Shown here: one piece after another, positions 1 through 64,000 of the stretch
How positions within the stretch are numbered: the stretch's first letter is position 1
Layout of the letters: every line of letters starts with the position of its first letter
Origin: Candidatus Marinacidobacterales bacterium
Lineage (GTDB): Bacteria; Acidobacteriota; Vicinamibacteria; Marinacidobacterales; SMYC01
Reading direction: 5' to 3'
DNA: 64,000 nt
Assembly (NCBI GenBank): GCA_965197495.1
Contig: OZ240210.1
Span: 2,876,671 to 2,940,670, forward strand
Translations under genes and position numbers: made by a program
Notes under the pieces: model-generated
Databases searched by the model: none
What the model was told of the DNA's origin: nothing
Seen by the model: the letters and a program-made list of their open reading frames with translations, nothing else

Positions 1-45
1 AAGGCTCGTCCAGGAGACTGGATCGTCGGGATCACGCCAAAAAAG

Positions 46-1412
46 GGATGTGTCCCGAGGTTCGTGGAAAAAGAACGGCGCCCTCCGCTCCGTCATCAGA
101 GCATCATATCAGGCGGCAACCTCCGCGTGTTCGAGAACCTCGCTCAGACGTTGGTAGCCGTCGATGCGTCGTAGTTGAATCTGGCCAGAGGCGATAAGCC
201 CAAACAGCAAAGCGACCGCGGACTCCTCGCTGGAGAACGACGCTTGGGTTTTCGTCCGGCGTCGAAACTCGCGGTTGAGATTCTCCAGAGCATTGGTCGT
301 TCGAATCGATTTCCACATGGCACGAGGGAATTCATAGAAGGTCAGCAGCTGATTACCGGCCTCCTCTAGGCTTCGGACGACGGCCGGCGCGAGAGGCGTC
401 CACTTGGCGACGAGCTCGTCATAGGCTTTGCGAGCATCGATCCCGTTCTTGGCGTAGACGATCCGGTTGTAGTCACGCCGGAGCTCACGGCGTGCGTGCG
501 CCGGGCAATGTTCGAGCAAGTTGGCGCGCTTGTGCTCGGTACATCGCTGCAACCGGCACCCCGGCCACTTCTCCAGCGCTTTCGTCAGCCCCTTGTGGCC
601 GTCGCTGATCACTAGCTTGGGAGCCCGGAGTCCTCGAGCCTGAAGTCCCTCCAGCACGGAGCCCCAATGCGTCGAGGCTTCGCTCACCGCCAGACGCAAT
701 GACAACAGACGTTTCTGCCCGTCTGGCGCGACCCCGAGCGCGACCAGTACGGGTACGCTGATCACACGTTTCGCCATCCGCACTTTCAGGAGGAAGCCGT
801 CCAGGTAAACGATCGCGTAGACCTCCTCGCTGAGAGCACGGTTCTGCCATTCCTCGAAGCGCTCCTTCAGCCGGCTAACCACGCGAGACACCGCGCTCTT
901 CGATAGGTGCTCCTCACCGAGCAGTGGTTTCAGCGCTTTGCGGATCCGGCGGCTATTCGCGCCCGACAAGTACGTCCCCAAGATCGCCTCGTCGACCTCA
1001 CGAGTCCGGCGTGCATACCGGGGCAACAGCTCGCTCCTGAACTCTGTCGTCTCTCCCGTTTCCTCGTCTCGCACGCGGGCTCGTGGTACACGGAGCTCGC
1101 GAGTTCCCACCGACATCGTCACGCGACGGGTTTCGGCTCCGTTGCGATACCCACGGCGGTCTTCCGCACGCTCGTAGCTACGACACCCCAGCGCTTGGTC
1201 GACTTCTTCCTCGAGCACGACCTCGATCGCCTCCAGTACCCGCTTACGCAGCCGAAGTTGGACGAACTCCCGGTACTCGCTTACAGACTCCTTCGATATG
1301 GTGGTAGGCTTCTTCATGGCGTAATCCTCCTCCTCGCCTTTCCAGGCGCGGTTTCGTTTTGTTTAACCGGAGGTTACGCCATTCTTATTTCCACGGGAAG
1401 CGGGACAGATCC
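46..1412 (-). mobile_element. IS256-family insertion sequence with imperfect 26-bp terminal inverted repeats and an 8-bp target-site duplication CAAAAAAG
   Basis: Left IR at 45-70 is GGGATGTGTCCCGAGGTTCGTGGAAA; the right end 1388-1413 reverse-complements to GGGATCTGTCCCGCTTCCCGTGGAAA. CAAAAAAG is found at both 38-45 and 1413-1420. Confidence 0.75.
109..1317 (-). CDS. IS256-family (Mutator-like) transposase, 402 aa
   Basis: The translation has the YLDGFLLKVR, ISDGHKGL, CTEHKRANLL and NALENLNREFRRRTK motifs typical of IS256 transposases, and the ORF spans almost the whole element. Confidence 0.85.
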   Translation of the reverse strand: MKKPTTISKESVSEYREFVQLRLRKRVLEAIEVVLEEEVDQALGCRSYERAEDRRGYRNGAETRRVTMSVGTRELRVPRARVRDEETGETTEFRSELLPRYARRTREVDEAILGTYLSGANSRRIRKALKPLLGEEHLSKSAVSRVVSRLKERFEEWQNRALSEEVYAIVYLDGFLLKVRMAKRVISVPVLVALGVAPDGQKRLLSLRLAVSEASTHWGSVLEGLQARGLRAPKLVISDGHKGLTKALEKWPGCRLQRCTEHKRANLLEHCPAHARRELRRDYNRIVYAKNGIDARKAYDELVAKWTPLAPAVVRSLEEAGNQLLTFYEFPRAMWKSIRTTNALENLNREFRRRTKTQASFSSEESAVALLFGLIASGQIQLRRIDGYQRLSEVLEHAEVAA

Positions 1413-1413
1413 C

Positions 1414-1897
1414 AAAAAAGCTCGACAACCAACTTGCTTACGCGATGAGAGTAGATGAATCGCTGACCTTCACGGAGTATTGGTCGGACCGTAGGTTCAG
1501 AGGGAAGCGTCCCCGGTGGCGCAAAGCAGCCCCAATTGTAGAGAAGTGTGGTGATAACTGCTATGCACCGACTAGCGACGGCGAGTTCCGGCAGCTGCGG
1601 TCCAGGCACTGGGATCACGGTAGAAATCGCGAGAATCGGCGGCAGAAGATGACGGACCTCGGGGGCGAGCGCGTCCTTGTCGGACGTCGGTTCTGTTACT
1701 TCGGGGGCGACGCGATTCCTTTCCCTGCTGACGTCTCCTTCCGACCACCCGCTCGGTTCAACCGTGTCAACTTCACCGACGAGGAGAGGGGCGGGCTGCA
1801 AGAATTTCTCGAGGATCTCCCTCAGGGTATCCAGGGCAAACCGAGGAACTGGCCGAAGGATGACGGGTTCTGGCGGGAAAGTGAGCGATGCGGCTAA
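1414..1897 (+). CDS. C-terminal part of hypothetical 'gene A'; its reading frame stays open upstream across the IS256 insertion point and off the window start, so the gene is split by IS256
   Basis: Removing the IS and one TSD copy gives a frame (KARPGDWIVGITPKKLDNQLAYAMRVDESLTFTEYW...) with no stop from position 1 onward. The ORF-track Met at 1445 is probably internal. Confidence 0.45.
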
Positions 1898-2736
1898 TTC
1901 TGAGCCGTAAGGGATTCGACTCATCAAGCGGTGGTTGTCCCAGTCCGATCTTCCCTGACTGCTCCATGATCGCGCTTCCGATCCCAGACAAGCGGTCCCG
2001 TGTGCGTTACCTGGATCTTTCTTGGCGTGGACGCAATCTCGGAGAGCTAGTTGCGAAACTCACTCGCGGGAAGCAGAGAAGCGACTACCGGGCCCATCTC
2101 GACCCCGACCTGAGGCGGGACATTTGGCCAAGAAAGCCAGGTTGGTGTCCAACGCTCGGTCAGATTGGAAGCGCACAGGGGCACCTCCGAAAACAGGGTG
2201 TTGGGCCCGGAGATTTGTTCCTATTCTGGGCATCATTTCGGCGAGTCGATGAGGACCTCCGATGGAAGGGCGGCACCGAGCATCACATTTGGGGCTGGCT
2301 CCAAATCGGCGATGTAGTGTCCGTGGATGAGGTCCTTCGCAACGGCGGCAAGGAATGGGGCTGGGCAATGACACATCCGCACTTGTCCTTCCCGCGCGAT
2401 CCTACGAATACGCTCTACATCGCGTCCGGTGAACTTTCACTGCCTGGGCCTCCGACTCCAGGCGCTGGCGTCTTCGATTATGTCGATGATGCTCGCCGCC
2501 TCACTGCCCCGGACGCGACGAAGCCATCGGAGTGGTCTTTGCCCATCGGATTCTTACCGAAGGGAAGACCGCCACTCAGCTATCACAAGTCGCCAGATCG
2601 CTGGTCCCAATGCGGTCAAAGGGCTCGGCTTCGCTCCGTCTCGCGTGGGCAAGAGTTTGTCCTCGACCTTGCACTGTATCCCGAGTTGATCGGTTGGTTG
2701 ACGGAGATTATCGCTGGGAGCCGAAGGACTAGGTGA
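1888..2736 (+). CDS. Hypothetical 282-aa protein translationally coupled to gene A; possible PUA-like beta-barrel segment
   Basis: It shares an ATGcggcTAA 10-nt overlap with the upstream ORF. The N-terminus reads MRLILSRKGFDSSSGGCPSP, and a GPGDLFLFW...HHIWGWLQIGDVVSVDEV segment resembles EVE/ASCH-type folds. The fold assignment is tentative. Confidence 0.45.
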   Translation: MRLILSRKGFDSSSGGCPSPIFPDCSMIALPIPDKRSRVRYLDLSWRGRNLGELVAKLTRGKQRSDYRAHLDPDLRRDIWPRKPGWCPTLGQIGSAQGHLRKQGVGPGDLFLFWASFRRVDEDLRWKGGTEHHIWGWLQIGDVVSVDEVLRNGGKEWGWAMTHPHLSFPRDPTNTLYIASGELSLPGPPTPGAGVFDYVDDARRLTAPDATKPSEWSLPIGFLPKGRPPLSYHKSPDRWSQCGQRARLRSVSRGQEFVLDLALYPELIGWLTEIIAGSRRTR

Positions 2737-2837
2737 GTCGATGAGCGACAAGAACCGAGAAGAACTCAAAAAGAAGGCAACCGCATACCACGAAGAAGCG
2801 CATGCAGTCGTCTGCCGCCATTACGGAGCCTGCATCG

Positions 2838-2960
2838 GGTTCCCCCGTACGCGCGCGGGGAGATACGGTCTAGAAACGGGATGCCACACTCCCGGCGAGG
2901 ACTTGGATCCAGGTCCTGACGGCGTAGCCGGGGCAAGAGGCGTGCCGCGCGTGGACCTGC
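2838..2960. repeat. About 120-bp dispersed repeat ('repeat E'), second copy at 24415-24535
   Basis: The string gggttcccc(c)gtacgcgc...cagaaacgggatgcca..ctcccggcga.gac.tggatc...ggggcaaga recurs at about 85% identity in the two places. Confidence 0.6.
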
Positions 2961-3139
2961 TGCCTGGTTGGGATCGTTGTTAGGACACGCCGCCAACCTC
3001 CTCTGGGTGTCCGATCGTGTCCGAACGTGGGGCCTTCTAAGCCAGACCGCGTGGCTGTTGACTTCAGGCGGAAATCGATATCCGCGGTAGCTCGGCGTGT
3101 CGCTTTTCATCCGCCCAGTCTGTCAGGCGCCAGCTTCAT

Positions 3140-3505
3140 TTGACAGTACCTCCGCGTGTTATTTGCTATCCGATGATGCTACGATCATCTCGTTATGCCC
3201 CGACGCAAGATACGTGTCCTTCTGGCTGGCTGGGTCAACCGCCAGCAGCAGGATGTGATCGACCACTTGCGAGAGGAGAACCGTGTGCTCCGAGCCGGGC
3301 TTCGGGGCAAGCGTCTCAGTCTCTCTGACGACGATCGGCGCAGGCTCGCCGTCAAGGCCCAGGCTTTGGGCCGCGAGGCGCTGGCCCAGATTGCGTCCGT
3401 TGCCACACCCGCTACGCTTCTGCGCTGGTACCGCTACCTCGTCGCAGCCAAGTACGATGGCAGCAAGAACCGGAGCCCAGGCCGACCTCCGAACGGCGAC
3501 GGAGG
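3140..3505 (+). pseudogene. 5' fragment (about 110 codons) of a diverged IS481-like transposase gene; no terminal IR and 3' truncated
   Basis: The stretch [33 protein letters not shown]...[26 protein letters not shown] is about 90% identical to the N-terminus of the intact transposase at 29578-30654, and homology ends near 3505. Confidence 0.7.
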
Positions 3506-3607
3506 GTCACCAGGGGCAGCGTGACGGAGCGGTTCAAGGCCGTCAAGAACGGGCAGGGGAACGACGATGAACGAGATTGAACCGCTCCGGGTTTTCCGGA
3601 GACTGTT

Positions 3608-3726
3608 TTAGTCGAGTCTCGCCATCTCTAGCGAGCCTTCCTGCGACCGATAGTAGTTCATCTCGTACTCGACGGGGGTGACATTTCCGATAGGCTCCAA
3701 GAGTCGTTGCGTGTTGTACCAATGCC
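3608..3726 (-). pseudogene. C-terminal tail (about 39 codons) of another rve-type (IS481/IS3-like) transposase, cut off by the IS481-like insertion at 3727
   Basis: The translation GHWYNTQRLLEPIGNVTPVEYEMNYYRSQEG* matches the conserved integrase C-terminal pattern (YN..R.H..L...TP.E...NYY). Upstream of it the frame runs into IR sequence. Confidence 0.5.
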
Positions 3727-5157
3727 CCCCGTCCTGTGCCAAAACTCGGCCCTTTTGAAATAGGCCATAAATCAGCAGCTTAGTGTCTGTGTTTGCGCCG
3801 GGGCCAAGGGCCGTAGGCTTTACAATCGTCTGGCCCGAGGGTGTTATCTTCAGCTCCATGATGACGTACCACGTGCAATTCCTACTGCTCGTTCTAGCTG
3901 GCTGGGTCAACCGCCAGCAGCAGGATGTGATCGACTACCAGCAAGAGGAGAACCGTGTGCTCCGAGCCGGGCTTCGGGGCAAGCGTCTCAGGCTCTCGGA
4001 CGACGAGCGGCGCAGGCTCGCGGTCAAGGCCCAGACTTTGGGCCGCGAGGCGCTGGCCCAGATTGCGTCCGTTGCCACACCCGCTACGCTTCTGCGCTGG
4101 TACCGCCACCTCATCGCAGCCAAGTACGATGGCAGCAAGAACCGGAGTCCAGGCCGACCTCCGACGGCGAAGGACATCCGTGAGCTCATTGTGCGCGTGG
4201 CGCGGGAGAACCCGACGTGGGGATATACGCGCCTGCGAGGCGCACTCAAGAACCTAGGACATGAACTCGGACGCAACACTATCAAGAGGATCCTCGCCGA
4301 GCACGTATCGCTCCTGCGCCGGAGCGGGGCAGGAGCATGTCGTGGAGCACCTTCATCAAGGCTCATTGGGGCGCCATCGCTGCGACAGACCTGTTCACCG
4401 TCGAGGTTGTGAACCCGTTCGGGCTCGTCCGCTACCATGTCCTGTTTGTCATCGATATCGCCACTCGCTGCGTGTGCATCGGTGGGATAACGTCGGACCC
4501 CAACGGGGAGTGGATGGAGCAGGTGGCAAGAAACCTCACTGACATGTGGGATGGTTTCCTCCTTGGCAAGCGATACCTCATCCACGACCGGGACCCGCTA
4601 TTCACCGAGGCGGTACGTGGGCTGTTGAGAGATTCAGGCGTGAAGCCCCTTCGCCTTCCCGCTAATAGTCCGAATCTGAACGCATATGCGGAAAGATTCG
4701 TTCTCTCCATACGTCGAGAGTGTCTCGACCGCTTCGTACCTCTCAGTGAGCGACACCTGCGCACAGCGGTACCGAATACGTAGTGCACTATCACACAGAA
4801 CGGAACCACCAAGGTCTCGGCAACGAGCTCCTCACACCTCTGCCGGCAAGCGCGAATGACGCTGGCCCCATCGTGTCGCGAGAGCGACTTGGGGGCATTC
4901 TCAACTACTACTGCCGTGCCGCGTAGATGGTCGCCGGCGACGGTAGCCCCTCGGCGGGCTCGACCGGCGTAGCGTGGAAACAGCTTCAGGAACACGCTTC
5001 GATATTCGCTCTCGACTAGGAGGTCATCTGCATGGTGACGACCCGCCCGCCCAAGACGATTGTAAAGCCCACGGCCCTTGGCCCGGTCGCAAACACAGAC
5101 ACTAAGTTGCTGATTTATGGCCTATTTCAAAAGGGCCGAGTTTTGGCACAGGACGGG
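3727..5157 (+). mobile_element. IS481-like element copy 1, about 1431 bp with roughly 110-bp near-perfect terminal inverted repeats; the transposase is inactivated by two 1-bp deletions
   Basis: It is co-linear and over 98% identical with the intact copy at 29453-30885. A G is lost near 4300 (gcacgtatcg vs gcacggtatcg) and an A near 4780 (gcggtaccgaat vs gcggtaaccgaat), which splits the ORF into 3783-4412, 4337-4783 and a downstream piece. Confidence 0.85.
3840..4925 (+). pseudogene. IS481-family DDE transposase gene with two frameshifts
   Basis: This is the comparison with the 381-aa ORF at 29509-30654 described above. Confidence 0.8.
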
Positions 5158-5164
5158 ATAACGT

Positions 5165-5407
5165 CTATTTGCCGTCGCGTCCCTTACGGTACTTGTCTCG
5201 CAGCTTCTGGGTAAACCGCTTGAGTCTGGCCTTGGCGTGCTCGATGTCTGGCTGTGCGTCCCGCCAGGCGTCCTTGGAGCGAGGTTTGACCTCCTCGTTA
5301 AACACACGTGTGGCGTTGGTTAATGTCTCTTTGGCTTTAGCTCGTACCTCCGGACGACGTGCTAGTTCTCGTGCAGCGCGGATGGCGAGACGTCGCAGGA
5401 GGGTCAT
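5165..5407 (-). CDS. Hypothetical small basic protein of 80 aa
   Basis: It is an ORF only, directly abutting the IS end at 5157, with no recognisable domain. Confidence 0.2.
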   Translation of the reverse strand: MTLLRRLAIRAARELARRPEVRAKAKETLTNATRVFNEEVKPRSKDAWRDAQPDIEHAKARLKRFTQKLRDKYRKGRDGK

Positions 5408-5589
5408 GGCTCACTCTAGTATAGACGGAGCCTTCCTTCCCAAATGATGATCGCAACGACTAAGAGCACGTGGGTCACGGAGAGAAAGCGCTTGAATTCA
5501 CGAGAATTGCCACTATGCCCCAGGCTGGTCAAAATACTTGAGCGCCCAGCGGGTCAGCAGTTTGCAGCTTTCCAACGGCTGCTTGAATC

Positions 5590-5720
5590 CGGCATCGCGG
5601 TCGGATACGTATTCCAGTTCAGCGGAAGGAGTCGCGATGAACTGGAAGACCATGCTGAGCTCGTCGTGTCCAAAAACACAAGCGAACTCAAGATCTGCGT
5701 GCCGAGACGTTTCGGATGAT
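5590..5720 (+). repeat. Fragment of the 5' region of an IS481 lineage-3 element (like 62120-62230) fused to a copy of short repeat A
   Basis: cggatacgtattccagttcagcggaaggagtcgcgATGAACTGGAAGACCATGCT matches the sequence upstream of and at the start of the transposase at 62177, and is followed by cgtcgtgtccaaaaacacaagcgaactcaag. Confidence 0.6.
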
Positions 5721-6062
5721 GATTGCCTGCAAGCACGCCCGCCAACAGACCCTTTCCACTATCGCCGTGGACAAGCCCACCGTCCATTGAAGGGAAGTGT
5801 CACGAGCAGCCGGAAGTAGTTCTCACCGGGGCGATGTCCCGGAAGTGGCGTCGCTCAGATGCCGATTGATGCGGCTTGTGGCCGCGAGCTCCGTGCGGAT
5901 TCCGTGACCACACGGTTATGTTGGCAAGCATGGCCGTCGTGGGCGTCAGCGTGATGTGGAATCGGACCGCCTGATTCACCTGATCATGGTAGGCTCCATC
6001 CGTTAAGAATCAGGGACGGCACCCGGCGAAAACTTGATGCCCTCGGAGACATTTCCCGGACA

Positions 6063-6497
6063 CGAATTCGAGGTTTGACCAATTCGAATTCCGCTATTCG
6101 CCTTCTCCTCAGACGCGATCTAGGCGTTAAGCGTCTTCTCATTGTCTGCGCGATTAAGCGCAAAAATGGACACGATAAGCCCCCAAATCGCCCCAAATTG
6201 CCCGTTGATGGCCTGTTTTGCTCTGTTTCTGATCGTTTCCAGCCAAGAATCGGAAGCTCCACTCGAGCCTGCCGACTGCGATAGCCGGAAAGGTGTTCCC
6301 GTCGACGAAACGTCCGCCGATGAGACGTAAAGCCTTTTGCAACAATGCGTAACGGCCGGAGCCGCCTCCGGAGGGTTTACGACACGGCCCTCTTTCAGGC
6401 GTCCAGGAGGTTGAGGTTTGCCGTATAGAAAAGCTGATTGAAGCAAATTCGATTCCGGCTCGAACGACCACCCGTCGATGATGCGTGCGTGGGCCAG
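6063..6497 (+). repeat. About 435-bp repeat C, copy 1; an inverted partner lies at 12812-13243
   Basis: The reverse complement of 12812-13243 aligns with this segment over its whole length at roughly 85-90% identity, with one indel of about 15 bp. Confidence 0.75.
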
Positions 6498-6705
6498 CAC
6501 GTGACAGAAAGTGACTCACGCCCGGCGCAGCTCGTTCGTAGCGCGCAAGGTGTCCAAGCTCGACATCGTCCAGGCTACGCTCGGGGTTCCGTTGTAGCGA
6601 CGCGGTATCGAGGAGATGGCGAAGCGCTTCGAGATCGGTGCACCCGAGCTCGAGGGCGTGGGCGACGGTCTCACGAAGCTTGTCGTATCCGTGCTTGCGC
6701 CCTCG

Positions 6706-7007
6706 TCCTGTGCCAAAACTCAGCCCTTTTGAAATAGACCATAAATCAGCAGCTTAGCGACTGGGCCAAGGGCCCTTAGGCTCTACAGTTACCCAAAACC
6801 CGCGGTCGACGTTCGAGAGCCGCGGCCGTTTCACCGAACGGCGGAGGACGGCGAGCTGCTGCCGAAGAGCGACATTGTCGAGAGCCAGCTCGCGACGAGC
6901 CTTGAAGACGGAGATGAGAGCGCGAACAAACGACGAAATCAAGCAGGCATGGTGCCGGCAGACTAATCAAGTTTGGGGCGCCCGGATGAATAAATAGAAG
7001 GCACAGG
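6706..7007 (-). mobile_element. 302-bp MITE-like element with termini GTCCTGTGCC...GGCACAGG; its left subterminal 70 bp equals the IS481-like IR, and it carries a 62-codon relic of a transposase N-terminus
   Basis: Near-identical copies lie at 17105-17413 and 18503-18788. The internal ORF reads MISSFVRALISVFKARRELALDNVALRQQLAVLRR, an HTH-type transposase N-terminus. Confidence 0.7.
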
Positions 7008-7018
7008 CGGCAGAGGCG

Positions 7019-8041
7019 ATTCACGCCACTCGTGGCAGTACGCCGCGCCTGAACCAGAACGCGCTGGTGTTTCTTGCGGCCGACAAGGTGCGGCTTCAGG
7101 ATCTCGAGGACGCGATTCGCCGGTATCTGGCGTGGGAATCCATCGTTGAGGACAAGAAGGTCCTGAACCTGGACCAGCAGCAACTCAAGCAGGCCGAAGC
7201 CCAGCAGCAAGCGGCGAACGGTACTGCGACGGCACAACTGCCTGAGACGTATCAGTGGGTCCTCGTGCCCACGCAGCGTACGCCGCAGGAGGCCATGCAG
7301 TGGCAGGTACTGAGGCTCGGAGGTCAGGATCCGTTAGCAGTAAGGGCCTCGAAGAAGCTGCGTGCGGACGAGCTGTTGCTGACGAGTCTCGGGGCCACCG
7401 TGCCCAGAAAGTACCTGGACGACATTCCGCTGTGGCGTGGAAACCACGTTGACGTGCGCCAGCTCACCGAGGATTTCGCTCGCTACCTATATCTTCCGCG
7501 CTTGGCCGATAGCAAAGTACTCGTACGGACTATCGAAGACGGCATCGGATTGCTCACTTGGCAGACCGATACCTTCGGGTTCGCAGAGAGCTTTGACGAG
7601 ACCGATGTCCGGTACCGTGGTCTCCGTGGTGGGCAGGTCCTTAGGCTCGCTGCGGGTGCGTTGGGGATGCTCGTGAGACCAGACGCCGCGCACACACAAT
7701 TGGACGCCGAGGTTCTCCCCAGCAAACCGGAGACTGGCACGAGCCCACCCACGATACCGAGCACCGACAAGTCGCCGGTAGAGCCACTAGGCAAAGCTCC
7801 GGAGCGCCTGACGCGGTTTCATGGAACGGTGCGGCTTGCCCCTGCCCGCATCGGCCGGGATGCCGGCCGGATCGGCGAGGAGCTCATCGCGCATCTCTCG
7901 GGCCTTGTCGATGCAGACGTGCAGGTGACCCTAGAGATTGAGGCGCACATGCCAAATGGCGCGCCTGAGCAGGCCGTTCGGACCGTCACCGAGAACGCGC
8001 GGACACTGAAGTTCATGAGTCAAGGGTTCGAGAAGGAGTAG
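7019..8041 (+). pseudogene. C-terminal about 340 codons of a large DUF499-like (defence-island ATPase family) gene, 5'-truncated by the MITE at 6706-7007
   Basis: The frame is open from the MITE boundary (a stop lies inside the MITE end) and reads ...NQNALVFLAADKVRLQDLEDAIRRYLAWESIVEDKKVLNLDQQQLKQAEAQ...YQWVLVPTQ. The family assignment is from memory of DUF499 C-termini. Confidence 0.5.
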
Positions 8042-8172
8042 GCTTCTCGTGAAGACCCAGAAGGAGTCCCTTTGCGGAAAATCGTGTCCTGAACAACCAG
8101 AAGAGGACGGTGGCTTCTGTCCGTCTTACCGGAAAGCTCACTCTCGAAGGGGACCGTTTTATGGGAGTAAGG

Positions 8173-8535
8173 TTAGGTGACGTGAGTATCCAAGGCAACA
8201 TCAAACCACTTCGATCGCTCGTTGAGTCCCTTCAGGTTCGTGGGTCGTGGAATCGAAGTTGCTCCGGTTCTCGGAGTCGACGTTCCTTCCTCATCAGCAC
8301 CTCCTTCGCTTTTCGAAGAACAATTCTGAGCCTCTTCATCGCCGGGAAACGGGCCTGGAACCAGACGTTCGACCTCGCACAGCTCTCCGATCAGGCGAAG
8401 CACTTCGGAGCACGCCTGCGGGTAGTGCTCGCTGGCTTCATCGAACTTCCGTTTGACGTGCGCCCAGCAATGGGCGAGTCGAAGCTCGGGGGCATCGCGA
8501 TCACTCGCTGCTTTTCTGGTGTTGTGGATGGTCAC
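8173..8535 (-). pseudogene. IS66-family transposase (TnpC) internal/C-terminal fragment
   Basis: It carries the HCWAHVKRKFDEA motif characteristic of IS66 TnpC, and no full-length ORF is present. Confidence 0.6.
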
Positions 8536-8596
8536 ACGCGTGACAGAAAGGTCATTCTAGATCCGAGCTGTCGGGAATCGAGCGCAGCTTTCGGTA

Positions 8597-10963
8597 TCAG
8601 AAGCGAAACAGCTTCGTGAACTTGACCGCGAACGTCCTGTTCAACAGGATGGGAAATCCATCCTCGTTGGTGAGCCGGCCGTCGCTATAAACCACGAAGA
8701 GGTCGCTCCCTGGTTCGTATTCCCACCGGAATCGCACGTTGGAGCTCAGCGTGTTGCTCGTGGAGTTCCACTGAAAAAGCGCTCCCACGAACATGCGGGG
8801 TGACATCGAGTATGTGATCCGGCTGCTCACGAGGCGGGCCGCGAAATCCCCTTCCTCGAGGCTCACCCAGTTGAGCGAGAGTCGCGGCTCGAGCGAGAAC
8901 TTCGGTGTCACTTCGATGCGACCGTTGAACGCGAGCTCGTTGCGGCCGCCGCTGAAGAAGCTTCCCGTACGGTAGCTGACGAAGCCCGGCACCGGTCGCT
9001 GCGCTCCGAACCGGTACGCAACGTGGACGTCCTGGAAGTCGTAGCCGCCGATGGGCAGGATGATGCCGTCCGAGATCTCGAACTCCTCGGCCAGGAACTC
9101 GAACTGCGGGTTGTACTCGACGGTTAGCTCGTCGCCGGCCTCGAACTCCGCTTTGAATTGGGCCTGAGCACGACGTGTCTGAAGCTTTCCGGTGGGCTCG
9201 CCGGTGATGTAGTCGAAGGTTCCTTGGAATACGAACCTCCGGACGAGGTCGATCGAAGCGGGCCGTGGGCTGAACCGTGCCTCCACGAAACTGCGGGTAA
9301 ACGCCTGCCGACTCGTGAACCCGAGCTCCGGCCGAAAAGCCTCGCCCACTTTGAGGCGCTGGACCTGCAGGCCATAGCGATCTCCGTTGTAGTCGAATCG
9401 TCCGAGATAGCTGGTCTCGTCCCCAACGATCTGCGTACCGGTGGCGAGTGGTGTGTGGCTCAGCGCGTAGTAGGTGTTGATGGTCACGTTGGTACCGAAG
9501 AAGAAGTTGCCATCCAGGCCGAAGAGAGAGTTCGACGTTCCGGGCTCGGACAGCGACGTCGTGCGGTGGGTCGCGATGACGCCGATATCGCTTCGGCGAA
9601 GGATGTCCCGCCGGAACCGCAGCACAGCGAAATTGGTGGGCTCCACGAAACCCTCGACGCCTCGGGTCTGAATGTTCAGAGCGCCAACCCGGAACGGGCC
9701 GGCACGGCCGGTCACCCGCCCTCCCACCTGAATGGGGTCCACGCCGCTCGACGTGAGCCCGATGCGGCGGCTGAAGAACATGATCGGCGTCAAGTTCCCG
9801 ATCGACCTACCCGGACGAAAGCCGAAGTCCGGTCGGCTCTGCACGCCAGCAAAGGAGAAGATACTCGCCCCTTCGAGAAAGAACTCTCGTTTCTCCGGGA
9901 AGAACAGGCTGAAACGGGTCAGGTTGACCTGCTGTTGATCCTCCTCGACCTGCGCGAAGTCGGTGTTGTAGGTGAAGTCGGCAATGAGACCCCTGGTCAG
10001 CCCGTACTTGACATCGAATCCGGCGTCCGCGTTCCAGTCGTTCGACACGACGGGCTCCGCGTCATTGTTGGTTACGGACGCCGTGATGCCGTAGGCCTTG
10101 AGCTCCAGATTCCGCGACGATGCTGGAGCCTCCAGCCCGACCAGCGTCGCGGATTCCGACATCCGGTAGACCCCCCTTAGGCCGTGCGACCGCGCAACGA
10201 GGGACAGGTAAGAGTCCTCGTTCTTCCACTTGACCGCGCGGCGAATATTGATGCTCCAGACCTGATCCCTCCCAGCCTTGTACCGGAGAGACTTGAACGG
10301 AACGGCTATCTCCACAATCCAGCCCTGCTCGAACGTCGAAGCCTTCACGTCCCAGACCGTGTTCCAGTCCCGATTGATCGCCTGGCCCTCGTCACCGAAC
10401 TGCTGGTCTCGGAGCGCCCCGAGCGGATTCGTCTGGAACATGAAGCCATTCCGGCGGTCGTAGAACGTGTCGAACACCACCGTGACGCTCTCGTTCTGGT
10501 AGATGCCGAAATTGTCCCGCCGCATTTCGTTGACGACCATCCTCTCCGGGTGGCTGTCCCAGCAGCGCATGCCGACGTAGATGTTCCTGTCGTCGAAAAA
10601 AACCCAGGCCTCGGTTTTCTCCGTAGCGGGCTCGCCCTCGTCGGGCACCTGCTGGATGAAGTCGCTGACCGCAGTTACCCGGGTATAGATGGCGTCGTCC
10701 AGCTTGCCATCGAGGACGAAGGGCTCGCTGAGACGGTTCGCGCGAAGAGTCACTCGTCCCTGGTCGTCGCGAGCCACCACTTCGGGCGGCTCTGGCGCGG
10801 GTGGTCCGTGCAGGTCGACGTCTGCGGGAGTGTCTTCATCGTGCCCGTCATCACGGTCGTCTGCCCTTGCCTGCGCGGCCAGCGTCAGTGCGAGCAGAAC
10901 TGACGCCGCGACACACCAACCCACGGGTGCTTCCGCCATTAAATGTTGGTGATTTGTACGCAT
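8597..10963 (-). CDS. Outer-membrane protein with an N-terminal CBM9-like domain and a DUF5916-type beta-barrel; signal peptide present
   Basis: The 788-aa ORF has an N-terminal hydrophobic leader, RANRLSEPFVLDGKLDD / WDSHPERMVV family-9 CBM-like segments, a long alternating beta-strand region, and a C-terminal ...FTKLFRF aromatic end. Confidence 0.55.
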   Translation of the reverse strand: MRTNHQHLMAEAPVGWCVAASVLLALTLAAQARADDRDDGHDEDTPADVDLHGPPAPEPPEVVARDDQGRVTLRANRLSEPFVLDGKLDDAIYTRVTAVSDFIQQVPDEGEPATEKTEAWVFFDDRNIYVGMRCWDSHPERMVVNEMRRDNFGIYQNESVTVVFDTFYDRRNGFMFQTNPLGALRDQQFGDEGQAINRDWNTVWDVKASTFEQGWIVEIAVPFKSLRYKAGRDQVWSINIRRAVKWKNEDSYLSLVARSHGLRGVYRMSESATLVGLEAPASSRNLELKAYGITASVTNNDAEPVVSNDWNADAGFDVKYGLTRGLIADFTYNTDFAQVEEDQQQVNLTRFSLFFPEKREFFLEGASIFSFAGVQSRPDFGFRPGRSIGNLTPIMFFSRRIGLTSSGVDPIQVGGRVTGRAGPFRVGALNIQTRGVEGFVEPTNFAVLRFRRDILRRSDIGVIATHRTTSLSEPGTSNSLFGLDGNFFFGTNVTINTYYALSHTPLATGTQIVGDETSYLGRFDYNGDRYGLQVQRLKVGEAFRPELGFTSRQAFTRSFVEARFSPRPASIDLVRRFVFQGTFDYITGEPTGKLQTRRAQAQFKAEFEAGDELTVEYNPQFEFLAEEFEISDGIILPIGGYDFQDVHVAYRFGAQRPVPGFVSYRTGSFFSGGRNELAFNGRIEVTPKFSLEPRLSLNWVSLEEGDFAARLVSSRITYSMSPRMFVGALFQWNSTSNTLSSNVRFRWEYEPGSDLFVVYSDGRLTNEDGFPILLNRTFAVKFTKLFRF

Positions 10964-11149
10964 CCCTTTGCAAAGAAGTCGCTTACGCTCAATTTAGCGC
11001 GCGGCGAAGGTCGTGAGCCCTATTTTGGCTGTAATTTAATGCACCGCAAAGTCTTAGCGTTATCTCACCAACACTTAACCCTAATCGCAAATAAACGTCA
11101 CCGTGTCTGAGGTCTTTGGCCCCGTGAATAGCACCTTTTCCAGGTTCTG

Positions 11150-11943
11150 CATACACCGTGCAGAATCACCTATAGTGGCGGCGAGCGGGTGCCCCAGCAC
11201 GAGCTTCTCGCCTGCGCCCAGTGCGGCTGTTTCGCGTTTTCGTGCTTCGAAGATTTTGCGATTAGGGTTAATAGCAGAAGCACCTCTTCGTTACGATCGA
11301 GGTCTGGTCTCGGCTCTGGCCATCGACGGTGACGGGAAGGCGAAGCTATCGGAACACTCACGCTCTGTTTCGCGACCTTTCGAAGCGGATGAATTTCGAG
11401 CGTCTTCCCTTGATCGTCACGGATGGATTCGAATTCTACCGGAAGGTCATCCGTCGCTTCTTCGGGCCAGCGTGTCTCTACGGCCAGGTCCTCAAGACGC
11501 GCAGGAACGATCGTATCATCAAGGTCGAACGCAGAGCGCTGCACGGAGCCGCGTGGCGATTTGATGACGCGCTCAATAACTCCGAGGACTCCTCGACATT
11601 GAACACGTCGTTCATCGAGCGGTTGAATCTGACGATCCGGCAAAGCTCAGCATACCTTTCGAGACGAACACTTTCCCACGCTCGCTCGACGGAGAGGCTC
11701 GATGAGCACCTGGAGTTGCTCCGTTGCTATTACAATTTCGTCCGACCGCACGGAGCTCTGAAGTTCGGACGTGAGATCCGAACTCCAGCCATGCAAGCCG
11801 GTCTGACCATTCGACGGCTCACCTTTCGAGACATCTTCTTGGCGACGACGATTCCTTTGTGGTTGCAGATCGAGGTTTTCCTACTCAGTTGGGCGCGCAA
11901 CCCGGTCTCTTCCGAACCTGTACCACTGCCCGCAGCCGCGTAG
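11150..11943 (+). pseudogene. IS1-family transposase remnant, with an InsB-like C-terminal part at 11329-11943 and a possible InsA-like zinc-finger segment upstream in another frame
   Basis: LIVTDGFEFYRKVI...IERLNLTIRQSSAYLSRRTLSHARS...LELLRCYYNFVRPHGALKFG parallels the IS1 InsB C-terminus, and an upstream frame has HELLACAQCGCFAFSCFEDF. Confidence 0.5.
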
Positions 11944-12155
11944 CAACATATCTGGACTCCTCAATCAACACCTTTCTCAAAAAAGTCTTCCTCAGAGCTG
12001 CTCGTCCAAATCGGTGACGAGTGGGTCAGACTGCAAACATATCTACGGCCTCAGTGAGGAGCGTCTTGGGTGCTCCGGGCCATGACGGGAAATCCGCGCG
12101 CGAGGAGCCAATCACTTTGAGCGACCTCTGAGGGCCAGTGTTGCTATCGGCTTGA

Positions 12156-12217
12156 CCCCGTCCTGTGCCAAAACTCGGCCCTTTTGAAATAGACCATAAA
12201 TCAGCAGCTTAGTGTCT
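12156..12217 (+). repeat. Solo IS481-like terminal inverted repeat (62 bp) with no element body
   Basis: ccccgtcctgtgccaaaactcggcccttttgaaatagaccataaatcagcagcttagtgtct matches the IS481-like IR and is then followed by unrelated sequence. Confidence 0.7.
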
Positions 12218-12229
12218 ATGGTGCGCTCC

Positions 12230-12345
12230 CGTGAACGGCTTGGCGGTAGTAGACCCGCCGTCCCTTCTGTGCCGCGGCGATCGCGAGGCTGATCGCGAGA
12301 TGGGTCTTACCGACGCCGGGCGGTCCCAACAAAACGCTCGGGTGG
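12230..12345 (-). pseudogene. IstB-like (IS21 helper ATPase) P-loop fragment
   Basis: The minus-strand translation HPSVLLGPPGVGKTHLAISLAIAAAQKGRRVYYRQAVHG is a Walker A plus an IstB signature, with only about 38 codons present. Confidence 0.5.
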
Positions 12346-12640
12346 CCTCTTTTCCGACGCTGCACGGCCCGGTCAGCGCCCTCTCCCCAATCTGGCGCAA
12401 ACGTGGCACTCGAAAATCGAGATTAGAGACCAATACCGAAAATGAGGCCTGTTCAGGCCTTATAGCGCGTCTCTGGTGACACCTAATCTTGAAAAACCAC
12501 GCCAACCGCGCGGAAAATCTCATCCGTCTCTGCAGTGCCACAATTGGCCAGACTGGGTGGCGGATGGTGCAGGTTGGAGCTATCCGGTCTCGGCAAAAGG
12601 TGGTCCAGCTTTTGGCGGAAATCCTCAAACAGAAAAGCCA
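12340..12640 (+). repeat. About 300-bp repeat D; second copy at 24610-24910 and a partial copy at 30886-30935
   Basis: ctcgggtggcctcttttccg...gcgcaaacgtggcactcgaaaatcgagattagagac...ccaaccgcgcggaaaatctcatccgtctctgcagtgccacaattgg...ggtggtccagcttttggcg recurs at about 88%. Confidence 0.7.
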
Positions 12641-12811
12641 GTGGAGATTCAGGAGGTTTCGAGTTTCGCGCATTTATTGACTTTATTGACGCGTACACAG
12701 GTTTTGCGAAAAGGCTGTTTTACGCCCTCTCGGGTTTCAACCATGATGCCAATTTCGTTCCATCCTCTTCCCCTACAGTGATTTAACGGCCGCTGTCACG
12801 TACTGGTTCCC

Positions 12812-13243
12812 GCACGCATTATCGACGGGTGGTCGTTCGAGCCGGAATCGAAGTTGCTTCAATCAAATTTTCTATACGGCAATCTCAACCTCCTGGACGC
12901 TTGAAAGAGGGCCGTGTCGCAAACCCTCCGGAGGCGGCTCCGACCGTTACTCATTGTCGCAAAGGGCTTTACGTCTCATCAGCGAATGTTCGTCGACGGG
13001 AACATCTTTCCGGCTATCGCAGTCGGCAGGCTCGAGTGGAGCTTTCGGTTCTTGGCTGGAAACGATCAGAAACAGAGCTAAATAGGCCATTAACGTGCAA
13101 TTCGGGGCGATTTTGGAGCTTATCGTGTCGTTTTTCCACTTAATCGCGCAGACAATGAGAAGACGCTTAACGCCTAGATCGCGCCTGAGGAGAAGGCGAA
13201 TAGCGGAATTCGAATTGGCCAAACCTCGAATTCATCCAGCGGA
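12812..13243 (-). repeat. Repeat C copy 2, the inverted partner of 6063-6497
   Basis: This is the alignment described under 6063-6497. Confidence 0.75.
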
Positions 13244-13414
13244 GTTTTACGGAGGAAACGAAGATGACTCCGCAGACGGTCCAGTACAAGGAGCTATCCG
13301 AGTCTGGAAACCATGACAGGGAATTTGGGCGAGTTTGAGGCTGATTGGTGGAGGCCAGTGTCGGAGAGCAGCTTGCTGCTAACCGAGGCCATTCACGAAG
13401 TGGGCGCTGGAGGC

Positions 13415-13837
13415 TCACAGCGTTTTGACGAGCACACGCTGTTTCTCCCAATCGTCGGGAAGCGGATGATGCAAGAGGTAGCTCGAGGTCAGCCCAACGG
13501 GCTGGTGGCCTTCGACAATGGCGCGGACGATGTCGGGTGCCAGGAAGGCATAGCGGATTGCCTTGCGCACGCGGTCCGTTGGGATGGCGTTTTCGGTGGC
13601 AATCTGCTCATAGGTTTTGCCTGCTTTGATTCGGTCGAGCCAGGAGAGGGCGTTTCTGATATTGCGCAGGAGTGTGCGGTCGACGGATTTCGTGGGGTTG
13701 CCCAGAACGAGCTTGGTCTCGACGCCGCGTCGACGCAAGCGGAACGGTGCGAGGATGCGGAGTGCATTCTCGCGAATGCGCTCGGGCCCCATAGAGAGGC
13801 AAGCAGCGAACGTATTGCGGTCGAGCAGGATGGACAC
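13415..13837 (-). pseudogene. Probable C-terminal fragment of a recombinase-family or mobile-element protein
   Basis: The motif ...IRNALSWLDRIKAGKTYEQIATENAI...AFLAPDIVRAIVEGHQPVGLTSSYLLHHPLPDDWEKQR resembles the C-terminal extension of some serine-recombinase-family proteins, but no catalytic domain is present. Confidence 0.3.
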
Positions 13838-14015
13838 AGAGCCGGGGCTGATATCGACCCGCCGGATGAGAGGGAGCAGGCGGGCTACCGAGGCACTATC
13901 ATCATTAGCCCATGTTTCCCTTTTAGGTGTCTAAGTCATTGAAAACAAAGGATCGAGATCGGCGGTTTGTCTCTACGCTGACAGCACCTCCTCGGAGAAG
14001 GCTGGCGGGTCGCGT

Positions 14016-14886
14016 TCAACGATGCCGAGTGCAGACGACCCGGACCGAGCGTAGCGCTTGTAGTGCCTCGGTTGCGGACAGGTCGAGTTCGGCGACCTTG
14101 AGCTTTTTCTCAAGAGCCCGATGCACAAGGAAGGCCAGCGTAGCTACGAAAAGATGTGCCTCCACACGCTCATCGGTCTGGTGGTAAACGGGACGCATCT
14201 CAATGACATCCTTAAGGCATGAGAAGGCTCGCTCGACCTCGTTTAGGTCCTTGTAAAGACGCACGGCGTCGACCGGAGAGAGGTTTTGCTCCTCGGTTTG
14301 AATAACGTACTTTCTGTTCTTTGCGGGCATGCAGCTGGTCGAGCGTTCGGTACCATTGCTTGAGTTGGCGAAACTCCACGCGAACCCGCGGGGAGCGACT
14401 CGCTCGCCGTTCCCCATCATCGCGCCACTGCGGCACCCACCGCCGCCCCTGCCGGTCGCAGACGAAGTCGGTCTCGAGCCAGCGCGCCAGACCGTGCTCG
14501 CTTGACGGAGCACATAGCCGGTTGGCGACCAGCACCAAAGCTCGCTCGCTTAGCGCCACTCCGTCCCGCTTGCCGCGGCCCCCGAGCCGGTCGAGAATCT
14601 GCTCCAGCCCGAACTCGCGCCACAGCGTCGCCGTCACCAGCATCGGACCCCAATCCCACGCGTCTGCCCCCGCGACCTGCTCGGCTGCTCGCTCGGTGTC
14701 GGCCGGTTCACCGGCCCCAAGCAACCGATTGAGGGAGTCGAGATTGGCAACTAGGAGATCCTTGCGCCCCAAGTTGCACACTACGCGTTGCTTCGGCTTG
14801 CCGTGCTCCCGATACGACTCGACCAGGCGGACATACCCATGTTGAACCCCTTTGCCGCCTGCGGCCCGAACGATGCGGAAGAACAT
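14016..14886 (-). pseudogene. Internally deleted IS1634-family transposase, with its N-terminus at 14212-14886 and its C-terminus at 14016-14513 in another frame
   Basis: The N-terminus MFFRIVRAAGGKGVQHGYVRLVESYREHGKPKQRVVCNLGRKDLL and the C-terminus LYKDLNEVERAFSCLKDVIEMRPVYHQTDERVEAHLFVATLAFLV match IS1634 termini, but the central DDE region is missing. Confidence 0.6.
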
Positions 14887-15224
14887 AACCTGTCCTCACG
14901 CATACTACATATCATTGTCCACGATTACAACGTATTAATGGCGCTCAAAGCACAATCTCTGTCTCTACGTTTTGGGCGAAATTCAACCCCCGTTCCTTTG
15001 AATTCAGTCACTTACGAGCGTTAGGGTGCTCATAAAGGGTAAACATGGGTTAGTACCGGAACACAGCCCGTCTAAAAAGCGACGCACCGAGGCGAGCTCT
15101 TGCACCCGTATCCCGAACAGCGACTGCGCGTCATGACCCGAGGTAGGAGCCCAGTGCGTTAGCAGCGCTCGCTGGGATCTGTGCAGGGGGCCGCCCGTAA
15201 GGGCGGTCCCTACCGCGAACGACG

Positions 15225-15262
15225 TCGAGCTCGACGTACTACTTGCACCATACGGGTTCCCC
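15225..15262 (+). repeat. 37-bp direct repeat, copy 1, containing the 12-bp palindrome GTCGAGCTCGAC; copy 2 is at 16987-17023
   Basis: (a/g)tgtcgagctcgacgtacta(c/t)ttgcaccatacgggtt is present twice in the same orientation, 1.76 kb apart, bracketing the HNH nuclease gene. Confidence 0.75.
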
Positions 15263-15559
15263 CGCTGATGCTCAGAGTGCCGACTATAATAATGATGATG
15301 GACTCGCAACCGACCTCGCATCGCCCGACAGGGACCGCAACCCGCTGACCCGGGTCTCGTGCTGGGCGCGCGGGCCGAGGTCGCGGCGCCCATGTGCACA
15401 AGCGCCTGCTTACAAGTTTTTGGAATTGCGGGTCTTGAGTTCGTTTGTGTTCTTGGACACGACGGGTTCACGCGTGTGTCTGCCCGCTGCCGACGTGACT
15501 GATACAATGGGCCGATGCGACCCAACTCGCCGAGCTAGTAGCCAAGGACAATCGATTCA

Positions 15560-16486
15560 ATGACTGATAACGACCGTGATACCCAGATGCGAATGGCGGC
15601 TTTTGAGCACGTTCGAGAGCTGCACGAAGTCCACGATCAGCTGACCGCAAACGAGTTGAAACCAGGTTTTGTTTTCGACGGCGAGCGCATCCCTCTCATC
15701 AATCCGCAACGCGGCATTTTCAAGCCGCAGCAGATGCGGTTCTTGCTTTCGATCAAGACCGTATTCCCGAGACCGGGCAGCAAAATCTGGTACGACGATC
15801 AGCGCGAAGTTCACCGCCAAATATTTGAGGGTGACGAAACGGTGGATTACGCATTCATGGGAAGAAATCCAGAGGCTGCTGACAATCGCTGGCTGCGCCA
15901 AGCGTTCGAGAACCAAATACCGGTGATCTATTTTCTTGGCATCGCGCCCGGCCGCTACCAAGCTATGCTGCCAGCATTCGTTGCAGGGTGGGACGCCGAG
16001 GCATTAAAGGCGCGCGTTGCGTTTGGAGTGCTCGGTCAAGAAGCGCTGGCGCCACCGAAGAACGTCCTGGAACGGCGCTATGCTCTGCGTTCGGTCAAGC
16101 AACGATTGCACCAGGCATCGTTTCGAGAAGCTATCATCAGTGCCTATGACGGCCGCTGCGCACTATCGAGGATACCCGAACCACTGCTACTGGACGCGGC
16201 GCATATTGTTGCGGACAAGGATGAACGGCTTGGTCAACCGGTGATCCCCAACGGAATCCCACTATCGAAAATCCATCATGCTGCCTTCGACGCGCATTTG
16301 ATTGGCATTGACCCGGACTACCGCTTGCATGTCTCTGATCGACTGCTCGGCCAGAGCGACGGCCCCATGCTCGAAGCATTAAAACGGCTCAACGGTGGAA
16401 CCATTCACCTACCCAGCCGCGTCAAGGACCGACCGGATCGAGACCGGCTTGCGCTACGCTTCGACCGCTTCAAGGCGGTGGCGTGA
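15560..16486 (+). CDS. HNH-family nuclease of the putative restriction/type-IV class, with an HNH_2-like C-terminal domain and an N-terminal domain of unknown function
   Basis: RLHQASFREAIISAYDGRCALS...LLDAAHIVADKDERLGQPVIPNGIPLSKIHHAAFDAHLIGIDPDYRL fits the HNH_2 pattern (Q..FR..V...Y...CA..G...LE.aHI.p......N.l.L....H..FD...). Confidence 0.7.
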   Translation: MTDNDRDTQMRMAAFEHVRELHEVHDQLTANELKPGFVFDGERIPLINPQRGIFKPQQMRFLLSIKTVFPRPGSKIWYDDQREVHRQIFEGDETVDYAFMGRNPEAADNRWLRQAFENQIPVIYFLGIAPGRYQAMLPAFVAGWDAEALKARVAFGVLGQEALAPPKNVLERRYALRSVKQRLHQASFREAIISAYDGRCALSRIPEPLLLDAAHIVADKDERLGQPVIPNGIPLSKIHHAAFDAHLIGIDPDYRLHVSDRLLGQSDGPMLEALKRLNGGTIHLPSRVKDRPDRDRLALRFDRFKAVA

Positions 16487-16689
16487 GATGCCCGCCGTCG
16501 CTCAATGAGTAAGGTCAACTTGAACCAAGGTAAAGATGGTGCGGCGGTTGGCAGTCGACTTGATTGGGAGAGGAATACGAGAGGCTGAAGGCGCTGGAGA
16601 GCGCCAGTGCGGGAGAAAAAGACGAGAGGACAGGAAAGACCGATAGCGAATGATTGCGGACCACCTGATCGGCATCGAGCAGTTCGAGG

Positions 16690-16760
16690 CGGACCTCTCT
16701 CCACCTTACCCTTGGTCTTCGCACGATAAGGCCGACACGCACGGGCTCGGAACTGCCAGT
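16690..16760 (-). pseudogene. rve-integrase (IS21 IstA-like) fragment
   Basis: Only the short relic FAHHWQFRARACRPYRAKTKGKVER (..HYGF.PR.C.P..P.TKGKVE pattern) is present. Confidence 0.35.
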
Positions 16761-16986
16761 GATGCGCGAAGCGAACAAACTCCGGATTCTCGGCTAACGG
16801 GCCCAGCGTCGAGTGCCGCGAGCGACTCGGCGGCCTACTATCGTGCAGCTGCCTGAGTAGATACGTTCGAGTGCCGTCCAAGCCGCCCCGTGGGTTTCGT
16901 ATCGTCGTGGCATTGACCTCGGCTGGCGGCCCATCGAATCCTCGCTTCGCGCAGATCCGGTCATTGACCCTCCACAGGCCGATGTC

Positions 16987-17023
16987 GAGCTCGACGTACT
17001 ATTTGCACCATACGGGTTATTCG
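16987..17023 (+). repeat. 37-bp direct repeat, copy 2
   Basis: This is the repeat described under 15225-15262. Confidence 0.75.
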
Positions 17024-17104
17024 CCGGACGGCGGGGCGCGCCAGTTGGACGGAACGGATGGTCTGGAGGAGAGGTCTGCTCGGGGTCGCCTATCGCAGAA
17101 CCGC

Positions 17105-17413
17105 GTCCTGTGCCAAAACTCAGCCCTTTTGAAATAGACCATAAATCAGCAGCTTAGCGACTGGGCCAAGGGCCCTTAGGCTCTACAGTTACCCAAAACC
17201 CGCGGTCGACATTCGAGAGCCGCGGCCGTTTCACCGAACGGCGGAGGACGGCGAGCTGCTGCCGAAGAGCGACATTGTCGAGAGCCAGCTCGCGACGAGC
17301 CTTGAAGGCGGAGATGAGAGCGTGAACAAACGACGAAATCAAGCAGGCATGGTGCCGGCAGACCGGAGACTAATCAAGTTTGGGGCGCCCGGATGAATAA
17401 ATAGAAGGCACAG
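17105..17413 (-). mobile_element. MITE-like element, copy 2 (309 bp)
   Basis: It is over 97% identical to 6706-7007 and has the same embedded 62-codon ORF (17154-17342). Confidence 0.7.
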
Positions 17414-17469
17414 ACCGATTTGCGCTATCATGAATCAACCCAAGGCCATCGACCCGACACAATTTCCTC

Positions 17470-18189
17470 ATGAGTATGCTGCAGTCTTTTCAATGGTTGA
17501 CGCTTGCTATCACCGCGGTCGGGGTCGTGGGTTGCAGTTCCTCCATGTCCCCATCCTCGACCACGGAACCCGAGTCATCTCCACCGGCCGAGACTGCTGA
17601 ACCCGAGGCGAGAGCCGAGTACACCGTCACTTTCGATGCTTCCTGGAGTAAATCGACCCATCCCGAAGACTTTCCTCCCAACCCACACTTCTCCGGATTG
17701 ATCGGTGGCACGCACAACGACGACATTCGCTTCTGGATGCCCGGAAGGAAGGCGTCGGATGGGATCAAAGCCATGGCCGAAAGGGGTCTTAAAACCCCTC
17801 TCAACGAAGAGATTCGAGCGGCTCGCGACGAGGGAACGGCGGACAGGCTTCTTTCAGGTGATGGCATTCCTCGATCGCCTTCAAGCGTGTCTCTCGATTT
17901 CGCGATCCGGCGCGATTACACTCTGGTGACGTTGGTCTCGATGGTGGCACCGAGCCCCGATTGGTTCACCGGGGTTTCGGCCTTGAGCCTTCTCGAAGGA
18001 GGCCAATGGGTCGAGGAACTAACAGTGGAGCTCTTTGCTTACGACGCAGGCACGGACAGCGGAACGACTTACAACTCCGCCAACGATCCCACCTCACCTC
18101 GCGAGTCGATCCAGCGAATCGACGGACGTCCGCTTGCGGTTGGCGGCCAAGTCGCTCCGGTGGGGACCTTCACCTTTACTAGGCGCTAG
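17470..18189 (+). CDS. Spondin_N-domain lipoprotein
   Basis: It has a lipoprotein signal (LTLAITAVGVVGC) followed by YTVTFDASWSKSTHPEDFPPNPHFSGLIGGTHN, which is characteristic of the bacterial spondin_N domain. Confidence 0.6.
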   Translation: MSMLQSFQWLTLAITAVGVVGCSSSMSPSSTTEPESSPPAETAEPEARAEYTVTFDASWSKSTHPEDFPPNPHFSGLIGGTHNDDIRFWMPGRKASDGIKAMAERGLKTPLNEEIRAARDEGTADRLLSGDGIPRSPSSVSLDFAIRRDYTLVTLVSMVAPSPDWFTGVSALSLLEGGQWVEELTVELFAYDAGTDSGTTYNSANDPTSPRESIQRIDGRPLAVGGQVAPVGTFTFTRR

Positions 18190-18337
18190 GCTCACGCTTG
18201 GTGCGAGCGGGCCAGTCGGCAGGGACCGGTTTCATCGGACGACAAAACGCTGCAATCGTCGTGGTTTTGCTCATACCGACGGCGCAACTCCTCCACCGTT
18301 CGATCGATGTCGTCTCCAGCAACGCAGCAGAGTCCAT

Positions 18338-18400
18338 GCCCGTCGTGTCCAAAAACACAAACGAACTCAAGACCCACGCGCCGGGACGTTTCGGATTAGA
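18338..18400 (+). repeat. Short repeat A copy (cgtcgtgtccaaaaacacaaacgaactcaagacc...cgtttcggat)
   Basis: It is one of at least eight copies; the others are at 5662-5720, 15434-15466 (rc), 24323-24381, 33318-33375, 34010-34140 (rc, long form), 36803-36930 (long form) and 36962-37005. Confidence 0.7.
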
Positions 18401-18502
18401 GGTGTCTAGGCTTGGTTGTGCCTTCTATTTATTCATCCGCCAGCCCCATGGGTCGGAAGTCAGCCCTGCGGCGCGAAATACCCTGGATTCTGCGCGGATT
18501 CA

Positions 18503-18788
18503 TTTGAAATAGACCATAAATCAGCAGCTTAGCGACTGGGCCAAGGGCCCTTAGGCTCTACAGTTACCCAAAAACCCGCGGTCGACGTTCGAGAGCTGCG
18601 GCCGTTTCACCGAACGGCGGAGGACAGCGAGCTGCTGCCGAAGAGCGACATTGTCGAGAGCCAGCTCGCGACGAGCCTTGAAGGCGGAGATGAGAGCGCG
18701 AACAAACGACGAAATCAAGCAGGCATGGTGCCGGCAGACCGGAGACTAATCAAGTTTGGGGCCCGGATGAATAAATAGAAGGTACAGG
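18503..18788 (-). mobile_element. MITE-like element, copy 3, truncated at the left end; it lies next to an inverted fragment of the MITE right end at 18395-18440
   Basis: It aligns with 6728-7007, and ccttctatttattcatccgc at 18421 is the reverse complement of the MITE right end. Confidence 0.6.
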
Positions 18789-19229
18789 GCACTCAGGGCA
18801 CTACTCCCAGCGCGCATTCAAAGGTTGGAAGGGTGACGACGAGGTGATCGTCCCATGGAAAGGTTAACTAGTTCCTGTCCAGAAACACCATAACTTGTGG
18901 TGTGCGACAGGCCTACCGAAGATGTGGGTATTATACGGTTTCGGTAGGGAACTTCGTAGGGTTGAGAGCGAATGAAAATCTTGGACGAAACGAGAGGCGA
19001 ATCGTCAGGAATCCAAGGCTATGGGAGCGGAAGAGTAATAGTTATTATCTTGATAGATGTCTCGCCATCACCAGTAGATTGCAGGTGATGATGGAACCCC
19101 ATACGTACGATTTAAAAGAAGGCAATGAGCGCCATGTGCATCGGTCGAGACCAAAGACTCGTTTCAAGAACGAAATGACGCCTTCGATCCCGCAGCGAAA
19201 TCGCCGCAGGCGTTGATAGACCCAGGAAC

Positions 19230-19396
19230 TCTTGACCATATCGGGGCGCGTCCCAGTTCACAAGCTTGCCGGCGGTGAGCGAGATCCAGACGGTCAGGCT
19301 CCCGCGGTTGCGTAGACCCGCCTCATATTCACGCCAATTCCTCACGCGATAGGCCTTCTTCACATACTTCCGCTGAGTGCGTTTGAAAATGCTCAT
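19230..19396 (-). pseudogene. IS5-family transposase N-terminal fragment (about 55 codons)
   Basis: MSIFKRTQRKYVKKAYRVRNWREYEAGLRNRGSLTVWIS parallels the N-terminus of the intact IS5-family transposase at 37923 (KKYHVRNWAEYNEGLRRRGDLTVWF); downstream of it the sequence is unrelated. Confidence 0.6.
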
Positions 19397-19526
19397 GGGG
19401 AACCTCGAATCCGCGAGTACAGGACAATTGTGGACCTAGATCGCGAGTTGTGCACCAAGGCAGGGCGTTGTCGCCTTCGCCGCCGCCGTCGTCCCATTCG
19501 ACCGCGAACCAGTCCTGATCGTCCGC

Positions 19527-19616
19527 ACTTACGGCCCTTGGCCCGGCCGCAAACACGGACACTAAGCTGCTGATTTATGGTCTATTTAAGAGGGCCGAGT
19601 TTTGGCACAGGACGGG
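19527..19616 (-). repeat. Solo IS481-like terminal IR (about 90 bp) abutting the stop codon of the CotH gene
   Basis: ggcccttggcccggccgcaaacacggacactaagctgctgatttatggtctatttaagagggccgagttttggcacaggacggg is the IR, and no transposase lies to its left. Confidence 0.7.
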
Positions 19617-19621
19617 CTCGG

Positions 19622-22015
19622 TTAATCTCGTTCCCAAGTCCCGTATTCGTTCAGAGCACTCCATTCGTCGCCCCGCCGTGAACGTCCCTTGAGATTAGGA
19701 GAGAAAGGAACCGTCGAAACGGCTTCGCTGAAACTGTGTGCCGTGGGGTTCCGTGGGTCGCTTCCATCGAGGGTGTAGTAGACCTTTTCCGCTCCCGCCG
19801 GGCGACGGATGGTGATGCTGTCAGAAGCTCGCTCGAACCCCGGCGGGTCGATGGTAGGATAGTAACCATGGTTTCGAAGTGCCCGAATGAACTTTTCGAC
19901 ATTCCCGTCCATCAAGCCTAGAACGTAGTCCCGCGCTCGCTTCCAATGCACATCCCGCGTGCGGGGACGATTCTCCCGTCCAGGGGCTGCGTCGCCCCAC
20001 CGGGCCGACTCACAAAGCATCGCCGGCTCCACATAGTCCGCTAGCCTCCGAAAATTGGTTTGGTTTACATGGTCTGCAAGGGGGCCGCCATCGTAGCAAG
20101 CACGATAGACGTGATCCGCGAACTCCAGCCGGAACTCTGGGCTGTCCGCCAAAGCCATCCATAGTTGGTGTAACGCGGACGTTCCGCCGGACACGAAACT
20201 TGGCGGAACCCAAGCCCCCGCGTGCCCGTATTTATGAGAGTAGAGCCCGTAGGTTATCTCCGCATCCCAGCAGAAATACAGTCCGGCACCAGGAGGGTGA
20301 ATCCGAATCCCTCCGTACCAATTTTGCTTTCCCCAATCTCCCATGCCGGAAAACCAATTCAGCAGGATGTAGTCGCTGAACTGGGCCGTATTCAATAGGG
20401 TTTTCATCTCCTGGTACTTTGCGGGCTCCGAGAGATCATTGTCACGCGCATAACGGTAGACGGTGATATACCAGCGCGGGTGGTTCGGCTTGCCGACTAC
20501 GCCAGAATGGTTGATAGCAAACCAGTCAGCCGAGTCACCACCATAGTACGAAGCGAGAAAACGCCGGTCCGGACGCTCCACCGCGTTGTATACGCCCCAG
20601 TAAATCCCGTTCAGGTAGAGATGCACAAAAATGCCGCGCGCGGCGTTATCGCTCAAAGAAAGCTGCGAGTCCCGAACGTGTTGGTCGCGGACATAGACCG
20701 CCAACTCGCTGATATCGCCTCTTCTCGACCAGTTTTCTTGCCCACCTGCCCGCAGAACGATGGTGTTGAACTCCTTCACTGCAGATTCGGCATGGTGCAC
20801 GGCGCTCTCGAAAAAGGGGTATCTCAACATTCCCGGACCGAAGTCTTTGCTGAAGACTAGGCGGAACGATCGCTTTTCCTCGGGAAACGTCTGACTATGC
20901 GCTCTAATTCCGCAATCGACCTGGAAGCCCTCGAAGTCCGAAAACTTGCTCGGGTAGAGGAGCTCAACCGAGGCGGGACGGGTTGGTGGACCCTTATCAA
21001 TGTAGAGCCCGTAGCTCTCATTAAAGAGGTGGTCCCCATCCATGACGATGGAGAGGGTGGGAATCGATGTCAGTCCTTCCACGAACTCCAGCTGGTTGCT
21101 CGTATTCACAACATCGGGATCGATCTCGATGTCGAGATCTGCGTACGGAGCCATATTGGAGGAGCGAAACGGGGCCGGATAATCGAATGGCAGAGCCGCC
21201 TGCTCCTTCACCGTGGTCGGAAATATATAGGTATGGGTGTCGACGTTCGTGCTCCTCGCACCAGCTTTGTACGCTATGGCCCGAAGGACGGTCGTTTTAG
21301 CCACAAGAACCTTGTTGCCGACGATTCCATGACTCACGCTCGGCTTACTGCCGTCGGTGGTATAGACGATCGTTGCGCCGGGAGTGGCGGTGGTGAGGAT
21401 CACTTCGAAAGGGGTCTCATAGAAGCCGCGGTCGTGGCTGAACTTCGTATCGCCTACTGAGTGCGTCCGGCCGGTTCGGCGATGCCAATCATTGAAGAAC
21501 TCGACCGATTGCCCAACCGGTTGTGCAGGGGCGCTCGCAAGAAGAACCGGCTCTCCCCAAACCGGAACCAGTGACTGCCGATGCACCGCGCCCGAGGCGT
21601 CCAGCACAGGCCGTGCCGTGAAGCTCAGCGAGACCGTTCTCCCCTCCCACGGAGTGAGATCAATCATGCGGTCGTTCCAACGATTCCCCTCCTGTGCAGC
21701 AAGGGTCTCGCGAAACGCGCGGCTCCGCTTGTCATCGACGTCGATCTCGATCAGGAACTCTGTCTCGGGCAGACCGGCACTGGGTGTGCCTAATACGGCC
21801 ATCGAGAATTGGAGCACGGCGTTCTGCGGTACCTTTAGCGGGGACACCCACGTCGAGCCGTCCAACGCTGTTCGGGACTTTCCTTCCAACTCCACTTCCC
21901 TGGAAGGCTGAGAAGGATCGAGAAGGGAAACAGGGCGCGTTCTCGGTAAGTCGCTGCAAGCCGCTGCGGATGCTAGGAGCATCAGGACGACCAGCGTGTC
22001 GGTTCGTCTCCCCAT
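19622..22015 (-). CDS. CotH-family protein (CotH kinase-like fold) with a lipoprotein-type signal peptide and a chitobiase/hexosaminidase-C-like beta domain
   Basis: The likely start is MGRRTDTLVVLMLLASAAACSDL; the ORF-track start at 22417 adds 134 low-quality codons. It contains the CotH motifs VHLYLNGIYWGVYNAVE, FSDYILLNWFSGMGDWGKQNWYGGIRIHPPGAGLYFCWDAE and ATIVYTTDGSKPS. Confidence 0.65.
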   Translation of the reverse strand: MGRRTDTLVVLMLLASAAACSDLPRTRPVSLLDPSQPSREVELEGKSRTALDGSTWVSPLKVPQNAVLQFSMAVLGTPSAGLPETEFLIEIDVDDKRSRAFRETLAAQEGNRWNDRMIDLTPWEGRTVSLSFTARPVLDASGAVHRQSLVPVWGEPVLLASAPAQPVGQSVEFFNDWHRRTGRTHSVGDTKFSHDRGFYETPFEVILTTATPGATIVYTTDGSKPSVSHGIVGNKVLVAKTTVLRAIAYKAGARSTNVDTHTYIFPTTVKEQAALPFDYPAPFRSSNMAPYADLDIEIDPDVVNTSNQLEFVEGLTSIPTLSIVMDGDHLFNESYGLYIDKGPPTRPASVELLYPSKFSDFEGFQVDCGIRAHSQTFPEEKRSFRLVFSKDFGPGMLRYPFFESAVHHAESAVKEFNTIVLRAGGQENWSRRGDISELAVYVRDQHVRDSQLSLSDNAARGIFVHLYLNGIYWGVYNAVERPDRRFLASYYGGDSADWFAINHSGVVGKPNHPRWYITVYRYARDNDLSEPAKYQEMKTLLNTAQFSDYILLNWFSGMGDWGKQNWYGGIRIHPPGAGLYFCWDAEITYGLYSHKYGHAGAWVPPSFVSGGTSALHQLWMALADSPEFRLEFADHVYRACYDGGPLADHVNQTNFRRLADYVEPAMLCESARWGDAAPGRENRPRTRDVHWKRARDYVLGLMDGNVEKFIRALRNHGYYPTIDPPGFERASDSITIRRPAGAEKVYYTLDGSDPRNPTAHSFSEAVSTVPFSPNLKGRSRRGDEWSALNEYGTWERD

Positions 22016-22602
22016 CAAGTGTTGCGAGCTTATCAAACGCGCGTTTCTAAATGCTAGGCCAAGGGCGTGGCAAAGAGCAAAAAAGAGCGGGCTATTTTGC
22101 GAGTTTTGCAAGTCACTCCAAGAGGCCGGCCCTCGGAGGGGTTCCGTCGCATGCGCGGGGGAGATAGACCGGGTGGCGCCGACAGGCGCAAAGAAGCCAT
22201 AGGGGGCGTAACGTCCGACCGTTGTCGACGCCGGACGCGGCCCTGCTTGCTGGCCTCCCAGCTGGCCGGCGTGGACAGCGAGACCGCTGCTGTCGATCAA
22301 GATGTGCAACGGCGTCTTCTGCTTGTCCTGCGCGTACGGGGACCCCGAATCGCCGGCCACAACGTCACCCTCCCAGGGTATTGGTGTCACCTCGTTCGAA
22401 TGGGCGAGGATCTCCACGACCGCCTAGGGGCAGCCCTGGTGTTCAGAACAATAGGCCGGATATTCGAAAACAATCGCAAGAGCGAGCCTCTCCAACATTC
22501 ATAAGACGCCGGTGGCATCGTCAGGTCGACCGGTACGGAAAATCCGACGTGGCAGGTCTAAACCGCGCAATCAACGCTGGATCGACTTTTTGCGGAGCAC
22601 AG

Positions 22603-23582
22603 TTTACTGGGGCGTATATAACGCGGTGGAGCGTCCGGATCGGCGTTTTCTCGCTTCGTACTATGGTGGTGACTCGGCTGACTGGTTTGCTATCAACCAT
22701 TCCGGCGTAGTCGGCAAGTCGAACCACCCGCGCTGGTCTGTCACCATGTACCGTTATGCGCGTAAGCATGACCTCTCGGAGCCCGTAAAGTACCGGGAGA
22801 TGAAAACCCTATTGAATACAGCCCAGTTCAGCGACTACATCCTGCTGAATTGGTTTTCCGGCATGGGGGATTGGGGGCGAAAGAATTGGTACGGAGGGAT
22901 TCGGATTCACCCTCCCGGTGCCGGACTGTATTTCTGCTGGGATTCGGAGATGACCTACGGACTCCTCTATAATAAAGGGCACGCGGGGGCTTGGGTTCCG
23001 CCCGAGTTCGTGTCGGGCGGAACGTCCGTGCTACACCAACTATGGATGGCCTTGGCGGATAGCCCAGAGTTCCGGCTGGAGTTCGCGGATCGCGTCTACC
23101 GCGCCTGCTACAATGGCGGTCCCCTCGCGGACCATGTAAACCAAACCAATTTTCGAAAGCTAGCGGACTACGTGGAAGCGGCGATGTTTTGTGAGTCTGC
23201 CCGCTGGGGCGACGCGGGCCACGGAAGGGAGAATCGTCCCAGCACGCGGGATGTGCATTGGAAGCGGGCGCGGGACTATGTTCTAGATTTGATGGACGGA
23301 AACGTCGAAAGGTTCATTCGAGCACTTCGGGACCATGATTACTATCCCACGCTCGACCCGCCGGTGTTCGAACGAGCTTCTAACAGCATCACTATCCGAC
23401 GCCCGGTGGGAGCGGAAAGGGTCTACTACACCCTTGATGGAAGTGACCCACGAAACTCCACGGCACACAGTTTCAGCGAAGCCGTTTCGACGGTTCCTTT
23501 CTCTCCCAATCTCAAGGGACGTTCAAGGCGTGGCGACGAGTGGAGTGCATTGAACGAATACGAGACTTGGGAACGAGATTAA
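22603..23582 (+). pseudogene. Inverted partial paralog (C-terminal about 326 codons) of the CotH gene; no start codon and the 5' region is unrelated
   Basis: It is about 90% aa-identical to the C-terminal third of 19622-22015 (YWGVYNAVERPDRRFLASYYGG ... NEYETWERD*), and its stop is likewise followed by CCGAGCC plus an IS481-like IR. Confidence 0.7.
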
Positions 23583-23590
23583 CCGAGCCG

Positions 23591-23765
23591 GTCCTGTGCC
23601 AAAACTCGGCCCTTTTGAAATAGACCACAAATCAGCAGCTTAGTGTCTGTGTTTGCGACCGAGCCAAGGGGCGTGGGCCTTACAATCGTCTGGCCAAAGG
23701 GTGTTATCTTCAGATCTATGATGACGTACCACGTGCCATTCCTACTGCTCGTTCTGGCTGGTGAC
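23591..23765 (+). repeat. IS481-like left end (IR plus the first about 25 codons of the transposase), with no body beyond about 23765
   Basis: gtcctgtgccaaaactcggcccttttgaaatagaccacaaatcagcagcttag...ATGATGACGTACCACGTGCCATTCCTACTGCTCGTTCTGGCTGG is followed by unrelated sequence. Confidence 0.65.
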
Positions 23766-24609
23766 CTGACCTGTGCTCCGCAAAAAGTCGATCCGGCGTT
23801 GATTGCGCGTTTTAGACCTGCCATGCTCGGCTGCTTTGTGCCGGTCGACCCGACGACGCCACCTGCGTCTTAGGAACGAGGAGAGGCTCGCTCTTGCAAC
23901 TGTTTTCCAATATCCGGTCTATTGTTCTGGATGTCAATGGCAACCGAAAATTGCACACTTTTGTGGAGGGCTTCCACGCGAAGGTGACGCTCTTGCGGTG
24001 GTTGCGCTTGTCGGTGTTGGGTTGGGCGGAGGGAGCGTAGCGATCGGAGTCCAACCCAACACGCGTCGCAGATTCGCAGGACATGGCTGTCAGGACATGG
24101 CTGTCAGGGCGCGGGTCTCTCGCGACCTTGATCGGACGCGGACCGTATCAGGTTCTGGTGCTCCCGCATCCGGTTGTGCCTTCCATTTATTCATCCGCGC
24201 GCACGGAACTTGATTAGTCTCAGGCTGTGGCCGGGGAAGAACCGCAGGCTATTGTTCTGGCGCCAGGGCTGACCCTAGGCGGTGGTGGAGATCCTCGCCT
24301 ATTCGAACGAGGTGACACCAATGCCGTCCTGTCCAAAAACACAAACGAACTCGAGACTGGCGCGCCGGGCCGTTTCGATCGTCATCGCCCCGTAGCGAGC
24401 CCCAGATCTGGGGCGTGTCGGAGGCGATGTCGGCGATTCGGGTTCCCCGTACGCGCAGGGAAAACACCGTCCAGAAACGGGATGCCATGCTCCCGGGCGA
24501 AGACCCTGGATCTGGGCCTGGGGCAAGATGGAAATCCAGTAGGCCAGGGCCGCACCTGGACCAGAACTGCTAGGCGAGCTACGCTGCGGTATCCCCGGCC
24601 TCGATTCTG

Positions 24610-24910
24610 GGCCTCTCGGGTGGCCTCTTTTCCGCCGCCGCACAGCCCGGTCAGCGCCCGTTCTCCCCTTTAGCGCAAACGTGGCACTCGAAAATCGAGA
24701 TTAGAGACGAATACCGAAAATGAGGCTCGTTCGGCCTTTCTAGCGCGTCTCTGGTGCCACCTACCCCTGCAAAACCCCGCCAACCGCGCGGAAAATCTCA
24801 TCCGTCTCTGCAGTGCCACAATTGGGCAGACTGGGTGGCGGATGGTGCAGGTTGGCGCTATCCGGTCTCGGCAAAAGGTGGTCCAGCTTTTGGCGTAAAT
24901 CCTCAGAAAG
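24610..24910 (+). repeat. Repeat D, copy 2
   Basis: This is the alignment described under 12340-12640. Confidence 0.7.
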
Positions 24911-24955
24911 AAGATGATCGATCACGGAGGTGTCACGAGTAGCACGTGACGGGTT

Positions 24956-25579
24956 CTATTCGGGCGTGTCAGGGAATTGGACGGGGTCGCGTTCAACGGC
25001 CGCGTGATAGACCTTAATGCCAAGTTCGCGGGTGTCACGCGAGCCCACGATCAGATTCGCCGGCACGAACGTCCGGTCCACGGTGATCTGAATCTCGGCC
25101 CTGTCCCCATTGCCCAGCGCCGCTGCGGGAAGGGGAATACGGCGGCGGTGCCGACCGGAAGCCTCTGCGACTAATAACTGCAGCAGTTGGTCGCCGACGC
25201 TGACCGTGACCGCCTGCGGTGCGCTTGCGGCGTAGTCGAGGGAGAATGTTGCGTCTGCTTTCGGGTTCAAAAACGACAGCGTGGCGGTCTGATGGGTCCA
25301 TCGCCACGTCGATTCCGGAGCCGTTTCCTCCGGGTACCAGCCGCTGGTGTAGGCCAGTGCAAAGGGGAGGCGCCTTTTGTCCACGGTCGTGACCAGCCAC
25401 CCATCGTAGTCGGCGTAGGCACAACACCCCGCAATGATCGGATGTTCTTCGCCAGACGTTCGCGGCCAGCGCGTCAACTCCCAGAGTCCCCAGACGAGCG
25501 ACGCGGAAGCGGCACCGCTGCCGATCCCCATCACGAATGTTCGTCGTGAGATGCGGCGTGTCATATCAGGCACCTTCAC
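24956..25579 (-). CDS. Tat-signal small subunit of the gluconate-2-dehydrogenase subunit-3 type, partner of the adjacent GMC oxidoreductase
   Basis: It has a twin-arginine leader RRISRRTFVMGIGSGAASASL, is 207 aa long, and its start overlaps the GMC stop by 4 nt. Confidence 0.5.
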   Translation of the reverse strand: MKVPDMTRRISRRTFVMGIGSGAASASLVWGLWELTRWPRTSGEEHPIIAGCCAYADYDGWLVTTVDKRRLPFALAYTSGWYPEETAPESTWRWTHQTATLSFLNPKADATFSLDYAASAPQAVTVSVGDQLLQLLVAEASGRHRRRIPLPAAALGNGDRAEIQITVDRTFVPANLIVGSRDTRELGIKVYHAAVERDPVQFPDTPE

Positions 25580-26964
25580 CGTGACATCGCGAGAGTGTCA
25601 GCCAGTCGCAGCGACAGCGCGACAATCGTCAGCGTTGGGTTCGCGTACCCTCCGGTGGGAAACACAGATGACCCAGCCATGAACAGGTTGCGGTACCCGT
25701 GCACCCGGCAGTCTCGATCGACCACCGAAGTCGACCGACTCGTGCCCATTCTGGTCGTCCCCATGATGTGCCCGCCACCGTCCGCCAGCTGGTACAGGCG
25801 GTCGTTGTGAATGCGTACCCGGCCCTTCTTCGACTCGATCAGCGATTCTCCGAGGAGCCGCAGCATCGTCTCCGCGTTGAGGAAGTCCCCGGCGTTGAAG
25901 ATACATCGGACGCCGGGTCGGTAGAACCCTGCGGCATCGCGTTCGCCGGTCAGAAACACACGGTTACTGGCAGAGGGCAACATTTCAGATCGTACAGTGC
26001 TGGTGTAGTGATAGAAGGACTTCCCATGCTCCCTGGACAGATACTCGACCATTGGATGATCGGTGGTTTGGTCCTGACAGTCCACACTGCACCCGAATAG
26101 CCCGTGCTGCATCGTCAGGGCATCGTCCGGCACCATCGCATGGGTGGCTCCCCCAAAGGCAGCGGGCCTAGGTTGCAGGTTTAGGTCTTCGTCAAGCACG
26201 AGTTCGGCCACACGCCTGAAATGCGGATGCTCCATCAGGAACTTCCCTGCCTGGTCGCTCTCGTTGCCGACCGGGACCGCACCGTCCGAGCGAGGCTGAA
26301 GTAGCAGTTGCGCGTTGCTGATGCCGCCGCCCGCGAGGACGACCGGCTGTGCGGGATCGATGGCAAGCTGGTGCGTGGTGCCTGAAGAATGATGAAAATA
26401 CGTCAGCGTCCGAACCGCGGAGCGCGACGTATCGGCGTCGAGGCCAACCACCGAGGACGCGAGCGCAACGTGAATCGTCGGGGACTTCTCCAGTACATCG
26501 AAATACTTGAGGGCAAAGCGGGTCGGAGCAGCTCTTGAGAACGGCCGGTAGACGAATCCCGGCACCAAGGGCGTCTCGACATCGACGATGGAGGCGTCCC
26601 TGTCCAGGACTTCAGCCGCGCGCCGATAGTACGGCACCAGCTCGGGGCGAGTAATCGGCCAGCGAACGCCGACGGCCGGGTTATCGAAATCCCGCTCGCG
26701 CAGCGTGACGCACCAGCCTGTCCAAACCTTTGAGGTGCCACCGAGTGTGCGGATAGAGTGTCTATCCCACCAGCCGTCCCGGAGGTGTCCGTAGTTGATG
26801 GCGTTTGGCATGTCGGCCCGCACGTCGATTGCAGTTCCAGACTCAAAGAGCAGTACCTTCTTATTTGCCTTGGCCAGCTCCAAGGCGAGCGTGATACCCG
26901 CCGGGCCAGAGCCGATCACATAGCAGTCGTACATCTGGCGGAGCGTGCCGGAAGTCAGCCACAT
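25576..26964 (-). CDS. GMC-family FAD-dependent oxidoreductase
   Basis: It has an N-terminal Rossmann YDCYVIGSGPAGITLALELA, a GGGISNAQLLLQ segment, and the C-terminal GMC signature GTTRMG...VVD...RVHGYRNLFMAGSSVFPTGGYANPTLTIVALSLRLA. Confidence 0.8.
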   Translation of the reverse strand: MWLTSGTLRQMYDCYVIGSGPAGITLALELAKANKKVLLFESGTAIDVRADMPNAINYGHLRDGWWDRHSIRTLGGTSKVWTGWCVTLRERDFDNPAVGVRWPITRPELVPYYRRAAEVLDRDASIVDVETPLVPGFVYRPFSRAAPTRFALKYFDVLEKSPTIHVALASSVVGLDADTSRSAVRTLTYFHHSSGTTHQLAIDPAQPVVLAGGGISNAQLLLQPRSDGAVPVGNESDQAGKFLMEHPHFRRVAELVLDEDLNLQPRPAAFGGATHAMVPDDALTMQHGLFGCSVDCQDQTTDHPMVEYLSREHGKSFYHYTSTVRSEMLPSASNRVFLTGERDAAGFYRPGVRCIFNAGDFLNAETMLRLLGESLIESKKGRVRIHNDRLYQLADGGGHIMGTTRMGTSRSTSVVDRDCRVHGYRNLFMAGSSVFPTGGYANPTLTIVALSLRLADTLAMSR

Positions 26965-27477
26965 TACACCCGGTAGAATACACTACGGCGAACCTGACAC
27001 CATGAACGCTCCTGACACCCAGCGGGATGAAACGCCGTGCCGGCGTGGTGGAAAGCGTACGTACCGGAGACAGCAAATCACCACCCGTCCCGAAATAGAC
27101 ATCGGGTTAGAAGCTGGGTAACTTCACAAGAGGCGCGCACTGCGGTTGGTTTGCTCCGCTTCCTAAATATTCCGCAAAGAACCTAACCCATCCCAAATCC
27201 AGGTGGAGATTCCAGACTCGGCCCACCTGGGGCGTCTCGCCTTGGTTCTTGGGTGAACGATGTATTGGTGGCTCGCTCCTCAATTTTCGGGGCCGCACGA
27301 AGGCTCGTCGACTCACCACAGGCTTGCTGTGCGGGCAGCAATTGCTAGTGAACGTAGAAAATAGCTCTCTGTACGAAAGTTGCTAAATCGGGACAGATCC
27401 GAAAAAGGCGACCTGCTGTTTTGCCCCGCCGCTCGGATCTGCTACCCTTCAATCACTCGGTAGAACTGGTCTCGATG

Positions 27478-29205
27478 AATAACGCTGACGACAAGTCCAA
27501 AGTCGGTCGAGATTGGACCGCCTTCGTTGTCGCGTGGATCCCCTACTCGTTGTTGACCTATAGATTTTGGCACAACATCGACGACGCCTTCATCAGTTTC
27601 CGTTACGCGAAGAACTGGGCGATGGGATACGGCCTCCGCTACAACGTGGGGCCTCAGCAACCGGAAGAGGGATACAGCAACTTCCTGTGGGTCGTAGTGT
27701 GCACGTTTGTCGAGTACTTGGAACTCGACATTACTTTCTGGGCACCGATGCTCGGTTTCGCCTGTGGCTCTTTGCTCTTGTACCTCGTTTTTCGAACGCT
27801 ACGGGGAGATTTCGGCATGGAGCTCGGTGTGGCTTTCTCCATCACCCTGGGCCTCGGCCTTTTCCCACCCTACGCTTTGTGGTCGACCGGTGGCATGGCC
27901 ACCATGGCGTTCGCCCTTTCCACCTTCGCGACAGCCTACTTTCTCGTTCTACGATCGGCGGGCATCGCGCCTTACTGCGGTGCGCTCGCCGGTGTGGCCA
28001 TGGCGTTGTTGCGTACCGAAGGCATTGCCTGGGCTTTGCTCATCGCCCTGCTGAGCATCGTCACCCGACGGATGAGAGGGGAAGCAGTCTGGCGACCGGT
28101 GGCCGTCTATATCGCGATCGTGGGCACCGCTTTCTCAGCCTATTTCGCATGGCGATATTCCTATTACCAGCTTCTCTTCCCCAATCCGGTCTACGCTAAG
28201 GTTGGTTTCAGCCCCGAAGTCGCACTGCGAGGCTTCCGCTACGTGGCCACCTTCGCTCTCACGTTTGTGACACCGCTTCTTTTGTTGCCGGCGGCTGGCT
28301 ATGTGGCCTGGCGGGAAGCACCGAAGCCGGTAGCGCTTGCCCTCGGGACCTTGAGCCTCGCATTTCCCGTCTACGCGGCGGCAATCGGCGGGGATTGGAT
28401 GCCCATGGAACGGTTTCTGATCCCCGGACTCGCCTTCGGAGTGCTCTTGATGGGATGGTTGGTGGCTCGGCTGTGGGAACGCCTGTCATCGCGCCTTGTG
28501 GTCATGGCGGTAGTGATAACGACGATCACGGTGGGTCTCCTTCCTGCATGGAACGTGCATCTGGTACCAGAGTCGGTGCGCCGCGTCTTTCATTTCCGCT
28601 ACTTTGGATGCTGCGGATATCTCACCGAGTACGATATGTGGAAGAGTGAAAACGACCAAGCCCAGGAAGAAGACAAGGAAGCAGCGCTGGCGCTGGAGAA
28701 GCGCTTTAAGCCAGGAGACAGCATCGTGTCCGGCCGTATAGGAGCACTCGGCTACTATTCCAACCTACACGTCTACGACCGCTTCGGTCTGGTCGACCGG
28801 CGCGTCGCGATGCTCCCCAGTACATTGGTCCGTTCCCCGGGGCATGACAAGAAGGCTTCGCTCAGATTCTTTTACTCGGACGAACCAACTATCCTGCGCA
28901 GCGAGAGGATCGACGGACCTCCACCTAGCCGAAAGAATCCAGGGTATCCGCTGATTCGGCGTGTCCGAATGAAAGCTGAGGAATGGAAGGAATGGTACCG
29001 CCCGTCGTGGCAGCGATACGTGCCAGAGGTTTTGCCTCTGAAACCGTCGCCAGACGGCAGCCCAAACGTGCTCATGGTCTGGCGGTTGATCGAGGAAGAG
29101 CCCCGTGTCGCCACACTTCCCCGTCCCGAGCGCGTCGCCACGCGCAAGAAGCGCGCTAGAAAAGTGTGGAATGACTTTTTCACTGGGTTGGATTCCGGGA
29201 CGTAG
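27478..29205 (+). CDS. Polytopic membrane glycosyltransferase (GT-C fold, ArnT/PMT/arabinosyltransferase-like)
   Basis: There are at least ten predicted TM helices in the first 400 aa, the extracytoplasmic motif NIDDAFISFRYAKNW sits near the first loop, and the C-terminal domain is soluble. The start may be 27421 or 27478. Confidence 0.5.
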   Translation, partial: NNADDKSKVGRDWTAFVVAWIPYSLLTYRFWHNIDDAFISFRYAKNWAMGYGLRYNVGPQQPEEGYSNFLWVVVCTFVEYLELDITFWAPMLGFACGSLLLYLVFRTLRGDFGMELGVAFSITLGLGLFPPYALWSTGGMATMAFALSTFATAYFLVLRSAGIAPYCGALAGVAMALLRTEGIAWALLIALLSIVTRRMRGEAVWRPVAVYIAIVGTAFSAYFAWRYSYYQLLFPNPVYAKVGFSPEVALRGFRYVATFALTFVTPLLLLPAAGYVAWREAPKPVALALGTLSLAFPVYAAAIGGDWMPMERFLIPGLAFGVLLMGWLVARLWERLSSRLVVMAVVITTITVGLLPAWNVHLVPESVRRVFHFRYFGCCGYLTEYDMWKSENDQAQEEDKEAALALEKRFKPGDSIVSGRIGALGYYSNLHVYDRFGLVDRRVAMLPSTLVRSPGHDKKASLRFFYSDEPTILRSERIDGPPPSRKNPGYPLIRRVRMKAEEWKEWYRPSWQRYVPEVLPLKPSPDGSPNVLMVWRLIEEEPRVATLPRPERVATRKKRARKVWNDFFTGLDSGT

Positions 29206-29452
29206 GTCGTGCCGATGTCGTATTGCGCCTGGTAGCGCTCGATGTTCCGCCATAAATCGGCAAGCCCGCAGTGCAAGCCAACGGGCGTGGTGCTGTTGTG
29301 AATCTCGGTAATTTGACAGCAATGGCACCGCCCGCGTGGGCGGAGGTCATCGGGGAGTGACCGAAATCGTTCGTTCACTCGAAAGTACCCCATGGACTCA
29401 TCTCCTCGGCTCCACGCCCGCGTGCGGCGTCTCACCGCGCGGCAGGCACGCA

Positions 29453-30885
29453 CCCCGTCCTGTGCCAAAACTCGGCCCTTTTGAAATAGGCCATAAATCA
29501 GCAGCTTAGTGTCTGTGTTTGCGACCGGACCAAGGGCCGTAGGCTTTACAATCGTCTGGCCCGAGGGTGTTATCTTCAGCTCCATGATGACGTACCACGT
29601 GCAATTCCTACTGCTCGTTCTAGCTGGCTGGGTCAACCGCCAGCAGCAGGATGTGATCGACTACCAGCAAGAGGAGAACCGTGTGCTCCGAGCCGGGCTT
29701 CGGGGCAAGCGTCTCAGGCTCTCGGACGACGAGCGGCGCAGGCTCGCGGTCAAGGCCCAGGCTTTGGGCCGCGAGGCGCTGGCCCAGATTGCGTCCGTTG
29801 CCACACCCGCTACGCTTCTGCGTTGGTACCGCTGCCTCATCGCAGCCAAGTACGATGGCAGCAAGAACCGGAGTCCAGGCCGACCTCCGACGGCGAAGGA
29901 CATCCGTGAGCTCATTGTGCGCGTGGCGCGGGAGAACCCGACGTGGGGATATACGCGCCTGCGAGGCGCACTCAAGAACCTAGGACATGAACTCGGACGC
30001 AACACTATCAAGAGGATCCTCGCCGAGCACGGTATCGCTCCTGCGCCGGAGCGGGGCAAGAGCATGTCGTGGAGCACCTTCATCAAGGCTCATTGGGGCG
30101 CCATCGCTGCGACAGACCTGTTCACCGTCGAGGTTGTGAACCCGTTCGGGCTCGTCCGCTACCATGTCCTGTTTGTCATCGATATCGCCACTCGCTGCGT
30201 GTGCATCGGTGGGATAACGTCGGACCCCAACGGGGAGTGGATGAAGCAGGTAGCAAGAAACCTCACTGACATGTGGGATGGTTTCCTCCTTGGCAAGCGA
30301 TACCTCATCCACGACCGGGACCCGCTATTCACCGAGGCAGTACGTGGGCTGTTGAGAGATTCAGGCGTGAAGCCCCTTCGCCTTCCCGCTAATAGTCCGA
30401 ACCTGAACGCATATGCGGAAAGATTCGTTCTCTCCATACGTCGAGAGTGTCTCGACCGCTTCGTACCTCTCAGTGAGCGACACCTGCGCACAGCGGTAAC
30501 CGAATACGTAGTGCACTATCACACAGAACGGAACCACCAAGGTCTCGGCAACGAGCTCCTCACACCTCTGCCGGCAAGCGCGAATGACGCTGGCCCCATC
30601 GTGTCGCGAGAGCGACTTGGGGGCATTCTCAACTACTACTACCGTGCCGCGTAGATGGTCGCCGGCGACGGTAGCCCCTCGGCGGGCTCGACCGGCGTAG
30701 CGTGGAACAGCTTCAGGAACATGCTTCGATATTCGCTCTCGACTAGGTGGTCATCTGCATGGTGACGACCCGCCCGCCCAAGACGATTGTAAAGCCCACG
30801 GCCCTTGGCCCGGTCGCAAACACAGACACTAAGTTGCTGATTTATGGCCTATTTCAAAAGGGCCGAGTTTTGGCACAGGACGGGG
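29453..30885 (+). mobile_element. IS481-like element copy 2, intact (1433 bp), with about 110-bp terminal IRs beginning CCCCGTCCTGTGCC
   Basis: It has a complete single transposase ORF, and its IRs are near-perfect inverted copies over about 110 bp (e.g. ...cagcagcttagtgtctgtgtttgcgaccgg / rc of ...ccggtcgcaaacacagacactaagttgctg). Confidence 0.85.
29578..30654 (+). CDS. IS481-family DDE transposase with an integrase core domain
   Basis: It has an HTH N-terminus ([25 protein letters not shown]), a DDE core (LFVIDIATR...IHDRD...FTE) and an rve C-terminus ([17 protein letters not shown]). The start may be 29509 or the MMTYH Met at 29578. Confidence 0.85.
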
Positions 30886-31013
30886 TGGCGGATGGTGCAG
30901 GTTGGAGCTATCCGGTCTCGGCTGGAAACTCTAAACTGAAGTTCCTGGCTGAAAAAGCCAAGATCCGGTGTTGATCCAATGAGATAGTTGGAATCAATGG
31001 TGCTGGCTTCTGT

Positions 31014-32993
31014 CTACACGGTGATACCTTTGAGCAGGTCGTAGGCTCTCTGCTGTTTCGAGTCCGGAGTTGTCGTGACATCGAAGGTGGGCTCGTCGGG
31101 TCCGGCTTCCGGTCGCCGACATTTGTTTCGGACGATGTTGCTGAGAAGGCGCAGCAGCGTGCGGAAGCTGGAAGCTCGACTCCCATCGTCAAGCTTCTTG
31201 GTTTGTATCTTGCGCAGGGCGGCCTCGGAGCGCTTCGCCGGAGCGACGGGGTCACGCTCGGCCTTCGCCTGCTGCTCCTCGTCAGAGAATACTAGCGGGC
31301 GCCAAACCTCCATCATGTGCCACAGGACGTAGTAGGCCAGCATGCACAAGAAGATGTGCGCCCGGACTCGGTTTTCGCGCCGGTGACGAATCGGCCGCAC
31401 CTTTAGGTCCATGCTCTTGAAGGAACGAAACGCCCTCTCGACCTGGGTCAGCAACTTGTAGCTGCGCACTGTGTCGTCGGTTTTCATCCGCTGCTCAGCA
31501 AGACTGGTGCGGATCACGTAGATGCCGTCAAGGGCAGCTTCCGTAGTGACCTTTGTGTCGTCGATTTCGAAGCTAAAGCGGTCGTCGCGAATGTCCAGCT
31601 TGAAGTGCTTGCCGACTTTGTACTTGTTGAGAACTCTGCCTACCCGCACACCGATTTTATCTTTACCATGCAGCTGACCCCGCCCGATCCGTTGGCGAAT
31701 CCCTCCGAACTGCTTAGCGATCGTCCCCATGTGTCGCTTCCACCGCTGGAGCCGTTTGTTGGCGAGCTCAGAGTTGCCGTTGGCGAGGCGCGAGGCGTCG
31801 GCATCCATCGTTGTCTCGTCTAGCTCGAAGTCGAAACCGTCGTCACGGATGTCGAGCCTGTAGTACCTGCCGACCTTGTACTTGTTGAGGAGCTTTTTCA
31901 CTGCAGCACGGATGTCCTCCTTGCCCTGCAAACGGCGCCGCTCGACCATCCGACAAACTTTCTCCAGCTCCTTGCAGGTCGCTTCGAGCAGAGCACGGCG
32001 CTTGTGACGCCGCCTCTCGGCCAGCTCCGGATTGCGGCAAGCGACCAGCCTCTCGTTGGGGAAATCCGGGTGCGTCACCTCAAACAGATTCCGCTCGTCG
32101 AATAGCCCCATCTGGAGCACCCCATCGTTGATGAGCTTGCGAATCGGTTCGGGACGCAGAGCGGTAATCCAGTCGACACCGTCCATCTCCCGCAACTCGT
32201 CGATCTGGGTCTGGGTGATCATTCCGCGGTCGCCCACCATCACAAACTGCTCGATGCCGAAGCGCTCTTGCACCTTTTCTACCTGAGGCAACAGCGTTTT
32301 GGGATCGCCCGTGTTGCCCTCAAAGACCGATACCGACACGGGGATGCCGCGTTCGTTGGTCAGCAGGCCGTAGTTGATCTGCAGCTTGCCTTTCTTGCCG
32401 TCACGGTCGTATCCGAGGCGGGCGATCGGACAACTCACCCCCTCGAAGTAGCTTGAGGTTAGGTCATAGAGCGCCAGGCCGTCGTTTTGGAGATGGCGCG
32501 CCGCGAGTTTTTTTTCGATGACCTCCTGGCGTTTGAGAACCCAGTCCATGGCGGCATAGAGATCGTCTTCGCGGGCATCGCTCACCCCCAGGATTTCGGG
32601 CAGTGTGGTTGTGTGCCACCACTGGCTAGTCGCCAGCTTCGACTGCGGTTCGAGGATCCGGGCGACTACCATGGCCACGACCAAATCCCGCTCTGGTGAG
32701 TGTCGAGAACCAACGAGCTTTTCGAAACCGAGCTGTCTCATGGCGCTGAGCACCGCGTCGACGTGGCCATGGTGCAGGGAGCCGTTCTCGACGATTTTGA
32801 AGGCGACTTCAACCGAGACGAGCTTTTCCCCTTTGAGAATGCGTCGGATGGCGTCGACTGCGTCCATGGGCAATTTGGACAAGTTAGCGAGCGTGCGCTT
32901 GCGGACGTTTCCGCCCACCCGATAGGACTCACGCAGCAGGACCGCGGGGGTAGAGTTGCGATTGGGGATGATGTGGGTATGCATGCCCACCAT
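31014..32993 (-). CDS. IS1634-family (IS4 superfamily) transposase, 659 aa
   Basis: It has the N-terminus MHTHIIPNRNSTPAVLLRESYRVGGNVRKRTLANL, a central YDLTSSYFEG...MVGDRGM and a C-terminal YKLLTQVERAFRSFKSMDLKVRPIRHRRENRVRAHIFLCMLAYYV; element ends were not defined. Confidence 0.8.
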   Translation of the reverse strand: MVGMHTHIIPNRNSTPAVLLRESYRVGGNVRKRTLANLSKLPMDAVDAIRRILKGEKLVSVEVAFKIVENGSLHHGHVDAVLSAMRQLGFEKLVGSRHSPERDLVVAMVVARILEPQSKLATSQWWHTTTLPEILGVSDAREDDLYAAMDWVLKRQEVIEKKLAARHLQNDGLALYDLTSSYFEGVSCPIARLGYDRDGKKGKLQINYGLLTNERGIPVSVSVFEGNTGDPKTLLPQVEKVQERFGIEQFVMVGDRGMITQTQIDELREMDGVDWITALRPEPIRKLINDGVLQMGLFDERNLFEVTHPDFPNERLVACRNPELAERRRHKRRALLEATCKELEKVCRMVERRRLQGKEDIRAAVKKLLNKYKVGRYYRLDIRDDGFDFELDETTMDADASRLANGNSELANKRLQRWKRHMGTIAKQFGGIRQRIGRGQLHGKDKIGVRVGRVLNKYKVGKHFKLDIRDDRFSFEIDDTKVTTEAALDGIYVIRTSLAEQRMKTDDTVRSYKLLTQVERAFRSFKSMDLKVRPIRHRRENRVRAHIFLCMLAYYVLWHMMEVWRPLVFSDEEQQAKAERDPVAPAKRSEAALRKIQTKKLDDGSRASSFRTLLRLLSNIVRNKCRRPEAGPDEPTFDVTTTPDSKQQRAYDLLKGITV

Positions 32994-33440
32994 AATAGCC
33001 TATGTATCAATGTGTATCAAATCATAAAAGGCTTTAGACATGCCTACATATTGCAACCCAAAATTAGCCTCTCGGCGTCCCTAAAGACGCGTAATCATTG
33101 GGGATTCACACTGTCAGTGGGTTCATTCGACCAAGGAACTTCAGTCTAAAACAAAGAAGTGACTCGACCTCGGCGGGGACCTTCGGTGTTATCTAAAATG
33201 GCTGGTGCTCGACGATTGAATGCCGGTCCAGGTCGGACTGTACCCTTCGCAGATGATGGACATGAGAGGGGCAATTTTTACAGTTTTTACAGTATCTCCC
33301 AGGAGGCGGTGTGCGCTCCCGTCGTGTCCAAAAACACAAACGAACTCAAGCCCCGCGCACCGGGCCTTCGGTCACTACCCTCCCCATTCTCCGAAACAAG
33401 AACTCTGAATCCGTAGACCTGAGATGCCCGTCCCTGTGAA

Positions 33441-33890
33441 TCATTCGGCGGTGCCATCGGGGGCCACACCGTCTAGGATCGCCCACGCGATACTCCGCTG
33501 CGCATCGCCGAGCCAGTCTAAGACCTTGAGCGCGTCCAGCATATCCGGCGTAAGCCACACCCCAAGCCAGGGGAGCTCCACATGTTGAGCGGCGACCGCG
33601 CCTTGAGCCACAAGCCAGGCCCGGCCCTGCCACGCCGAGGCCGTGTCTGTAGCCACGACACACCGGACGAGCGGGAGCCGTCGTTTGGAAAGCGTGAACG
33701 CCGCTCCCCCCGTCCACTCCTGGTCCACCGAGACAAAGTAACCCGGAAAATTGGGAAGCTTTGCACGTCCCCGCGCCCGAGCTCGGGTCAGGGCAGGGAC
33801 GAGCTCGACCAGGATCTCATCAGAGACCTCAGACCTCGGGGAGCGCCGGACGTGTCCCGTGTTCAACGTCACATGATTCAAATAGTCCAC
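33441..33890 (-). CDS. Hypothetical 149-aa protein
   Basis: It is an ORF only (MDYLNHVTLNTGHVRRSPRSEV...) with no recognisable family, and it sits between short repeats. Confidence 0.3.
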   Translation of the reverse strand: MDYLNHVTLNTGHVRRSPRSEVSDEILVELVPALTRARARGRAKLPNFPGYFVSVDQEWTGGAAFTLSKRRLPLVRCVVATDTASAWQGRAWLVAQGAVAAQHVELPWLGVWLTPDMLDALKVLDWLGDAQRSIAWAILDGVAPDGTAE

Positions 33891-34009
33891 TCGCCCTCCC
33901 TTACCCCTCGCCCGCTCTTCCGAGCGCCTGTCTTCGAGTTCTGCTCGCGAGGTCTGCCATCCGTAAGAAAGAAGATTGCGTAACGCTGGATCGACTTTTT
34001 GCGGAGCAC

Positions 34010-34140
34010 AGCTGGATCGGCGTCCTCATGACCGAGGATTCTAGCTTCCATTGGCCAACCAAGCGTATACACGTCTATTCCGAAACAGCCCGGCGAGCCG
34101 CTCTTGAGTTCGTTTGTATTTTTGGACACGACGGGCCACC
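34010..34140 (-). repeat. Repeat A long form (about 130 bp), inverted relative to the copy at 36803-36930
   Basis: The reverse complement reads ccgtcgtgtccaaaaatacaaacgaactcaagagcggctcgccgggctgtttcggaatagacgtgtatacgcttggttggccaatggaagctagaatcctcggtcatgaggacgccgatccagc, which is about 88% identical to 36803-36930. Confidence 0.7.
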
Positions 34141-34181
34141 AGCGTCATTCGCGGTCCTGCTCACCTTGATGGCCTTGGGCG

Positions 34182-36824
34182 TTAGAAGTTGAGGAGGGCC
34201 TTCACGCCCAAGGTTCGCGGTGGGTTGGTCAGGAAGAAGATCCGGGCGCGGGTTCCGCGCTCGCGGTCGAACGACAGAAGAGCCCGCTCGTCGGTCAGGT
34301 TGTTGATGTACAACGACACGTCCCACTTCTCGCGACGAACGCCGACGCGCAGGTTGAGGAAGTTGTAGGCCGGCAGCTTGGGATCGTATGTGAAGGTATC
34401 CTGCGTAAGCGGGGCACCGATGGTGTTGGCTCCGAAAGAGAGCAGGTCCAACGTGCCGAGGTCCTGGTCGCCGACTTGGGTAAAGCGGTCGCCGACGTGC
34501 TGGTAAGTAGCGGTCACGTAGGGCACCGACTCCCCCGTCTGCCACTGGTAGGTGGCTGCGGCGGCAAGCTGGAACCGGGGCACGGTCGGCAGCAGCCGCC
34601 CACCCACGATTCCCGTTGCCGAGGTCGGCTCCACGGTGGACTGCAGTTTCGAATCGTTGATGCTCGTGGAGATGGCAAAGTCGAAATTGCTGCTCGGCGC
34701 GAGCTCGAAATCCAACTCGACACCGGTGCTGCGGGAGTCGGGGACGTTGAAGATGAGGCGGGAGGAACAGGATCCGGCGGTCACCGTCGCCTGGAGGTCG
34801 CTGATGTCCATGTAATACACGGCCACGTTCACGGAACCGCGGTTGTTCAGAAGCCTGGACTTGGTGCCGACCTCGTAGTTCCAGGTCGTCTCGTCCTCCC
34901 AGTTCTCCCGGCCGCCGAAAGTGGCGCGGTCCTCGGGAGTGCACAAAGGCACGTTGAGCGGGTCGTTGATGCCGCCGAGCCGGAAGCCCTTCGAGACTTG
35001 GCCGTTGAGGATGGTCTGGTCACTCAGATCGTAGCTGAGAATCACGCGCGGCGCCACGCCGTTGGCTGTGGTGGAGCCGGGCTGCGACACCAGGGAGACA
35101 CCGTTGTTGTCGTTACCGAAGATACCGTCGAAGCTCTGCTCCTTGTCCTCCGAGAAACGGTAGAAGCGCAGGCCGCCGGTGAGGCGGAACCGGTCGGTTA
35201 TGGACACGGTCGCTTCACCGAAGAGCGCGAACTGGTTGAGCTTGTAGCCGAGGTCTGAGAAGAACAGGCTGTCCTTCGGCGCCCGCAGTCCTTGCGTGGG
35301 GATCCCGGTCAGATCCTCGAAGCCGGTCACCGGCAGGTTCTGGCCGTAGTCGCGGTCGGTGTAGCTGTAGAAGCCGCCGCCCACCCACTGGACGCGGTCG
35401 CTGTCGCCCGACAGGCGTAGCTCCTGCGTGAAGACGTTCGCGACGGTGGCGTCAAACAGCGGCGTGTCGAGGGTGTACACCTCCTCCGGCAGGCCGATGC
35501 TCCCGCCCGTGATGCTGGCGCCCAGCGCGGTGGTGTCGCGTATCACCAGAACGTCGCGATAGATATAGGAGGTGATCGAAGTGAGCACGACATTACCGAA
35601 GTCGTAATGGAAATTCACGTCGGCGAGCACGAAGTCATCGGTGAAGTCTTCCTGGAGCTGGACGAACTGCTCGCGCTCACCAAACGTGACGGCGGGCCGG
35701 GTGGTGGTGAACGGGTTCGCCAGGATGTTGAACTCGTCGACGCGGTTCCAGCCGTCCGTCTCCATCCTCTGATAGATGATGCGCGGGGTGATCGCGAACT
35801 GATCGTTGGGTGCTATCGTGACTGCTACCCGCCCCCCGTAGCGTTTGCCGGTGTTGACGTTGTCGTCGATGCTGAGGTCCGGCCGAACCTCGCCGATGAA
35901 GCCGGGGACCCGGGTGTAGTAACCCACGACGCGGACGGCAGCGGTGTCGCTGATGGGCGCGTTGAAGCCCAACTTGACGTTGCCTCCCGGGCTACCAGTA
36001 TTCGTCACGCCACCGCCAAACTCGGCAAACCCTTCGGTCACACCCAGCTCCGGGTAGTTGCTGATGTAACGGACCGTTCCCGAGAGGGAGCCGGAGCCGA
36101 ACAGCGTTCCCTGCGGGCCCCGCAGCACCTCGATGCGGTTCACGTCGAACAGGTCGAGGTCGGGCGTGAACAGTGAGAGGGAGATCACGGACTCGTCCAG
36201 GTACACACCGACCTGTTCCTTGACCCCCGGCTGATCGCGCACGATCTGGCCGGCGGAGATACCTCGCATCGCGACCTGGCTCTGGCCGGGGCCCAGGCTT
36301 TGTACGGTGAACCCGGCTACGTTGGCAGCCACGTCTTCGATGGTCTGAGCGCCCCGGTCGCGCAGGACATCCTCGGTCGGTGCCGCCACCGAAAACGGAA
36401 CGTCGTGCACCAACTCCTCGCGCTTGAGGGAGGTGACTGTGACCTGTTCCGCGAACGGCGCGACCGCGAGGATGACGTCCACGGTCAGGATTGTGCCGGC
36501 TTCAAGGGTGAGGTCCCTTCGGGTGTGCTCGGCAAAGCCCTGGAGCGTTACTGTCAGGGAGTAGATGCCGGGGGCCAGGCTAATGGAGTAGCTGCCGTCG
36601 CTTGAGGTTGTGGCCGCACGTCGGGCGTTGGTTGCCTGGTTAGTGATCGTAACCGCAGCGCCCGGCACGAGAGCACCGAGTGTATCGCTCACTTTGCCTA
36701 TGATACGTCCCTCCGAAGACTGGGAGTAGCCGGGCAGGCCGTACAGCACGGCAGCCAGTACCACGAAGCTAAGAAACGAAAAGCGGCCCATACCTGATGT
36801 CACCCCGTCGTGTCCAAAACACAA
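34182..36824 (-). CDS. TonB-dependent outer-membrane receptor with an N-terminal carboxypeptidase-regulatory-like (CarbopepD_reg) domain
   Basis: It has a signal peptide, a SEGRIIGKVSDTLGALVPGAAVTITNQATNARRAATTSSDGSYSISLAPGIYSLTV domain, plug-domain motifs and an 880-aa barrel with a C-terminal ...GVKALLNF. Confidence 0.8.
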   Translation of the reverse strand: MCFGHDGVTSGMGRFSFLSFVVLAAVLYGLPGYSQSSEGRIIGKVSDTLGALVPGAAVTITNQATNARRAATTSSDGSYSISLAPGIYSLTVTLQGFAEHTRRDLTLEAGTILTVDVILAVAPFAEQVTVTSLKREELVHDVPFSVAAPTEDVLRDRGAQTIEDVAANVAGFTVQSLGPGQSQVAMRGISAGQIVRDQPGVKEQVGVYLDESVISLSLFTPDLDLFDVNRIEVLRGPQGTLFGSGSLSGTVRYISNYPELGVTEGFAEFGGGVTNTGSPGGNVKLGFNAPISDTAAVRVVGYYTRVPGFIGEVRPDLSIDDNVNTGKRYGGRVAVTIAPNDQFAITPRIIYQRMETDGWNRVDEFNILANPFTTTRPAVTFGEREQFVQLQEDFTDDFVLADVNFHYDFGNVVLTSITSYIYRDVLVIRDTTALGASITGGSIGLPEEVYTLDTPLFDATVANVFTQELRLSGDSDRVQWVGGGFYSYTDRDYGQNLPVTGFEDLTGIPTQGLRAPKDSLFFSDLGYKLNQFALFGEATVSITDRFRLTGGLRFYRFSEDKEQSFDGIFGNDNNGVSLVSQPGSTTANGVAPRVILSYDLSDQTILNGQVSKGFRLGGINDPLNVPLCTPEDRATFGGRENWEDETTWNYEVGTKSRLLNNRGSVNVAVYYMDISDLQATVTAGSCSSRLIFNVPDSRSTGVELDFELAPSSNFDFAISTSINDSKLQSTVEPTSATGIVGGRLLPTVPRFQLAAAATYQWQTGESVPYVTATYQHVGDRFTQVGDQDLGTLDLLSFGANTIGAPLTQDTFTYDPKLPAYNFLNLRVGVRREKWDVSLYINNLTDERALLSFDRERGTRARIFFLTNPPRTLGVKALLNF

Positions 36825-36930
36825 ACGAACTCAAGACCCACGCGCCGAGACGTTTCGGATGAGACATGTCTACGCTTGGTTCGCCAATGGAAGCTAGAAC
36901 CCTCGGTCATGAGCACGCCGATCCAGCCCT
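36803..36930 (+). repeat. Repeat A long form, plus a second short copy at 36962-37005
   Basis: This is the alignment described under 34010-34140. Confidence 0.7.
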
Positions 36931-37026
36931 TGACAGGGGCATCTTCGTGTACACACTGGCGCGTCGTGTCCAAAAACACAAACGAACTCAAGACCCGCCT
37001 GGGCTGCAACAAGCAGGTGCAGATGG

Positions 37027-37584
37027 CTAAACAGCCTGGAGGGCATAAGTGGCCAGCCCGATGGCCGCCACATGGTCGTTGCCCCCAACGACCTCGAGCC
37101 GGCAGGTGGCGAGCGAGCGTCCCTTGCGGACGACCTCTCCGATGGCGAGCAGGTCTTCCTGGACTCCCGCCAGCAAGCTCATCTTGAACTCCACCGTCTT
37201 GACCGTGGAGCCCGGCGAGACCGAACCCACCGCGAAGTTACCCGCCGTGTCCGCCAGCAGACCGATGAGACCCCCGTGGATGACGCCATGACTTTCTTCG
37301 AACTCGGCCCGAAACGGCAAACGCACGCGCGCCACGCCGTTCTCGCAAGAGCTGAGTGTCATGCCCAGGTAGCGGCTGATCGGAGCCGCCTCGAAGAGTT
37401 GTTTGAGTTTTTCGAGATGCGCGGAACGTTCCGTCGTTTCACCCACCCGCTGGTGGCGGACACCTTCGGGCAGAGGAACCGGCACCGGCTTGGGTTCATT
37501 GCGGGGAGCCGAACGAGGCCGTGCAGCGGCTTTCTTGCTAGCAGGCCCCGAAAGGATGTCTCTCTTCCTTGGTCCTTCTTTCAT
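37027..37584 (-). CDS. PaaI-family hotdog-fold thioesterase with an N-terminal basic extension
   Basis: The motif HGVIHGGLIGLLADTAGNFAV lies in a core of about 130 aa, preceded by a 50-aa Lys/Arg/Pro-rich extension. Confidence 0.7.
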   Translation of the reverse strand: MKEGPRKRDILSGPASKKAAARPRSAPRNEPKPVPVPLPEGVRHQRVGETTERSAHLEKLKQLFEAAPISRYLGMTLSSCENGVARVRLPFRAEFEESHGVIHGGLIGLLADTAGNFAVGSVSPGSTVKTVEFKMSLLAGVQEDLLAIGEVVRKGRSLATCRLEVVGGNDHVAAIGLATYALQAV

Positions 37585-37730
37585 ATCGAGACACGCTCCA
37601 CGATGTTGCGAGTGACGTGCTGTCTACGCCGATCATAGAACTGTGTGGCCCGAGGGGTTGGAGTGTCCGGCTAGATACTGCACGTCCTCCAGGGGCACGT
37701 TCTGGCTGAGTATATCCGTGATCTCCATCA

Positions 37731-37880
37731 CGCGGATGAATAAATAGAAGGCACAGGTCATCTGCATGGTGACGACCCGCCCGCCCAAGACGATTGTAAA
37801 GCCCACAGCCCTTGGCCCGGTCGCAAACACAGACACGAAGTTGCTGATTTATGGCCTATTTCAAAAAAGGCCGAGTTTTG
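37731..37880 (+). repeat. MITE right-end motif (gcggatgaataaatagaaggcacagg) fused to an IS481-like right IR whose last about 7 bp are replaced by the IS5 insertion
   Basis: The sequence tcatctgcatggtgacgacccgcccgcccaagacgattgtaaagcccac...ggccgagttttggc stops 7 bp short of the IR end, exactly where the IS5 IR begins. Confidence 0.6.
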
Positions 37881-38969
37881 GCGGCGTTGTTGCACCGCTC
37901 TGGCTGAGAGCGAAATCCGCCTATGGTGGTGGCCGAGGTATGTTCGAGCATGAAGTATCCCAAGCGCTGCCAGTACAAGCACGCGAAGCAGAAGAAGTAC
38001 CACGTTCGCAACTGGGCGGAATACAACGAAGGGCTGCGCCGCCGGGGCGATTTGACAGTCTGGTTTGACGAGGAGGCAATCGCGAACTGGAAGGCCGACA
38101 AGACCGGTGAGCCTGGCGGTCAACGGGTCTATTCAGACATGGCGATTGAAACGGGCCTGGTTGTCCGGATGGTGTACAAGCTCGCCTACCGACAAACCGA
38201 AGGCTTCTTGCACTCGATCGCCTCGCTTCTCGGGCTCGGTATCGAGATCCCGGACTACTCGACGTTGTGTCGGCGCTCGAGGTTGCTCCGCAAGAAGCTG
38301 CGGATTCTGAAAGCCGCGAGCACTCAACCCATCCACCTGATGATCGATAGCACGGGCTTGAGGATTCATGTTGGAAACGCTCGCAAACCGCCAAAGCAGC
38401 GCGCATGGCGCAAGTTGCACATCGCCGTTGATCGCGAGACCGGCAACATTGTTGCGTCCGAACTGACGGCGTCACGAGCTCGCGACGCAACCCGAGTCCC
38501 CGCTTTGCTAACACAGATTCAAGCACCTCTAGTGTCGGTGGCGGCGGACAGTGCATACGACAAGGAAGCGGTCTACGAAGCCATCGAAGCGCACAGTCCT
38601 GGACGAAAGACGCGCGTGGTGATTCCGCCGCAACGAAACGCGACGCTCAGTCAGAATTCGAACACCGCCATGCAGGAGCGCGATCGCCATATTCGCGCAA
38701 TCGAAAGACACGGCCGACGTGAATGGTACAAGCTCTCAGGCTACACCAAGCGAAGCATGGTGGAGAACGCGGTCTATCGTTACAAGGCGATCATCGGGCC
38801 GGAGATGCGGGCTCGAACGTTGGCGAGGCAACGAGTTGAACACCGAATTGGGTGCGAGATACTCAACAAGATGGCTGCGCTCGGGATGCCCGATACGTAC
38901 TGCGCCGGGTGACTCTGCAACCGGCACAGGGAGGTCAGCGATTTGCTCCGGGCCGTGCAACAACGCCGC
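37881..38969 (+). mobile_element. IS5-family insertion sequence (about 1.09 kb) with 15-bp IRs GCGGCGTTGTTGCAC, inserted into the IS481-like IR relic
   Basis: The left IR at 37881-37895 matches the right IR at 38955-38969 (gtgcaacaacgccgc), and the element contains a single 329-aa transposase ORF. Confidence 0.7.
37923..38912 (+). CDS. IS5-family (IS903-group-like) DDE transposase
   Basis: It has KKYHVRNWAEYNEGLRRRGDLTVWF, LMIDSTGLRIH and VAADSAYDKEAVYEAI ... RSMVENAVYRYKAIIG. Confidence 0.8.
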   Translation: MVVAEVCSSMKYPKRCQYKHAKQKKYHVRNWAEYNEGLRRRGDLTVWFDEEAIANWKADKTGEPGGQRVYSDMAIETGLVVRMVYKLAYRQTEGFLHSIASLLGLGIEIPDYSTLCRRSRLLRKKLRILKAASTQPIHLMIDSTGLRIHVGNARKPPKQRAWRKLHIAVDRETGNIVASELTASRARDATRVPALLTQIQAPLVSVAADSAYDKEAVYEAIEAHSPGRKTRVVIPPQRNATLSQNSNTAMQERDRHIRAIERHGRREWYKLSGYTKRSMVENAVYRYKAIIGPEMRARTLARQRVEHRIGCEILNKMAALGMPDTYCAG

Positions 38970-39040
38970 AAAAAATCGCGAAGGGATGACGTTTCATGTC
39001 CTATTGGACGGGTAAGAGCGGGAAAACGTTTCCTGTTTTT

Positions 39041-40315
39041 CTAGCGCTTGCGGCGAAAGATCGTTTTCGCGATGAAACCTCCCCAGAGAAGTCCCGGCAC
39101 CAAGATCAATAGGCTCATCAGGCGCAAGAGGCCGGGGATGGCAGTCGTCGCTTGATCGAGCGCCCACCCGGAGAGCCCAGCGCTCGTCGCCATCGCGAGG
39201 GTCAGAAAGGCATATTCCGTGGAGAACACCCGTCCGCGGATCTGTTCGGGCAGCTTTTGGAGTAAGAGCTGAGTCGAGAAGACCCAGAGGGTGCCGCCAC
39301 CCGTCGCCCGGATGAGCGTGCCGATGAGCACCGCGCCGAAGCTCGCGAGCGTCGAGATGATGACGAGGCCTACGCCTATCGCGACGTACGAGATGAAAAT
39401 CGCGATTTGGAGTGGTCTCTCGCGATCGCCCGTGAAATAGCGCGCGGCGATCGGGCCGACGCCGGAGCCCACCCCGATCACGGCGTAGAGGATACCGAGG
39501 CTCATGCCGCCGCCTTCGCCAATGACGAAGAAATCCCGCGCGAGTGTCACCTGAATGACCTCGCAAGCGCCCACAACGAAGAGCGTGAGGCTCGCTTTGT
39601 GAAGCGCCACCGCGAGCGTTTCGAGGTTCCGCACCAAATAGCGCAGCCCCTCGACAAAGTCGCGGAGAGCGGCGCGCAGGCTCTTGTCGTGAGTGTCTCG
39701 GCGCTCCGGCTCGTAGCGGATACGCGTGATGAAATAGGCGGAGAGAAGAAACGTGGCTGAGTCGATGATGAAAGCCGGATAGACGCCCCATCCGCCGGCC
39801 ACGAGGCCGCCCGCGGCCGCGCCCATTGCGAGCATGACCGACCACGTCGTCCCGGTGATGGCATTCGCGGTGCCGAGCTCTCGAGAGGACACTAGATCCG
39901 GCAAGATGGCGTTGCGTGTCGGGAAGAAGACACCATGCATGGCGAGCTGGATGGCGGTAAGCGAGTACAAAAACCACAGAAGCTCCGAAGAGCGTACGAG
40001 GAGAAAGCCGAGAACGACGACGGCCCGCACGACGTCCGTGAGAATGAGCAGCTTCTTGCGGTTGTAGCGGTCGGCCGCGACGCCGGCGAGCGGGCTAATG
40101 AGAAACGGCGCCAGCATACGTACGACGAAGAGGCCGCCGACGGCCAAGCCCGAGCCGGTGAGCGAAGCGACGAGTGAAGCGGAGGCGATCAGGTTGAACC
40201 AGTCGCCGAAAAGGCTGACGATCTGGCCATACCAGAGGTACTTGAAGTTGCGGTTTCCGCGGACGAGCGCGAAATAGCCGCTGCTATCTTGGCGCTCGGG
40301 TCTTCTCGGGTCCAA
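39041..40315 (-). CDS. MFS transporter
   Basis: It has 12 TM segments and the MFS loop motif GVAADRYNRKKLLIL; the family assignment is generic. Confidence 0.7.
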   Translation of the reverse strand: MDPRRPERQDSSGYFALVRGNRNFKYLWYGQIVSLFGDWFNLIASASLVASLTGSGLAVGGLFVVRMLAPFLISPLAGVAADRYNRKKLLILTDVVRAVVVLGFLLVRSSELLWFLYSLTAIQLAMHGVFFPTRNAILPDLVSSRELGTANAITGTTWSVMLAMGAAAGGLVAGGWGVYPAFIIDSATFLLSAYFITRIRYEPERRDTHDKSLRAALRDFVEGLRYLVRNLETLAVALHKASLTLFVVGACEVIQVTLARDFFVIGEGGGMSLGILYAVIGVGSGVGPIAARYFTGDRERPLQIAIFISYVAIGVGLVIISTLASFGAVLIGTLIRATGGGTLWVFSTQLLLQKLPEQIRGRVFSTEYAFLTLAMATSAGLSGWALDQATTAIPGLLRLMSLLILVPGLLWGGFIAKTIFRRKR

Positions 40316-40445
40316 GCGCGCAATCTTAGCAGCTATTGGCCACTAGTCCGCGCGGCCATATCGGCGACCAAGACCATGCGGCCTCCGGATAAGCTATCGG
40401 TTGTCCCCAAAACGTCAGGATAGCCGGTAGAAGCCTACACCGAAT

Positions 40446-41945
40446 TCATCGCTCCTGCGGTTCGAGCTTCTCGCGGGCGATACGGTTCTGTGGGTCGAGC
40501 TCGATGACTCTCTGGTAGACGCTCACCGCATTGTCGGAGCGGCTCGCTTCCTCGTGAAGCGCGGCCAGGCCGAGATGGGCTTCCAAGTCCTTGTCGTCGA
40601 TCGCGATAGCGTGCTCGAAATGCGCTTGGGCGGATTCCCAACAGCCAGGATTCTGCGCGAGCCACTGAGCCAGAAGCCGGTGATAGCTGCCGTTTGTAGC
40701 CTCTAGCTGCACCGCTAGGGTTAATGCCGCGATGGCGTCGAAGTAGTCTCCGCCGTTGCGGAGCCGTTTGGCTTCAAGGAACACGAGCTCCGCTTCCTCG
40801 GCATCGGTGCAAGATAGGATGGCGACCGGTTGGGCGCGGGGATCCAACGTGAGAGCTTCGATCGTCTCGCTGCCCGTGAACCCGGCAGCCTGACCCTCGA
40901 GCCGACTATCGTAGACTCGGCGCGATTCGGGCACGCTGAGCGCTTCATAGGCCTCGCGCACCTTCAGCCGCACCTTCGAAAGGCGCTCTTCCACGTTGCC
41001 CAGATTAGCGCTGAAATGTGCTTTGGGCTCGAGCGATGCCATGACTTCATCATAGGCCTCTCGCACTCTCTTGCCCGACGCACCGAAATCGATGCCGAGA
41101 CGATCGTAGAAATCACCGAGCTCGAGCGCGGAGTGGCGCGCTGCGAGCGAATCGCGGAAGCGGCGCTCTTCTTCGGTCATGTCACGCGTTTCGTCGGCGT
41201 CGCTCGACGGGCGGGTTTTCCGTTTCTCTCCTGGCTCTTCGATATCCAAAACGCCAGCGAGCACGAGCGCGTAGATCCGCCGAAGCGACTCTTCTTCGCC
41301 GAGCGGTGATGTGGACACGACATCGCCAATCGAAGCGCACTCTTTCACACGCGACAAGATGAAGCCATCCTCTTGAGTAACGGGTATGCTCAACCGTTCT
41401 CCCTCGGCGAGCTTCAAGCCGTTGTTCCAGGACCCGACGCCGGCACGAATCGCCACCATGTTGGTGACGCGGCATGCACCTTCATAGATCACTTCCGCCG
41501 TGTGAAGCTCGAGCATGAGCTCCTCCGGTACGGGGTCGTCTACGGCTTCGAATCGGTAGTCGCCTTCGTCCCAAGTGAATACCGAATAAATAATGTCCTT
41601 GATTTGGATGGCGACGTAGCGCTGCATCTCCATAGGACTCACCCAGCCCATTTCGACGATCGTCTTGCCGAAGCGTTCGTCCGAGCGCTGCATGACACGA
41701 AACGACAGGTCGAGGACGGAGCGGTCGATCTTGCCGGCCTGAACGAGGCGCTCGCCGAGCTTTTCCTTTTCCACGTTGGTGCCGGCGAAGACGATGTGGC
41801 CGTCTTTGAAAACGAGATGTTTCGTGGCGTCGCGGTTCCACAAATGAAGGTTGCCTGTCGCTTTCGCGCGCCAAAGATCGCGCACGATGCGGGGAAGTGA
41901 TGCGGTCTCTAGACGTCCTTGATTCGAGAGGTGCCCGGTTTCCAT
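40446..41945 (-). CDS. DUF4388 (PATAN-like) domain plus a DnaJ J-domain plus a TPR-repeat protein
   Basis: It has the N-terminus LPRIVRDLWRAKATGNLHLWNRDATKHLVFKDGHIVFAGTN, a J-domain DFYDRLGIDFGASGKRVREAYDEVMASLEP and C-terminal TPR-like helices. This architecture is typical of Myxococcota. Confidence 0.65.
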   Translation of the reverse strand: METGHLSNQGRLETASLPRIVRDLWRAKATGNLHLWNRDATKHLVFKDGHIVFAGTNVEKEKLGERLVQAGKIDRSVLDLSFRVMQRSDERFGKTIVEMGWVSPMEMQRYVAIQIKDIIYSVFTWDEGDYRFEAVDDPVPEELMLELHTAEVIYEGACRVTNMVAIRAGVGSWNNGLKLAEGERLSIPVTQEDGFILSRVKECASIGDVVSTSPLGEEESLRRIYALVLAGVLDIEEPGEKRKTRPSSDADETRDMTEEERRFRDSLAARHSALELGDFYDRLGIDFGASGKRVREAYDEVMASLEPKAHFSANLGNVEERLSKVRLKVREAYEALSVPESRRVYDSRLEGQAAGFTGSETIEALTLDPRAQPVAILSCTDAEEAELVFLEAKRLRNGGDYFDAIAALTLAVQLEATNGSYHRLLAQWLAQNPGCWESAQAHFEHAIAIDDKDLEAHLGLAALHEEASRSDNAVSVYQRVIELDPQNRIAREKLEPQER

Positions 41946-41980
41946 AGCAGGGCAGTTCCTTGCAAGGAGAGCGCCAAACT

Positions 41981-43516
41981 CTAACTATCCGTAAATGAGT
42001 CAGTTGTGCTTCCAGGGGGTCGCGCGATCGTAGGGGAAACCCTACGCGCGTCACCTCGTTCAGCGTCGACCACGCGGCCGTCCGGCTCGAGTCGGCCGGG
42101 GAGATCGAGCCCTTTGGAGAGCTTCGCAAACCCGTCATAGAGCTCGGCACGTTCGTGTCGCAATTGCTCGAGTGCCGCTTTGCGGCGATACCGCGTGAGA
42201 CGCACGCGAATCGAGCGCACCGTGTGCTTTGCGAGGCGCTGATAGTTGAGCACGACATAGGCGCCCGCCGCGCTCAAGAAAAAAGCAGTGACTCCTGTCC
42301 AAAGTGGTGAGCCCGGTATCGCCGGATAGATGGGCTCGAGGAGTCGATTGCCGAGGGCCACGAGCAAGGCGACCACGAGCCATGTGACGGGAAAAGCAAT
42401 GGCTCCGGCGACGAGCTTGAGCGACGCTTCGTCCTTTTGTTTGCGCGCGGCCGTTTTCGACACGATCCACACTGCGAGCGCGGCGGGCACGTTCACGATA
42501 TAGCCGAGGATCAGGATTGGGGGGAGCAGCAGATAGACGAGCATGACTTGCAGCACGAGGATGGCGCCGAGCCAGGGCGAAGCGAGTCGCGGTGAGCTGT
42601 CGAGTTCGTGATCGTGGAGCCCGAGCTCCCGCATGTCCTCGTCATATTCTCGAACGCGGGCAAAGAGGTGCTCGACTTCCTCGGGGTGTGTGCCTATGCG
42701 CGTGTTGTAGCCCGTCCACATTCGTGAGAACGCGAGGACGCGCTCCTTCATGTCGGGACGCGGGGGCGAAGCGCTGGCGCGATGGGCTCGCTCAGCGCGT
42801 AGCAGCTTCCGCCCTCGGTGCATTGCGTGGTGATGCTGCCAACTCTCGGTGGCGTGGACGACCTGATGGAGCACCCGTTCGAGCTCTCTGGTCAGCTTTC
42901 GATACAGCTCGCGTTTTGCTTCGCTCGACGCTTCTGGGGAGAGGGTCTTGTCGAGCTCGAGCGGCGGGTGGATGGCGACGAGCACGCTCGAGCCCAGAAG
43001 ACGTTTCTGGTCGTAGTGCAGACCGATAGGGATGATGACGGGAGGCGGGGCATTCTCGGGCGTGAGCTCGCGAGCACGGTAATAGAGCCTCGCGGCGCCC
43101 GTTTTGAGCTCCTTCGGGAAAGGCTCGTCATGGCTGTCTCCTTCCGGGAAGAGAGCGGAGAACTTACCCTCCGCGATCGCCCCGGCGAGCGCGTCGAGAC
43201 TCTTCCGGTTGGCCGCGCGCCGCGTCTCTTCGTCTCCACCGATAAAATCCCGACGCCGATAGACGGGCACCATCCTGAGTGCCCGCATGAGCTGGCCGAG
43301 GACCGGCCACGCGAAAAGCCCGTGACGGGCGCCGAGAACGATCGGCCGCGGAAAATGAACAAGGACGAGCCCGCCATCGATGATCGCATTGGGATGCCAC
43401 GAGACGACGAGCCCGCCACCGTCTTCGGGAATGTTCTCGAGGCCGGTGACCTCGATGCGATGAAAGAAGATGCGGAGCAACCAACGCACGAAGGAGACCG
43501 CGACACGATAGAGCAT
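41981..43516 (-). CDS. 1-acyl-sn-glycerol-3-phosphate acyltransferase (PlsC-family) with a C-terminal membrane extension
   Basis: It has the acyltransferase HX4D-type block WHPNAIIDG and FPEGDSHD, followed by three to four TM helices. Confidence 0.6.
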   Translation of the reverse strand: MLYRVAVSFVRWLLRIFFHRIEVTGLENIPEDGGGLVVSWHPNAIIDGGLVLVHFPRPIVLGARHGLFAWPVLGQLMRALRMVPVYRRRDFIGGDEETRRAANRKSLDALAGAIAEGKFSALFPEGDSHDEPFPKELKTGAARLYYRARELTPENAPPPVIIPIGLHYDQKRLLGSSVLVAIHPPLELDKTLSPEASSEAKRELYRKLTRELERVLHQVVHATESWQHHHAMHRGRKLLRAERAHRASASPPRPDMKERVLAFSRMWTGYNTRIGTHPEEVEHLFARVREYDEDMRELGLHDHELDSSPRLASPWLGAILVLQVMLVYLLLPPILILGYIVNVPAALAVWIVSKTAARKQKDEASLKLVAGAIAFPVTWLVVALLVALGNRLLEPIYPAIPGSPLWTGVTAFFLSAAGAYVVLNYQRLAKHTVRSIRVRLTRYRRKAALEQLRHERAELYDGFAKLSKGLDLPGRLEPDGRVVDAERGDARRVSPTIARPPGSTTDSFTDS

Positions 43517-43618
43517 GGTGAAATCGTAATGAGAGATGGCACCGATGTCGACCAGCCCGGAGGGTGGAAACGACGCTCTCTTGGACTATGATGCTCCCTC
43601 ATCCGAAAGGAGACTACG

Positions 43619-45136
43619 ATGTCCGGTCCGAGCGAGCCCGATGACCCCGAGGAAAACGACGAGAACGCCCCGACGGAAGAAGAGGAAGAAGACTTTGCCG
43701 CCATGCTCGAGGCGTCTCTACAGCCGTCATCTTTGCAAGAAGGTGATGCGGTCGAAGGGACGATTGTTGCCCTCGGCTCCGACGTGGCTTTCGTGGACGT
43801 GGGCAGCAAAGGCGAGGCGACCATCGATCTCGTAGAGCTCACCGAGCCTGGTGAGCCCGGTGAGCCTGGACAACGAGACTCGGTGAAAGTTGGAGATATT
43901 GTCAAAGCTGTCGTTGTTTCCACTTCCGGCGGTATCAAGCTTTCGCACAAGCTCGCACGGCAAGCCGCGACGCGCGAAGCTCTACAAGACGCGTATCACT
44001 CGGGGCTCCCCGTCGAAGGGCGCGTCGAGAAGGCCATCAAAGGCGGTTTCGAAGTTCGTTTCTCCAGCCAGCGTGCGTTCTGCCCCATCTCTCAAATCGA
44101 TACGCGCTATACCGAAGATCCGTCGATTCACGAGGGCAAGGTCTACACTTTCCGTATCGTCGAGATAAAGAGTGACGGCAAAGACGTTGTCGTATCGCGG
44201 CGATCGCTCCTCGAAGAAGAGGAGCGGGAGCGCGCCGAGGAGGTCCGCAAGCTCATCGTTCCCGACGCCGTTCTTCCGGGCCAGGTCGTATCGGTGCGCG
44301 AATACGGCGCCTTCGTCGACCTCGGTGGAGGCGTCCAAGGATTGCTTCATGTCTCGGAGATGAGCTGGTCGCGTGTGACCGATCCCTCGACCGTCGTCCA
44401 ACCGGGCGACGAGATCACGGTGCAAGTCCTGCGCGTCGACGAGGAGCAAGGGAGGATTTCGCTCGGCTTGAAGCGGCTTCAAGCCGATCCGTGGCTGACG
44501 GTGTCGACGACCTATCGCGTCGGTCAAGTGATGAGCGGCCGCGTCGTGCGCCTCGCCGATTTCGGAGCGTTCATAGAGATAGCGACGGGTATCGAAGCTC
44601 TAGCACATGTCTCCACGTTCCCACCGACGGGCAAGGCCGATGGATGGAAAGCGAGTGTTTTGCCGGACACCGAGATCGCGGTCGAGATCCTGACGATCGA
44701 CTCGGAGCGCAAGCGCATGGGGGTGGCCGTCGTCGATGAAGGCTCTGCCCGTGCCGAGAGCGCGCACGCGCAAGCTTCGAAAAAGGTCGAGCTCGGCGCT
44801 CGGCTCGTCGGTAAGGTCGAGCGCCACGAAAATTACGGCGTCTTCGTTTTTCTCAAGCCGGGGACCACGGGTTTACTTCCGGTCGAAGAGACCGGCCTCG
44901 ACCATGGCGAGGATCTTCGAAAGGCTTTTCCCGTTGGAAGTGACGTGGAGGTGATCGTGCTCGATATCGATGCCGAGCGCGGACGGATCCGCTTGAGTGC
45001 GAAAGCCGTCACCGAAGGCCGAGAAAAGAGGGAAGCGCGTGACTATGCCGAGCGTCAGGACAGCGCGCAGAGCGAAAGCTTTGGCTCTCTCGCCCAGACG
45101 CTCCGCGACGCGATGAAAGGCGGCGGCAAGAAGTAG
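43619..45136 (+). CDS. S1 RNA-binding-domain protein with multiple S1 repeats (RpsA-like), an acidic N-terminus and a basic C-terminus
   Basis: It has four to five repeats of the S1 pattern (G..V.G.V..I..fGaFV.l..g..GLlHvSe). Confidence 0.65.
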   Translation: MSGPSEPDDPEENDENAPTEEEEEDFAAMLEASLQPSSLQEGDAVEGTIVALGSDVAFVDVGSKGEATIDLVELTEPGEPGEPGQRDSVKVGDIVKAVVVSTSGGIKLSHKLARQAATREALQDAYHSGLPVEGRVEKAIKGGFEVRFSSQRAFCPISQIDTRYTEDPSIHEGKVYTFRIVEIKSDGKDVVVSRRSLLEEEERERAEEVRKLIVPDAVLPGQVVSVREYGAFVDLGGGVQGLLHVSEMSWSRVTDPSTVVQPGDEITVQVLRVDEEQGRISLGLKRLQADPWLTVSTTYRVGQVMSGRVVRLADFGAFIEIATGIEALAHVSTFPPTGKADGWKASVLPDTEIAVEILTIDSERKRMGVAVVDEGSARAESAHAQASKKVELGARLVGKVERHENYGVFVFLKPGTTGLLPVEETGLDHGEDLRKAFPVGSDVEVIVLDIDAERGRIRLSAKAVTEGREKREARDYAERQDSAQSESFGSLAQTLRDAMKGGGKK

Positions 45137-45307
45137 AGCCAAGTAGAACCAAGGAGAACACGTCAAGCACTAGACGGAACTTCCGCCGGCTAGACGCATG
45201 TAAACCCGTACGTTTAAAGCAGATGCGGCGGTTCGAAATGTAATGTGTAAGCATGTAATAGTGACAGAACAGTTTATTTTACTGATTTAATCCTGTATAG
45301 TCGGCGC

Positions 45308-47038
45308 ATGTACATCGCCAAGGTGCCGAACCGCAACTCGCCCCCAGCGATTCTCATCCGCGAAAGCTACCGCGAAGGCGGTGCGCCCAAAACGAGGACC
45401 GTCGCCAACATCTCGAAGTGGAAGCCCGCTCGAATTGAAGCTCTTCGCCAGTTGCTGAAGGGCAACGTGGATTTGGGTGAGGCTCAGCAGTTCGAGATCA
45501 CCAGAAGCAAGCCTCACGGACATGTTGCGGCCGTGCTGGGAACGCTGCGCAAAGTTGGCCTCGAGCGAATCATCCATAGCCGCCAGCGCCGAGAGCGTGA
45601 CCTCGTCGTGGCGATGATTGTGGCGCGAATCGTAGAGCCGGGCTCCAAGTTGGCCACGGCCCGTGGTCTATCGAAACAGACCTTGACTTCGTCATTGGGT
45701 GAGTGTGTTGGAGTTGAAGATACCAACGAGGATGAGTTGTATGATTCCCTGGATTGGCTTTTGAGCCGCCAAGCAGCCATAGAGAAGAAACTGGCGAAAC
45801 GCCATCTGCAGCAGGGCAGCCTGGTTCTCTACGACTTGACGTCGACTTGGGTAGAAGGTCGGTCGTGCCCTCTGGCGAAGCTCGGTTACTCGAGAGACGG
45901 CAAGAAAAACAAGTTGCAGGTCGTGTTCGGCTTACTGTGTGAGCGTGATGGTCGGCCGGTCGGGGTAGAGGTGTTCGAAGGCAACACCGGAGATCCCGCA
46001 ACACTGGGGAGCCAAATTCGCAAAGTCCGAGAACGTTTTGAGCTTGACAGTATCGTCTTCGTAGGTGACCGAGGGATGATCACCGAAGCCCGGATTCGCG
46101 AGGAACTTCGACCGGAGGAAGGTCTCGAGTGGATCAGCTCACTTCGTGCCCCTCAGATTCAGCGACTTGCAAAAGACGGAATGCTGCAGCCTTCTCTGTT
46201 CGATGAACTCGACCTAGCGGAGATCCATCATCCTAGCTTCCCTGGTGAGCGACTCATCGCCTGCCGCAACCCTCTTCTTGCTACCGAGCGGGCGCGGAAG
46301 CGAGAAGAGATGCTTGTGTCGACGGAGTCAAAGCTAGAAGTGATTAGCAAAGCGACGAAGCGAGACCAACGTCCTTTGCGAGGCAAAGATACCATCGGCA
46401 TACGATTGGGTCGAGTGTTCGCTCGGAGCAAGATGGGCAAGCACTTTCGCTACACCATTACGGACGACGGCTTCGACTTCGAGCGCGACAACGAAAACAT
46501 CGAGCGTGAGGCGGCCCTCGACAGCATCTATATCATCCGAACAAGCCTCACCGAAGAGGCCATCTCCGCAGACGAAGCTGTCAGGACCTACAAAGGCTTG
46601 GCAGTCGTTGAACGCGCTTTTCGTTGCTGCAAAACCGTGGATTTGAAAGTACGGCCCATCTATCACTACAACGCTGAGCGAGTTCGAGCTCACATCTTTC
46701 TTTGCATGCTCGCCTACTACGTGGAATGGCACATGCGAAAAGCCCTCGTCCCGATCTTGTTTGACGACGACGACCCTGACGGTGCCCATGCCAAACGCTC
46801 ATCCATCGTCAGCCCAGCAACGCCTTCAGACTCCGCCCAGGCAAAGGCTTCTACCAAGAAGACTCCCGACGGGTTGCCCGTTCACAGTTTCAGAACGCTT
46901 CTTTCTGATCTTGCTACGGTCACGAAAAATCAGGTCGAAAACGAAGCCCGCGGCCTGTCCTTCGTCAGCATCACTCGCCCCACACCCTTGCAGCACAAAG
47001 CATTCAACCTGCTCGAAATCAACCCCCGCACGATGTAA
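45308..47038 (+). CDS. IS1634-family transposase, second lineage (576 aa)
   Basis: It reads MYIAKVPNRNSPPAILIRESYREGGAPKTRTVANI ... YDLTSTWVEG ... VGDRGM ... YKGLAVVERAFRCCKTVDLKVRPIYHYNAERVRAHIFLCMLAYYV. Confidence 0.8.
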   Translation: MYIAKVPNRNSPPAILIRESYREGGAPKTRTVANISKWKPARIEALRQLLKGNVDLGEAQQFEITRSKPHGHVAAVLGTLRKVGLERIIHSRQRRERDLVVAMIVARIVEPGSKLATARGLSKQTLTSSLGECVGVEDTNEDELYDSLDWLLSRQAAIEKKLAKRHLQQGSLVLYDLTSTWVEGRSCPLAKLGYSRDGKKNKLQVVFGLLCERDGRPVGVEVFEGNTGDPATLGSQIRKVRERFELDSIVFVGDRGMITEARIREELRPEEGLEWISSLRAPQIQRLAKDGMLQPSLFDELDLAEIHHPSFPGERLIACRNPLLATERARKREEMLVSTESKLEVISKATKRDQRPLRGKDTIGIRLGRVFARSKMGKHFRYTITDDGFDFERDNENIEREAALDSIYIIRTSLTEEAISADEAVRTYKGLAVVERAFRCCKTVDLKVRPIYHYNAERVRAHIFLCMLAYYVEWHMRKALVPILFDDDDPDGAHAKRSSIVSPATPSDSAQAKASTKKTPDGLPVHSFRTLLSDLATVTKNQVENEARGLSFVSITRPTPLQHKAFNLLEINPRTM

Positions 47039-47095
47039 GCAGTACACACACCTCTCTTCAAAAACAAAGCCAATGATGCCCACACTTACGCTTGT

Positions 47096-48064
47096 TCATC
47101 CGTGGAAGGTCCGACTAGAAGAGAAAGCTCGCCACATCTCGTCTACACGTTGGAGCTCACGCCGGTATTCGACCGGAGGCAGATCGAAAGCCCGCTTGAA
47201 TACCCTAGCAAAGCTCGCCGGTGACATGCGTAGAGCACCGGCGATGTCTGACAATCTCTCGGGACGGTCATAGGCGCGGTCCAATGCTTTCTTGATATCG
47301 AGCGCGGTCTTCGAAGGGCTTGCGACGCGTCCGACATCGAGAAATTCTTTCGCGCGTTCGAGAGCGCCCATCATTTCCGAGATCGTAGAAGGTGCGACCG
47401 AAGGCGGCGGCGCGAAAATGACGGGTCGACGTGGCGCGCCCTTGGGAAGTCGCTTTCTTGACGTGAGTCCGATCCATTGCCCACGACAACGCGAGAGGAT
47501 GGCGCGCACGATCGAGAAGGGAGGAAGAAAGATGCCATGAGTGCTCTCTGTGGGCGCGACGATGCGATCGCCTCGTTGGTACGCCATCGTGCCGCGAGTC
47601 ACGTCGACGAGGCCGCATTGCCAATAGGGCCCAGTCAGCTCATCACGGATGGCGACGTTTTTCACGAGGACCTCTCGCGTCAGGCGAAACACCCCTTCTT
47701 CAGCGATCTGTGCCTTGCCTCGAACGTAGATGGGGCGTGCGTTACGCCGGCGCCGGCCGCTCACGAGAGCTTCTTTCTCGATGCGCGCCCACTTCTTGAT
47801 TTGCGCCTCGCGATGCTGCGCGAGAGAGCGATTCAGTTGCCGCTCTTTCCAAACGAGCCGAACGGGATGGCGAGACGCTGTGTAGCGCGCCCCTCGTCCC
47901 GAGTTGTGCTCCGCGACTCGGCGCTCGAGATCGGTAGTAATACCGGTATAGAAACTTCCGTCCGCGCAGCACAGCAGGTAGCAATAGTAGAGTCGTGTGT
48001 CGATGGCCGAAGCATAGCAGGAATCGGGCGCCTGAGAATAGCCTGAGAATCGCTTGAGATTCAC
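47096..48064 (-). CDS. Fusion protein with an N-terminal GIY-YIG nuclease domain and a C-terminal AraC-type HTH
   Basis: YYCYLLCCADGSFYTGITTDLERRVAEHNSG is the GIY-YIG motif, and the C-terminus has LSDIAGALRMSPASFARVFKRAFDLPPVEYRR, an AraC-family recognition helix. Confidence 0.55.
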   Translation of the reverse strand: MNLKRFSGYSQAPDSCYASAIDTRLYYCYLLCCADGSFYTGITTDLERRVAEHNSGRGARYTASRHPVRLVWKERQLNRSLAQHREAQIKKWARIEKEALVSGRRRRNARPIYVRGKAQIAEEGVFRLTREVLVKNVAIRDELTGPYWQCGLVDVTRGTMAYQRGDRIVAPTESTHGIFLPPFSIVRAILSRCRGQWIGLTSRKRLPKGAPRRPVIFAPPPSVAPSTISEMMGALERAKEFLDVGRVASPSKTALDIKKALDRAYDRPERLSDIAGALRMSPASFARVFKRAFDLPPVEYRRELQRVDEMWRAFSSSRTFHG

Positions 48065-48075
48065 CTGAGAATCAA

Positions 48076-49527
48076 ATGATAAGCTTTCTTGATATGGATC
48101 AAGGAAGAACGTTCGAATTGGACGCGCGAGATGCGTTGAGCGCCGATGCGTTGAGACGATTTGCCCACGACGCGGTGGATTGGATGGTCGACTACATGAC
48201 CGAGCCCGGCGGCGACGGGCCGATCCTTTCTCCCGAGCTCACGAAGGACGTCTTCGACCTCTTTCGCGAAGAGCTACCGATCGAAGGGAGCGCACCCGCC
48301 GCCGTGTTCGAGGAGTTTCGCGAGAAAATCGTGCCCCATGCGACGCACCTTCAGAGCCCCGGGAACTTTGCCTACATCCCAAACTCGACGGGCGTCGTTG
48401 GTGTCGTCGCCGACATCTTGGCGGCCACGATGAATCAGAACGTCAGTCTCGTTCGAGGAGGACCCACAGCCGCTGCCGTCGAGGCTCAGGTCGTCGGCTG
48501 GCTACAGTCTCTGCTTGCTTATCCCAAAAGTGGCAGTGGTGTTCTCACGAGCGGCGGCTCGCTGGCGAACTTGATGGGGCTAGCGCTTGCCCGCCATCGA
48601 GCCGGCGCCGGAGACGATCTCACTTTCTATTTTTCGGAAGAGACCCACAGCTCTATGGACCGAGCGTTGCGATTTCTCGGGCTTCCTCCCGAGGCACTCC
48701 GAAGGCTGCCGACCGACGACAAGTTCCGCATGAGCCCGGAGGCCCTGGAGCAGGCTGTCAAAGACGACCGCGCTCGCGGAAAAAGGCCCGCCGCCGTCGT
48801 CGCGACCGTAGGGACGATTGGCAGTGGCGCGGTCGATCCACTCGAAGAGCTCGCAGGCGTTTGCGAGCGCTATGGCCTCTGGCTCCACGTCGACGGCGCC
48901 TACGGGGCTCTATCGGCGGCTGCCGAAAGCGGCGCATGGATGCGCTCGGGACTCGCGCGCACGGACTCCCTCTCCATCGATCCGCACAAATGGCTCTTCG
49001 TTCCCGTGGGCACGAGCTGCCTGCTCGTGCGCGATGTCGACTTCATGCGGCGCTTCTTCACGGTGGTGCCGGAATACCTGAAAGTAAGCGCTTCCGAAGG
49101 TGAGATCCGCCAACCCATGGAGCATACGATGGAGCTTTCGCGGCGCTTCCGCGCGCTTCGGCTCTGGATGTCGCTCAAAGTCTATGGAGCGCGCGCCGTA
49201 CGGGAGAAAATCGAAGATCACCTGCGATGGACGCAACTTTTCGCGTCCTGGGTCGAAGCGGCCCCGGGTTTCGAGCTGTCCGCGCCGGTGATGACGAGCA
49301 CCGTGTGCTTTCGTTACGTGCCTTCCGAGGTCGAGAGTGAGGAGGCACTCGACCGCTTGAACGAAGAGCTCATGGAACGGATGAATCGCGAGCCCGGACT
49401 CTTCGTCTCGCGCAATCGACTGCGTGGACGTTTCACGCAGAGAGTGTGCATCACCCACCTCCGGACGACCGAAAACGATATTCTTCGTTTGTGGGAGTCG
49501 TATCAGAAGTTGGCGGTGACGTTGTAG
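48076..49527 (+). CDS. PLP-dependent group II decarboxylase (aromatic-amino-acid / diaminobutyrate decarboxylase-like)
   Basis: It has SIDPHKWLFVPVGTSCLLVRD, with the PLP lysine, and GSGAVDPLEEL...WLHVDGAYG. Confidence 0.75.
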   Translation: MISFLDMDQGRTFELDARDALSADALRRFAHDAVDWMVDYMTEPGGDGPILSPELTKDVFDLFREELPIEGSAPAAVFEEFREKIVPHATHLQSPGNFAYIPNSTGVVGVVADILAATMNQNVSLVRGGPTAAAVEAQVVGWLQSLLAYPKSGSGVLTSGGSLANLMGLALARHRAGAGDDLTFYFSEETHSSMDRALRFLGLPPEALRRLPTDDKFRMSPEALEQAVKDDRARGKRPAAVVATVGTIGSGAVDPLEELAGVCERYGLWLHVDGAYGALSAAAESGAWMRSGLARTDSLSIDPHKWLFVPVGTSCLLVRDVDFMRRFFTVVPEYLKVSASEGEIRQPMEHTMELSRRFRALRLWMSLKVYGARAVREKIEDHLRWTQLFASWVEAAPGFELSAPVMTSTVCFRYVPSEVESEEALDRLNEELMERMNREPGLFVSRNRLRGRFTQRVCITHLRTTENDILRLWESYQKLAVTL

Positions 49528-49543
49528 ACGGCAAGTGCGGCCT

Positions 49544-50707
49544 TCAAGCGCATGAGACGATTGCCTTGACGAGGCGCGCGACCTCTTCCTCGGTGTTGAA
49601 GAAATGACAGGCGACCCGAAGGAACCGGTGGTCTTTGACGCTCACGAGAAACTTGCGTTCTTCCAAGCACGCTTGGATCTCGGCCGCGTGGCTCATCTCG
49701 AAGCTCACGATGCCGGCGCGCTCCTCCCATGCGTCGGAGGTCGCAGCCTCGAGGCCCGCGGCTCGTGCGCATTCGAGTAGCTCCGTCGTGAGCTTCTTGA
49801 CGCGTGCCTCGATGTTCTCGAGCCCGAGCTCTCTCAAGAACTCCGAGGAGCGCTTCAGCACCGCGAGGCCGAGATGATTCGGGTTGCCATACTCGAAACG
49901 GTGCGCGCCCGCGGCGAGCTCGAGCGTCTCATCCCACTTATTGGGCGACGCAAAGCTGAACTTCGCGGCATAGGGTGGCTCGACCCGCGGGATGACGTCT
50001 TCGCGCACGTAGAGAAATCCAGCCCCCGCGAGACCGAGAAGACCTTTGTGGCCGCCGCAGGCGATCGCGTCCGCCTCGAGGGCGACGAGCGGGGTCGCCA
50101 GCACACCCACGCCCTGGATCCCGTCGACGACGAGCAACACGTCACGTTCGCGGCACGCACGGCCGAGCGCTGGCAGACCGAAGCGATATCCAGTCCCGTG
50201 GGTGACCCAAGATACCGCGACGACGCGCGTGCGCGCGCTGAGTTTTTGGATCAAGTCGGGAGCTCCGCCGGACGCGATCGTGATCGTGACGCCACGCTCA
50301 GCGAGACGCCGCCAAGGGAGCAGGTTGGCCTCGTGCTCGAGATCGCTGACGATCACTTCGTCTCCTTCACCGAGGCCGAGGCCGGAGGCGAGGATGTTGA
50401 TCCCCTCCGAAGTGTTCTTGACGAAGGCGAGCGTGTGCGCGGGTGCGCCGACGAGCGCGGCCAGCGACGCGCGGGTTTCTTCGCACCGCTCCGTTTCCTT
50501 CATAACATCCGGTAGGTTGGGTTGAGGGTCCCAAGTAACTTGGGACGCGTTCACATGCGTCGAGCTGTCTTCTACCGACGAGGTGGCGGACGTCATCGCC
50601 AGCACTGCCACTGCCATTGTCATTGTCGTTGTCATAATCAGTGCGATTCTTCTCATAAGCGCTCCTGTCGAGGCCCTCGTCTCGGGGCCGTTACACCGTG
50701 CATCCAC
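49544..50707 (-). CDS. Class-V aminotransferase-fold PLP enzyme (cysteine desulfurase / epimerase-like) with an atypical N-terminus
   Basis: It has LVVDGIQGVG and ACGGHKGLLG (PLP-Lys) and RASLAALVGAPAHTLAFVKNTSEGINIL, but the first about 50 codons (MTTTMTMAVAVLAMTS) do not look like the usual YLDNAATT start, so the true start is uncertain. Confidence 0.55.
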   Translation of the reverse strand: MDARCNGPETRASTGALMRRIALIMTTTMTMAVAVLAMTSATSSVEDSSTHVNASQVTWDPQPNLPDVMKETERCEETRASLAALVGAPAHTLAFVKNTSEGINILASGLGLGEGDEVIVSDLEHEANLLPWRRLAERGVTITIASGGAPDLIQKLSARTRVVAVSWVTHGTGYRFGLPALGRACRERDVLLVVDGIQGVGVLATPLVALEADAIACGGHKGLLGLAGAGFLYVREDVIPRVEPPYAAKFSFASPNKWDETLELAAGAHRFEYGNPNHLGLAVLKRSSEFLRELGLENIEARVKKLTTELLECARAAGLEAATSDAWEERAGIVSFEMSHAAEIQACLEERKFLVSVKDHRFLRVACHFFNTEEEVARLVKAIVSCA

Positions 50708-51615
50708 ACGAGACGTATCACACGAAAGCGGTGTCCGCGATAAGGCTCGAGGAGCTCGACTATGCGTTCTTCGGAAGCCCGCTCTTCGCCCGCCAACAAA
50801 TAAGCGATCGTGTCAGGGAGATTGTAATCCCCGAGGAGCAACGCATCGGGTGCGCCGAGCGCTGTACCCTGCACATAAGCGATCGTCCAGGGCCCGATGC
50901 CGCGTATCGCGGCCAGACGCTGAGCGAAAGTTTCGGCGCCCATCCCGGCGGCCTCTTCGATGCGCGCCGCGTATTTGGCGACGCGTTGGATCGTACGGGC
51001 TTGTTTGGGGCGCACACCAAGCGCTATGAGCGCGTAGTCGGGGGTCGAGGCGAGCGTTCGCGGGTCGGGTGGAAGACGGAGCTCGACCGGTCCGGGCGCG
51101 GGCGCGCCGAGCTTTCGTACGAGCTTGCCCTAGGAGCTGCAGGCCTCTTGCCAAGTGATGAGCTGGAGCAACGTCACTTGGACGACGCGGTGGACGATGC
51201 GCGGGAACGTTGGCAAGTGGATCCCCGGATATTGCCGCTATAGCTTTCGGACGACACCGCCGTCCGGCTCGAACGTTTCAGGGTTGTCCTCGAGGCCAAG
51301 AAGCTTCGCGGCGTGCGGCATGAGCCAGGGGGCGCCGTCCCCAAAACCGTGAACGGTGAGCTTCCGGCCGCGTTGTTCCACCGCGAGACTCGCTGGGCCT
51401 TCGGGCGTTCCGAGCGCCAGGGCGAAGGCGCCGTCTTCGAGGCGCAACGTGGGATCATATTTTCCCATGCGCGAGGCCGCCATCGTGCGTCTCAAGTCGT
51501 AGGCTTCGGGTGCTTCGAGCTCGACGGTGATATCGGCCAACGTGGATCCTGTCAGAGCACGTCGCGGCGATGATCGGGGAACACGCGCGATACCTTGTGC
51601 TCGCCCACGCTCCAA
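50653..51615 (-). pseudogene. AlkA-like DNA-3-methyladenine glycosylase II gene interrupted by two in-frame TAG codons
   Basis: The N-terminal domain at 51615-51241, a continuation RQYPGIHLPTFPRIVHRVVQVTLLQLITWQEACSS, and the HhH-GPD part (GIGPWTIAYV...LGAPDALLLGDYNLPD) are all in one frame. TAG codons on the minus strand at 51240-51238 and 51132-51130 interrupt otherwise conserved text. Confidence 0.6.
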
Positions 51616-52228
51616 GCAGACGCCGAGCCATTGGAGAGCGCCGGGTAGTTGAAGATCCGGAACAGTATGAGAGGCCCTTCCGTGTAGAGCCGGGAAAAAA
51701 ATTGACCTCGAGCCCGAGGCTGAGCGCCATGATTTCCATTACGCGCCGGCCGAGCGCGGACATGGCATCCATATAGTCGAGCACGATCGCACCGAGGTCG
51801 CTGTCTTCGGGGAAGAGATTGCGGCCGTGGAGCGGGGTTTTCGTGCGTACTTTGGGGTGGCTCTCGTCGAGCTCTGCGCCGAAATAGGGGCCTTCCTTCT
51901 GGTCTGCGATCCCCGAGGTCAGCTCGGCGCCAGCGGGGAAATAGCCGCGCCAGGCGCGGCCTCCGAGCTCCAGGCGGATCTTCAGCTTGTCGCTTGGCTC
52001 GCGTGCGAAAAAGGCGCGGCTCGCGAGCATCAGCTCGAGCTCTAGCCTTTCGTCGACACCGTGACCGATGATGTAGAAAAAACCACTCTCGACTGCCCCG
52101 CGCCGGATCCGTGCAGGAGCGCCCGCATCTTGAATGTTGATGACGGGCAGGAAAGTCGTTCGGGTCACATGGGCGATCATGAGGCTCTTCGGGCAGTCGT
52201 GCAAATAGCCGGTTGGGCTTTGACACAC
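51552..52228 (-). pseudogene. 2OG-Fe(II) oxygenase (isopenicillin-N-synthase-like) gene, frameshifted in an A7/T7 homopolymer near 51686-51692 and 3'-truncated
   Basis: The N-terminal DIOX_N-like part TFLPVINIQDAGAPARIRRGAVESGFFYIIGHGV is in frame 52228, the continuation ...NFF|SRLYTEGPLILFRIFNYPAL...VGEH is in frame 52226, and the gene ends before the second His motif, where it overlaps the AlkA start. Confidence 0.5.
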
Positions 52229-52403
52229 GGTCTAGGTCGCGGTAGGGTTTTCTTTGTAGAGTGTAGTTTTTCTCTACCTGTACCAGCAGTGGACCGCAGG
52301 GAGAAAAGACTTTGCCCTGTGGTCTTTTTTGTTGCCAGTGCGAGGTCTACACAATACCCCGGCTTCGGCCGGGTCAAATTTTGAGGAAAGGAGGTAGACC
52401 CGC

Positions 52404-52604
52404 ATGGCAGAAGGCACTGTGAAGTGGTTCAACGATAGCAAGGGTTTCGGATTCATTCAGCGTGAAGACGGACCTGACGTTTTCGTCCACCACTCGGCTA
52501 TCGTCGGCACAGGTTTCAAATCGCTCCAAGAAGGTGAGCGAGTCGAGTTCGAGATCACCCAGGGACCCAAGGGACCCCAGGCCGCGAACGTGAAGCCCGT
52601 CTAG
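52404..52604 (+). CDS. cspA: Cold-shock protein (CspA family)
   Basis: [33 protein letters not shown] carries the canonical RNP1/RNP2 motifs in a 66-aa protein, preceded by a long 5' UTR. Confidence 0.9.
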
Positions 52605-52622
52605 TCGACCTGTTCCAGGCTA

Positions 52623-52661
52623 AAAGCCCCGTCGCCTTTTGGCGGCGGGGCTTTATTCTTT
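52623..52661 (+). terminator. Rho-independent terminator downstream of cspA
   Basis: The GC-rich hairpin gccccgtcgcc-ttttg-gcggcggggc is followed by tttattcttt. Confidence 0.6.
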
Positions 52662-53041
52662 CAGGCTAGGCCGCTCGGCCTTCGAGATCACATCGCGCAA
52701 GAGAATAGCTTCTGGCTCGAGACATTCTCCGACGCTCGCGCCGTCTCGCTCCGCGGCTTTCTTTTCGGCGAGGACCTCAAGGAAGTGATAAAGCGCGCTT
52801 CGCGGCTTCGAGAAGCTCGGGCGCCGCGGCAATCAGAAGTCCGTTATGCTCATCGAGCACACCGTATTTCAATCCCTCATGGCTTCCGCCAGCGACGACG
52901 ACCTCTTCGTCTTCGCCGATGATGAACCCGCCGTCCTCGTCATCCATCCACGCGGTACCGTCTTCGAAGCCGATGCGCCACGGCCCCGGTGTGTACTGAG
53001 GCATTGCCCCTTCCCCTTTCTCCCGTCTCTCCTTAACGCAG

Positions 53042-53449
53042 CTATGTAAGAAGTTCGTCCCAATCCTCCCAGCTCAATCCGACGATCCTCGAGAGCTCGT
53101 CCACGTTATGCGTGACGAGCGTCAGTTCGTAAGTCACGGCAATCGAAGCGATCATCAAGTCGTTCGCCCCGATGGATTGTCCAATGCGCTCGAGCTCCGA
53201 GCGAATGACGCCGTAGTTGTTCGAGCAATCGTCATCGAAAGGAATGGAGACGAGCGGCGCGAAAAACGTGTGGAGGACGCGAAGGTTTTCCGCGGGCCGA
53301 GCGCTTTTGCGCGCGCCGTAGACGAGCTCGGCCTTCACGACGGAACAGAGCTGTATCTCGGACGGCGGCTTCGATTGGAATCTCTCGATGAGCTCGGTCG
53401 ATGACTCATTCAGTATCTTGATGCACGCGTTTGTGTCCAGAAGATACAT
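53042..53449 (-). CDS. vapC: PIN-domain toxin VapC
   Basis: It starts MYLLDTNACIKIL..., has acidic residues at PIN positions, and overlaps the upstream antitoxin ORF by 44 nt. Confidence 0.75.
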   Translation of the reverse strand: MYLLDTNACIKILNESSTELIERFQSKPPSEIQLCSVVKAELVYGARKSARPAENLRVLHTFFAPLVSIPFDDDCSNNYGVIRSELERIGQSIGANDLMIASIAVTYELTLVTHNVDELSRIVGLSWEDWDELLT

Positions 53450-53672
53450 CGAGCTCCTCGCGCTCTTCGAGATTCAACGGCTGCGGCCGTACTAGCGGTT
53501 CGCCTTTCCAGCCTCCGACGACCGTCTCGAAATACCCGTCCGGCCACTCATCGGCCACCTGGCTTCGGACGAGCTCCGAGAGAAAGGCGGAAACACTGAG
53601 TCCGCGTTCAGCGGCCCGTCTGCGGACCTCTCGTTCAAGTTCTTCCGGCAGATAGAGATGCAATTGGGCCAT
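53406..53672 (-). CDS. vapB: VapB-type antitoxin (ribbon-helix-helix / CopG-like)
   Basis: It is 88 aa, with LYLPEELEREVRRRAAERGLSVSAFLSELV, a typical RHH N-terminus, and is translationally coupled to vapC. Confidence 0.65.
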   Translation of the reverse strand: MAQLHLYLPEELEREVRRRAAERGLSVSAFLSELVRSQVADEWPDGYFETVVGGWKGEPLVRPQPLNLEEREELDVSSGHKRVHQDTE

Positions 53673-53784
53673 AGCAAATACATTCTAGCACATATAGCGA
53701 GAATGGACCAAGCCTGACAACTGACAACGCCACTCTGCGCAAGGAACTTGACACGTCAGGGGGCAGCCAATAATATATAGCCAT

Positions 53785-54120
53785 ATGACGATACATCGTG
53801 CGCACGCGCTGGACGGCACCTTCCACGCTCTCGGCGACGGAACGCGGCGTGCGATGCTCTCGATGCTCTCTCGCCGCGGTGCGCTCACCGCCGGCGAGCT
53901 TGGCGCGCCCTTCGATATCTCTCAGCCCACGGCGTCGAAGCACCTGCGTGTGCTCGAGCGCGCCGGCTTGCTCACGCGCTCCGTCGAAGGCCGCACCCAT
54001 CGGTTCCGGCTTGTCGAGAGGCGGTTGAAGGAAGCTGAAGAGTGGATCGAGCGGCATCGGGATTTCTGGGAGCACACGCTCGACCGGCTCGGAGACTTTG
54101 TGGAGGAACCTGGTGGCTAG
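53785..54120 (+). CDS. ArsR/SmtB-family transcriptional regulator
   Basis: It has the HTH LGDGTRRAMLSMLSRRGALTAGELGAPFDISQPTASKHLRVLERAGLL. Confidence 0.75.
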   Translation: MTIHRAHALDGTFHALGDGTRRAMLSMLSRRGALTAGELGAPFDISQPTASKHLRVLERAGLLTRSVEGRTHRFRLVERRLKEAEEWIERHRDFWEHTLDRLGDFVEEPGG

Positions 54121-54556
54121 CCAGCTGAGTGTTTTCGTGCGACGGCACGTTCGCGCCTCACGCAAGCAGGTCTTTCGTGCATTCACCGAGCCAGAAATAC
54201 TTCCGCGCTGGTTCTCGCCGAGCGCCGATATAGGAATCGAAATTCTCGAACATGATTTCCGTGTCGGTGGACGCTACCGGTTCGGCTTTCGCTTTCCCGA
54301 TGGTGAGCGAAACACCGTTACCGGCGTGTTTCGCGAGATAGCTTCTGGAGAGCGGTTGGTCTTTACCTGGACATGGGAGCCCCCCGATCCGCATGCCGGT
54401 GTCGAGACGCTCGTGACCATCGTTCTCAGGGAAGAACAGGACGGCACCGAGATCGTCGTGACGCACGATCGTTTTCCGAGGCACGAAATCCGGGATCGGC
54501 ATGATGCCGGCTGGCAAACGACACTCGACCGTCTCGAGATTTTGCTCGTGAGGTAA
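54098..54556 (+). CDS. SRPBCC-superfamily (Aha1/AHSA1-like) protein
   Basis: It overlaps the arsR stop, and RKQVFRAFTEPEILPRWFSP...GGRYRF is the activator-of-Hsp90-ATPase-homolog-like signature. Confidence 0.6.
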   Translation: MWRNLVASQLSVFVRRHVRASRKQVFRAFTEPEILPRWFSPSADIGIEILEHDFRVGGRYRFGFRFPDGERNTVTGVFREIASGERLVFTWTWEPPDPHAGVETLVTIVLREEQDGTEIVVTHDRFPRHEIRDRHDAGWQTTLDRLEILLVR

Positions 54557-54558
54557 AC

Positions 54559-54984
54559 ATGAAAAAGTATTTGAATGCCGGTTTAGCCTATCTGCTCGTC
54601 ACTTTCCCTCTCGCTTTCCTGTGGCATTTGGTCGTCTTCAAGGAGACCTACGACGCGCTCCGGATCTTCAATCGCGAGGAGCCGATCGTGGCGCTCGGCT
54701 TTTTCGTCATCCTGTTTCAAGGACTCCTCCTATCCTACGCCTATCCTTTGTTTTACCGGGGCGGCCATCCCGCGAAGGCCGGTCTGAAGTTTGGCCTCCT
54801 CATGGGTCTGTTTCTCTGGAGCAGTCAGGTCGTCGCGGCGGCGGCCAAGCACGAGGTTTCCTCGCTCAGCTTGTGGCTCGGAATCGAAACCGCCTATTTC
54901 GCGCTACAGTTCGCGCTCGTGGGCCTCGCCATCGGCCTTGTCTACGGACCCAATCCTCGGGGGGTTTCTCGTGGCTTACAGTGA
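54559..54984 (+). CDS. Small integral membrane protein (DUF1761-like, four TM helices)
   Basis: This is based on the hydropathy pattern only. Confidence 0.4.
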   Translation: MKKYLNAGLAYLLVTFPLAFLWHLVVFKETYDALRIFNREEPIVALGFFVILFQGLLLSYAYPLFYRGGHPAKAGLKFGLLMGLFLWSSQVVAAAAKHEVSSLSLWLGIETAYFALQFALVGLAIGLVYGPNPRGVSRGLQ

Positions 54985-55300
54985 GAAAGTGGCCGAGCGC
55001 TTGCGGCAAGCCTTGAAGCGAAGGCACGATATTAGCGAGCGGAAGATGTTTGGCGGCATTGCTTTTCTGCTGAATGGCAACATGTGCTGTGGCGTGAACG
55101 ACACCGACATCATGCTGCGTCTCGGAAAGGACGGCGCGGAGAAGGCTCTCTCCGAGCGGCATACCCGCGAAATGGATTTCACGGGCACGCCCCTGTCCAC
55201 GATGGTGTATCTACGCGCTGCGGGCTACCGCAAGGACGAGGACCTCGAGCGATGGCTGAAGCGGGCGATCGACTATGCTAAGACCCTTCCGCCGAAATAG
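54968..55300 (+). CDS. TfoX N-terminal-domain protein; the probable GTG start at 54968 is internal to the ORF-track entry 54791-55300
   Basis: It reads ...RKMFGGIAFLLNGNMCCGVNDTDIMLRLG...MDFTGTPLSTMVYLRAAGY...LERWLKRAIDYAKTLPP. Confidence 0.5.
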   Translation, partial: LVAYSEKVAERLRQALKRRHDISERKMFGGIAFLLNGNMCCGVNDTDIMLRLGKDGAEKALSERHTREMDFTGTPLSTMVYLRAAGYRKDEDLERWLKRAIDYAKTLPPK

Positions 55301-55305
55301 ATGGC

Positions 55306-56034
55306 CTAACGATTGCAGCTGACCCAATCACCGCGGGGCGTGCGCCTCTTGGACCAGACGTACCAGTACTCGCCGTCATAGGTCCAAAAGCCCGCCTCGA
55401 GAAACTGTCCGTTGTGCTGTGTCGCTTCCCGGCAGGCGCGCGACTGATAACAGCCGTCGCGGTCTCCCGGCATCCGCACGACTTGCTTCAGTCCCTGGCG
55501 GAGCCGTTCGAAATTCGTGCCGCATTTTTCGGTGAGCACGGCCCGCGCGTCCATCTCCCGATTGACCCTCGGGCGGGCGCGTGTGCCTTCCGTCTCGCAA
55601 CAGCGATATCCCTCCCATAGCTGGATCGACTGCTGCATGCGTCGAAATTTACCGATGAACTCGGCATAGCTCCGTTCCTCGAGTAACGCCCCCACGGCCT
55701 CGAACGACCCGTAGAGCGGGCTCAAGTAGAGCGCGGGATCGCAGCGGATGCAGCTAATGGTGCCGCCCGCCTCGGTCTCGGCGATGACCTCTTCGAGCGC
55801 CGCGAAAGCTTCGTCGAGGAGTCCTTCGATCGCGCGGCACGTCAGAAGCTGCTCCGCTCCCGCGCAATCCGCCGTCGTCAACGAGAGCTGAAAAGCTTCT
55901 TCGAGCTTCGCGCGCACGGCGAGAACACCCGCGTGGTCCGGACCGCCGCAAGGCGGGCAAGGCTCGGGCTCGGCGTTTTGGAAGAGCATCAGCAATATCG
56001 GGGCGTGCAACACGAATCGATACATGTCCTGCAT
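55306..56034 (-). CDS. Hypothetical Cys-rich secreted protein
   Basis: It has an N-terminal hydrophobic leader and about 14 Cys residues, with no family recognised. Confidence 0.3.
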
Positions 56035-56054
56035 TCTATCGCGCGCGTCCGCTT

Positions 56055-57263
56055 TCAGCTTCTCGTGACATCGCGCAATACCCGCAAGAAGTTCTCCCCG
56101 AGGATCTTCTCGACATCCTCGTCGCTATAGCCTCGTTCGAGCAGTATCTCCGTGAGATCCGGATACTGGGTGACGTCCTCGAGCCCGATCGGCGCGACGT
56201 CGATGCCGTCGAAATCGGAGCCGAGACCCACGTGGTCCGCGCCAACGAGCCCGACGACGTGGTCGATGTGATCCGCCACTGCCTCGATCGTGGGCGGTGG
56301 GATCTCCGATTCGCTGCTGCGGGCGAAGGCGAGATGGCGCTCGCGAGCGAACTCATCGAGCCGTTCGGGGTCGCGCTCTTCCGGCACGCTGAAGGTCTTC
56401 ACCACGCTACCACCGCGCGCCGCTTCCCGTTTCTCCATGTATTCCTGGTCGAGAAACTCGGGATAGAAGTTGATCCCAATAACACCACCGTTCTCGCCCA
56501 CGGCCTCGATCATCTCGTCGCTCATGTTGCGCGCGTGATCGCAAAGAGCGCGGCACGAGGAATGCGACGCGATCACGGGTTTCGTCGTGATGCGCATCAC
56601 GTCCCAGAACGTTTCGTCAGAAACGTGGGATATGTCGACGATCATCCCGATGCGGTTCATCTCCCGAACGACGTCCTCCCCGAAAGGGCTGACGCCGTCG
56701 AAGCGCGCGACGTCCGTCGAGGAGTCCGCCCAATTATTGGTGTTGAAATGGGTCAAGGTCATGTAGCGGACACCGAGGCGGTGGAACATTCGCAGAACAC
56801 CAAGATCGTCCTCGATACCGAGGCCGCCCTCGATGCCCATGAGGGCGGCGAGCTTCCCCTCAGCCACGATGCGCCGAACATCCGCGGTGGTCGTCCCGAG
56901 CTCGATGCGATCGGGCGCGGCGTCCAGGAGCCGATAGAGCGCGTCGATCTGCTGCAAGACCCGGCGCGCCGAATGATCGGATCCGTAGATCGGATCCGGC
57001 CAGACGGAGAAGAACTGCGCGTCGATGCCGCCTTCGGCGAAGCGGTGCAGATCGGAATGGCCGTCGGACAAGCGCGCGCGGATGTCGACGTCCTCGTTGA
57101 CCATGCGCTGCAGGATGTCGTTATGCGTATCGACGAGGATCGATCGCGTGTGAACGTCAGCGTCGACGGGCTCGGGCGTAGGGGCGGGCTCGGGCGAGGC
57201 GTAGGCGATCGCGGCCAGAACAAGAAACAAGGGAATCACGAATCGGCGTGTCATAATGGTCAT
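56055..57263 (-). CDS. Membrane dipeptidase (peptidase family M19, renal-dipeptidase-like) with a signal peptide
   Basis: [28 protein letters not shown], and HSSCRAL / GSDFDG metal-ligand blocks are present. The start codon at 57263 or 57254 lies inside the 912-aa ORF-track entry, whose upstream 500 codons are antisense to typA. Confidence 0.8.
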
Positions 57264-57266
57264 CCA

Positions 57267-59102
57267 TTGCAAAGCACCGAGAATATCAGAAACATCGCCA
57301 TCATCGCGCATGTCGACCACGGCAAGACGACACTCGTGGACGCGCTGCTCCATCAAAGTGGTGTGTTTCGAGAGAACCAGGCGGTCCGCGAGCGAGTCCT
57401 CGATTCCGGCGAACTCGAGCGCGAGCGGGGCATCACGATCCTCGCGAAAAACACCGCCATCATGTACCGAGGCGTCAAGATCAACATCGTCGACACCCCA
57501 GGACACGCGGATTTCGGCGGCGAGGTCGAGCGCGCGCTCAGCATGGTGAACGGCGTGATGTTGCTCGTCGATGCCAGCGAGGGACCGCTCCCGCAGACGC
57601 GCTACGTCTTGGGAAAAGCGCTCGCTCTCAAGCTTCCCTTGCTGCTTATCGTGAACAAGATCGACCGGCAGGACGCGCGCGTCCAAGAGGTCGTGAACGA
57701 GGTCTTCGATTTGTTCATCGACCTCGACGCGACCGAAGAGCAGCTCGACTTTCCGATCTTGTACGCGAATGCGCGCGCGGGAACGCTCCGCGGCAACCCC
57801 GAGGGGCCCGAGGGCCCGGAAGGAGAGGATTCGGATCTCCGTCCGATGTTCGACGCGATCCTCGAGAGCTTGCCCGCGCCGAACGGAGACGCCGAGGGCT
57901 CGCTTCAGCTCATGGTGTCGAATCTCGACTACAGCGACTATCTGGGGCGGCTCGCGATCGGCCGCATTACGCGGGGAACGCTGACGGTCGGGGACGACGT
58001 CAGGATCGCCAAAGCGGATGAGAGCATCCAGAAGACCCGCATCACCAAGCTCTTCACGTTCTCCGGTCTCGAGCGCGTCTCCGCCGACGCGGTCGGGGCG
58101 GGGGATATCGTGTGCCTCGCAGGGGTCGAAGGGATCGCGATTGGCGACAGCGTTGTCGACGTGGAAGCGCCCGAGCCGCTCCCCCGGCTCCGGATCGACG
58201 AGCCCACGCTTTCTATGGTCTTCTCCGTTAACTCGTCCCCTTTTGCGGGGAACGAAGGCGAGCACGTGACGTCCCGAAAAATCCGGGAGCGGCTCGAAAA
58301 AGAGCTCTTGACGAACGTGTCGCTGCAGATGGAGGACACTGATACGGCGGACGCGTTCAAGGTCTATGGCCGCGGTGAGCTCCAGCTCGCTATCCTCGTC
58401 GAGACGATGCGCCGTGAAGGCTACGAGCTCACCCTCGCGAACCCCGAGGTCATCACGAAGGAAATCGACGGTGTTAAGAAGGAGCCGTTCGAGATCTTGC
58501 TCGTCGACGTGGCCGAGGCTTATCAAGGCGTCGTCGTCGAGAAGCTCGGCATCCGTAGGGGTCAGATGACGCACATGATCAATCATGGCTCGGGGCGCGT
58601 GCGGCTCGAGTTTCGTTTGCCGTCGCGAGGGCTCATCGGGATCCGAAGCGAGCTTCTCGCCGATACGCGTGGAACAGCTGTCTTGAATACGCTCTTCGAC
58701 GGCTATGACGATTGGCAAGGCTCCGTTCCCAAGAGGCTGATGGGGTCTCTCGTTGCGGACCGTCGCGGGAAGTCGACGGCTTACGCGCTGCACAATCTCG
58801 AAGATCGCGGCGAGCTTTTCATCGGGCCCATGAGGGAGGTCTATGAAGGCATGGTCGTAGGGGAGAATTCCCGTCCGGCCGATTTGGATGTCAACGTCAC
58901 CCGCGAGAAAAAGCTCACGAACATGCGCTCGTCGACGTCAGAGATTGCCGTGAAGCTCACGCCCCATCGCGAGCTCAATCTCGAGCAAGCGATCGAGTTC
59001 ATTCGGGGCGACGAGTTCGTCGAGACTACGCCGAAATCGATTCGACTCAGAAAACGGATCCTCGCCGCGAACCGGCGCCCCAAACGGCGTACGGATCTGT
59101 AA
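57267..59102 (+). CDS. typA: Translational GTPase TypA/BipA; the only in-frame start candidate is TTG 57267
   Basis: [23 protein letters not shown]...[13 protein letters not shown]...[17 protein letters not shown]...NKIDR is colinear with BipA for about 610 aa. The 956-aa ORF-track entry is a long 5' open extension with no ATG. Confidence 0.85.
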
Positions 59103-59144
59103 ACGACGCGGAAGTGTCCATAGAGAAATAAGGTAGACTTCTTT

Positions 59145-59948
59145 TTGCGCTCTTTGTGGACCCAATATGTCGTCGACGTCCGCGCGAAAGTGGATTCAGA
59201 GATCGAGCCCGGCGGGGAGCGTCGCGTCGTCATCATTCTTCTGACTGCGGTCCTGTGTCTGTTCGTCATTCGCTTTGCGGGGGCGTCCGACGAAACGCGC
59301 TGGCTCTCGTCCCTGATGGAGCTCATAGGGTTCGGCACGCTCGCGGATCGGTTGCGATTTGCGCTCGAGGGCTCTCCCAGCGCACGGATGAATCATCTCG
59401 TCTACTGGGCTCTTTGGCGCATCGTGGGCTACGTGATCCTGCCGGTGCTCGTTATCCGAGGGCTTCTCGGCGAGCGCGTCAGCGATTTCGGCCTCAGCCT
59501 CCGCGGGACGTGGGCCTATGGCCGTTTCTATCTACTTCTGCTCCTGGGGGTCGCGCCGGTCGTTGTGCTGACCTCGTTCCATCCCGGGTTTCAGGCGAAA
59601 TACCCCTTCTACGCGCTCATCGAAGGTAAATCTCTCTGGCCCAGTTTTTGGATTTGGGAATTGCTCTATGCGCTGCAGTTCGTGAGCCTGGAGTTCTTCT
59701 TTCGGGGCTTTTTACTGCACGGGCTTTCGCGCCGCTTCGGTTACCTGTCGATTTTCATGATGATGGTGCCGTACATGATGATCCATTTTCAGAAGCCCGG
59801 GCTCGAAGCCTTTGGATCCATTATCGCGGGCTTCGTGCTCGGCACATTGGCCCTCGGAAGCCGCTCGATCTGGTGGGGTGCGCTTGCGCATGTGAGCGTC
59901 GCGCTCTCGATGGATCTCCTCGCCGTCTGGCACAGAGGTTTGCCTTAA
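59145..59948 (+). CDS. CPBP-family (CAAX/Abi) intramembrane metalloprotease
   Basis: It has EFFFRGFLL, the EExxxR motif, FxxxH (MMIHFQKP) and HVSVALSMD in a polytopic protein. Confidence 0.7.
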   Translation: MRSLWTQYVVDVRAKVDSEIEPGGERRVVIILLTAVLCLFVIRFAGASDETRWLSSLMELIGFGTLADRLRFALEGSPSARMNHLVYWALWRIVGYVILPVLVIRGLLGERVSDFGLSLRGTWAYGRFYLLLLLGVAPVVVLTSFHPGFQAKYPFYALIEGKSLWPSFWIWELLYALQFVSLEFFFRGFLLHGLSRRFGYLSIFMMMVPYMMIHFQKPGLEAFGSIIAGFVLGTLALGSRSIWWGALAHVSVALSMDLLAVWHRGLP

Positions 59949-59950
59949 CC

Positions 59951-61081
59951 TTGAATCTTCGAAGCCTTTTTCTTCTCTGCGCGTTGTGCCTCTCGCTCCC
60001 GGGGGCGGCCATGCAGAACGAGGAGCCCGCAGTCGAAGAAAAGAAAAATCCGTTATTTCTACGATTGGCCTTTCAGCCGGGGTGGGTGGCGACCACGTCC
60101 GATTTCCTCGCGGGCGACAACCAGGCGGGCGAGCCGATCGAACATATCCAGGCGTTCAAAGTCGAGCTCGGCTGGCAAACGGACGGCGCCAAGGATTGGG
60201 AGCAGCGTTATCGACTTCCCGCTCTCGGGCTCGGCGTCTACAAGGCGAGCTTCGAAAACGGCAAAGAGCTCGGCGCGCCCGTGGCGCTCTATGGTTGGTT
60301 CACCTGGCCCATTTTCAACGTGACCCGCAAGCTCGACGTCACGACGGATTTGAGTTTCGGTGCGGCGTTCAACTGGAAACCGTTCGACCCCGAAGTAAAT
60401 CCGGCGAATGACGCGGTCAGCACGCGGGTGACGTTCTTCACCGAGTGGGGGCTCCTAGCGCGCTACGCGTTGACGCCCAGGCTCGACTTGATGGCGGGTG
60501 GGATGTTCACGCATTTCTCGAACGGAGGAGCGGGCTTCCCCAACCTTGGCGTCAACGCGCTGACGCCGATCGTCCGCGTCGGCTATCACTTCCAAAACGA
60601 CCGCCCTCGCTACGTCCCCCGAGACCTTCCGCCGTTCGAGCCGTTCTGGGAGATGACGCTTGCGGGAGGTGCGGGGTGGAAGAACGTCGCGCTCGAGGAA
60701 GAGCGGGAATACTTCGGCGTCTTTGCCGCGACTTTCGAGCTCGGACGTCACGTCTCCAGCATGGGGAAGCTCGTGGGCGGCGCCGATTGGACCTACGACG
60801 ACGCGGCCAATGCGGGCCTCGACGAGGTCTCGAGCTCGGACAAACTGGCGGTCGGTCTGTTCGGCGGCTACGAGCACCTGATTGGCCGCTTCTCCATCCC
60901 TTTCTCGGTCGGTTACTATATTGCTCGAGGCCGTGAAGACGACCGGCTCCCAGCGCTCTACCAAAAGATCGGCTTGAAATATCACGTCACCGACAGACTA
61001 TTCGTCGGTCTAAAAATGCGGTTCTACAACTTCACTAAAGCGGACTTCGTCGAGTGGACCCTGGGCTACGACTTCCCGTAG
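59951..61081 (+). CDS. PagL-like lipid A deacylase / acyloxyacyl-hydrolase-family outer-membrane beta-barrel; probable TTG start
   Basis: It has a signal peptide NLRSLFLLCALCLSLPGAA and the HxSNG-type catalytic block FTHFSNGGAG. The ORF-track start at 59648 overlaps the preceding gene. Confidence 0.45.
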   Translation: MNLRSLFLLCALCLSLPGAAMQNEEPAVEEKKNPLFLRLAFQPGWVATTSDFLAGDNQAGEPIEHIQAFKVELGWQTDGAKDWEQRYRLPALGLGVYKASFENGKELGAPVALYGWFTWPIFNVTRKLDVTTDLSFGAAFNWKPFDPEVNPANDAVSTRVTFFTEWGLLARYALTPRLDLMAGGMFTHFSNGGAGFPNLGVNALTPIVRVGYHFQNDRPRYVPRDLPPFEPFWEMTLAGGAGWKNVALEEEREYFGVFAATFELGRHVSSMGKLVGGADWTYDDAANAGLDEVSSSDKLAVGLFGGYEHLIGRFSIPFSVGYYIARGREDDRLPALYQKIGLKYHVTDRLFVGLKMRFYNFTKADFVEWTLGYDFP

Positions 61082-61092
61082 GGTCAAGATAT

Positions 61093-62177
61093 TCATGCGG
61101 CTTCCCGATGGTAGAAACGGAGCAACCCGCCAAGCCGTTCACGGCACTGAATGGCGCCCTCTAGACCGTTAGTCTGAGCGATCGCGGACTCGGGGAACAA
61201 TAAGAGATTGTCCTTGCCTTGATGATTCCTCTCGTGGTGATAATGGGTGACGTACTCCTTCAGCGCGTGACGCAGCGAGTTCTCCCCGAACAAGATGAGC
61301 TTCGAGAGACATTCCTCTTTGACCGATCTCACCCAGCGCTCCGCGAACGCATTCAAATCCGGGCTCCGCGCGGGCAGCCTGATAGGCGTCACGCCAACGC
61401 CCTCAATGGTGTCCCGGAACGACTCGCAGAACTTGGAGTCCCGGTCGTGGATGAGATATCGGCTCGAGGAGAGAAAACCGATATCGGCCATGGTCACGTT
61501 GCGGGCCACTTGAATCATCCACGGTTCGTTCGGATGCGGCGTGATGCCGGCGATGTGGACGCGCCGGGTCGCGAGGTGCATGAAGAACAGAACGTAGTAC
61601 GTCACCAGCCCACCCTGAGTCCACACCTCCGCGGTGAAGAAGTCCGTCGCTGCAAGGACGTCCATATGCGAGCGGATGAACTCCGTCCAGGTGGTGGCCT
61701 TCTTTCGCTCAGGGGCAGGCGGTATGCCGTGACGTCTCAGAATGTTGCCGACGGTTTGGTCACTCACCTCATGCCCGAGCTTGGCTAACGCCCCGGCAAT
61801 CCGGTCGTAACCCCAGGACTTGTTCTCCTGGGCAAGACGCACCACCAACTCTTCGATGTCAGCGTCGACACGCGGCCGCCCTGGGTATTGACGGTTCTTA
61901 GAGCCGTCGAACTTCTTCGCCACAAGCCTCCGGTGCCAGCCCAGGAGCGTCTCGGGCTTCACAATATTCGCTACCACTTCGAGCGCCCGCTTGCCGAGAC
62001 GCTTTCCGATTTCAGCCAGTGTCCGCCGTTCGCCATCGGTCAAGCGCAAGCGACCCTTGATCTGATCCGAAGAATCCGATTCTCGACCACAAGATATTCG
62101 TTCCGCAGGAGAAGCTCCTCGTCCACGGATCCTGAGATATAGGCCAGCATGGTCTTCCAGTCCATCGCGACTCCTTC
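61093..62177 (-). pseudogene. IS481-family transposase, lineage 3 (about 60% identity to the 29578 copy), with a frameshift near 62040-62050
   Basis: The N-terminal 46 codons ([33 protein letters not shown]) at 62177-62040 continue as ...[19 protein letters not shown] in another frame. The rest has an intact DDE/rve signature (IHDRDSKF...YHHERNHQG). Element ends are at about 61085 and about 62400. Confidence 0.7.
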
Positions 62178-62421
62178 CGAAGGACTGGAATACCTATCCG
62201 ACAGGAAGGGTCGATTCAACCGGTCCGCGGGTCCGCGGATCCTGCTGACCCGGTTGTCGTTCGAGTATCTTGACCCTACGGGAATGTGAAGTCGCTCGGG
62301 GCGTAGAACGGTGTTGCCCTCGAGGTTGCCGGTCTTCTGGGTTGCTGAGGTGAAGGCCTCTGTTTCCAAGAAGAGCCCCGCCTTCGTCGGACGTGTTTCG
62401 ATGTGACTACGGCAGGTAACT

Positions 62422-62771
62422 TGGTGGAGGCGGCGGGAATCGAACCCGCGTCCGAAGATCTTCTTCCGAGGCCTCTACATGCGTGTCCGGTTCCCGTTAA
62501 GCTTCACTTCCAATCAGTTAGGAGCCGGCAAGGACCTGATGGAAGTTATCCCCTAAGTTTCGCTGGACACGCGGGGCGAATGTCCGGCTAGCCCACCTGA
62601 ATGACGTTCTTCCCGAGCACGGCGGGCGAAACCCGAGAGAACGTAGCCGGCTTACGCGGCTAGAGCTAACTCTTGGTCAGCAATTGTGTGTTTTCCCACC
62701 GTTTAACGAGGGATGGGAGCTCGGCATGCCACCTCGAAATCAATTATCTCCGTCGAACCCAGGGCGCCCCC
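62422..62771 (-). ncRNA. ssrA: tmRNA (ssrA), 350 nt, with predicted tag peptide ADQELALAA
   Basis: The minus-strand 5' end is GGGGGCGCCCUGGGUUCGACGG...GGUGGCAUGCCGAG, the tag ORF is GCUGACCAAGAGUUAGCUCUAGCCGCGUAA, and the 3' end is GGACGCGGGUUCGAUUCCCGCCGCCUCCACCA. Confidence 0.85.
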
Positions 62772-62986
62772 TTTCAAGTTCTTCTCCACATGTATTTTAG
62801 TCCGATCACCGGTTTCTCGCAAGGAGGCAGTCAGGGCCGCTCGCACGCCGCAACGTCTTTGTTCGTATTGACTTATGTGGAAGTAGGACACATAATGATT
62901 TACCGATTGAGGGGCAAGCGTATCCGGGCCGTTTTGTCGGCCTCAGATGTCTCTCTTAGCAGGACTTACACCACAGCTCCCGATGA

Positions 62987-64000
62987 GTGACGATCAACTC
63001 CGTGCCAAATCGCTAGCCGTGTTTCACGCGCTCGTGTCGACGTGGTCGAATGATCTCCGCGAGGAGGTCTCCGGTCTTCAAGACGAGCTCCTCAGGAAAC
63101 TCGATGTTCTTCAAGATCAGATGTCGAAGTACGAGGAGAACATCGACGAGGAACGCATTCTCGCTTTTGTGCGCGAGATCTCGAGCTTGGCCGGTGGCGG
63201 CGGTGGTGGTGACGGAGGAGGGAGTTCGCTCAAGAGCGTGCGCCAGTCGCTCACGAAGATCGACGGCGGCACGTCGCTGACCCAGGTGTTGACGCTGCTT
63301 CTCGCAGAGCTTGCTCAGTTCGCCCCGCGCGTCGCGCTGTTCATCCTCAAAGGGGGCTCTTGCATTGGTTGGAATGGACGCGGCTTCAACGACAGTCCCG
63401 GCTTCAACGACGAAGGCATCAAGCGCATCTCGGTTCCCACATCGGCCGATACCGTTTTCAGCGAAGTCATCAACTCGCGTGGTTCTTTTGTTGGTGAGAG
63501 CAACAAGCACTCGGACAATATCCAACTGCTCTCGCGTGTCGGCAACGTATTGCCTTCGTCCATCTTTGCCACGCCCCTCGTCTTGCACGATCGTATCGCT
63601 GCGATCGTCTATGCCGATAGCGGTGATGGTCCGGATCCACTCCAGGAGACGGCAGCGCTCGAGATCCTCACCGCTTATTCCTCGAAACTTCTCGATGCTC
63701 TGAGCGCTCAGAAATCTGCTGCCAAGACCGGCGAGCATTTGGCGCTACCGGCAACCCCGCCGCCACGGGCATCAGCCCCGCCGATCACTGAAGCGCCCGA
63801 CGTTCCCGACACAGGGGACGGAGGATCCGGGACGGTCATGTTCAATAGCGCGGATCTCGCTGCTCTCAGCCCCGCGACGGACGCCCCAAAGCCGACCGCC
63901 GCCGCTCCCGCCACAGGGGCGCCCAACTTGGACTCGATGGACTCGGACACCCGCAAGAAGCACGAAGAGGCCATGCGGTTCGCGCGCCTTTTGGTTTCCG
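62987..64000 (+). CDS. GAF-domain protein, 3'-partial because it runs off the window; absent from the ORF track because it has no stop
   Basis: MSDDQLRAKSLAVFHAL... then a Gly-rich linker, a GAF-like core (LTQVLTLLLAELAQFAPRVALFIL...PLVLHDRIAAIVYADS) and a Pro/Ala-rich tail. No stop occurs before position 64000. Confidence 0.55.

Follow-up and report, generated by a model that had tools for sequence, protein, structure and literature searches.

How did an intact gene of the CotH family come to face an inverted, partial CotH copy, with both reading frames running out into the end of the same insertion sequence (IS)? We addressed this question in a 64,000-nucleotide stretch of DNA from Candidatus Marinacidobacterales (hereafter the window), using 19 CotH loci of related genomes (L001 to L019) for comparison. 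The locus is probably IS-generated wreckage in a transposon-dense island, in which the fragment derives from a different CotH paralog and is not an inverted duplication of its neighbour. It is of an ordinary kind and no new genetic device, and its importance lies mainly in annotation.

The sequence-only reading had described a full CotH gene facing an inverted partial copy across arms of about 1 kb, and the alignment bears this out: 19531-20604 matches 23674-22603 over 1,078 nt with 90.35% identity (E = 0, one 3-nt indel). Arm A (19531-20604, minus strand) and arm B (22603-23674, plus strand) each hold the last 326 CotH codons (codons 471-797), followed by TAA-CCGAGCC and the end of the same IS, termed IS-A, and each arm runs without a break from codon 471 to 86 nt into IS-A. 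The order stop codon, CCGAGCC and IS end, which had been noticed earlier, was thus found in both copies. The spacer of 600 bp given in that reading corresponds to the 587 bp between the ATG of the gene and the fragment, but the distance from arm to arm is 1,998 nt (20605-22602) and includes 470 codons of the gene. The partial CotH copy is itself bracketed by another inverted repeat (22320-22602 versus 23771-24466), which had been missed.

The intact gene (19622-22015, minus strand) encodes 797 aa with CHB_HEX_C_1, Fn3_assoc and CotH domains (Pfam), and it belongs to the CotH family by its score of 41.7 bits against PF08757 (cut-off, 23.8). It is collinear over its full length with homologues in related genomes, and its start context, ATGGGGAGACGA, is conserved among paralogs. 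Its native 5' flank (22016-22111, minus strand) is the upstream region of a type-1 paralog, 95% identical to L001 and 88% identical to L008, with shorter matches also in L014 and L017. Inspection by eye indicated a possible N-terminal signal or lipoprotein sequence. CotH of Bacillus subtilis (PF08757) is a spore-coat Ser/Thr kinase (PMC7821199). The Pfam CotH domain, above threshold in the full gene, is what the two have in common; unlike the B. subtilis protein, the 797-aa product carries CHB_HEX_C_1 and Fn3_assoc domains and possible N-terminal export signals, and its acidobacterial host is presumably non-sporulating.

The plus-strand piece (22603-23582) comprises codons 471-797 and the stop codon of a different, mosaic paralog. 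Over 326 aligned codons it shares 88.7% amino acid identity with the full gene and has no internal stop, but start codon, signal peptide, N-terminal domains and the beginning of the CotH domain are all missing from it; its match to the Pfam CotH profile is borderline (24.0 bits against the cut-off of 23.8) and extends over profile positions 78-262 only. The window does not contain the N-terminal half of this truncated paralog. We infer that the fragment is non-functional. The ratio of fragment-specific changes, 5 synonymous to 7 non-synonymous versus 16 to 7 in the full gene, hints at a recent relaxation of selection, a difference that is not significant (p=0.15).

Both IS ends at the locus belong to one IS family, as proposed earlier, and two full copies of it lie in the window. 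The reference copy of IS-A (29450-30884, plus strand) is 1,436 bp long, starts with CCCGTCCTGTGCC, has terminal inverted repeats of about 104-107 nt and encodes an intact 356-aa transposase (ATG at 29584); the second (3724-5157) is 98.7% identical to it, and its transposase is frameshifted. The earlier description of a solo repeat on one side and a repeat plus transposase start on the other fits the two remnants. Abutting the stop region of the intact gene is a truncated end (19531-19619, minus strand), which retains 86-88 nt of the terminal repeat (to 19616/19619) and has 93% identity with either end of the full copies. On the other side, CCGAGCC and the left IS-A end (23583-23770, plus strand) include the whole left repeat and the first 17 transposase codons (ATG at 23718); this piece (23588-23762/70) is 92% identical to 29454-29627 and 3728-3901 and is truncated at about 23762-23770. 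IS-A is accompanied by MITE-like derivatives. The label IS481-like, applied to these ends previously, is no more than a best-hit label: IS481 (NF033577) is the best NCBIfam match of the transposase, at 100.1 bits where the family cut-off is 224, and the IS3 model comes close behind with 81 bits (cut-off, 160). Elements of the IS481 family typically have short inverted repeats at their ends and duplicate a short piece of the target directly (ISfinder descriptions). With its length of 1.44 kb and its single transposase ORF of 356-381 aa, which has HTH_32/HTH_21 domains and an rve_3 DDE core and needs no programmed frameshift, IS-A resembles IS481; its terminal repeats, however, are much longer. 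No direct target duplication flanks the two full copies, which is weak evidence, given that the copies may have recombined.

The DNA around the fragment consists largely of pieces of other elements. A fragment of an element termed IS-X (22377-22602, minus strand) has its terminus, CTGTGCTCCGCAAAAAGTCGATCC read on the minus strand, exactly at 22602, where it cuts the CotH paralog at codon 470/471. More than 12 loci have IS-X ends that match the portion 22437-22602, every match stopping at 22601/22602, and the 27 IS-X termini in the window and the loci each have a different outside flank. A second IS-X end (23771-24325, plus strand), inverted relative to the first and with its terminus at 23771, is broken by a 319-nt insert (23930-24248) containing a MITE-type end (24171-24224). 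Both breakpoints, 22602/22603 and 23770/23771, are thus at the IS-X terminal motif, and the fragment is bracketed by IS ends because an IS-X terminus lies at its 5' edge and an inverted IS-X end follows the IS-A piece. Beyond the truncated IS-X lies a repeated element, D (24324-24872, plus strand; about 520-550 nt; end, CCGTCCTGTCCAAAAACAC...), with 86% identity over about 550 nt to L002 (12593-13110) and L016 (15517-16039). A 29-nt piece of D (22327-22355, minus strand) recurs in the gap, inverted relative to 24431-24459, so the bracket of D and IS-X is itself an inverted repeat that reaches past the IS-X fragment and shows the trace of some duplication or recombination event. IS-C, a 1.09-kb element whose transposase passes the NCBIfam IS5 model (236 bits; cut-off, 140), is represented by about 221 nt of its 3' end (19242-19464; terminus at about 19462-19464), 98-99% identical to the ends of full copies in L002, L003, L006, L008, L010 and L014, and by an internal fragment of 67-72 nt (22259-22330), 98.5-100% identical to internal IS-C positions in six loci. 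Native flank is found in the 587-bp gap only at 22016-22111, the rest including IS-C, D and IS-X pieces; judged by these matches, the gap is mostly IS debris. Repeated DNA makes up 72% of 17-25 kb compared with 33% of 1-40 kb.

CotH is a multi-copy family in the related Marinacidobacterales genomes, with 3-5 paralogs each (17 loci in 9 genomes, five at most in any one). IS elements split or truncate many of the copies (L004, L010, L013, L014, L015, L016 and L017); in others the disruption comes from a group II intron reverse transcriptase and IS256, or the gene is flanked by IS3, IS21 or IS1. CotH units that are 99% identical occupy unrelated contexts in three genomes, and in L002 the CotH gene is enclosed by IS-A-type ends. 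None of the 19 related loci combines a full CotH gene with an adjacent inverted partial copy, and the exact protein and junction sequences of the locus had no match in the sequence collections searched.

The two copies had been taken for duplicates of each other; phylogenetic comparison with the homologues places neither copy closest to the other. Over the C-terminal 983 nt, the full gene is 90.3% identical to the fragment and 92.5% identical to its nearest relative, L001, from another genome, and it is also closer to L013 than to the fragment. The fragment is nearest to L009 (93.3%), L006 and L004 (both 92.8%) rather than to the adjacent gene. By these sequence comparisons, neither copy is a sister duplicate of the other. 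The fragment is a type-1/type-2/type-1 mosaic, as seen in sliding windows and at 44 lineage-diagnostic sites (Fisher p=0.007 and 0.004), and its type-2 tract is absent from the full gene; synonymous divergence between fragment and full gene is 0.146, 0.318 and 0.21 in the successive segments. The CotH paralog family is clearly mosaic, and therefore gene conversion does occur; sliding windows revealed no recent conversion tract between the two arms. Between-arm dN/dS is 0.21 overall; the divergence was therefore accrued under purifying selection, in functional genes and not in a silent fragment. The 10% divergence had been read as the mark of an old duplication or, failing that, of an imported arm; the fallback comes closer, and the main reading is not supported.

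The identical gene/IS junction had also been held to mean that the junction itself was duplicated, a claim that the comparison does not establish. Across the junction, the full copy reads TAACCGAGCC-C-GTCCTGTGCC and the partial copy TAACCGAGCC-G-GTCCTGTGCC. In one paralog lineage CCGAGCC(C) natively follows the gene on its 3' side, being present without IS-A in L001, L008, L012 and L018; only the IS-A insertion point is shared. The exact insertion nucleotide was found in no other paralog examined, and its identity in both copies is most simply read as common descent or conversion of the junction. The two IS-A fragments, however, differ by 8 substitutions and 1 indel in 87 nt and have no derived substitution in common. 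In the last 200 nt or so, about 5 sites separate the full gene from L001, a locus without IS-A, compared with about 19 that separate it from the fragment. With these two observations, the junction is not shown to have a common origin. The divergence of the IS-A fragments is not significantly below the synonymous divergence of the type-1 segment (p=0.09 versus pS 0.146), which leaves room for a shared origin of 3' end and junction. IS-A-type ends occur within 60 nt of the stop codon twice in the window and in L004, and a related end in L002; the probability of at least 3 of 14 is about 4e-5 under uniform placement. Across 73 IS-A ends the flank consensus is GAC-CCC, which the junction site partly fits. 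The junction has two candidate accounts: either a favoured site just past the stop codon was hit twice or underwent an old conversion, or the insertion is old and was inherited.

That IS activity shaped the locus, as was also proposed earlier, is supported. On the account that we favour, the minus-strand gene would be one intact type-1 paralog of a multi-copy, recombining CotH family, and the plus-strand piece the 3' remnant of another paralog, with type-1 ends and flank and a type-2 gene-conversion patch midway. An IS-X element ending at codon 470/471 would have truncated this second paralog, and IS-A would have come to lie after its stop codon, to be cut in turn by the second, inverted IS-X end; we infer this order of events. 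The intact gene and the fragment would thus owe their head-to-head position to IS insertions and IS-mediated rearrangement. As in other IS-rich islands, gene fragments end exactly at IS termini, nested IS occur alongside solo terminal repeats and MITE-like derivatives, and high repeat density is confined to the island. Nothing essential differs: only the particular elements (IS-A, IS-X, IS-C and D) and the host lineage set the locus apart from described islands.

Other histories can be set against this account. It is quite unlikely that the 3' third of this gene and its IS-A junction underwent an old IS-associated inverted duplication and then diverged by about 10%. The identical TAACCGAGCC-IS-A junction, the contiguity of the arms from codon 471 into IS-A and an IS-A divergence roughly comparable to the type-1-segment synonymous divergence would all agree with such an event, but each arm is nearer to loci of other genomes than to its counterpart, the type-2 tract is confined to the fragment, dN/dS points to divergence in expressed full-length genes, the repeat ends on its inner side at an IS-X terminus and not at a duplication breakpoint, the IS-A fragments have no derived change in common, and over the last 200 nt the full gene is much closer to L001 than to the fragment. 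With the available relatives, the arms already fall largely in different clades across segments. Movement of the fragment and its IS-A piece to a place upstream of the intact gene, as cargo of a degenerate composite transposon with inverted IS-X copies, is unlikely. On either side the cargo has the same IS-X end turned towards it, in inverted orientation, which is the classic layout, and both the bracketed gene of L002 and the near-identical CotH units in unrelated contexts speak for such movement; yet the two IS-X pieces measure at most 240 nt and lack a transposase, where two intact IS would be expected, their arms are only 87-91% identical, their homology runs on into element D, so two simple IS-X insertions do not account for the bracket, and no target-site duplication was found outside it. 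Moreover, the right IS-X end (at 23771) shares 93% identity with its counterpart downstream of CotH in L001, and 90% with that of L008, which suggests an old resident and not a part of an incoming unit.

A functional reading is very improbable, namely that the fragment is a silent C-terminal cassette kept for inversion into, or conversion of, the last 326 residues of an exported CotH. Inversion of the intervening promoter region had been suggested; the geometry is valid, but an in-silico flip of 20605-22602 swaps the C-termini in frame, giving an intact 796-aa hybrid ORF, instead of flipping a promoter. This hybrid, the open frame of 326 codons and the mosaic family would suit such a system, as would the identical runs between the arms, of which the longest are 62, 49 and 47 nt; runs of up to 62 nt are above the minimal pairing length typical of RecA recombination. 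The open frame, however, is expected by chance even for a pseudogene, because there are only about 12 fragment-specific substitutions. Phase-variable hsdS loci, shufflons and intragenic invertons switch through recombinases of their own or conserved short repeats, and they are kept from strain to strain. The locus resembles them in that a full gene lies opposite an inverted, promoterless 3' copy and a flip would exchange C-termini in frame. Unlike those systems, among which intragenic invertons are a known recombination-switching arrangement (bioRxiv 10.1101/2023.03.11.532203), it has IS termini and debris at its cassette edges instead of conserved recombination sites, its architecture recurs in no relative, its arms show no recent conversion, and no serine or tyrosine recombinase was found among 28 ORFs scanned against Pfam and NCBIfam, which include those of at least 150 aa near the locus, nor among the scanned ORFs within about 7 kb of it; the 28 ORFs gave only DDE transposases and unrelated genes. 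Were the pair nonetheless an expression copy and a silent cassette exchanging these residues (37 differences) by occasional homologous inversion or conversion, for which we see very little chance, the IS-scattered CotH fragments would form a reservoir for mosaic variation and the locus a recombinational surface-protein variation system in Acidobacteriota. Going by their sequence, the 1-kb arms could possibly be a substrate for rare RecA-dependent inversion or conversion, incidentally and not as a programmed switch; this would yield in-frame C-terminal variants, with no sign of selection for them. It is extremely improbable that the assembly joined separate loci through shared repeats. A region with 72% repeats is error-prone, and the window, like its relatives, probably comes from a metagenome-assembled genome; against this, arms with 10% divergence would not collapse, every breakpoint lies at a defined IS terminus and not inside a shared repeat, and similar IS-truncated CotH copies occur in independent assemblies.

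For annotation, the ORF at 22603-23582 should be an IS-truncated pseudogene, and the 'intergenic' DNA around the locus should be recorded as nested IS fragments. CotH in this lineage is a multi-copy, mosaic and IS-riddled paralog family with gene-sized units in differing contexts. No characterisation of IS-A, IS-X, IS-C, D or the host lineage turned up in the sources searched, and as a by-product the analysis delineates four uncharacterised mobile elements of Ca. Marinacidobacterales: IS-A, whose terminal repeats are unusually long, IS-X, the IS5-family IS-C and D.

The structure consists of an inverted alignment of 1,078 nt between 19531-20604 (arm A, minus strand) and 23674-22603 (arm B, plus strand), with 90.35% identity and a single 3-nt indel. 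The intact CotH-family gene (19622-22015, minus strand) encodes a protein of 797 aa with the Pfam domains CotH, CHB_HEX_C_1 and Fn3_assoc, and the partial copy (22603-23582, plus strand) is collinear with codons 471-797 of this gene at 88.7% amino acid identity, with no stop within the frame and no start of its own. In both copies, the stop codon is directly followed by CCGAGCC and then by an end of the mobile element IS-A. Alignment, ORF and junction comparison thus bore out the sequence-only reading in its factual description of the inverted CotH pair and the IS-A ends. Its spacer of about 600 bp had to be corrected, the distance between the arms being 1,998 nt (470 codons of the gene plus 587 nt). 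Since the fragment lacks a start codon, a signal sequence, the N-terminal domains and the first ~80 positions of the CotH profile, it is presumably a pseudogene. The exact CotH protein of the intact gene had no match in any collection searched, and the best matches to the fragment in the protein collections searched were 88% identical.

The nearest relatives, metagenome-assembled genomes of Candidatus Marinacidobacterales (Acidobacteriota, Vicinamibacteria), contain CotH paralogs or fragments in numbers of up to five per genome, with 81-90% amino acid identity to the window gene. Many of these copies are cut or split by mobile elements. Among the related CotH loci, numbered L001-L019, the gene is found in three pieces with two insertions in L004 (14436-19623), in two pieces each in L013 and L016, truncated in L010, L014, L015 and L017, interrupted by a group II intron-type reverse transcriptase and IS256 in L019 (1799-7380), and among IS3, IS21 and IS1-type genes in L018. 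A partial copy inverted beside a full gene was found in 0 of the 19 related loci.

The paralogs sort into two flank types. Type 1 (window gene, L001, L008, L012 and L018) has the 5' flank ...TTGATAAGCTCGCAACACTTG-ATG and the 3' flank TAACCGAGCCC..., and type 2 (L003, L005, L006, L009 and L011) has ...CAGCTGGCCCTCGCAACGTAATG-ATG and TAACCGTACAGCGATTCG..., respectively. The native type-1 3' flank reads TAACCGAGCCCACTAGATGG..., and CCGAGCC continues for at least 62 nt in L012 and L018 (CCGAGCCCACTAGATGGTACTG...); being common to the type-1 3' flanks, CCGAGCC is therefore native type-1 flank. The type-2 CotH segments of L003, L006 and L011 (~9930-12453), from three species-level genomes, are 99.1-99.4% identical over 2.5-2.9 kb and share no flanking sequence. 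Judged from these sequences, CotH may be mobile, or have been exchanged recently, as a unit of the size of the gene. Apart from two blocks (2.0 and 1.8 kb) shared by L007 and the window, the non-CotH blocks common to any two loci of different genomes did not exceed 1.6 kb. The window genes at 24.5-29.1 kb are partially syntenic with the genes around an L007 CotH paralog, which makes the position of CotH beside them an older neighbourhood. L007 has homologues of window 24551-25362 and 24968-27007 (at L007 6932-7745 and 13682-15726) on the two sides of a block holding a CotH paralog and a 594-aa gene. About 395 bp thus occur twice, once on each side of this block, as a mark of rearrangement at the locus syntenic with the window.

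The phylogeny of the two CotH copies was determined against the related loci by neighbour-joining over the C-terminal 983 nt, and the copies were not sisters. The closest relatives of the intact gene were L001 (92.5%) and L013 (91.6%), and those of the fragment were L009 (93.3%), L006 and L004 (both 92.8%); the two window copies, 90.3% alike, fell into different clades. By sliding windows and by 44 sites that discriminate type 1 from type 2, the fragment proved to be mosaic (Fisher p = 0.007 and 0.004): type 1 at nt 0-430, type 2 at ~430-850, and type 1 again from ~880 through the end into the flank. The synonymous divergence between the arms followed the same pattern (0.146, 0.318 and 0.21 by segment). 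Overall dN/dS between the arms was 0.21 with a dS of 0.275, indicating that the differences built up while both sequences belonged to functional genes. The fragment-specific substitutions comprised 5 synonymous and 7 non-synonymous changes, compared with 16:7 for the intact gene (p = 0.15); their small number fits a recent truncation and accounts for the still-open frame. The sequence-only reading was right in its observation; given the separate clades, the different closest relatives and the mosaic, the origin it proposed, an inverted duplication of this gene, is not supported.

The junction between gene and IS-A is the single feature that favours a common origin of the arms. The insertion nucleotide is the same in both window copies and in no other paralog, and the IS-A stubs differ by 8 substitutions and 1 indel in 87 nt, a divergence that is not significantly below the synonymous divergence of the type-1 segments (p = 0.09, borderline). 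Against a common origin, the stubs have no derived change in common when compared with the consensus of 73 IS-A ends, and the site GAG|CCC is a partial match to the flank preference of IS-A, GAC before CCC. The star-like pattern of the stubs is compatible with an inherited and an independent junction alike. Within its final ~200 nt, the intact gene has ~5 differences from L001, whose flank is native and uninterrupted, and ~19 from the fragment, so that its IS-A insertion dates from after the split from L001. In addition, IS ends recur in the first 8-60 nt that follow CotH stop codons: L004 has IS-A at +59, L002 a related end at +7, and L001 another IS end at ~+17; the probability of at least 3 of 14 under uniform placement is ~4e-5, a value to be read with the two window copies as possibly non-independent. 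Independent targeting, old conversion or old inheritance could each have produced the shared junction, and none of the three rescues an in-place duplication of the neighbouring gene.

IS-A is present in full at 3724-5157 and 29450-30884 (1,436 bp; 98.7% identical to each other), and the window contains 11 IS-A ends. Its terminal inverted repeats are unusually long (~104-107 nt), and its transposase (356-381 aa; HTH_32/HTH_21 and rve_3) is frameshifted in the copy at 3724-5157. The stub by the intact gene (19531-19616) retains 86-88 nt of the terminal repeat, and that by the fragment (23588-23770) the entire left repeat and 17 transposase codons. The earlier label 'IS481-like' held in that IS481 is the best NCBIfam match, but the score of 100 bits lies under the cut-off of 224, with IS3 at 81 bits. 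By its profile matches, IS-A, a DDE element of the rve type, comes closest to IS481 and IS3, but below curated thresholds. The 73 IS-A ends have a strong consensus in their flank, GAC preceding the element's CCCGTCC, and no direct repeats indicating a target duplication were found among these ends and four complete copies. A 287-nt internal IS-A segment is duplicated at 3217-3503, just upstream of the copy at 3724-5157. MITE-like derivatives of ~306-313 bp, which start with ~63 nt of the IS-A terminal repeat and at the opposite end read ...CGGATGAATAAATAGAAGGCAC, lie at 6701-7006, 17101-17413 and 18503-18788, and two of them form direct repeats around a Spondin_N-domain gene (17470-18189).

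The inner edge of the fragment (22602|22603) coincides exactly with a terminus of IS-X, another mobile element with the end motif CTGTGCTCCGCAAAAAGTCGATCC; in the window and the related loci together, 27 such termini were counted, no two of them with the same outside flank. An inverted second IS-X end begins at 23771, directly after the IS-A stub. Both the terminus and the bracket that the two ends form were overlooked in the sequence-only reading. The two pieces represent the same end of IS-X and have their internal truncation point in common (22377 and 24325), and each borders on a piece of the repeated element D (22327-22355 and 24324-24872). The CotH fragment and IS-A stub, 22603-23770, are thus enclosed by IS debris in the form of an inverted repeat with 87-91% identity. 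On its right side, this bracket has an additional 319-nt insert (23930-24248) with a MITE-type end. Metagenome scans returned zero matches to the IS-X/CotH junction of either arm type and to the CotH/IS-A junction.

Upstream of the intact gene, the spacer of 587 nt is likewise a mosaic, in which the native CotH 5' flank is limited to 22016-22111 (95% identical to L001). An internal fragment of IS-C, a 1.09-kb IS5-family element whose transposase passes NCBIfam IS5, occupies 22259-22330 and matches IS-C copies from other genomes at 98-100% identity. The 67-nt segment at 22259-22325, 100% conserved across genomes, is part of this fragment; tRNA and Rfam scans of 17-26 kb gave nothing that explains it. 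Immediately outside the left IS-A stub, 19242-19464 is the 3' end of another IS-C copy, and the two IS-C pieces do not follow each other as they would if the CotH segment had simply been inserted into one element. A promoter and terminator scan of 19.4-24 kb gave no signal above shuffled expectation. Repeated DNA makes up 72% of 17-25 kb, 33% of 1-40 kb and 2% of 40-64 kb.

The fragment is probably the cut remnant of a distinct paralog, set beside the intact paralog by IS activity in an IS-dense island; successive IS insertions and IS-mediated rearrangement would have juxtaposed the truncated and the intact copy. With a gene cut off at IS termini, IS nested within IS, solo repeats and MITE-like derivatives, the locus is a typical product of such activity. 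The mirrored blocks run in the order a c ... d x | c a x d, which fits neither a single palindromic duplication of the whole structure nor a duplicative inversion by IS-X, and the X arms, only 87-91% identical, also speak against both. The bracket could be read as a degenerate composite transposon (IS-X, cargo, IS-X), an unlikely sub-mechanism given that the right IS-X end is 93% identical to the IS-X end downstream of the type-1 CotH in L001, which suggests an old resident. That the assembly joined separate loci is very unlikely, the arms being 10% diverged and each join falling at a defined IS terminus. Our literature search for the Candidatus Marinacidobacterales lineage found no publications.

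In an in silico flip of 20605-22602, the N-terminal 470 codons were in frame with the fragment C-terminus, giving an intact 796-aa ORF with the join ...GTATACGCCCCAGTAAA|CTGTGCTCCGC... at arm B. The arms have identical runs of 62, 49 and 47 nt in common, and these, together with the in-frame flip, suggest that rare RecA-dependent inversion or conversion between the arms is possible; 37 C-terminal residues would change upon recombination. A selected switch exchanging the C-terminus of the CotH protein is nevertheless very improbable: the arrangement occurs in no relative, its boundaries are IS debris, no site-specific recombinase was found among the ORFs scanned out to ~7 kb from the locus, and no recent conversion tract is seen between the arms. 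The locus resembles inverted-cassette switches of the hsdS type and intragenic invertons (bioRxiv 10.1101/2023.03.11.532203) in geometry alone, and it lacks the testable defining features of either.

Elsewhere in the window, a repeat family (CCGTCGTGTCCAAAAACACAAACGAACTC...) occupies eight sites (34011-34135, 36804-36927, 5659-5717, 15428-15466, 18338-18418, 24324-24377, 33318-33366 and 36959-37001). The first two, inverted copies of 125 nt, enclose a TonB-dependent receptor gene (34182-36824), and an IS-X terminus at 33982-34011 adjoins one of them. Two further, unassigned dispersed repeats were observed, one inverted (6064-6507 vs 13233-12793; 444 nt, 92%) and one direct (12337-12634 vs 24615-24912; 300 nt, 91%). 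The window also contains genes with an Nmad3 (nucleotide-modification-associated) domain at 1888-2733 and an HNH_2 endonuclease domain at 15560-16483, and a tmRNA at 62422-62771 with the tag ADQELALAA.

Follow-up and report, generated by a model that had tools for sequence, protein, structure and literature searches.

An insertion sequence with long inverted repeats in Candidatus Marinacidobacterales: an uncurated transposase clade, a probably rebuilt right end and insertions without target-site duplications

A 64,000-nucleotide stretch of a Candidatus Marinacidobacterales genome (contig OZ240210.1; the whole stretch is referred to below as the window) harbours two full copies of an insertion sequence (IS) with inverted repeats (IRs) of about 105 bp, together with isolated ends of the same element. 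An initial annotation of this region had called the element IS481-like and had reported solo IRs, non-autonomous derivatives and the lack of a target-site duplication (TSD). The locus raises the questions of which family the element belongs to, how it acquired such long IRs and how its copies came to lie between flanks that carry no TSD.

Judged from its sequence, the copy referred to here as copy 2 is an intact element. Its IRs (29451-29570 and 30768-30887) match over 120 nt with 93% identity and contain a core of 107 nt with 97.2% identity, the IR proper measuring ~102-107 nt, and it carries a single open reading frame (ORF) of 356 aa. This agrees with the initial annotation, in which copy 2 was intact and had near-perfect IRs of about 110 bp. 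The bounds first drawn for the two copies, 29453-30885 and 3727-5157, located the elements correctly but not their ends. Comparison of the two window copies with 24 full-length copies of related genomes (n = 26) revealed that the outermost 3 nt (CCC/GGG in copy 2) vary from copy to copy, while the remaining IR is ~97% conserved. Where a flank is also present without the IS, the shared sequence includes these 3 outer bases and ends before CGT. The clearest of these unoccupied sites is found by comparing window positions 8120-8180 with locus L040, the flank being 99.78% identical over 2.7 kb. Furthermore, a recently moved relative, present at three sites and 99.5% identical, starts and ends precisely at CGT...ACG. 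The outer-base variation, the unoccupied sites and this relative together place the true termini at CGTCC...GGACG, so that the IS proper is 1,427 bp long and spans 29456-30882 in copy 2 (+ strand; termini CGTCCTGTGCC...GGCACAGGACG) and 3730-5156 in copy 1 (+ strand). In copy 2 the left IR occupies 29456-29557 (+ strand) and the right IR 30781-30882 (- strand). IR positions 49 and 86 separate left from right IRs in most copies, with exceptions in some subfamilies, which indicates that left and right IRs are now evolving independently. Neither a scan for sigma-70 promoters nor folding of the element's 5'UTR produced a signal.

The transposase gene (29584-30654, + strand) codes for a protein with an N-terminal coiled region, an HTH_32/HTH_21 part and a DDE core (D178, D244, E279). 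Pfam matches are HTH_32, HTH_21 and the C-terminal integrase-core domain rve_3. In an alignment of 12 clade members the three catalytic residues are invariant and the D-E spacing is 35 residues. The length of 356 aa is close to that of thousands of homologues (~357 aa) in soil, sediment and marine bacteria. Among the curated families the IS481 model (NF033577) scored best, with 100.1 bits against a cut-off of 224, compared to 81 bits for IS3 (NF033516, cut-off 160) and 49.7 bits for IS630 (NF033545, cut-off 100). Six other clade members also remained below the cut-offs; the whole clade scores 80-110 bits with IS481 and 65-88 bits with IS3, and one member scores higher with IS3 than with IS481. 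The IS1634 and IS256 transposases of the same window, used as controls, clear their own NCBIfam cut-offs easily. The nearest plasmid-borne relatives share 36-42% identity and bear only the PGAP name 'integrase core domain-containing protein'.

As in the IS481 family, one ORF of 356 aa combines HTH and DDE (rve) parts and there is no programmed frameshift. However, the termini are CGT...ACG in ~40 clade members, with TGT (or GGT) at position 6, whereas the IRs of IS481 and IS3 elements start with TGT (10.1101/2022.12.17.520857), and TSDs of IS481 elements, which measure 2-15 bp and mostly 6 bp (PMC10045372), have no counterpart here. With a score under half of the cut-off, CGT ends and no TSD, membership of IS481 was not supported and the earlier label IS481-like appears only loosely right. 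The score and the presence of a single ORF, rather than two overlapping ORFs joined by a -1 frameshift, do not support membership of IS3; the score, flanks that are not TA and the failure of a CG-duplication model (see below) do not support that of IS630/Tc1-mariner. By the curated models the element is therefore assigned to a clade within the IS3/IS481 DDE superfamily that is so far unclassified, a clade which may have named members in ISfinder and which probably works like the IS3 and IS481 families. It could be argued that the element is a true IS481 member with ordinary transposition, and that all its TSDs were lost by inter-copy recombination, adjacent deletions and drift. IS481 is indeed the best-scoring family and the genomes concerned are IS-rich and visibly rearranged at IS ends, but the low score, the member that prefers the IS3 model and the CGT ends do not agree with this explanation, which is regarded as unlikely also in view of the flank analysis described below.

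The origin of the long IRs can be approached through more distant relatives. Elements with 50-67% identity were found in Myxococcota, Bryobacterales, Vicinamibacterales, Planctomycetota, Gammaproteobacteria and many metagenomes. These elements are 1.17-1.25 kb long (some up to 1.4 kb), have IRs of 12-28 bp with the tip motif CGTnnTGTGCCAAAACTCGGCC, and have a stop codon that abuts the right IR at a distance of ~30 bp from the outer tip on that side, so that the stop codon is directly followed by GGTCGGCCGAGTTTTGGCACA..ACG. A second clade member in the window (61073-62284, - strand), 54% identical at the amino acid level, shares this ancestral build. It is 1,212 bp long, has 22-bp IRs (TTCCCGTAGGGTCAAGATAYTC) and a stop codon beside the right IR, and is frameshifted near codon 35, in the N-terminal part; its flanks, TTCC on one side and GGAA on the other, contain no TSD. 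As the relatives at 50-67% identity carry only IRs of 12-28 bp, the long IR is specific to the lineage.

Locus L032, a 2.8-kb contig of a metagenome-assembled genome (MAG) in a putative Gemmatimonadota bin, is particularly informative. Its protein is 87% identical to that of copy 2, yet its IR is only 12 nt long. The left 130 nt of copy 2 (tip and 5'UTR) align end to end with the left end of L032, while the right ends of the two elements share the tip only. The left IR of copy 2 thus corresponds to the ancestral tip and the 5'UTR of the transposase gene. The right end is an inverted copy of the element's own left 107 nt, with weaker similarity on to ~140 nt, running inward to ~30748 and including a degenerate start codon (ATGCAGATGACCACCTAG, minus strand). 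Directly after the stop codon of copy 2, at 30652-30675 (+ strand; TAGATGGTCGCCGGCG...), a probable relic of the ancestral short right IR is found; only its inner part, ~16 nt, is still recognisable by similarity to the relatives. The long IR would thus have arisen within the Marinacidobacterales lineage by copying of the left end onto the right. It is proposed that the ancestral element was ~1.2 kb long, with IRs of 12-28 bp, the tip CGTnnTGTGCCAAAACTCGGCC and a stop codon abutting the right IR, that the old right IR decayed in the Marinacidobacterales lineage, and that its place was taken by the left 107 nt, copied in inverted orientation (the copy at first comprised ~140 nt, from the tip through the 5'UTR to the start codon), giving the element of 1,427 bp with its ~105-bp IRs. 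One possible route for the copying is that the left end of an adjacent inverted copy was taken into use.

Besides copy 2, the window contains a second full copy, one internal fragment, four end fragments and three copies of a miniature inverted-repeat element (MITE), in addition to the second clade member. Copy 1 is a transposase pseudogene which is 98.7% identical to copy 2. The initial annotation had described it as over 98% identical and broken by two 1-bp deletions, and both deletions indeed lie within the ORF, opposite copy-2 positions 30031 and 30498. Copy 1 also has a 1-bp insertion after copy-2 position 30705, and its longest remaining ORF on the + strand is 3783-4412. A 5' fragment of about 90% identity had been placed at 3140-3505. 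A fragment is present there, but it comprises 3217-3503 (+ strand), is 94.4% identical to IS nt 163-448 and is an old internal piece without IR, the segment 3140-3216 having no similarity to the element. The solo IRs reported at 12156-12217 and 19527-19616 are as described: the former (12159-12220, + strand) represents the outer ~62 nt, within a match of 66 nt at 97% (12155-12220), and the latter (19530-19613, - strand) lies within a match of 88 nt at 93% (19530-19616). The piece at 23591-23765, described as an IR plus 25 codons, is a left-end fragment (23590-23761, + strand) with IR and 5'UTR, the match (23588-23761) including ~15 codons rather than 25. The supposed solo IR at 37758-37880 proved to be a right-end piece (37756-37882, + strand; IS nt 1299-1424) from which the outermost 11 nt are missing and which is abutted by the last 25 nt of a 302-bp MITE (37732-37757). 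Two of the end fragments, at 19530-19613 and 23590-23761, form the edges of an inverted duplication of 1,078 bp (19531-20604 and 22603-23674, 90% identity), which holds the IS end and the 3' part of a CotH-domain gene; the ORFs at this duplication are 19622-22417 and 22512-23582. The same CotH-domain gene end is present without the IS in loci L012 and L037.

The three MITE copies of the window (M1, 6704-7006; M2, 17104-17413; M3, 18503-18788, which lacks the outer 27 nt of the left end; all + strand) belong to a ~302-bp form. They match the IS end over 63 nt at 92%, or ~100 nt if a 12-nt gap is allowed, whereas the right end of M1 consists only of GGCACAG(G). A 378-bp form with 76-nt IRs occurs at L001 5799-6179, and a second MITE, 316 bp long, includes 165 nt from the left side of the IS together with a right IR of 35 nt. 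None of these elements (302/378 bp and 316 bp) contains an ORF, and their terminal repeats match the IS. Further copies occur in loci L001, L003, L031 and L038. As in the parent IS, no TSD was found at the MITEs. The initial annotation held that the element mobilises non-autonomous derivatives; derivatives with shared ends do exist, but mobilisation was overstated, as the shared ends only suggest that the IS transposase may move them. If it did, the short right ends of the 302-bp and 316-bp MITEs imply that long IRs are not needed for spread.

The window also contains further features. An IS1634-family transposase gene (31014-32993, - strand) lies immediately right of copy 2 and an IS256-family transposase gene (109-1317, - strand) is located at the window start. 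Between the IS256-type element and the IS fragment lies a gene (1888-2736, + strand) with a full-length match to Nmad3 (nucleotide modification associated domain 3; E = 8e-76). A family of short repeats (~40-125 bp, both orientations), unrelated to the IS, is found at 5659-5717, 15428-15466, 18338-18418, 24324-24377, 33318-33365, 34011-34138 and 36804-36998, several copies bracketing a TonB-dependent receptor gene (34182-36824). In addition, there is an inverted pair of 444 bp (6064-6507 and 12793-13233, 92%) and a direct pair of 300 bp (12337-12634 and 24615-24912, 91%), and a 37-bp piece of the 300-bp repeat makes up the sequence immediately right of copy 2 (30886-30922).

When one genome per species was scanned, more than 542 loci that encode relatives were recovered. 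Among the best 80 of these, at least eight Candidatus Marinacidobacterales genomes are represented, by as many as 10 loci per genome; full-length copies number 24, at 92-98.6% identity. The closest relatives (92-99% at the nucleotide level) are all found in Candidatus Marinacidobacterales MAGs, several of them chromosome or megabase contigs. A literature search on this host order returned nothing. Several junctions recur between genomes. The right junction of copy 2 is also found in L020 and L024, in assemblies of other genomes; the left junction of copy 1 recurs in L008 and L040, the right flank being a different one in each of these two loci and in the window; and the flank of the fragments ending at 19616 and 23588 recurs in L012 and L037. 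In L040 the IS directly meets the sequence at window position 8150; in the window itself these two points are 3 kb apart. Insertion of the long-IR IS into copies of the IS256-like element was seen in other genomes.

It has to be considered whether solo IRs and hybrid ends are assembly artefacts of collapsed or chimeric repeats, a concern already raised in the initial annotation. The recurrence of identical junctions in independent assemblies (L020/L024, L008/L040, L012/L037), several of them chromosome-level records, shows that the solo ends do not stem from assembly collapse, and the fragments in the window have diverged to 87-97% identity where collapsed repeats would be identical. An artefact is thus highly improbable. 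The proposal of repeated IS-IS recombination or deletion, in contrast, fits the finding that breakpoints between genomes lie precisely at IS ends. These breakpoints are consistent with deletion mediated by the IS, with recombination between copies and perhaps with inversion via the long IRs. Of the four junctions common to different genomes for which both sides were typed, two show the IS in opposite orientations, the same flank meeting the right IS end in one genome and the left end in another (L008 4300 versus L021 2873; window 30882 and L020 1660 versus L024 2873). Such opposite-end junctions could have arisen if the IS core was inverted in place between its long IRs, or if the IS inserted independently at one site. 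The hybrid IRs expected from in-place inversion are absent at IR marker positions 49 and 86, and this inversion is put forward as a possibility only.

The lack of TSDs noted at both full copies was confirmed, and comparison of flanks for cryptic TSDs extended it to the relatives. No TSD was present in the 26 full copies (exact repeats, end offsets 0-8, k = 2-10), and in 32 local elements no imperfect repeat of 8-32 bp was found, the observed values being equal to the mismatched-pair control. Diverse relatives anchored on CGT...ACG, mostly single-copy and from many phyla, also lacked TSDs (0/34 at k >= 3), as did five recently moved copies of two elements, one of which is the relative that is 99.5% identical across three sites. 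As far as the compared sequences go, the absence of TSDs extends beyond local scrambling to the transposase clade as a whole, and low-copy relatives that moved recently are no exception. That TSDs are frequently missing because of recombination or adjacent deletion is well documented (PMC11708052; 10.1101/2022.12.17.520857). Such events surely contribute in these IS-rich genomes and are the basis of the idea, introduced above, of a true IS481 member stripped of its TSDs. They do not, however, easily explain the absence of TSDs in low-copy, recently moved relatives, and the counts of 0/32 local elements, 0/34 relatives and no TSD in five recent copies speak against a secondary loss.

The flanks do share a consensus. 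This consensus is inverted-symmetric, sGAYCC-IS-GGRTCs, and reads s-G-A-Y-C-C/G towards either end; it holds at 121 local ends and at 68 ends of diverse relatives. Given the consensus, the two flanks of one copy are independent of each other. Such symmetry allows no stagger greater than zero. Three specific models were rejected. A Tc1-like duplication of a CG dinucleotide is contradicted by the 99.8%-identical empty site in the window (8140-8156), which has no CG, and by most paralogous empty sites, which have none either. Copy-specific palindromic targets showed a small excess only, which is due to nested copies, the sides being independent given the consensus. Mimicry of the element's own tip by the target was discarded because the flanks do not co-vary with the tip. 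Searches for a filled/empty pair with both flanks contiguous found none; searches for reciprocal partner junctions, with duplication or deletion allowed, yielded nothing usable, the sole match being two junctions, from different genomes, that are separated by 24 nt within an IS256-like element; and no strain-level empty site emerged when window proteins or transposase variants were looked up in the assembly index.

The clade might integrate by an unusual geometry that intrinsically produces no duplication, for example by blunt or 3'-staggered transfer at a loosely palindromic site, or by single-end, IR-targeted insertion followed by host repair, as described for the targeted insertion of IS911. 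The family-wide absence of TSDs and the inverted-symmetric consensus on both sides agree with such a geometry. Metagenome contigs L083 (391-1612) and L084 (212-1433) carry clade members of ~80% identity at an identical right junction, with right flanks that are 100% identical for at least 1.4 kb and unrelated left flanks, which may point to strong site choice or to insertion next to ends already present. Insertions at or beside the ends of related elements were also observed in L006 and in the window at 37732-37757. On the other hand, at unoccupied paralogous sites the partner half-site is absent directly after the junction, and flanks that do not co-vary with the tip are hard to reconcile with it. 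To our knowledge, no DDE/rve transposase has TSD-less integration as its normal pathway. An intrinsically duplication-free geometry is therefore seen as possible, with the balance leaning somewhat against it.

Taken together, it is likely that this element, a real IS and ordinary in kind, is a genuine lineage-specific IS of Marinacidobacterales which belongs to an uncurated clade, has a rebuilt right end, later spread and decayed, and integrates without TSD. Its clade of single-ORF DDE (rve-type) transposases would sit between the curated IS481 and IS3 families. Transposition would occur by DDE strand transfer, as the catalytic triad and the family relationship suggest, and probably via a copied-out circle as in IS3-type relatives. 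Integration would leave no target duplication, each end coming to lie beside the favoured half-site 5'-sGAYC(C/G)-3' (written in the direction of that end). After the rebuilding of its right end the element would have multiplied to many copies per genome and given rise to, or come to share ends with, at least two kinds of non-autonomous element. Later decay and rearrangement would then have left behind copy 1 with its frameshifts, the internal piece, the isolated ends and the hybrid junctions seen in the window.

A broader proposal, that this abundant uncurated DDE/rve clade normally integrates without TSD beside GAYC(C/G) half-sites and that the Marinacidobacterales element is its long-IR derivative, is put forward tentatively and must be considered rather doubtful. 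If it is true, the strand-transfer geometry (blunt, 3'-staggered or single-ended) is one that is undescribed for this superfamily, and a family of DDE elements may lack target duplications as a rule. The element also offers what may be a natural example of the origin of a very long IR, one end and the 5'UTR having been copied onto the other. The clade is very common in metagenomes, yet the curated models leave its members as 'integrase core domain protein'; the CGT...ACG termini, the tip motif and the missing TSD would permit their annotation as IS. Moreover, breakpoints between closely related genomes of Marinacidobacterales are marked by the element and its remnants, which implies that it contributes to rearrangement of the host genomes.

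Several known systems resemble the element in part. IS911 is known for IR-targeted insertion. TSD-less IS movements elsewhere accompany large rearrangements, according to one report (PMC11708052), and as here involve copies without TSD at junctions that coincide with deletions or duplications; the 1,078-bp inverted duplication bounded by IS ends in the window is a similar case. Those movements, however, are exceptions for elements that otherwise duplicate their target, whereas here no TSD was found in any member examined.

Some eukaryotic Tc1-mariner members (Tc3 and the IR-DR elements) also have very long IRs. With IS630/Tc1-mariner transposases (NF033545; Sleeping Beauty, 5cr4) there is a weak similarity around the second D and the E, and the termini of the element are invariantly flanked by a palindromic dinucleotide-like CG, recalling the TA of Tc1. 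The score of 50 versus 100 bits sets the element apart, and duplication of a CG target is contradicted by the empty site at 8140-8156. The MITEs found here resemble bacterial IS-derived MITEs in being small ORF-less elements that have the tip and as much as 165 nt of the left end in common with the IS; they differ in lacking TSDs, and the 302-bp form terminates with no more than 8 nt of the tip motif. The IS3 family has a two-ORF frameshift, a 3-5-bp TSD and TG...CA ends, none of which is seen in the element, but shares a related DDE core and an N-terminal coiled/HTH region, and the copy-out-paste-in transposition of IS3 is the mechanism presumed for the superfamily. From the IS481 family the element is distinguished by its CGT...ACG termini, with TGT 5 nt further in, its ~105-bp IRs, the missing TSD and the low score, while the two have in common a single ORF with an HTH followed by a DDE(35)E rve-type core, a length of 1.0-1.4 kb and a conserved TGT near the ends.
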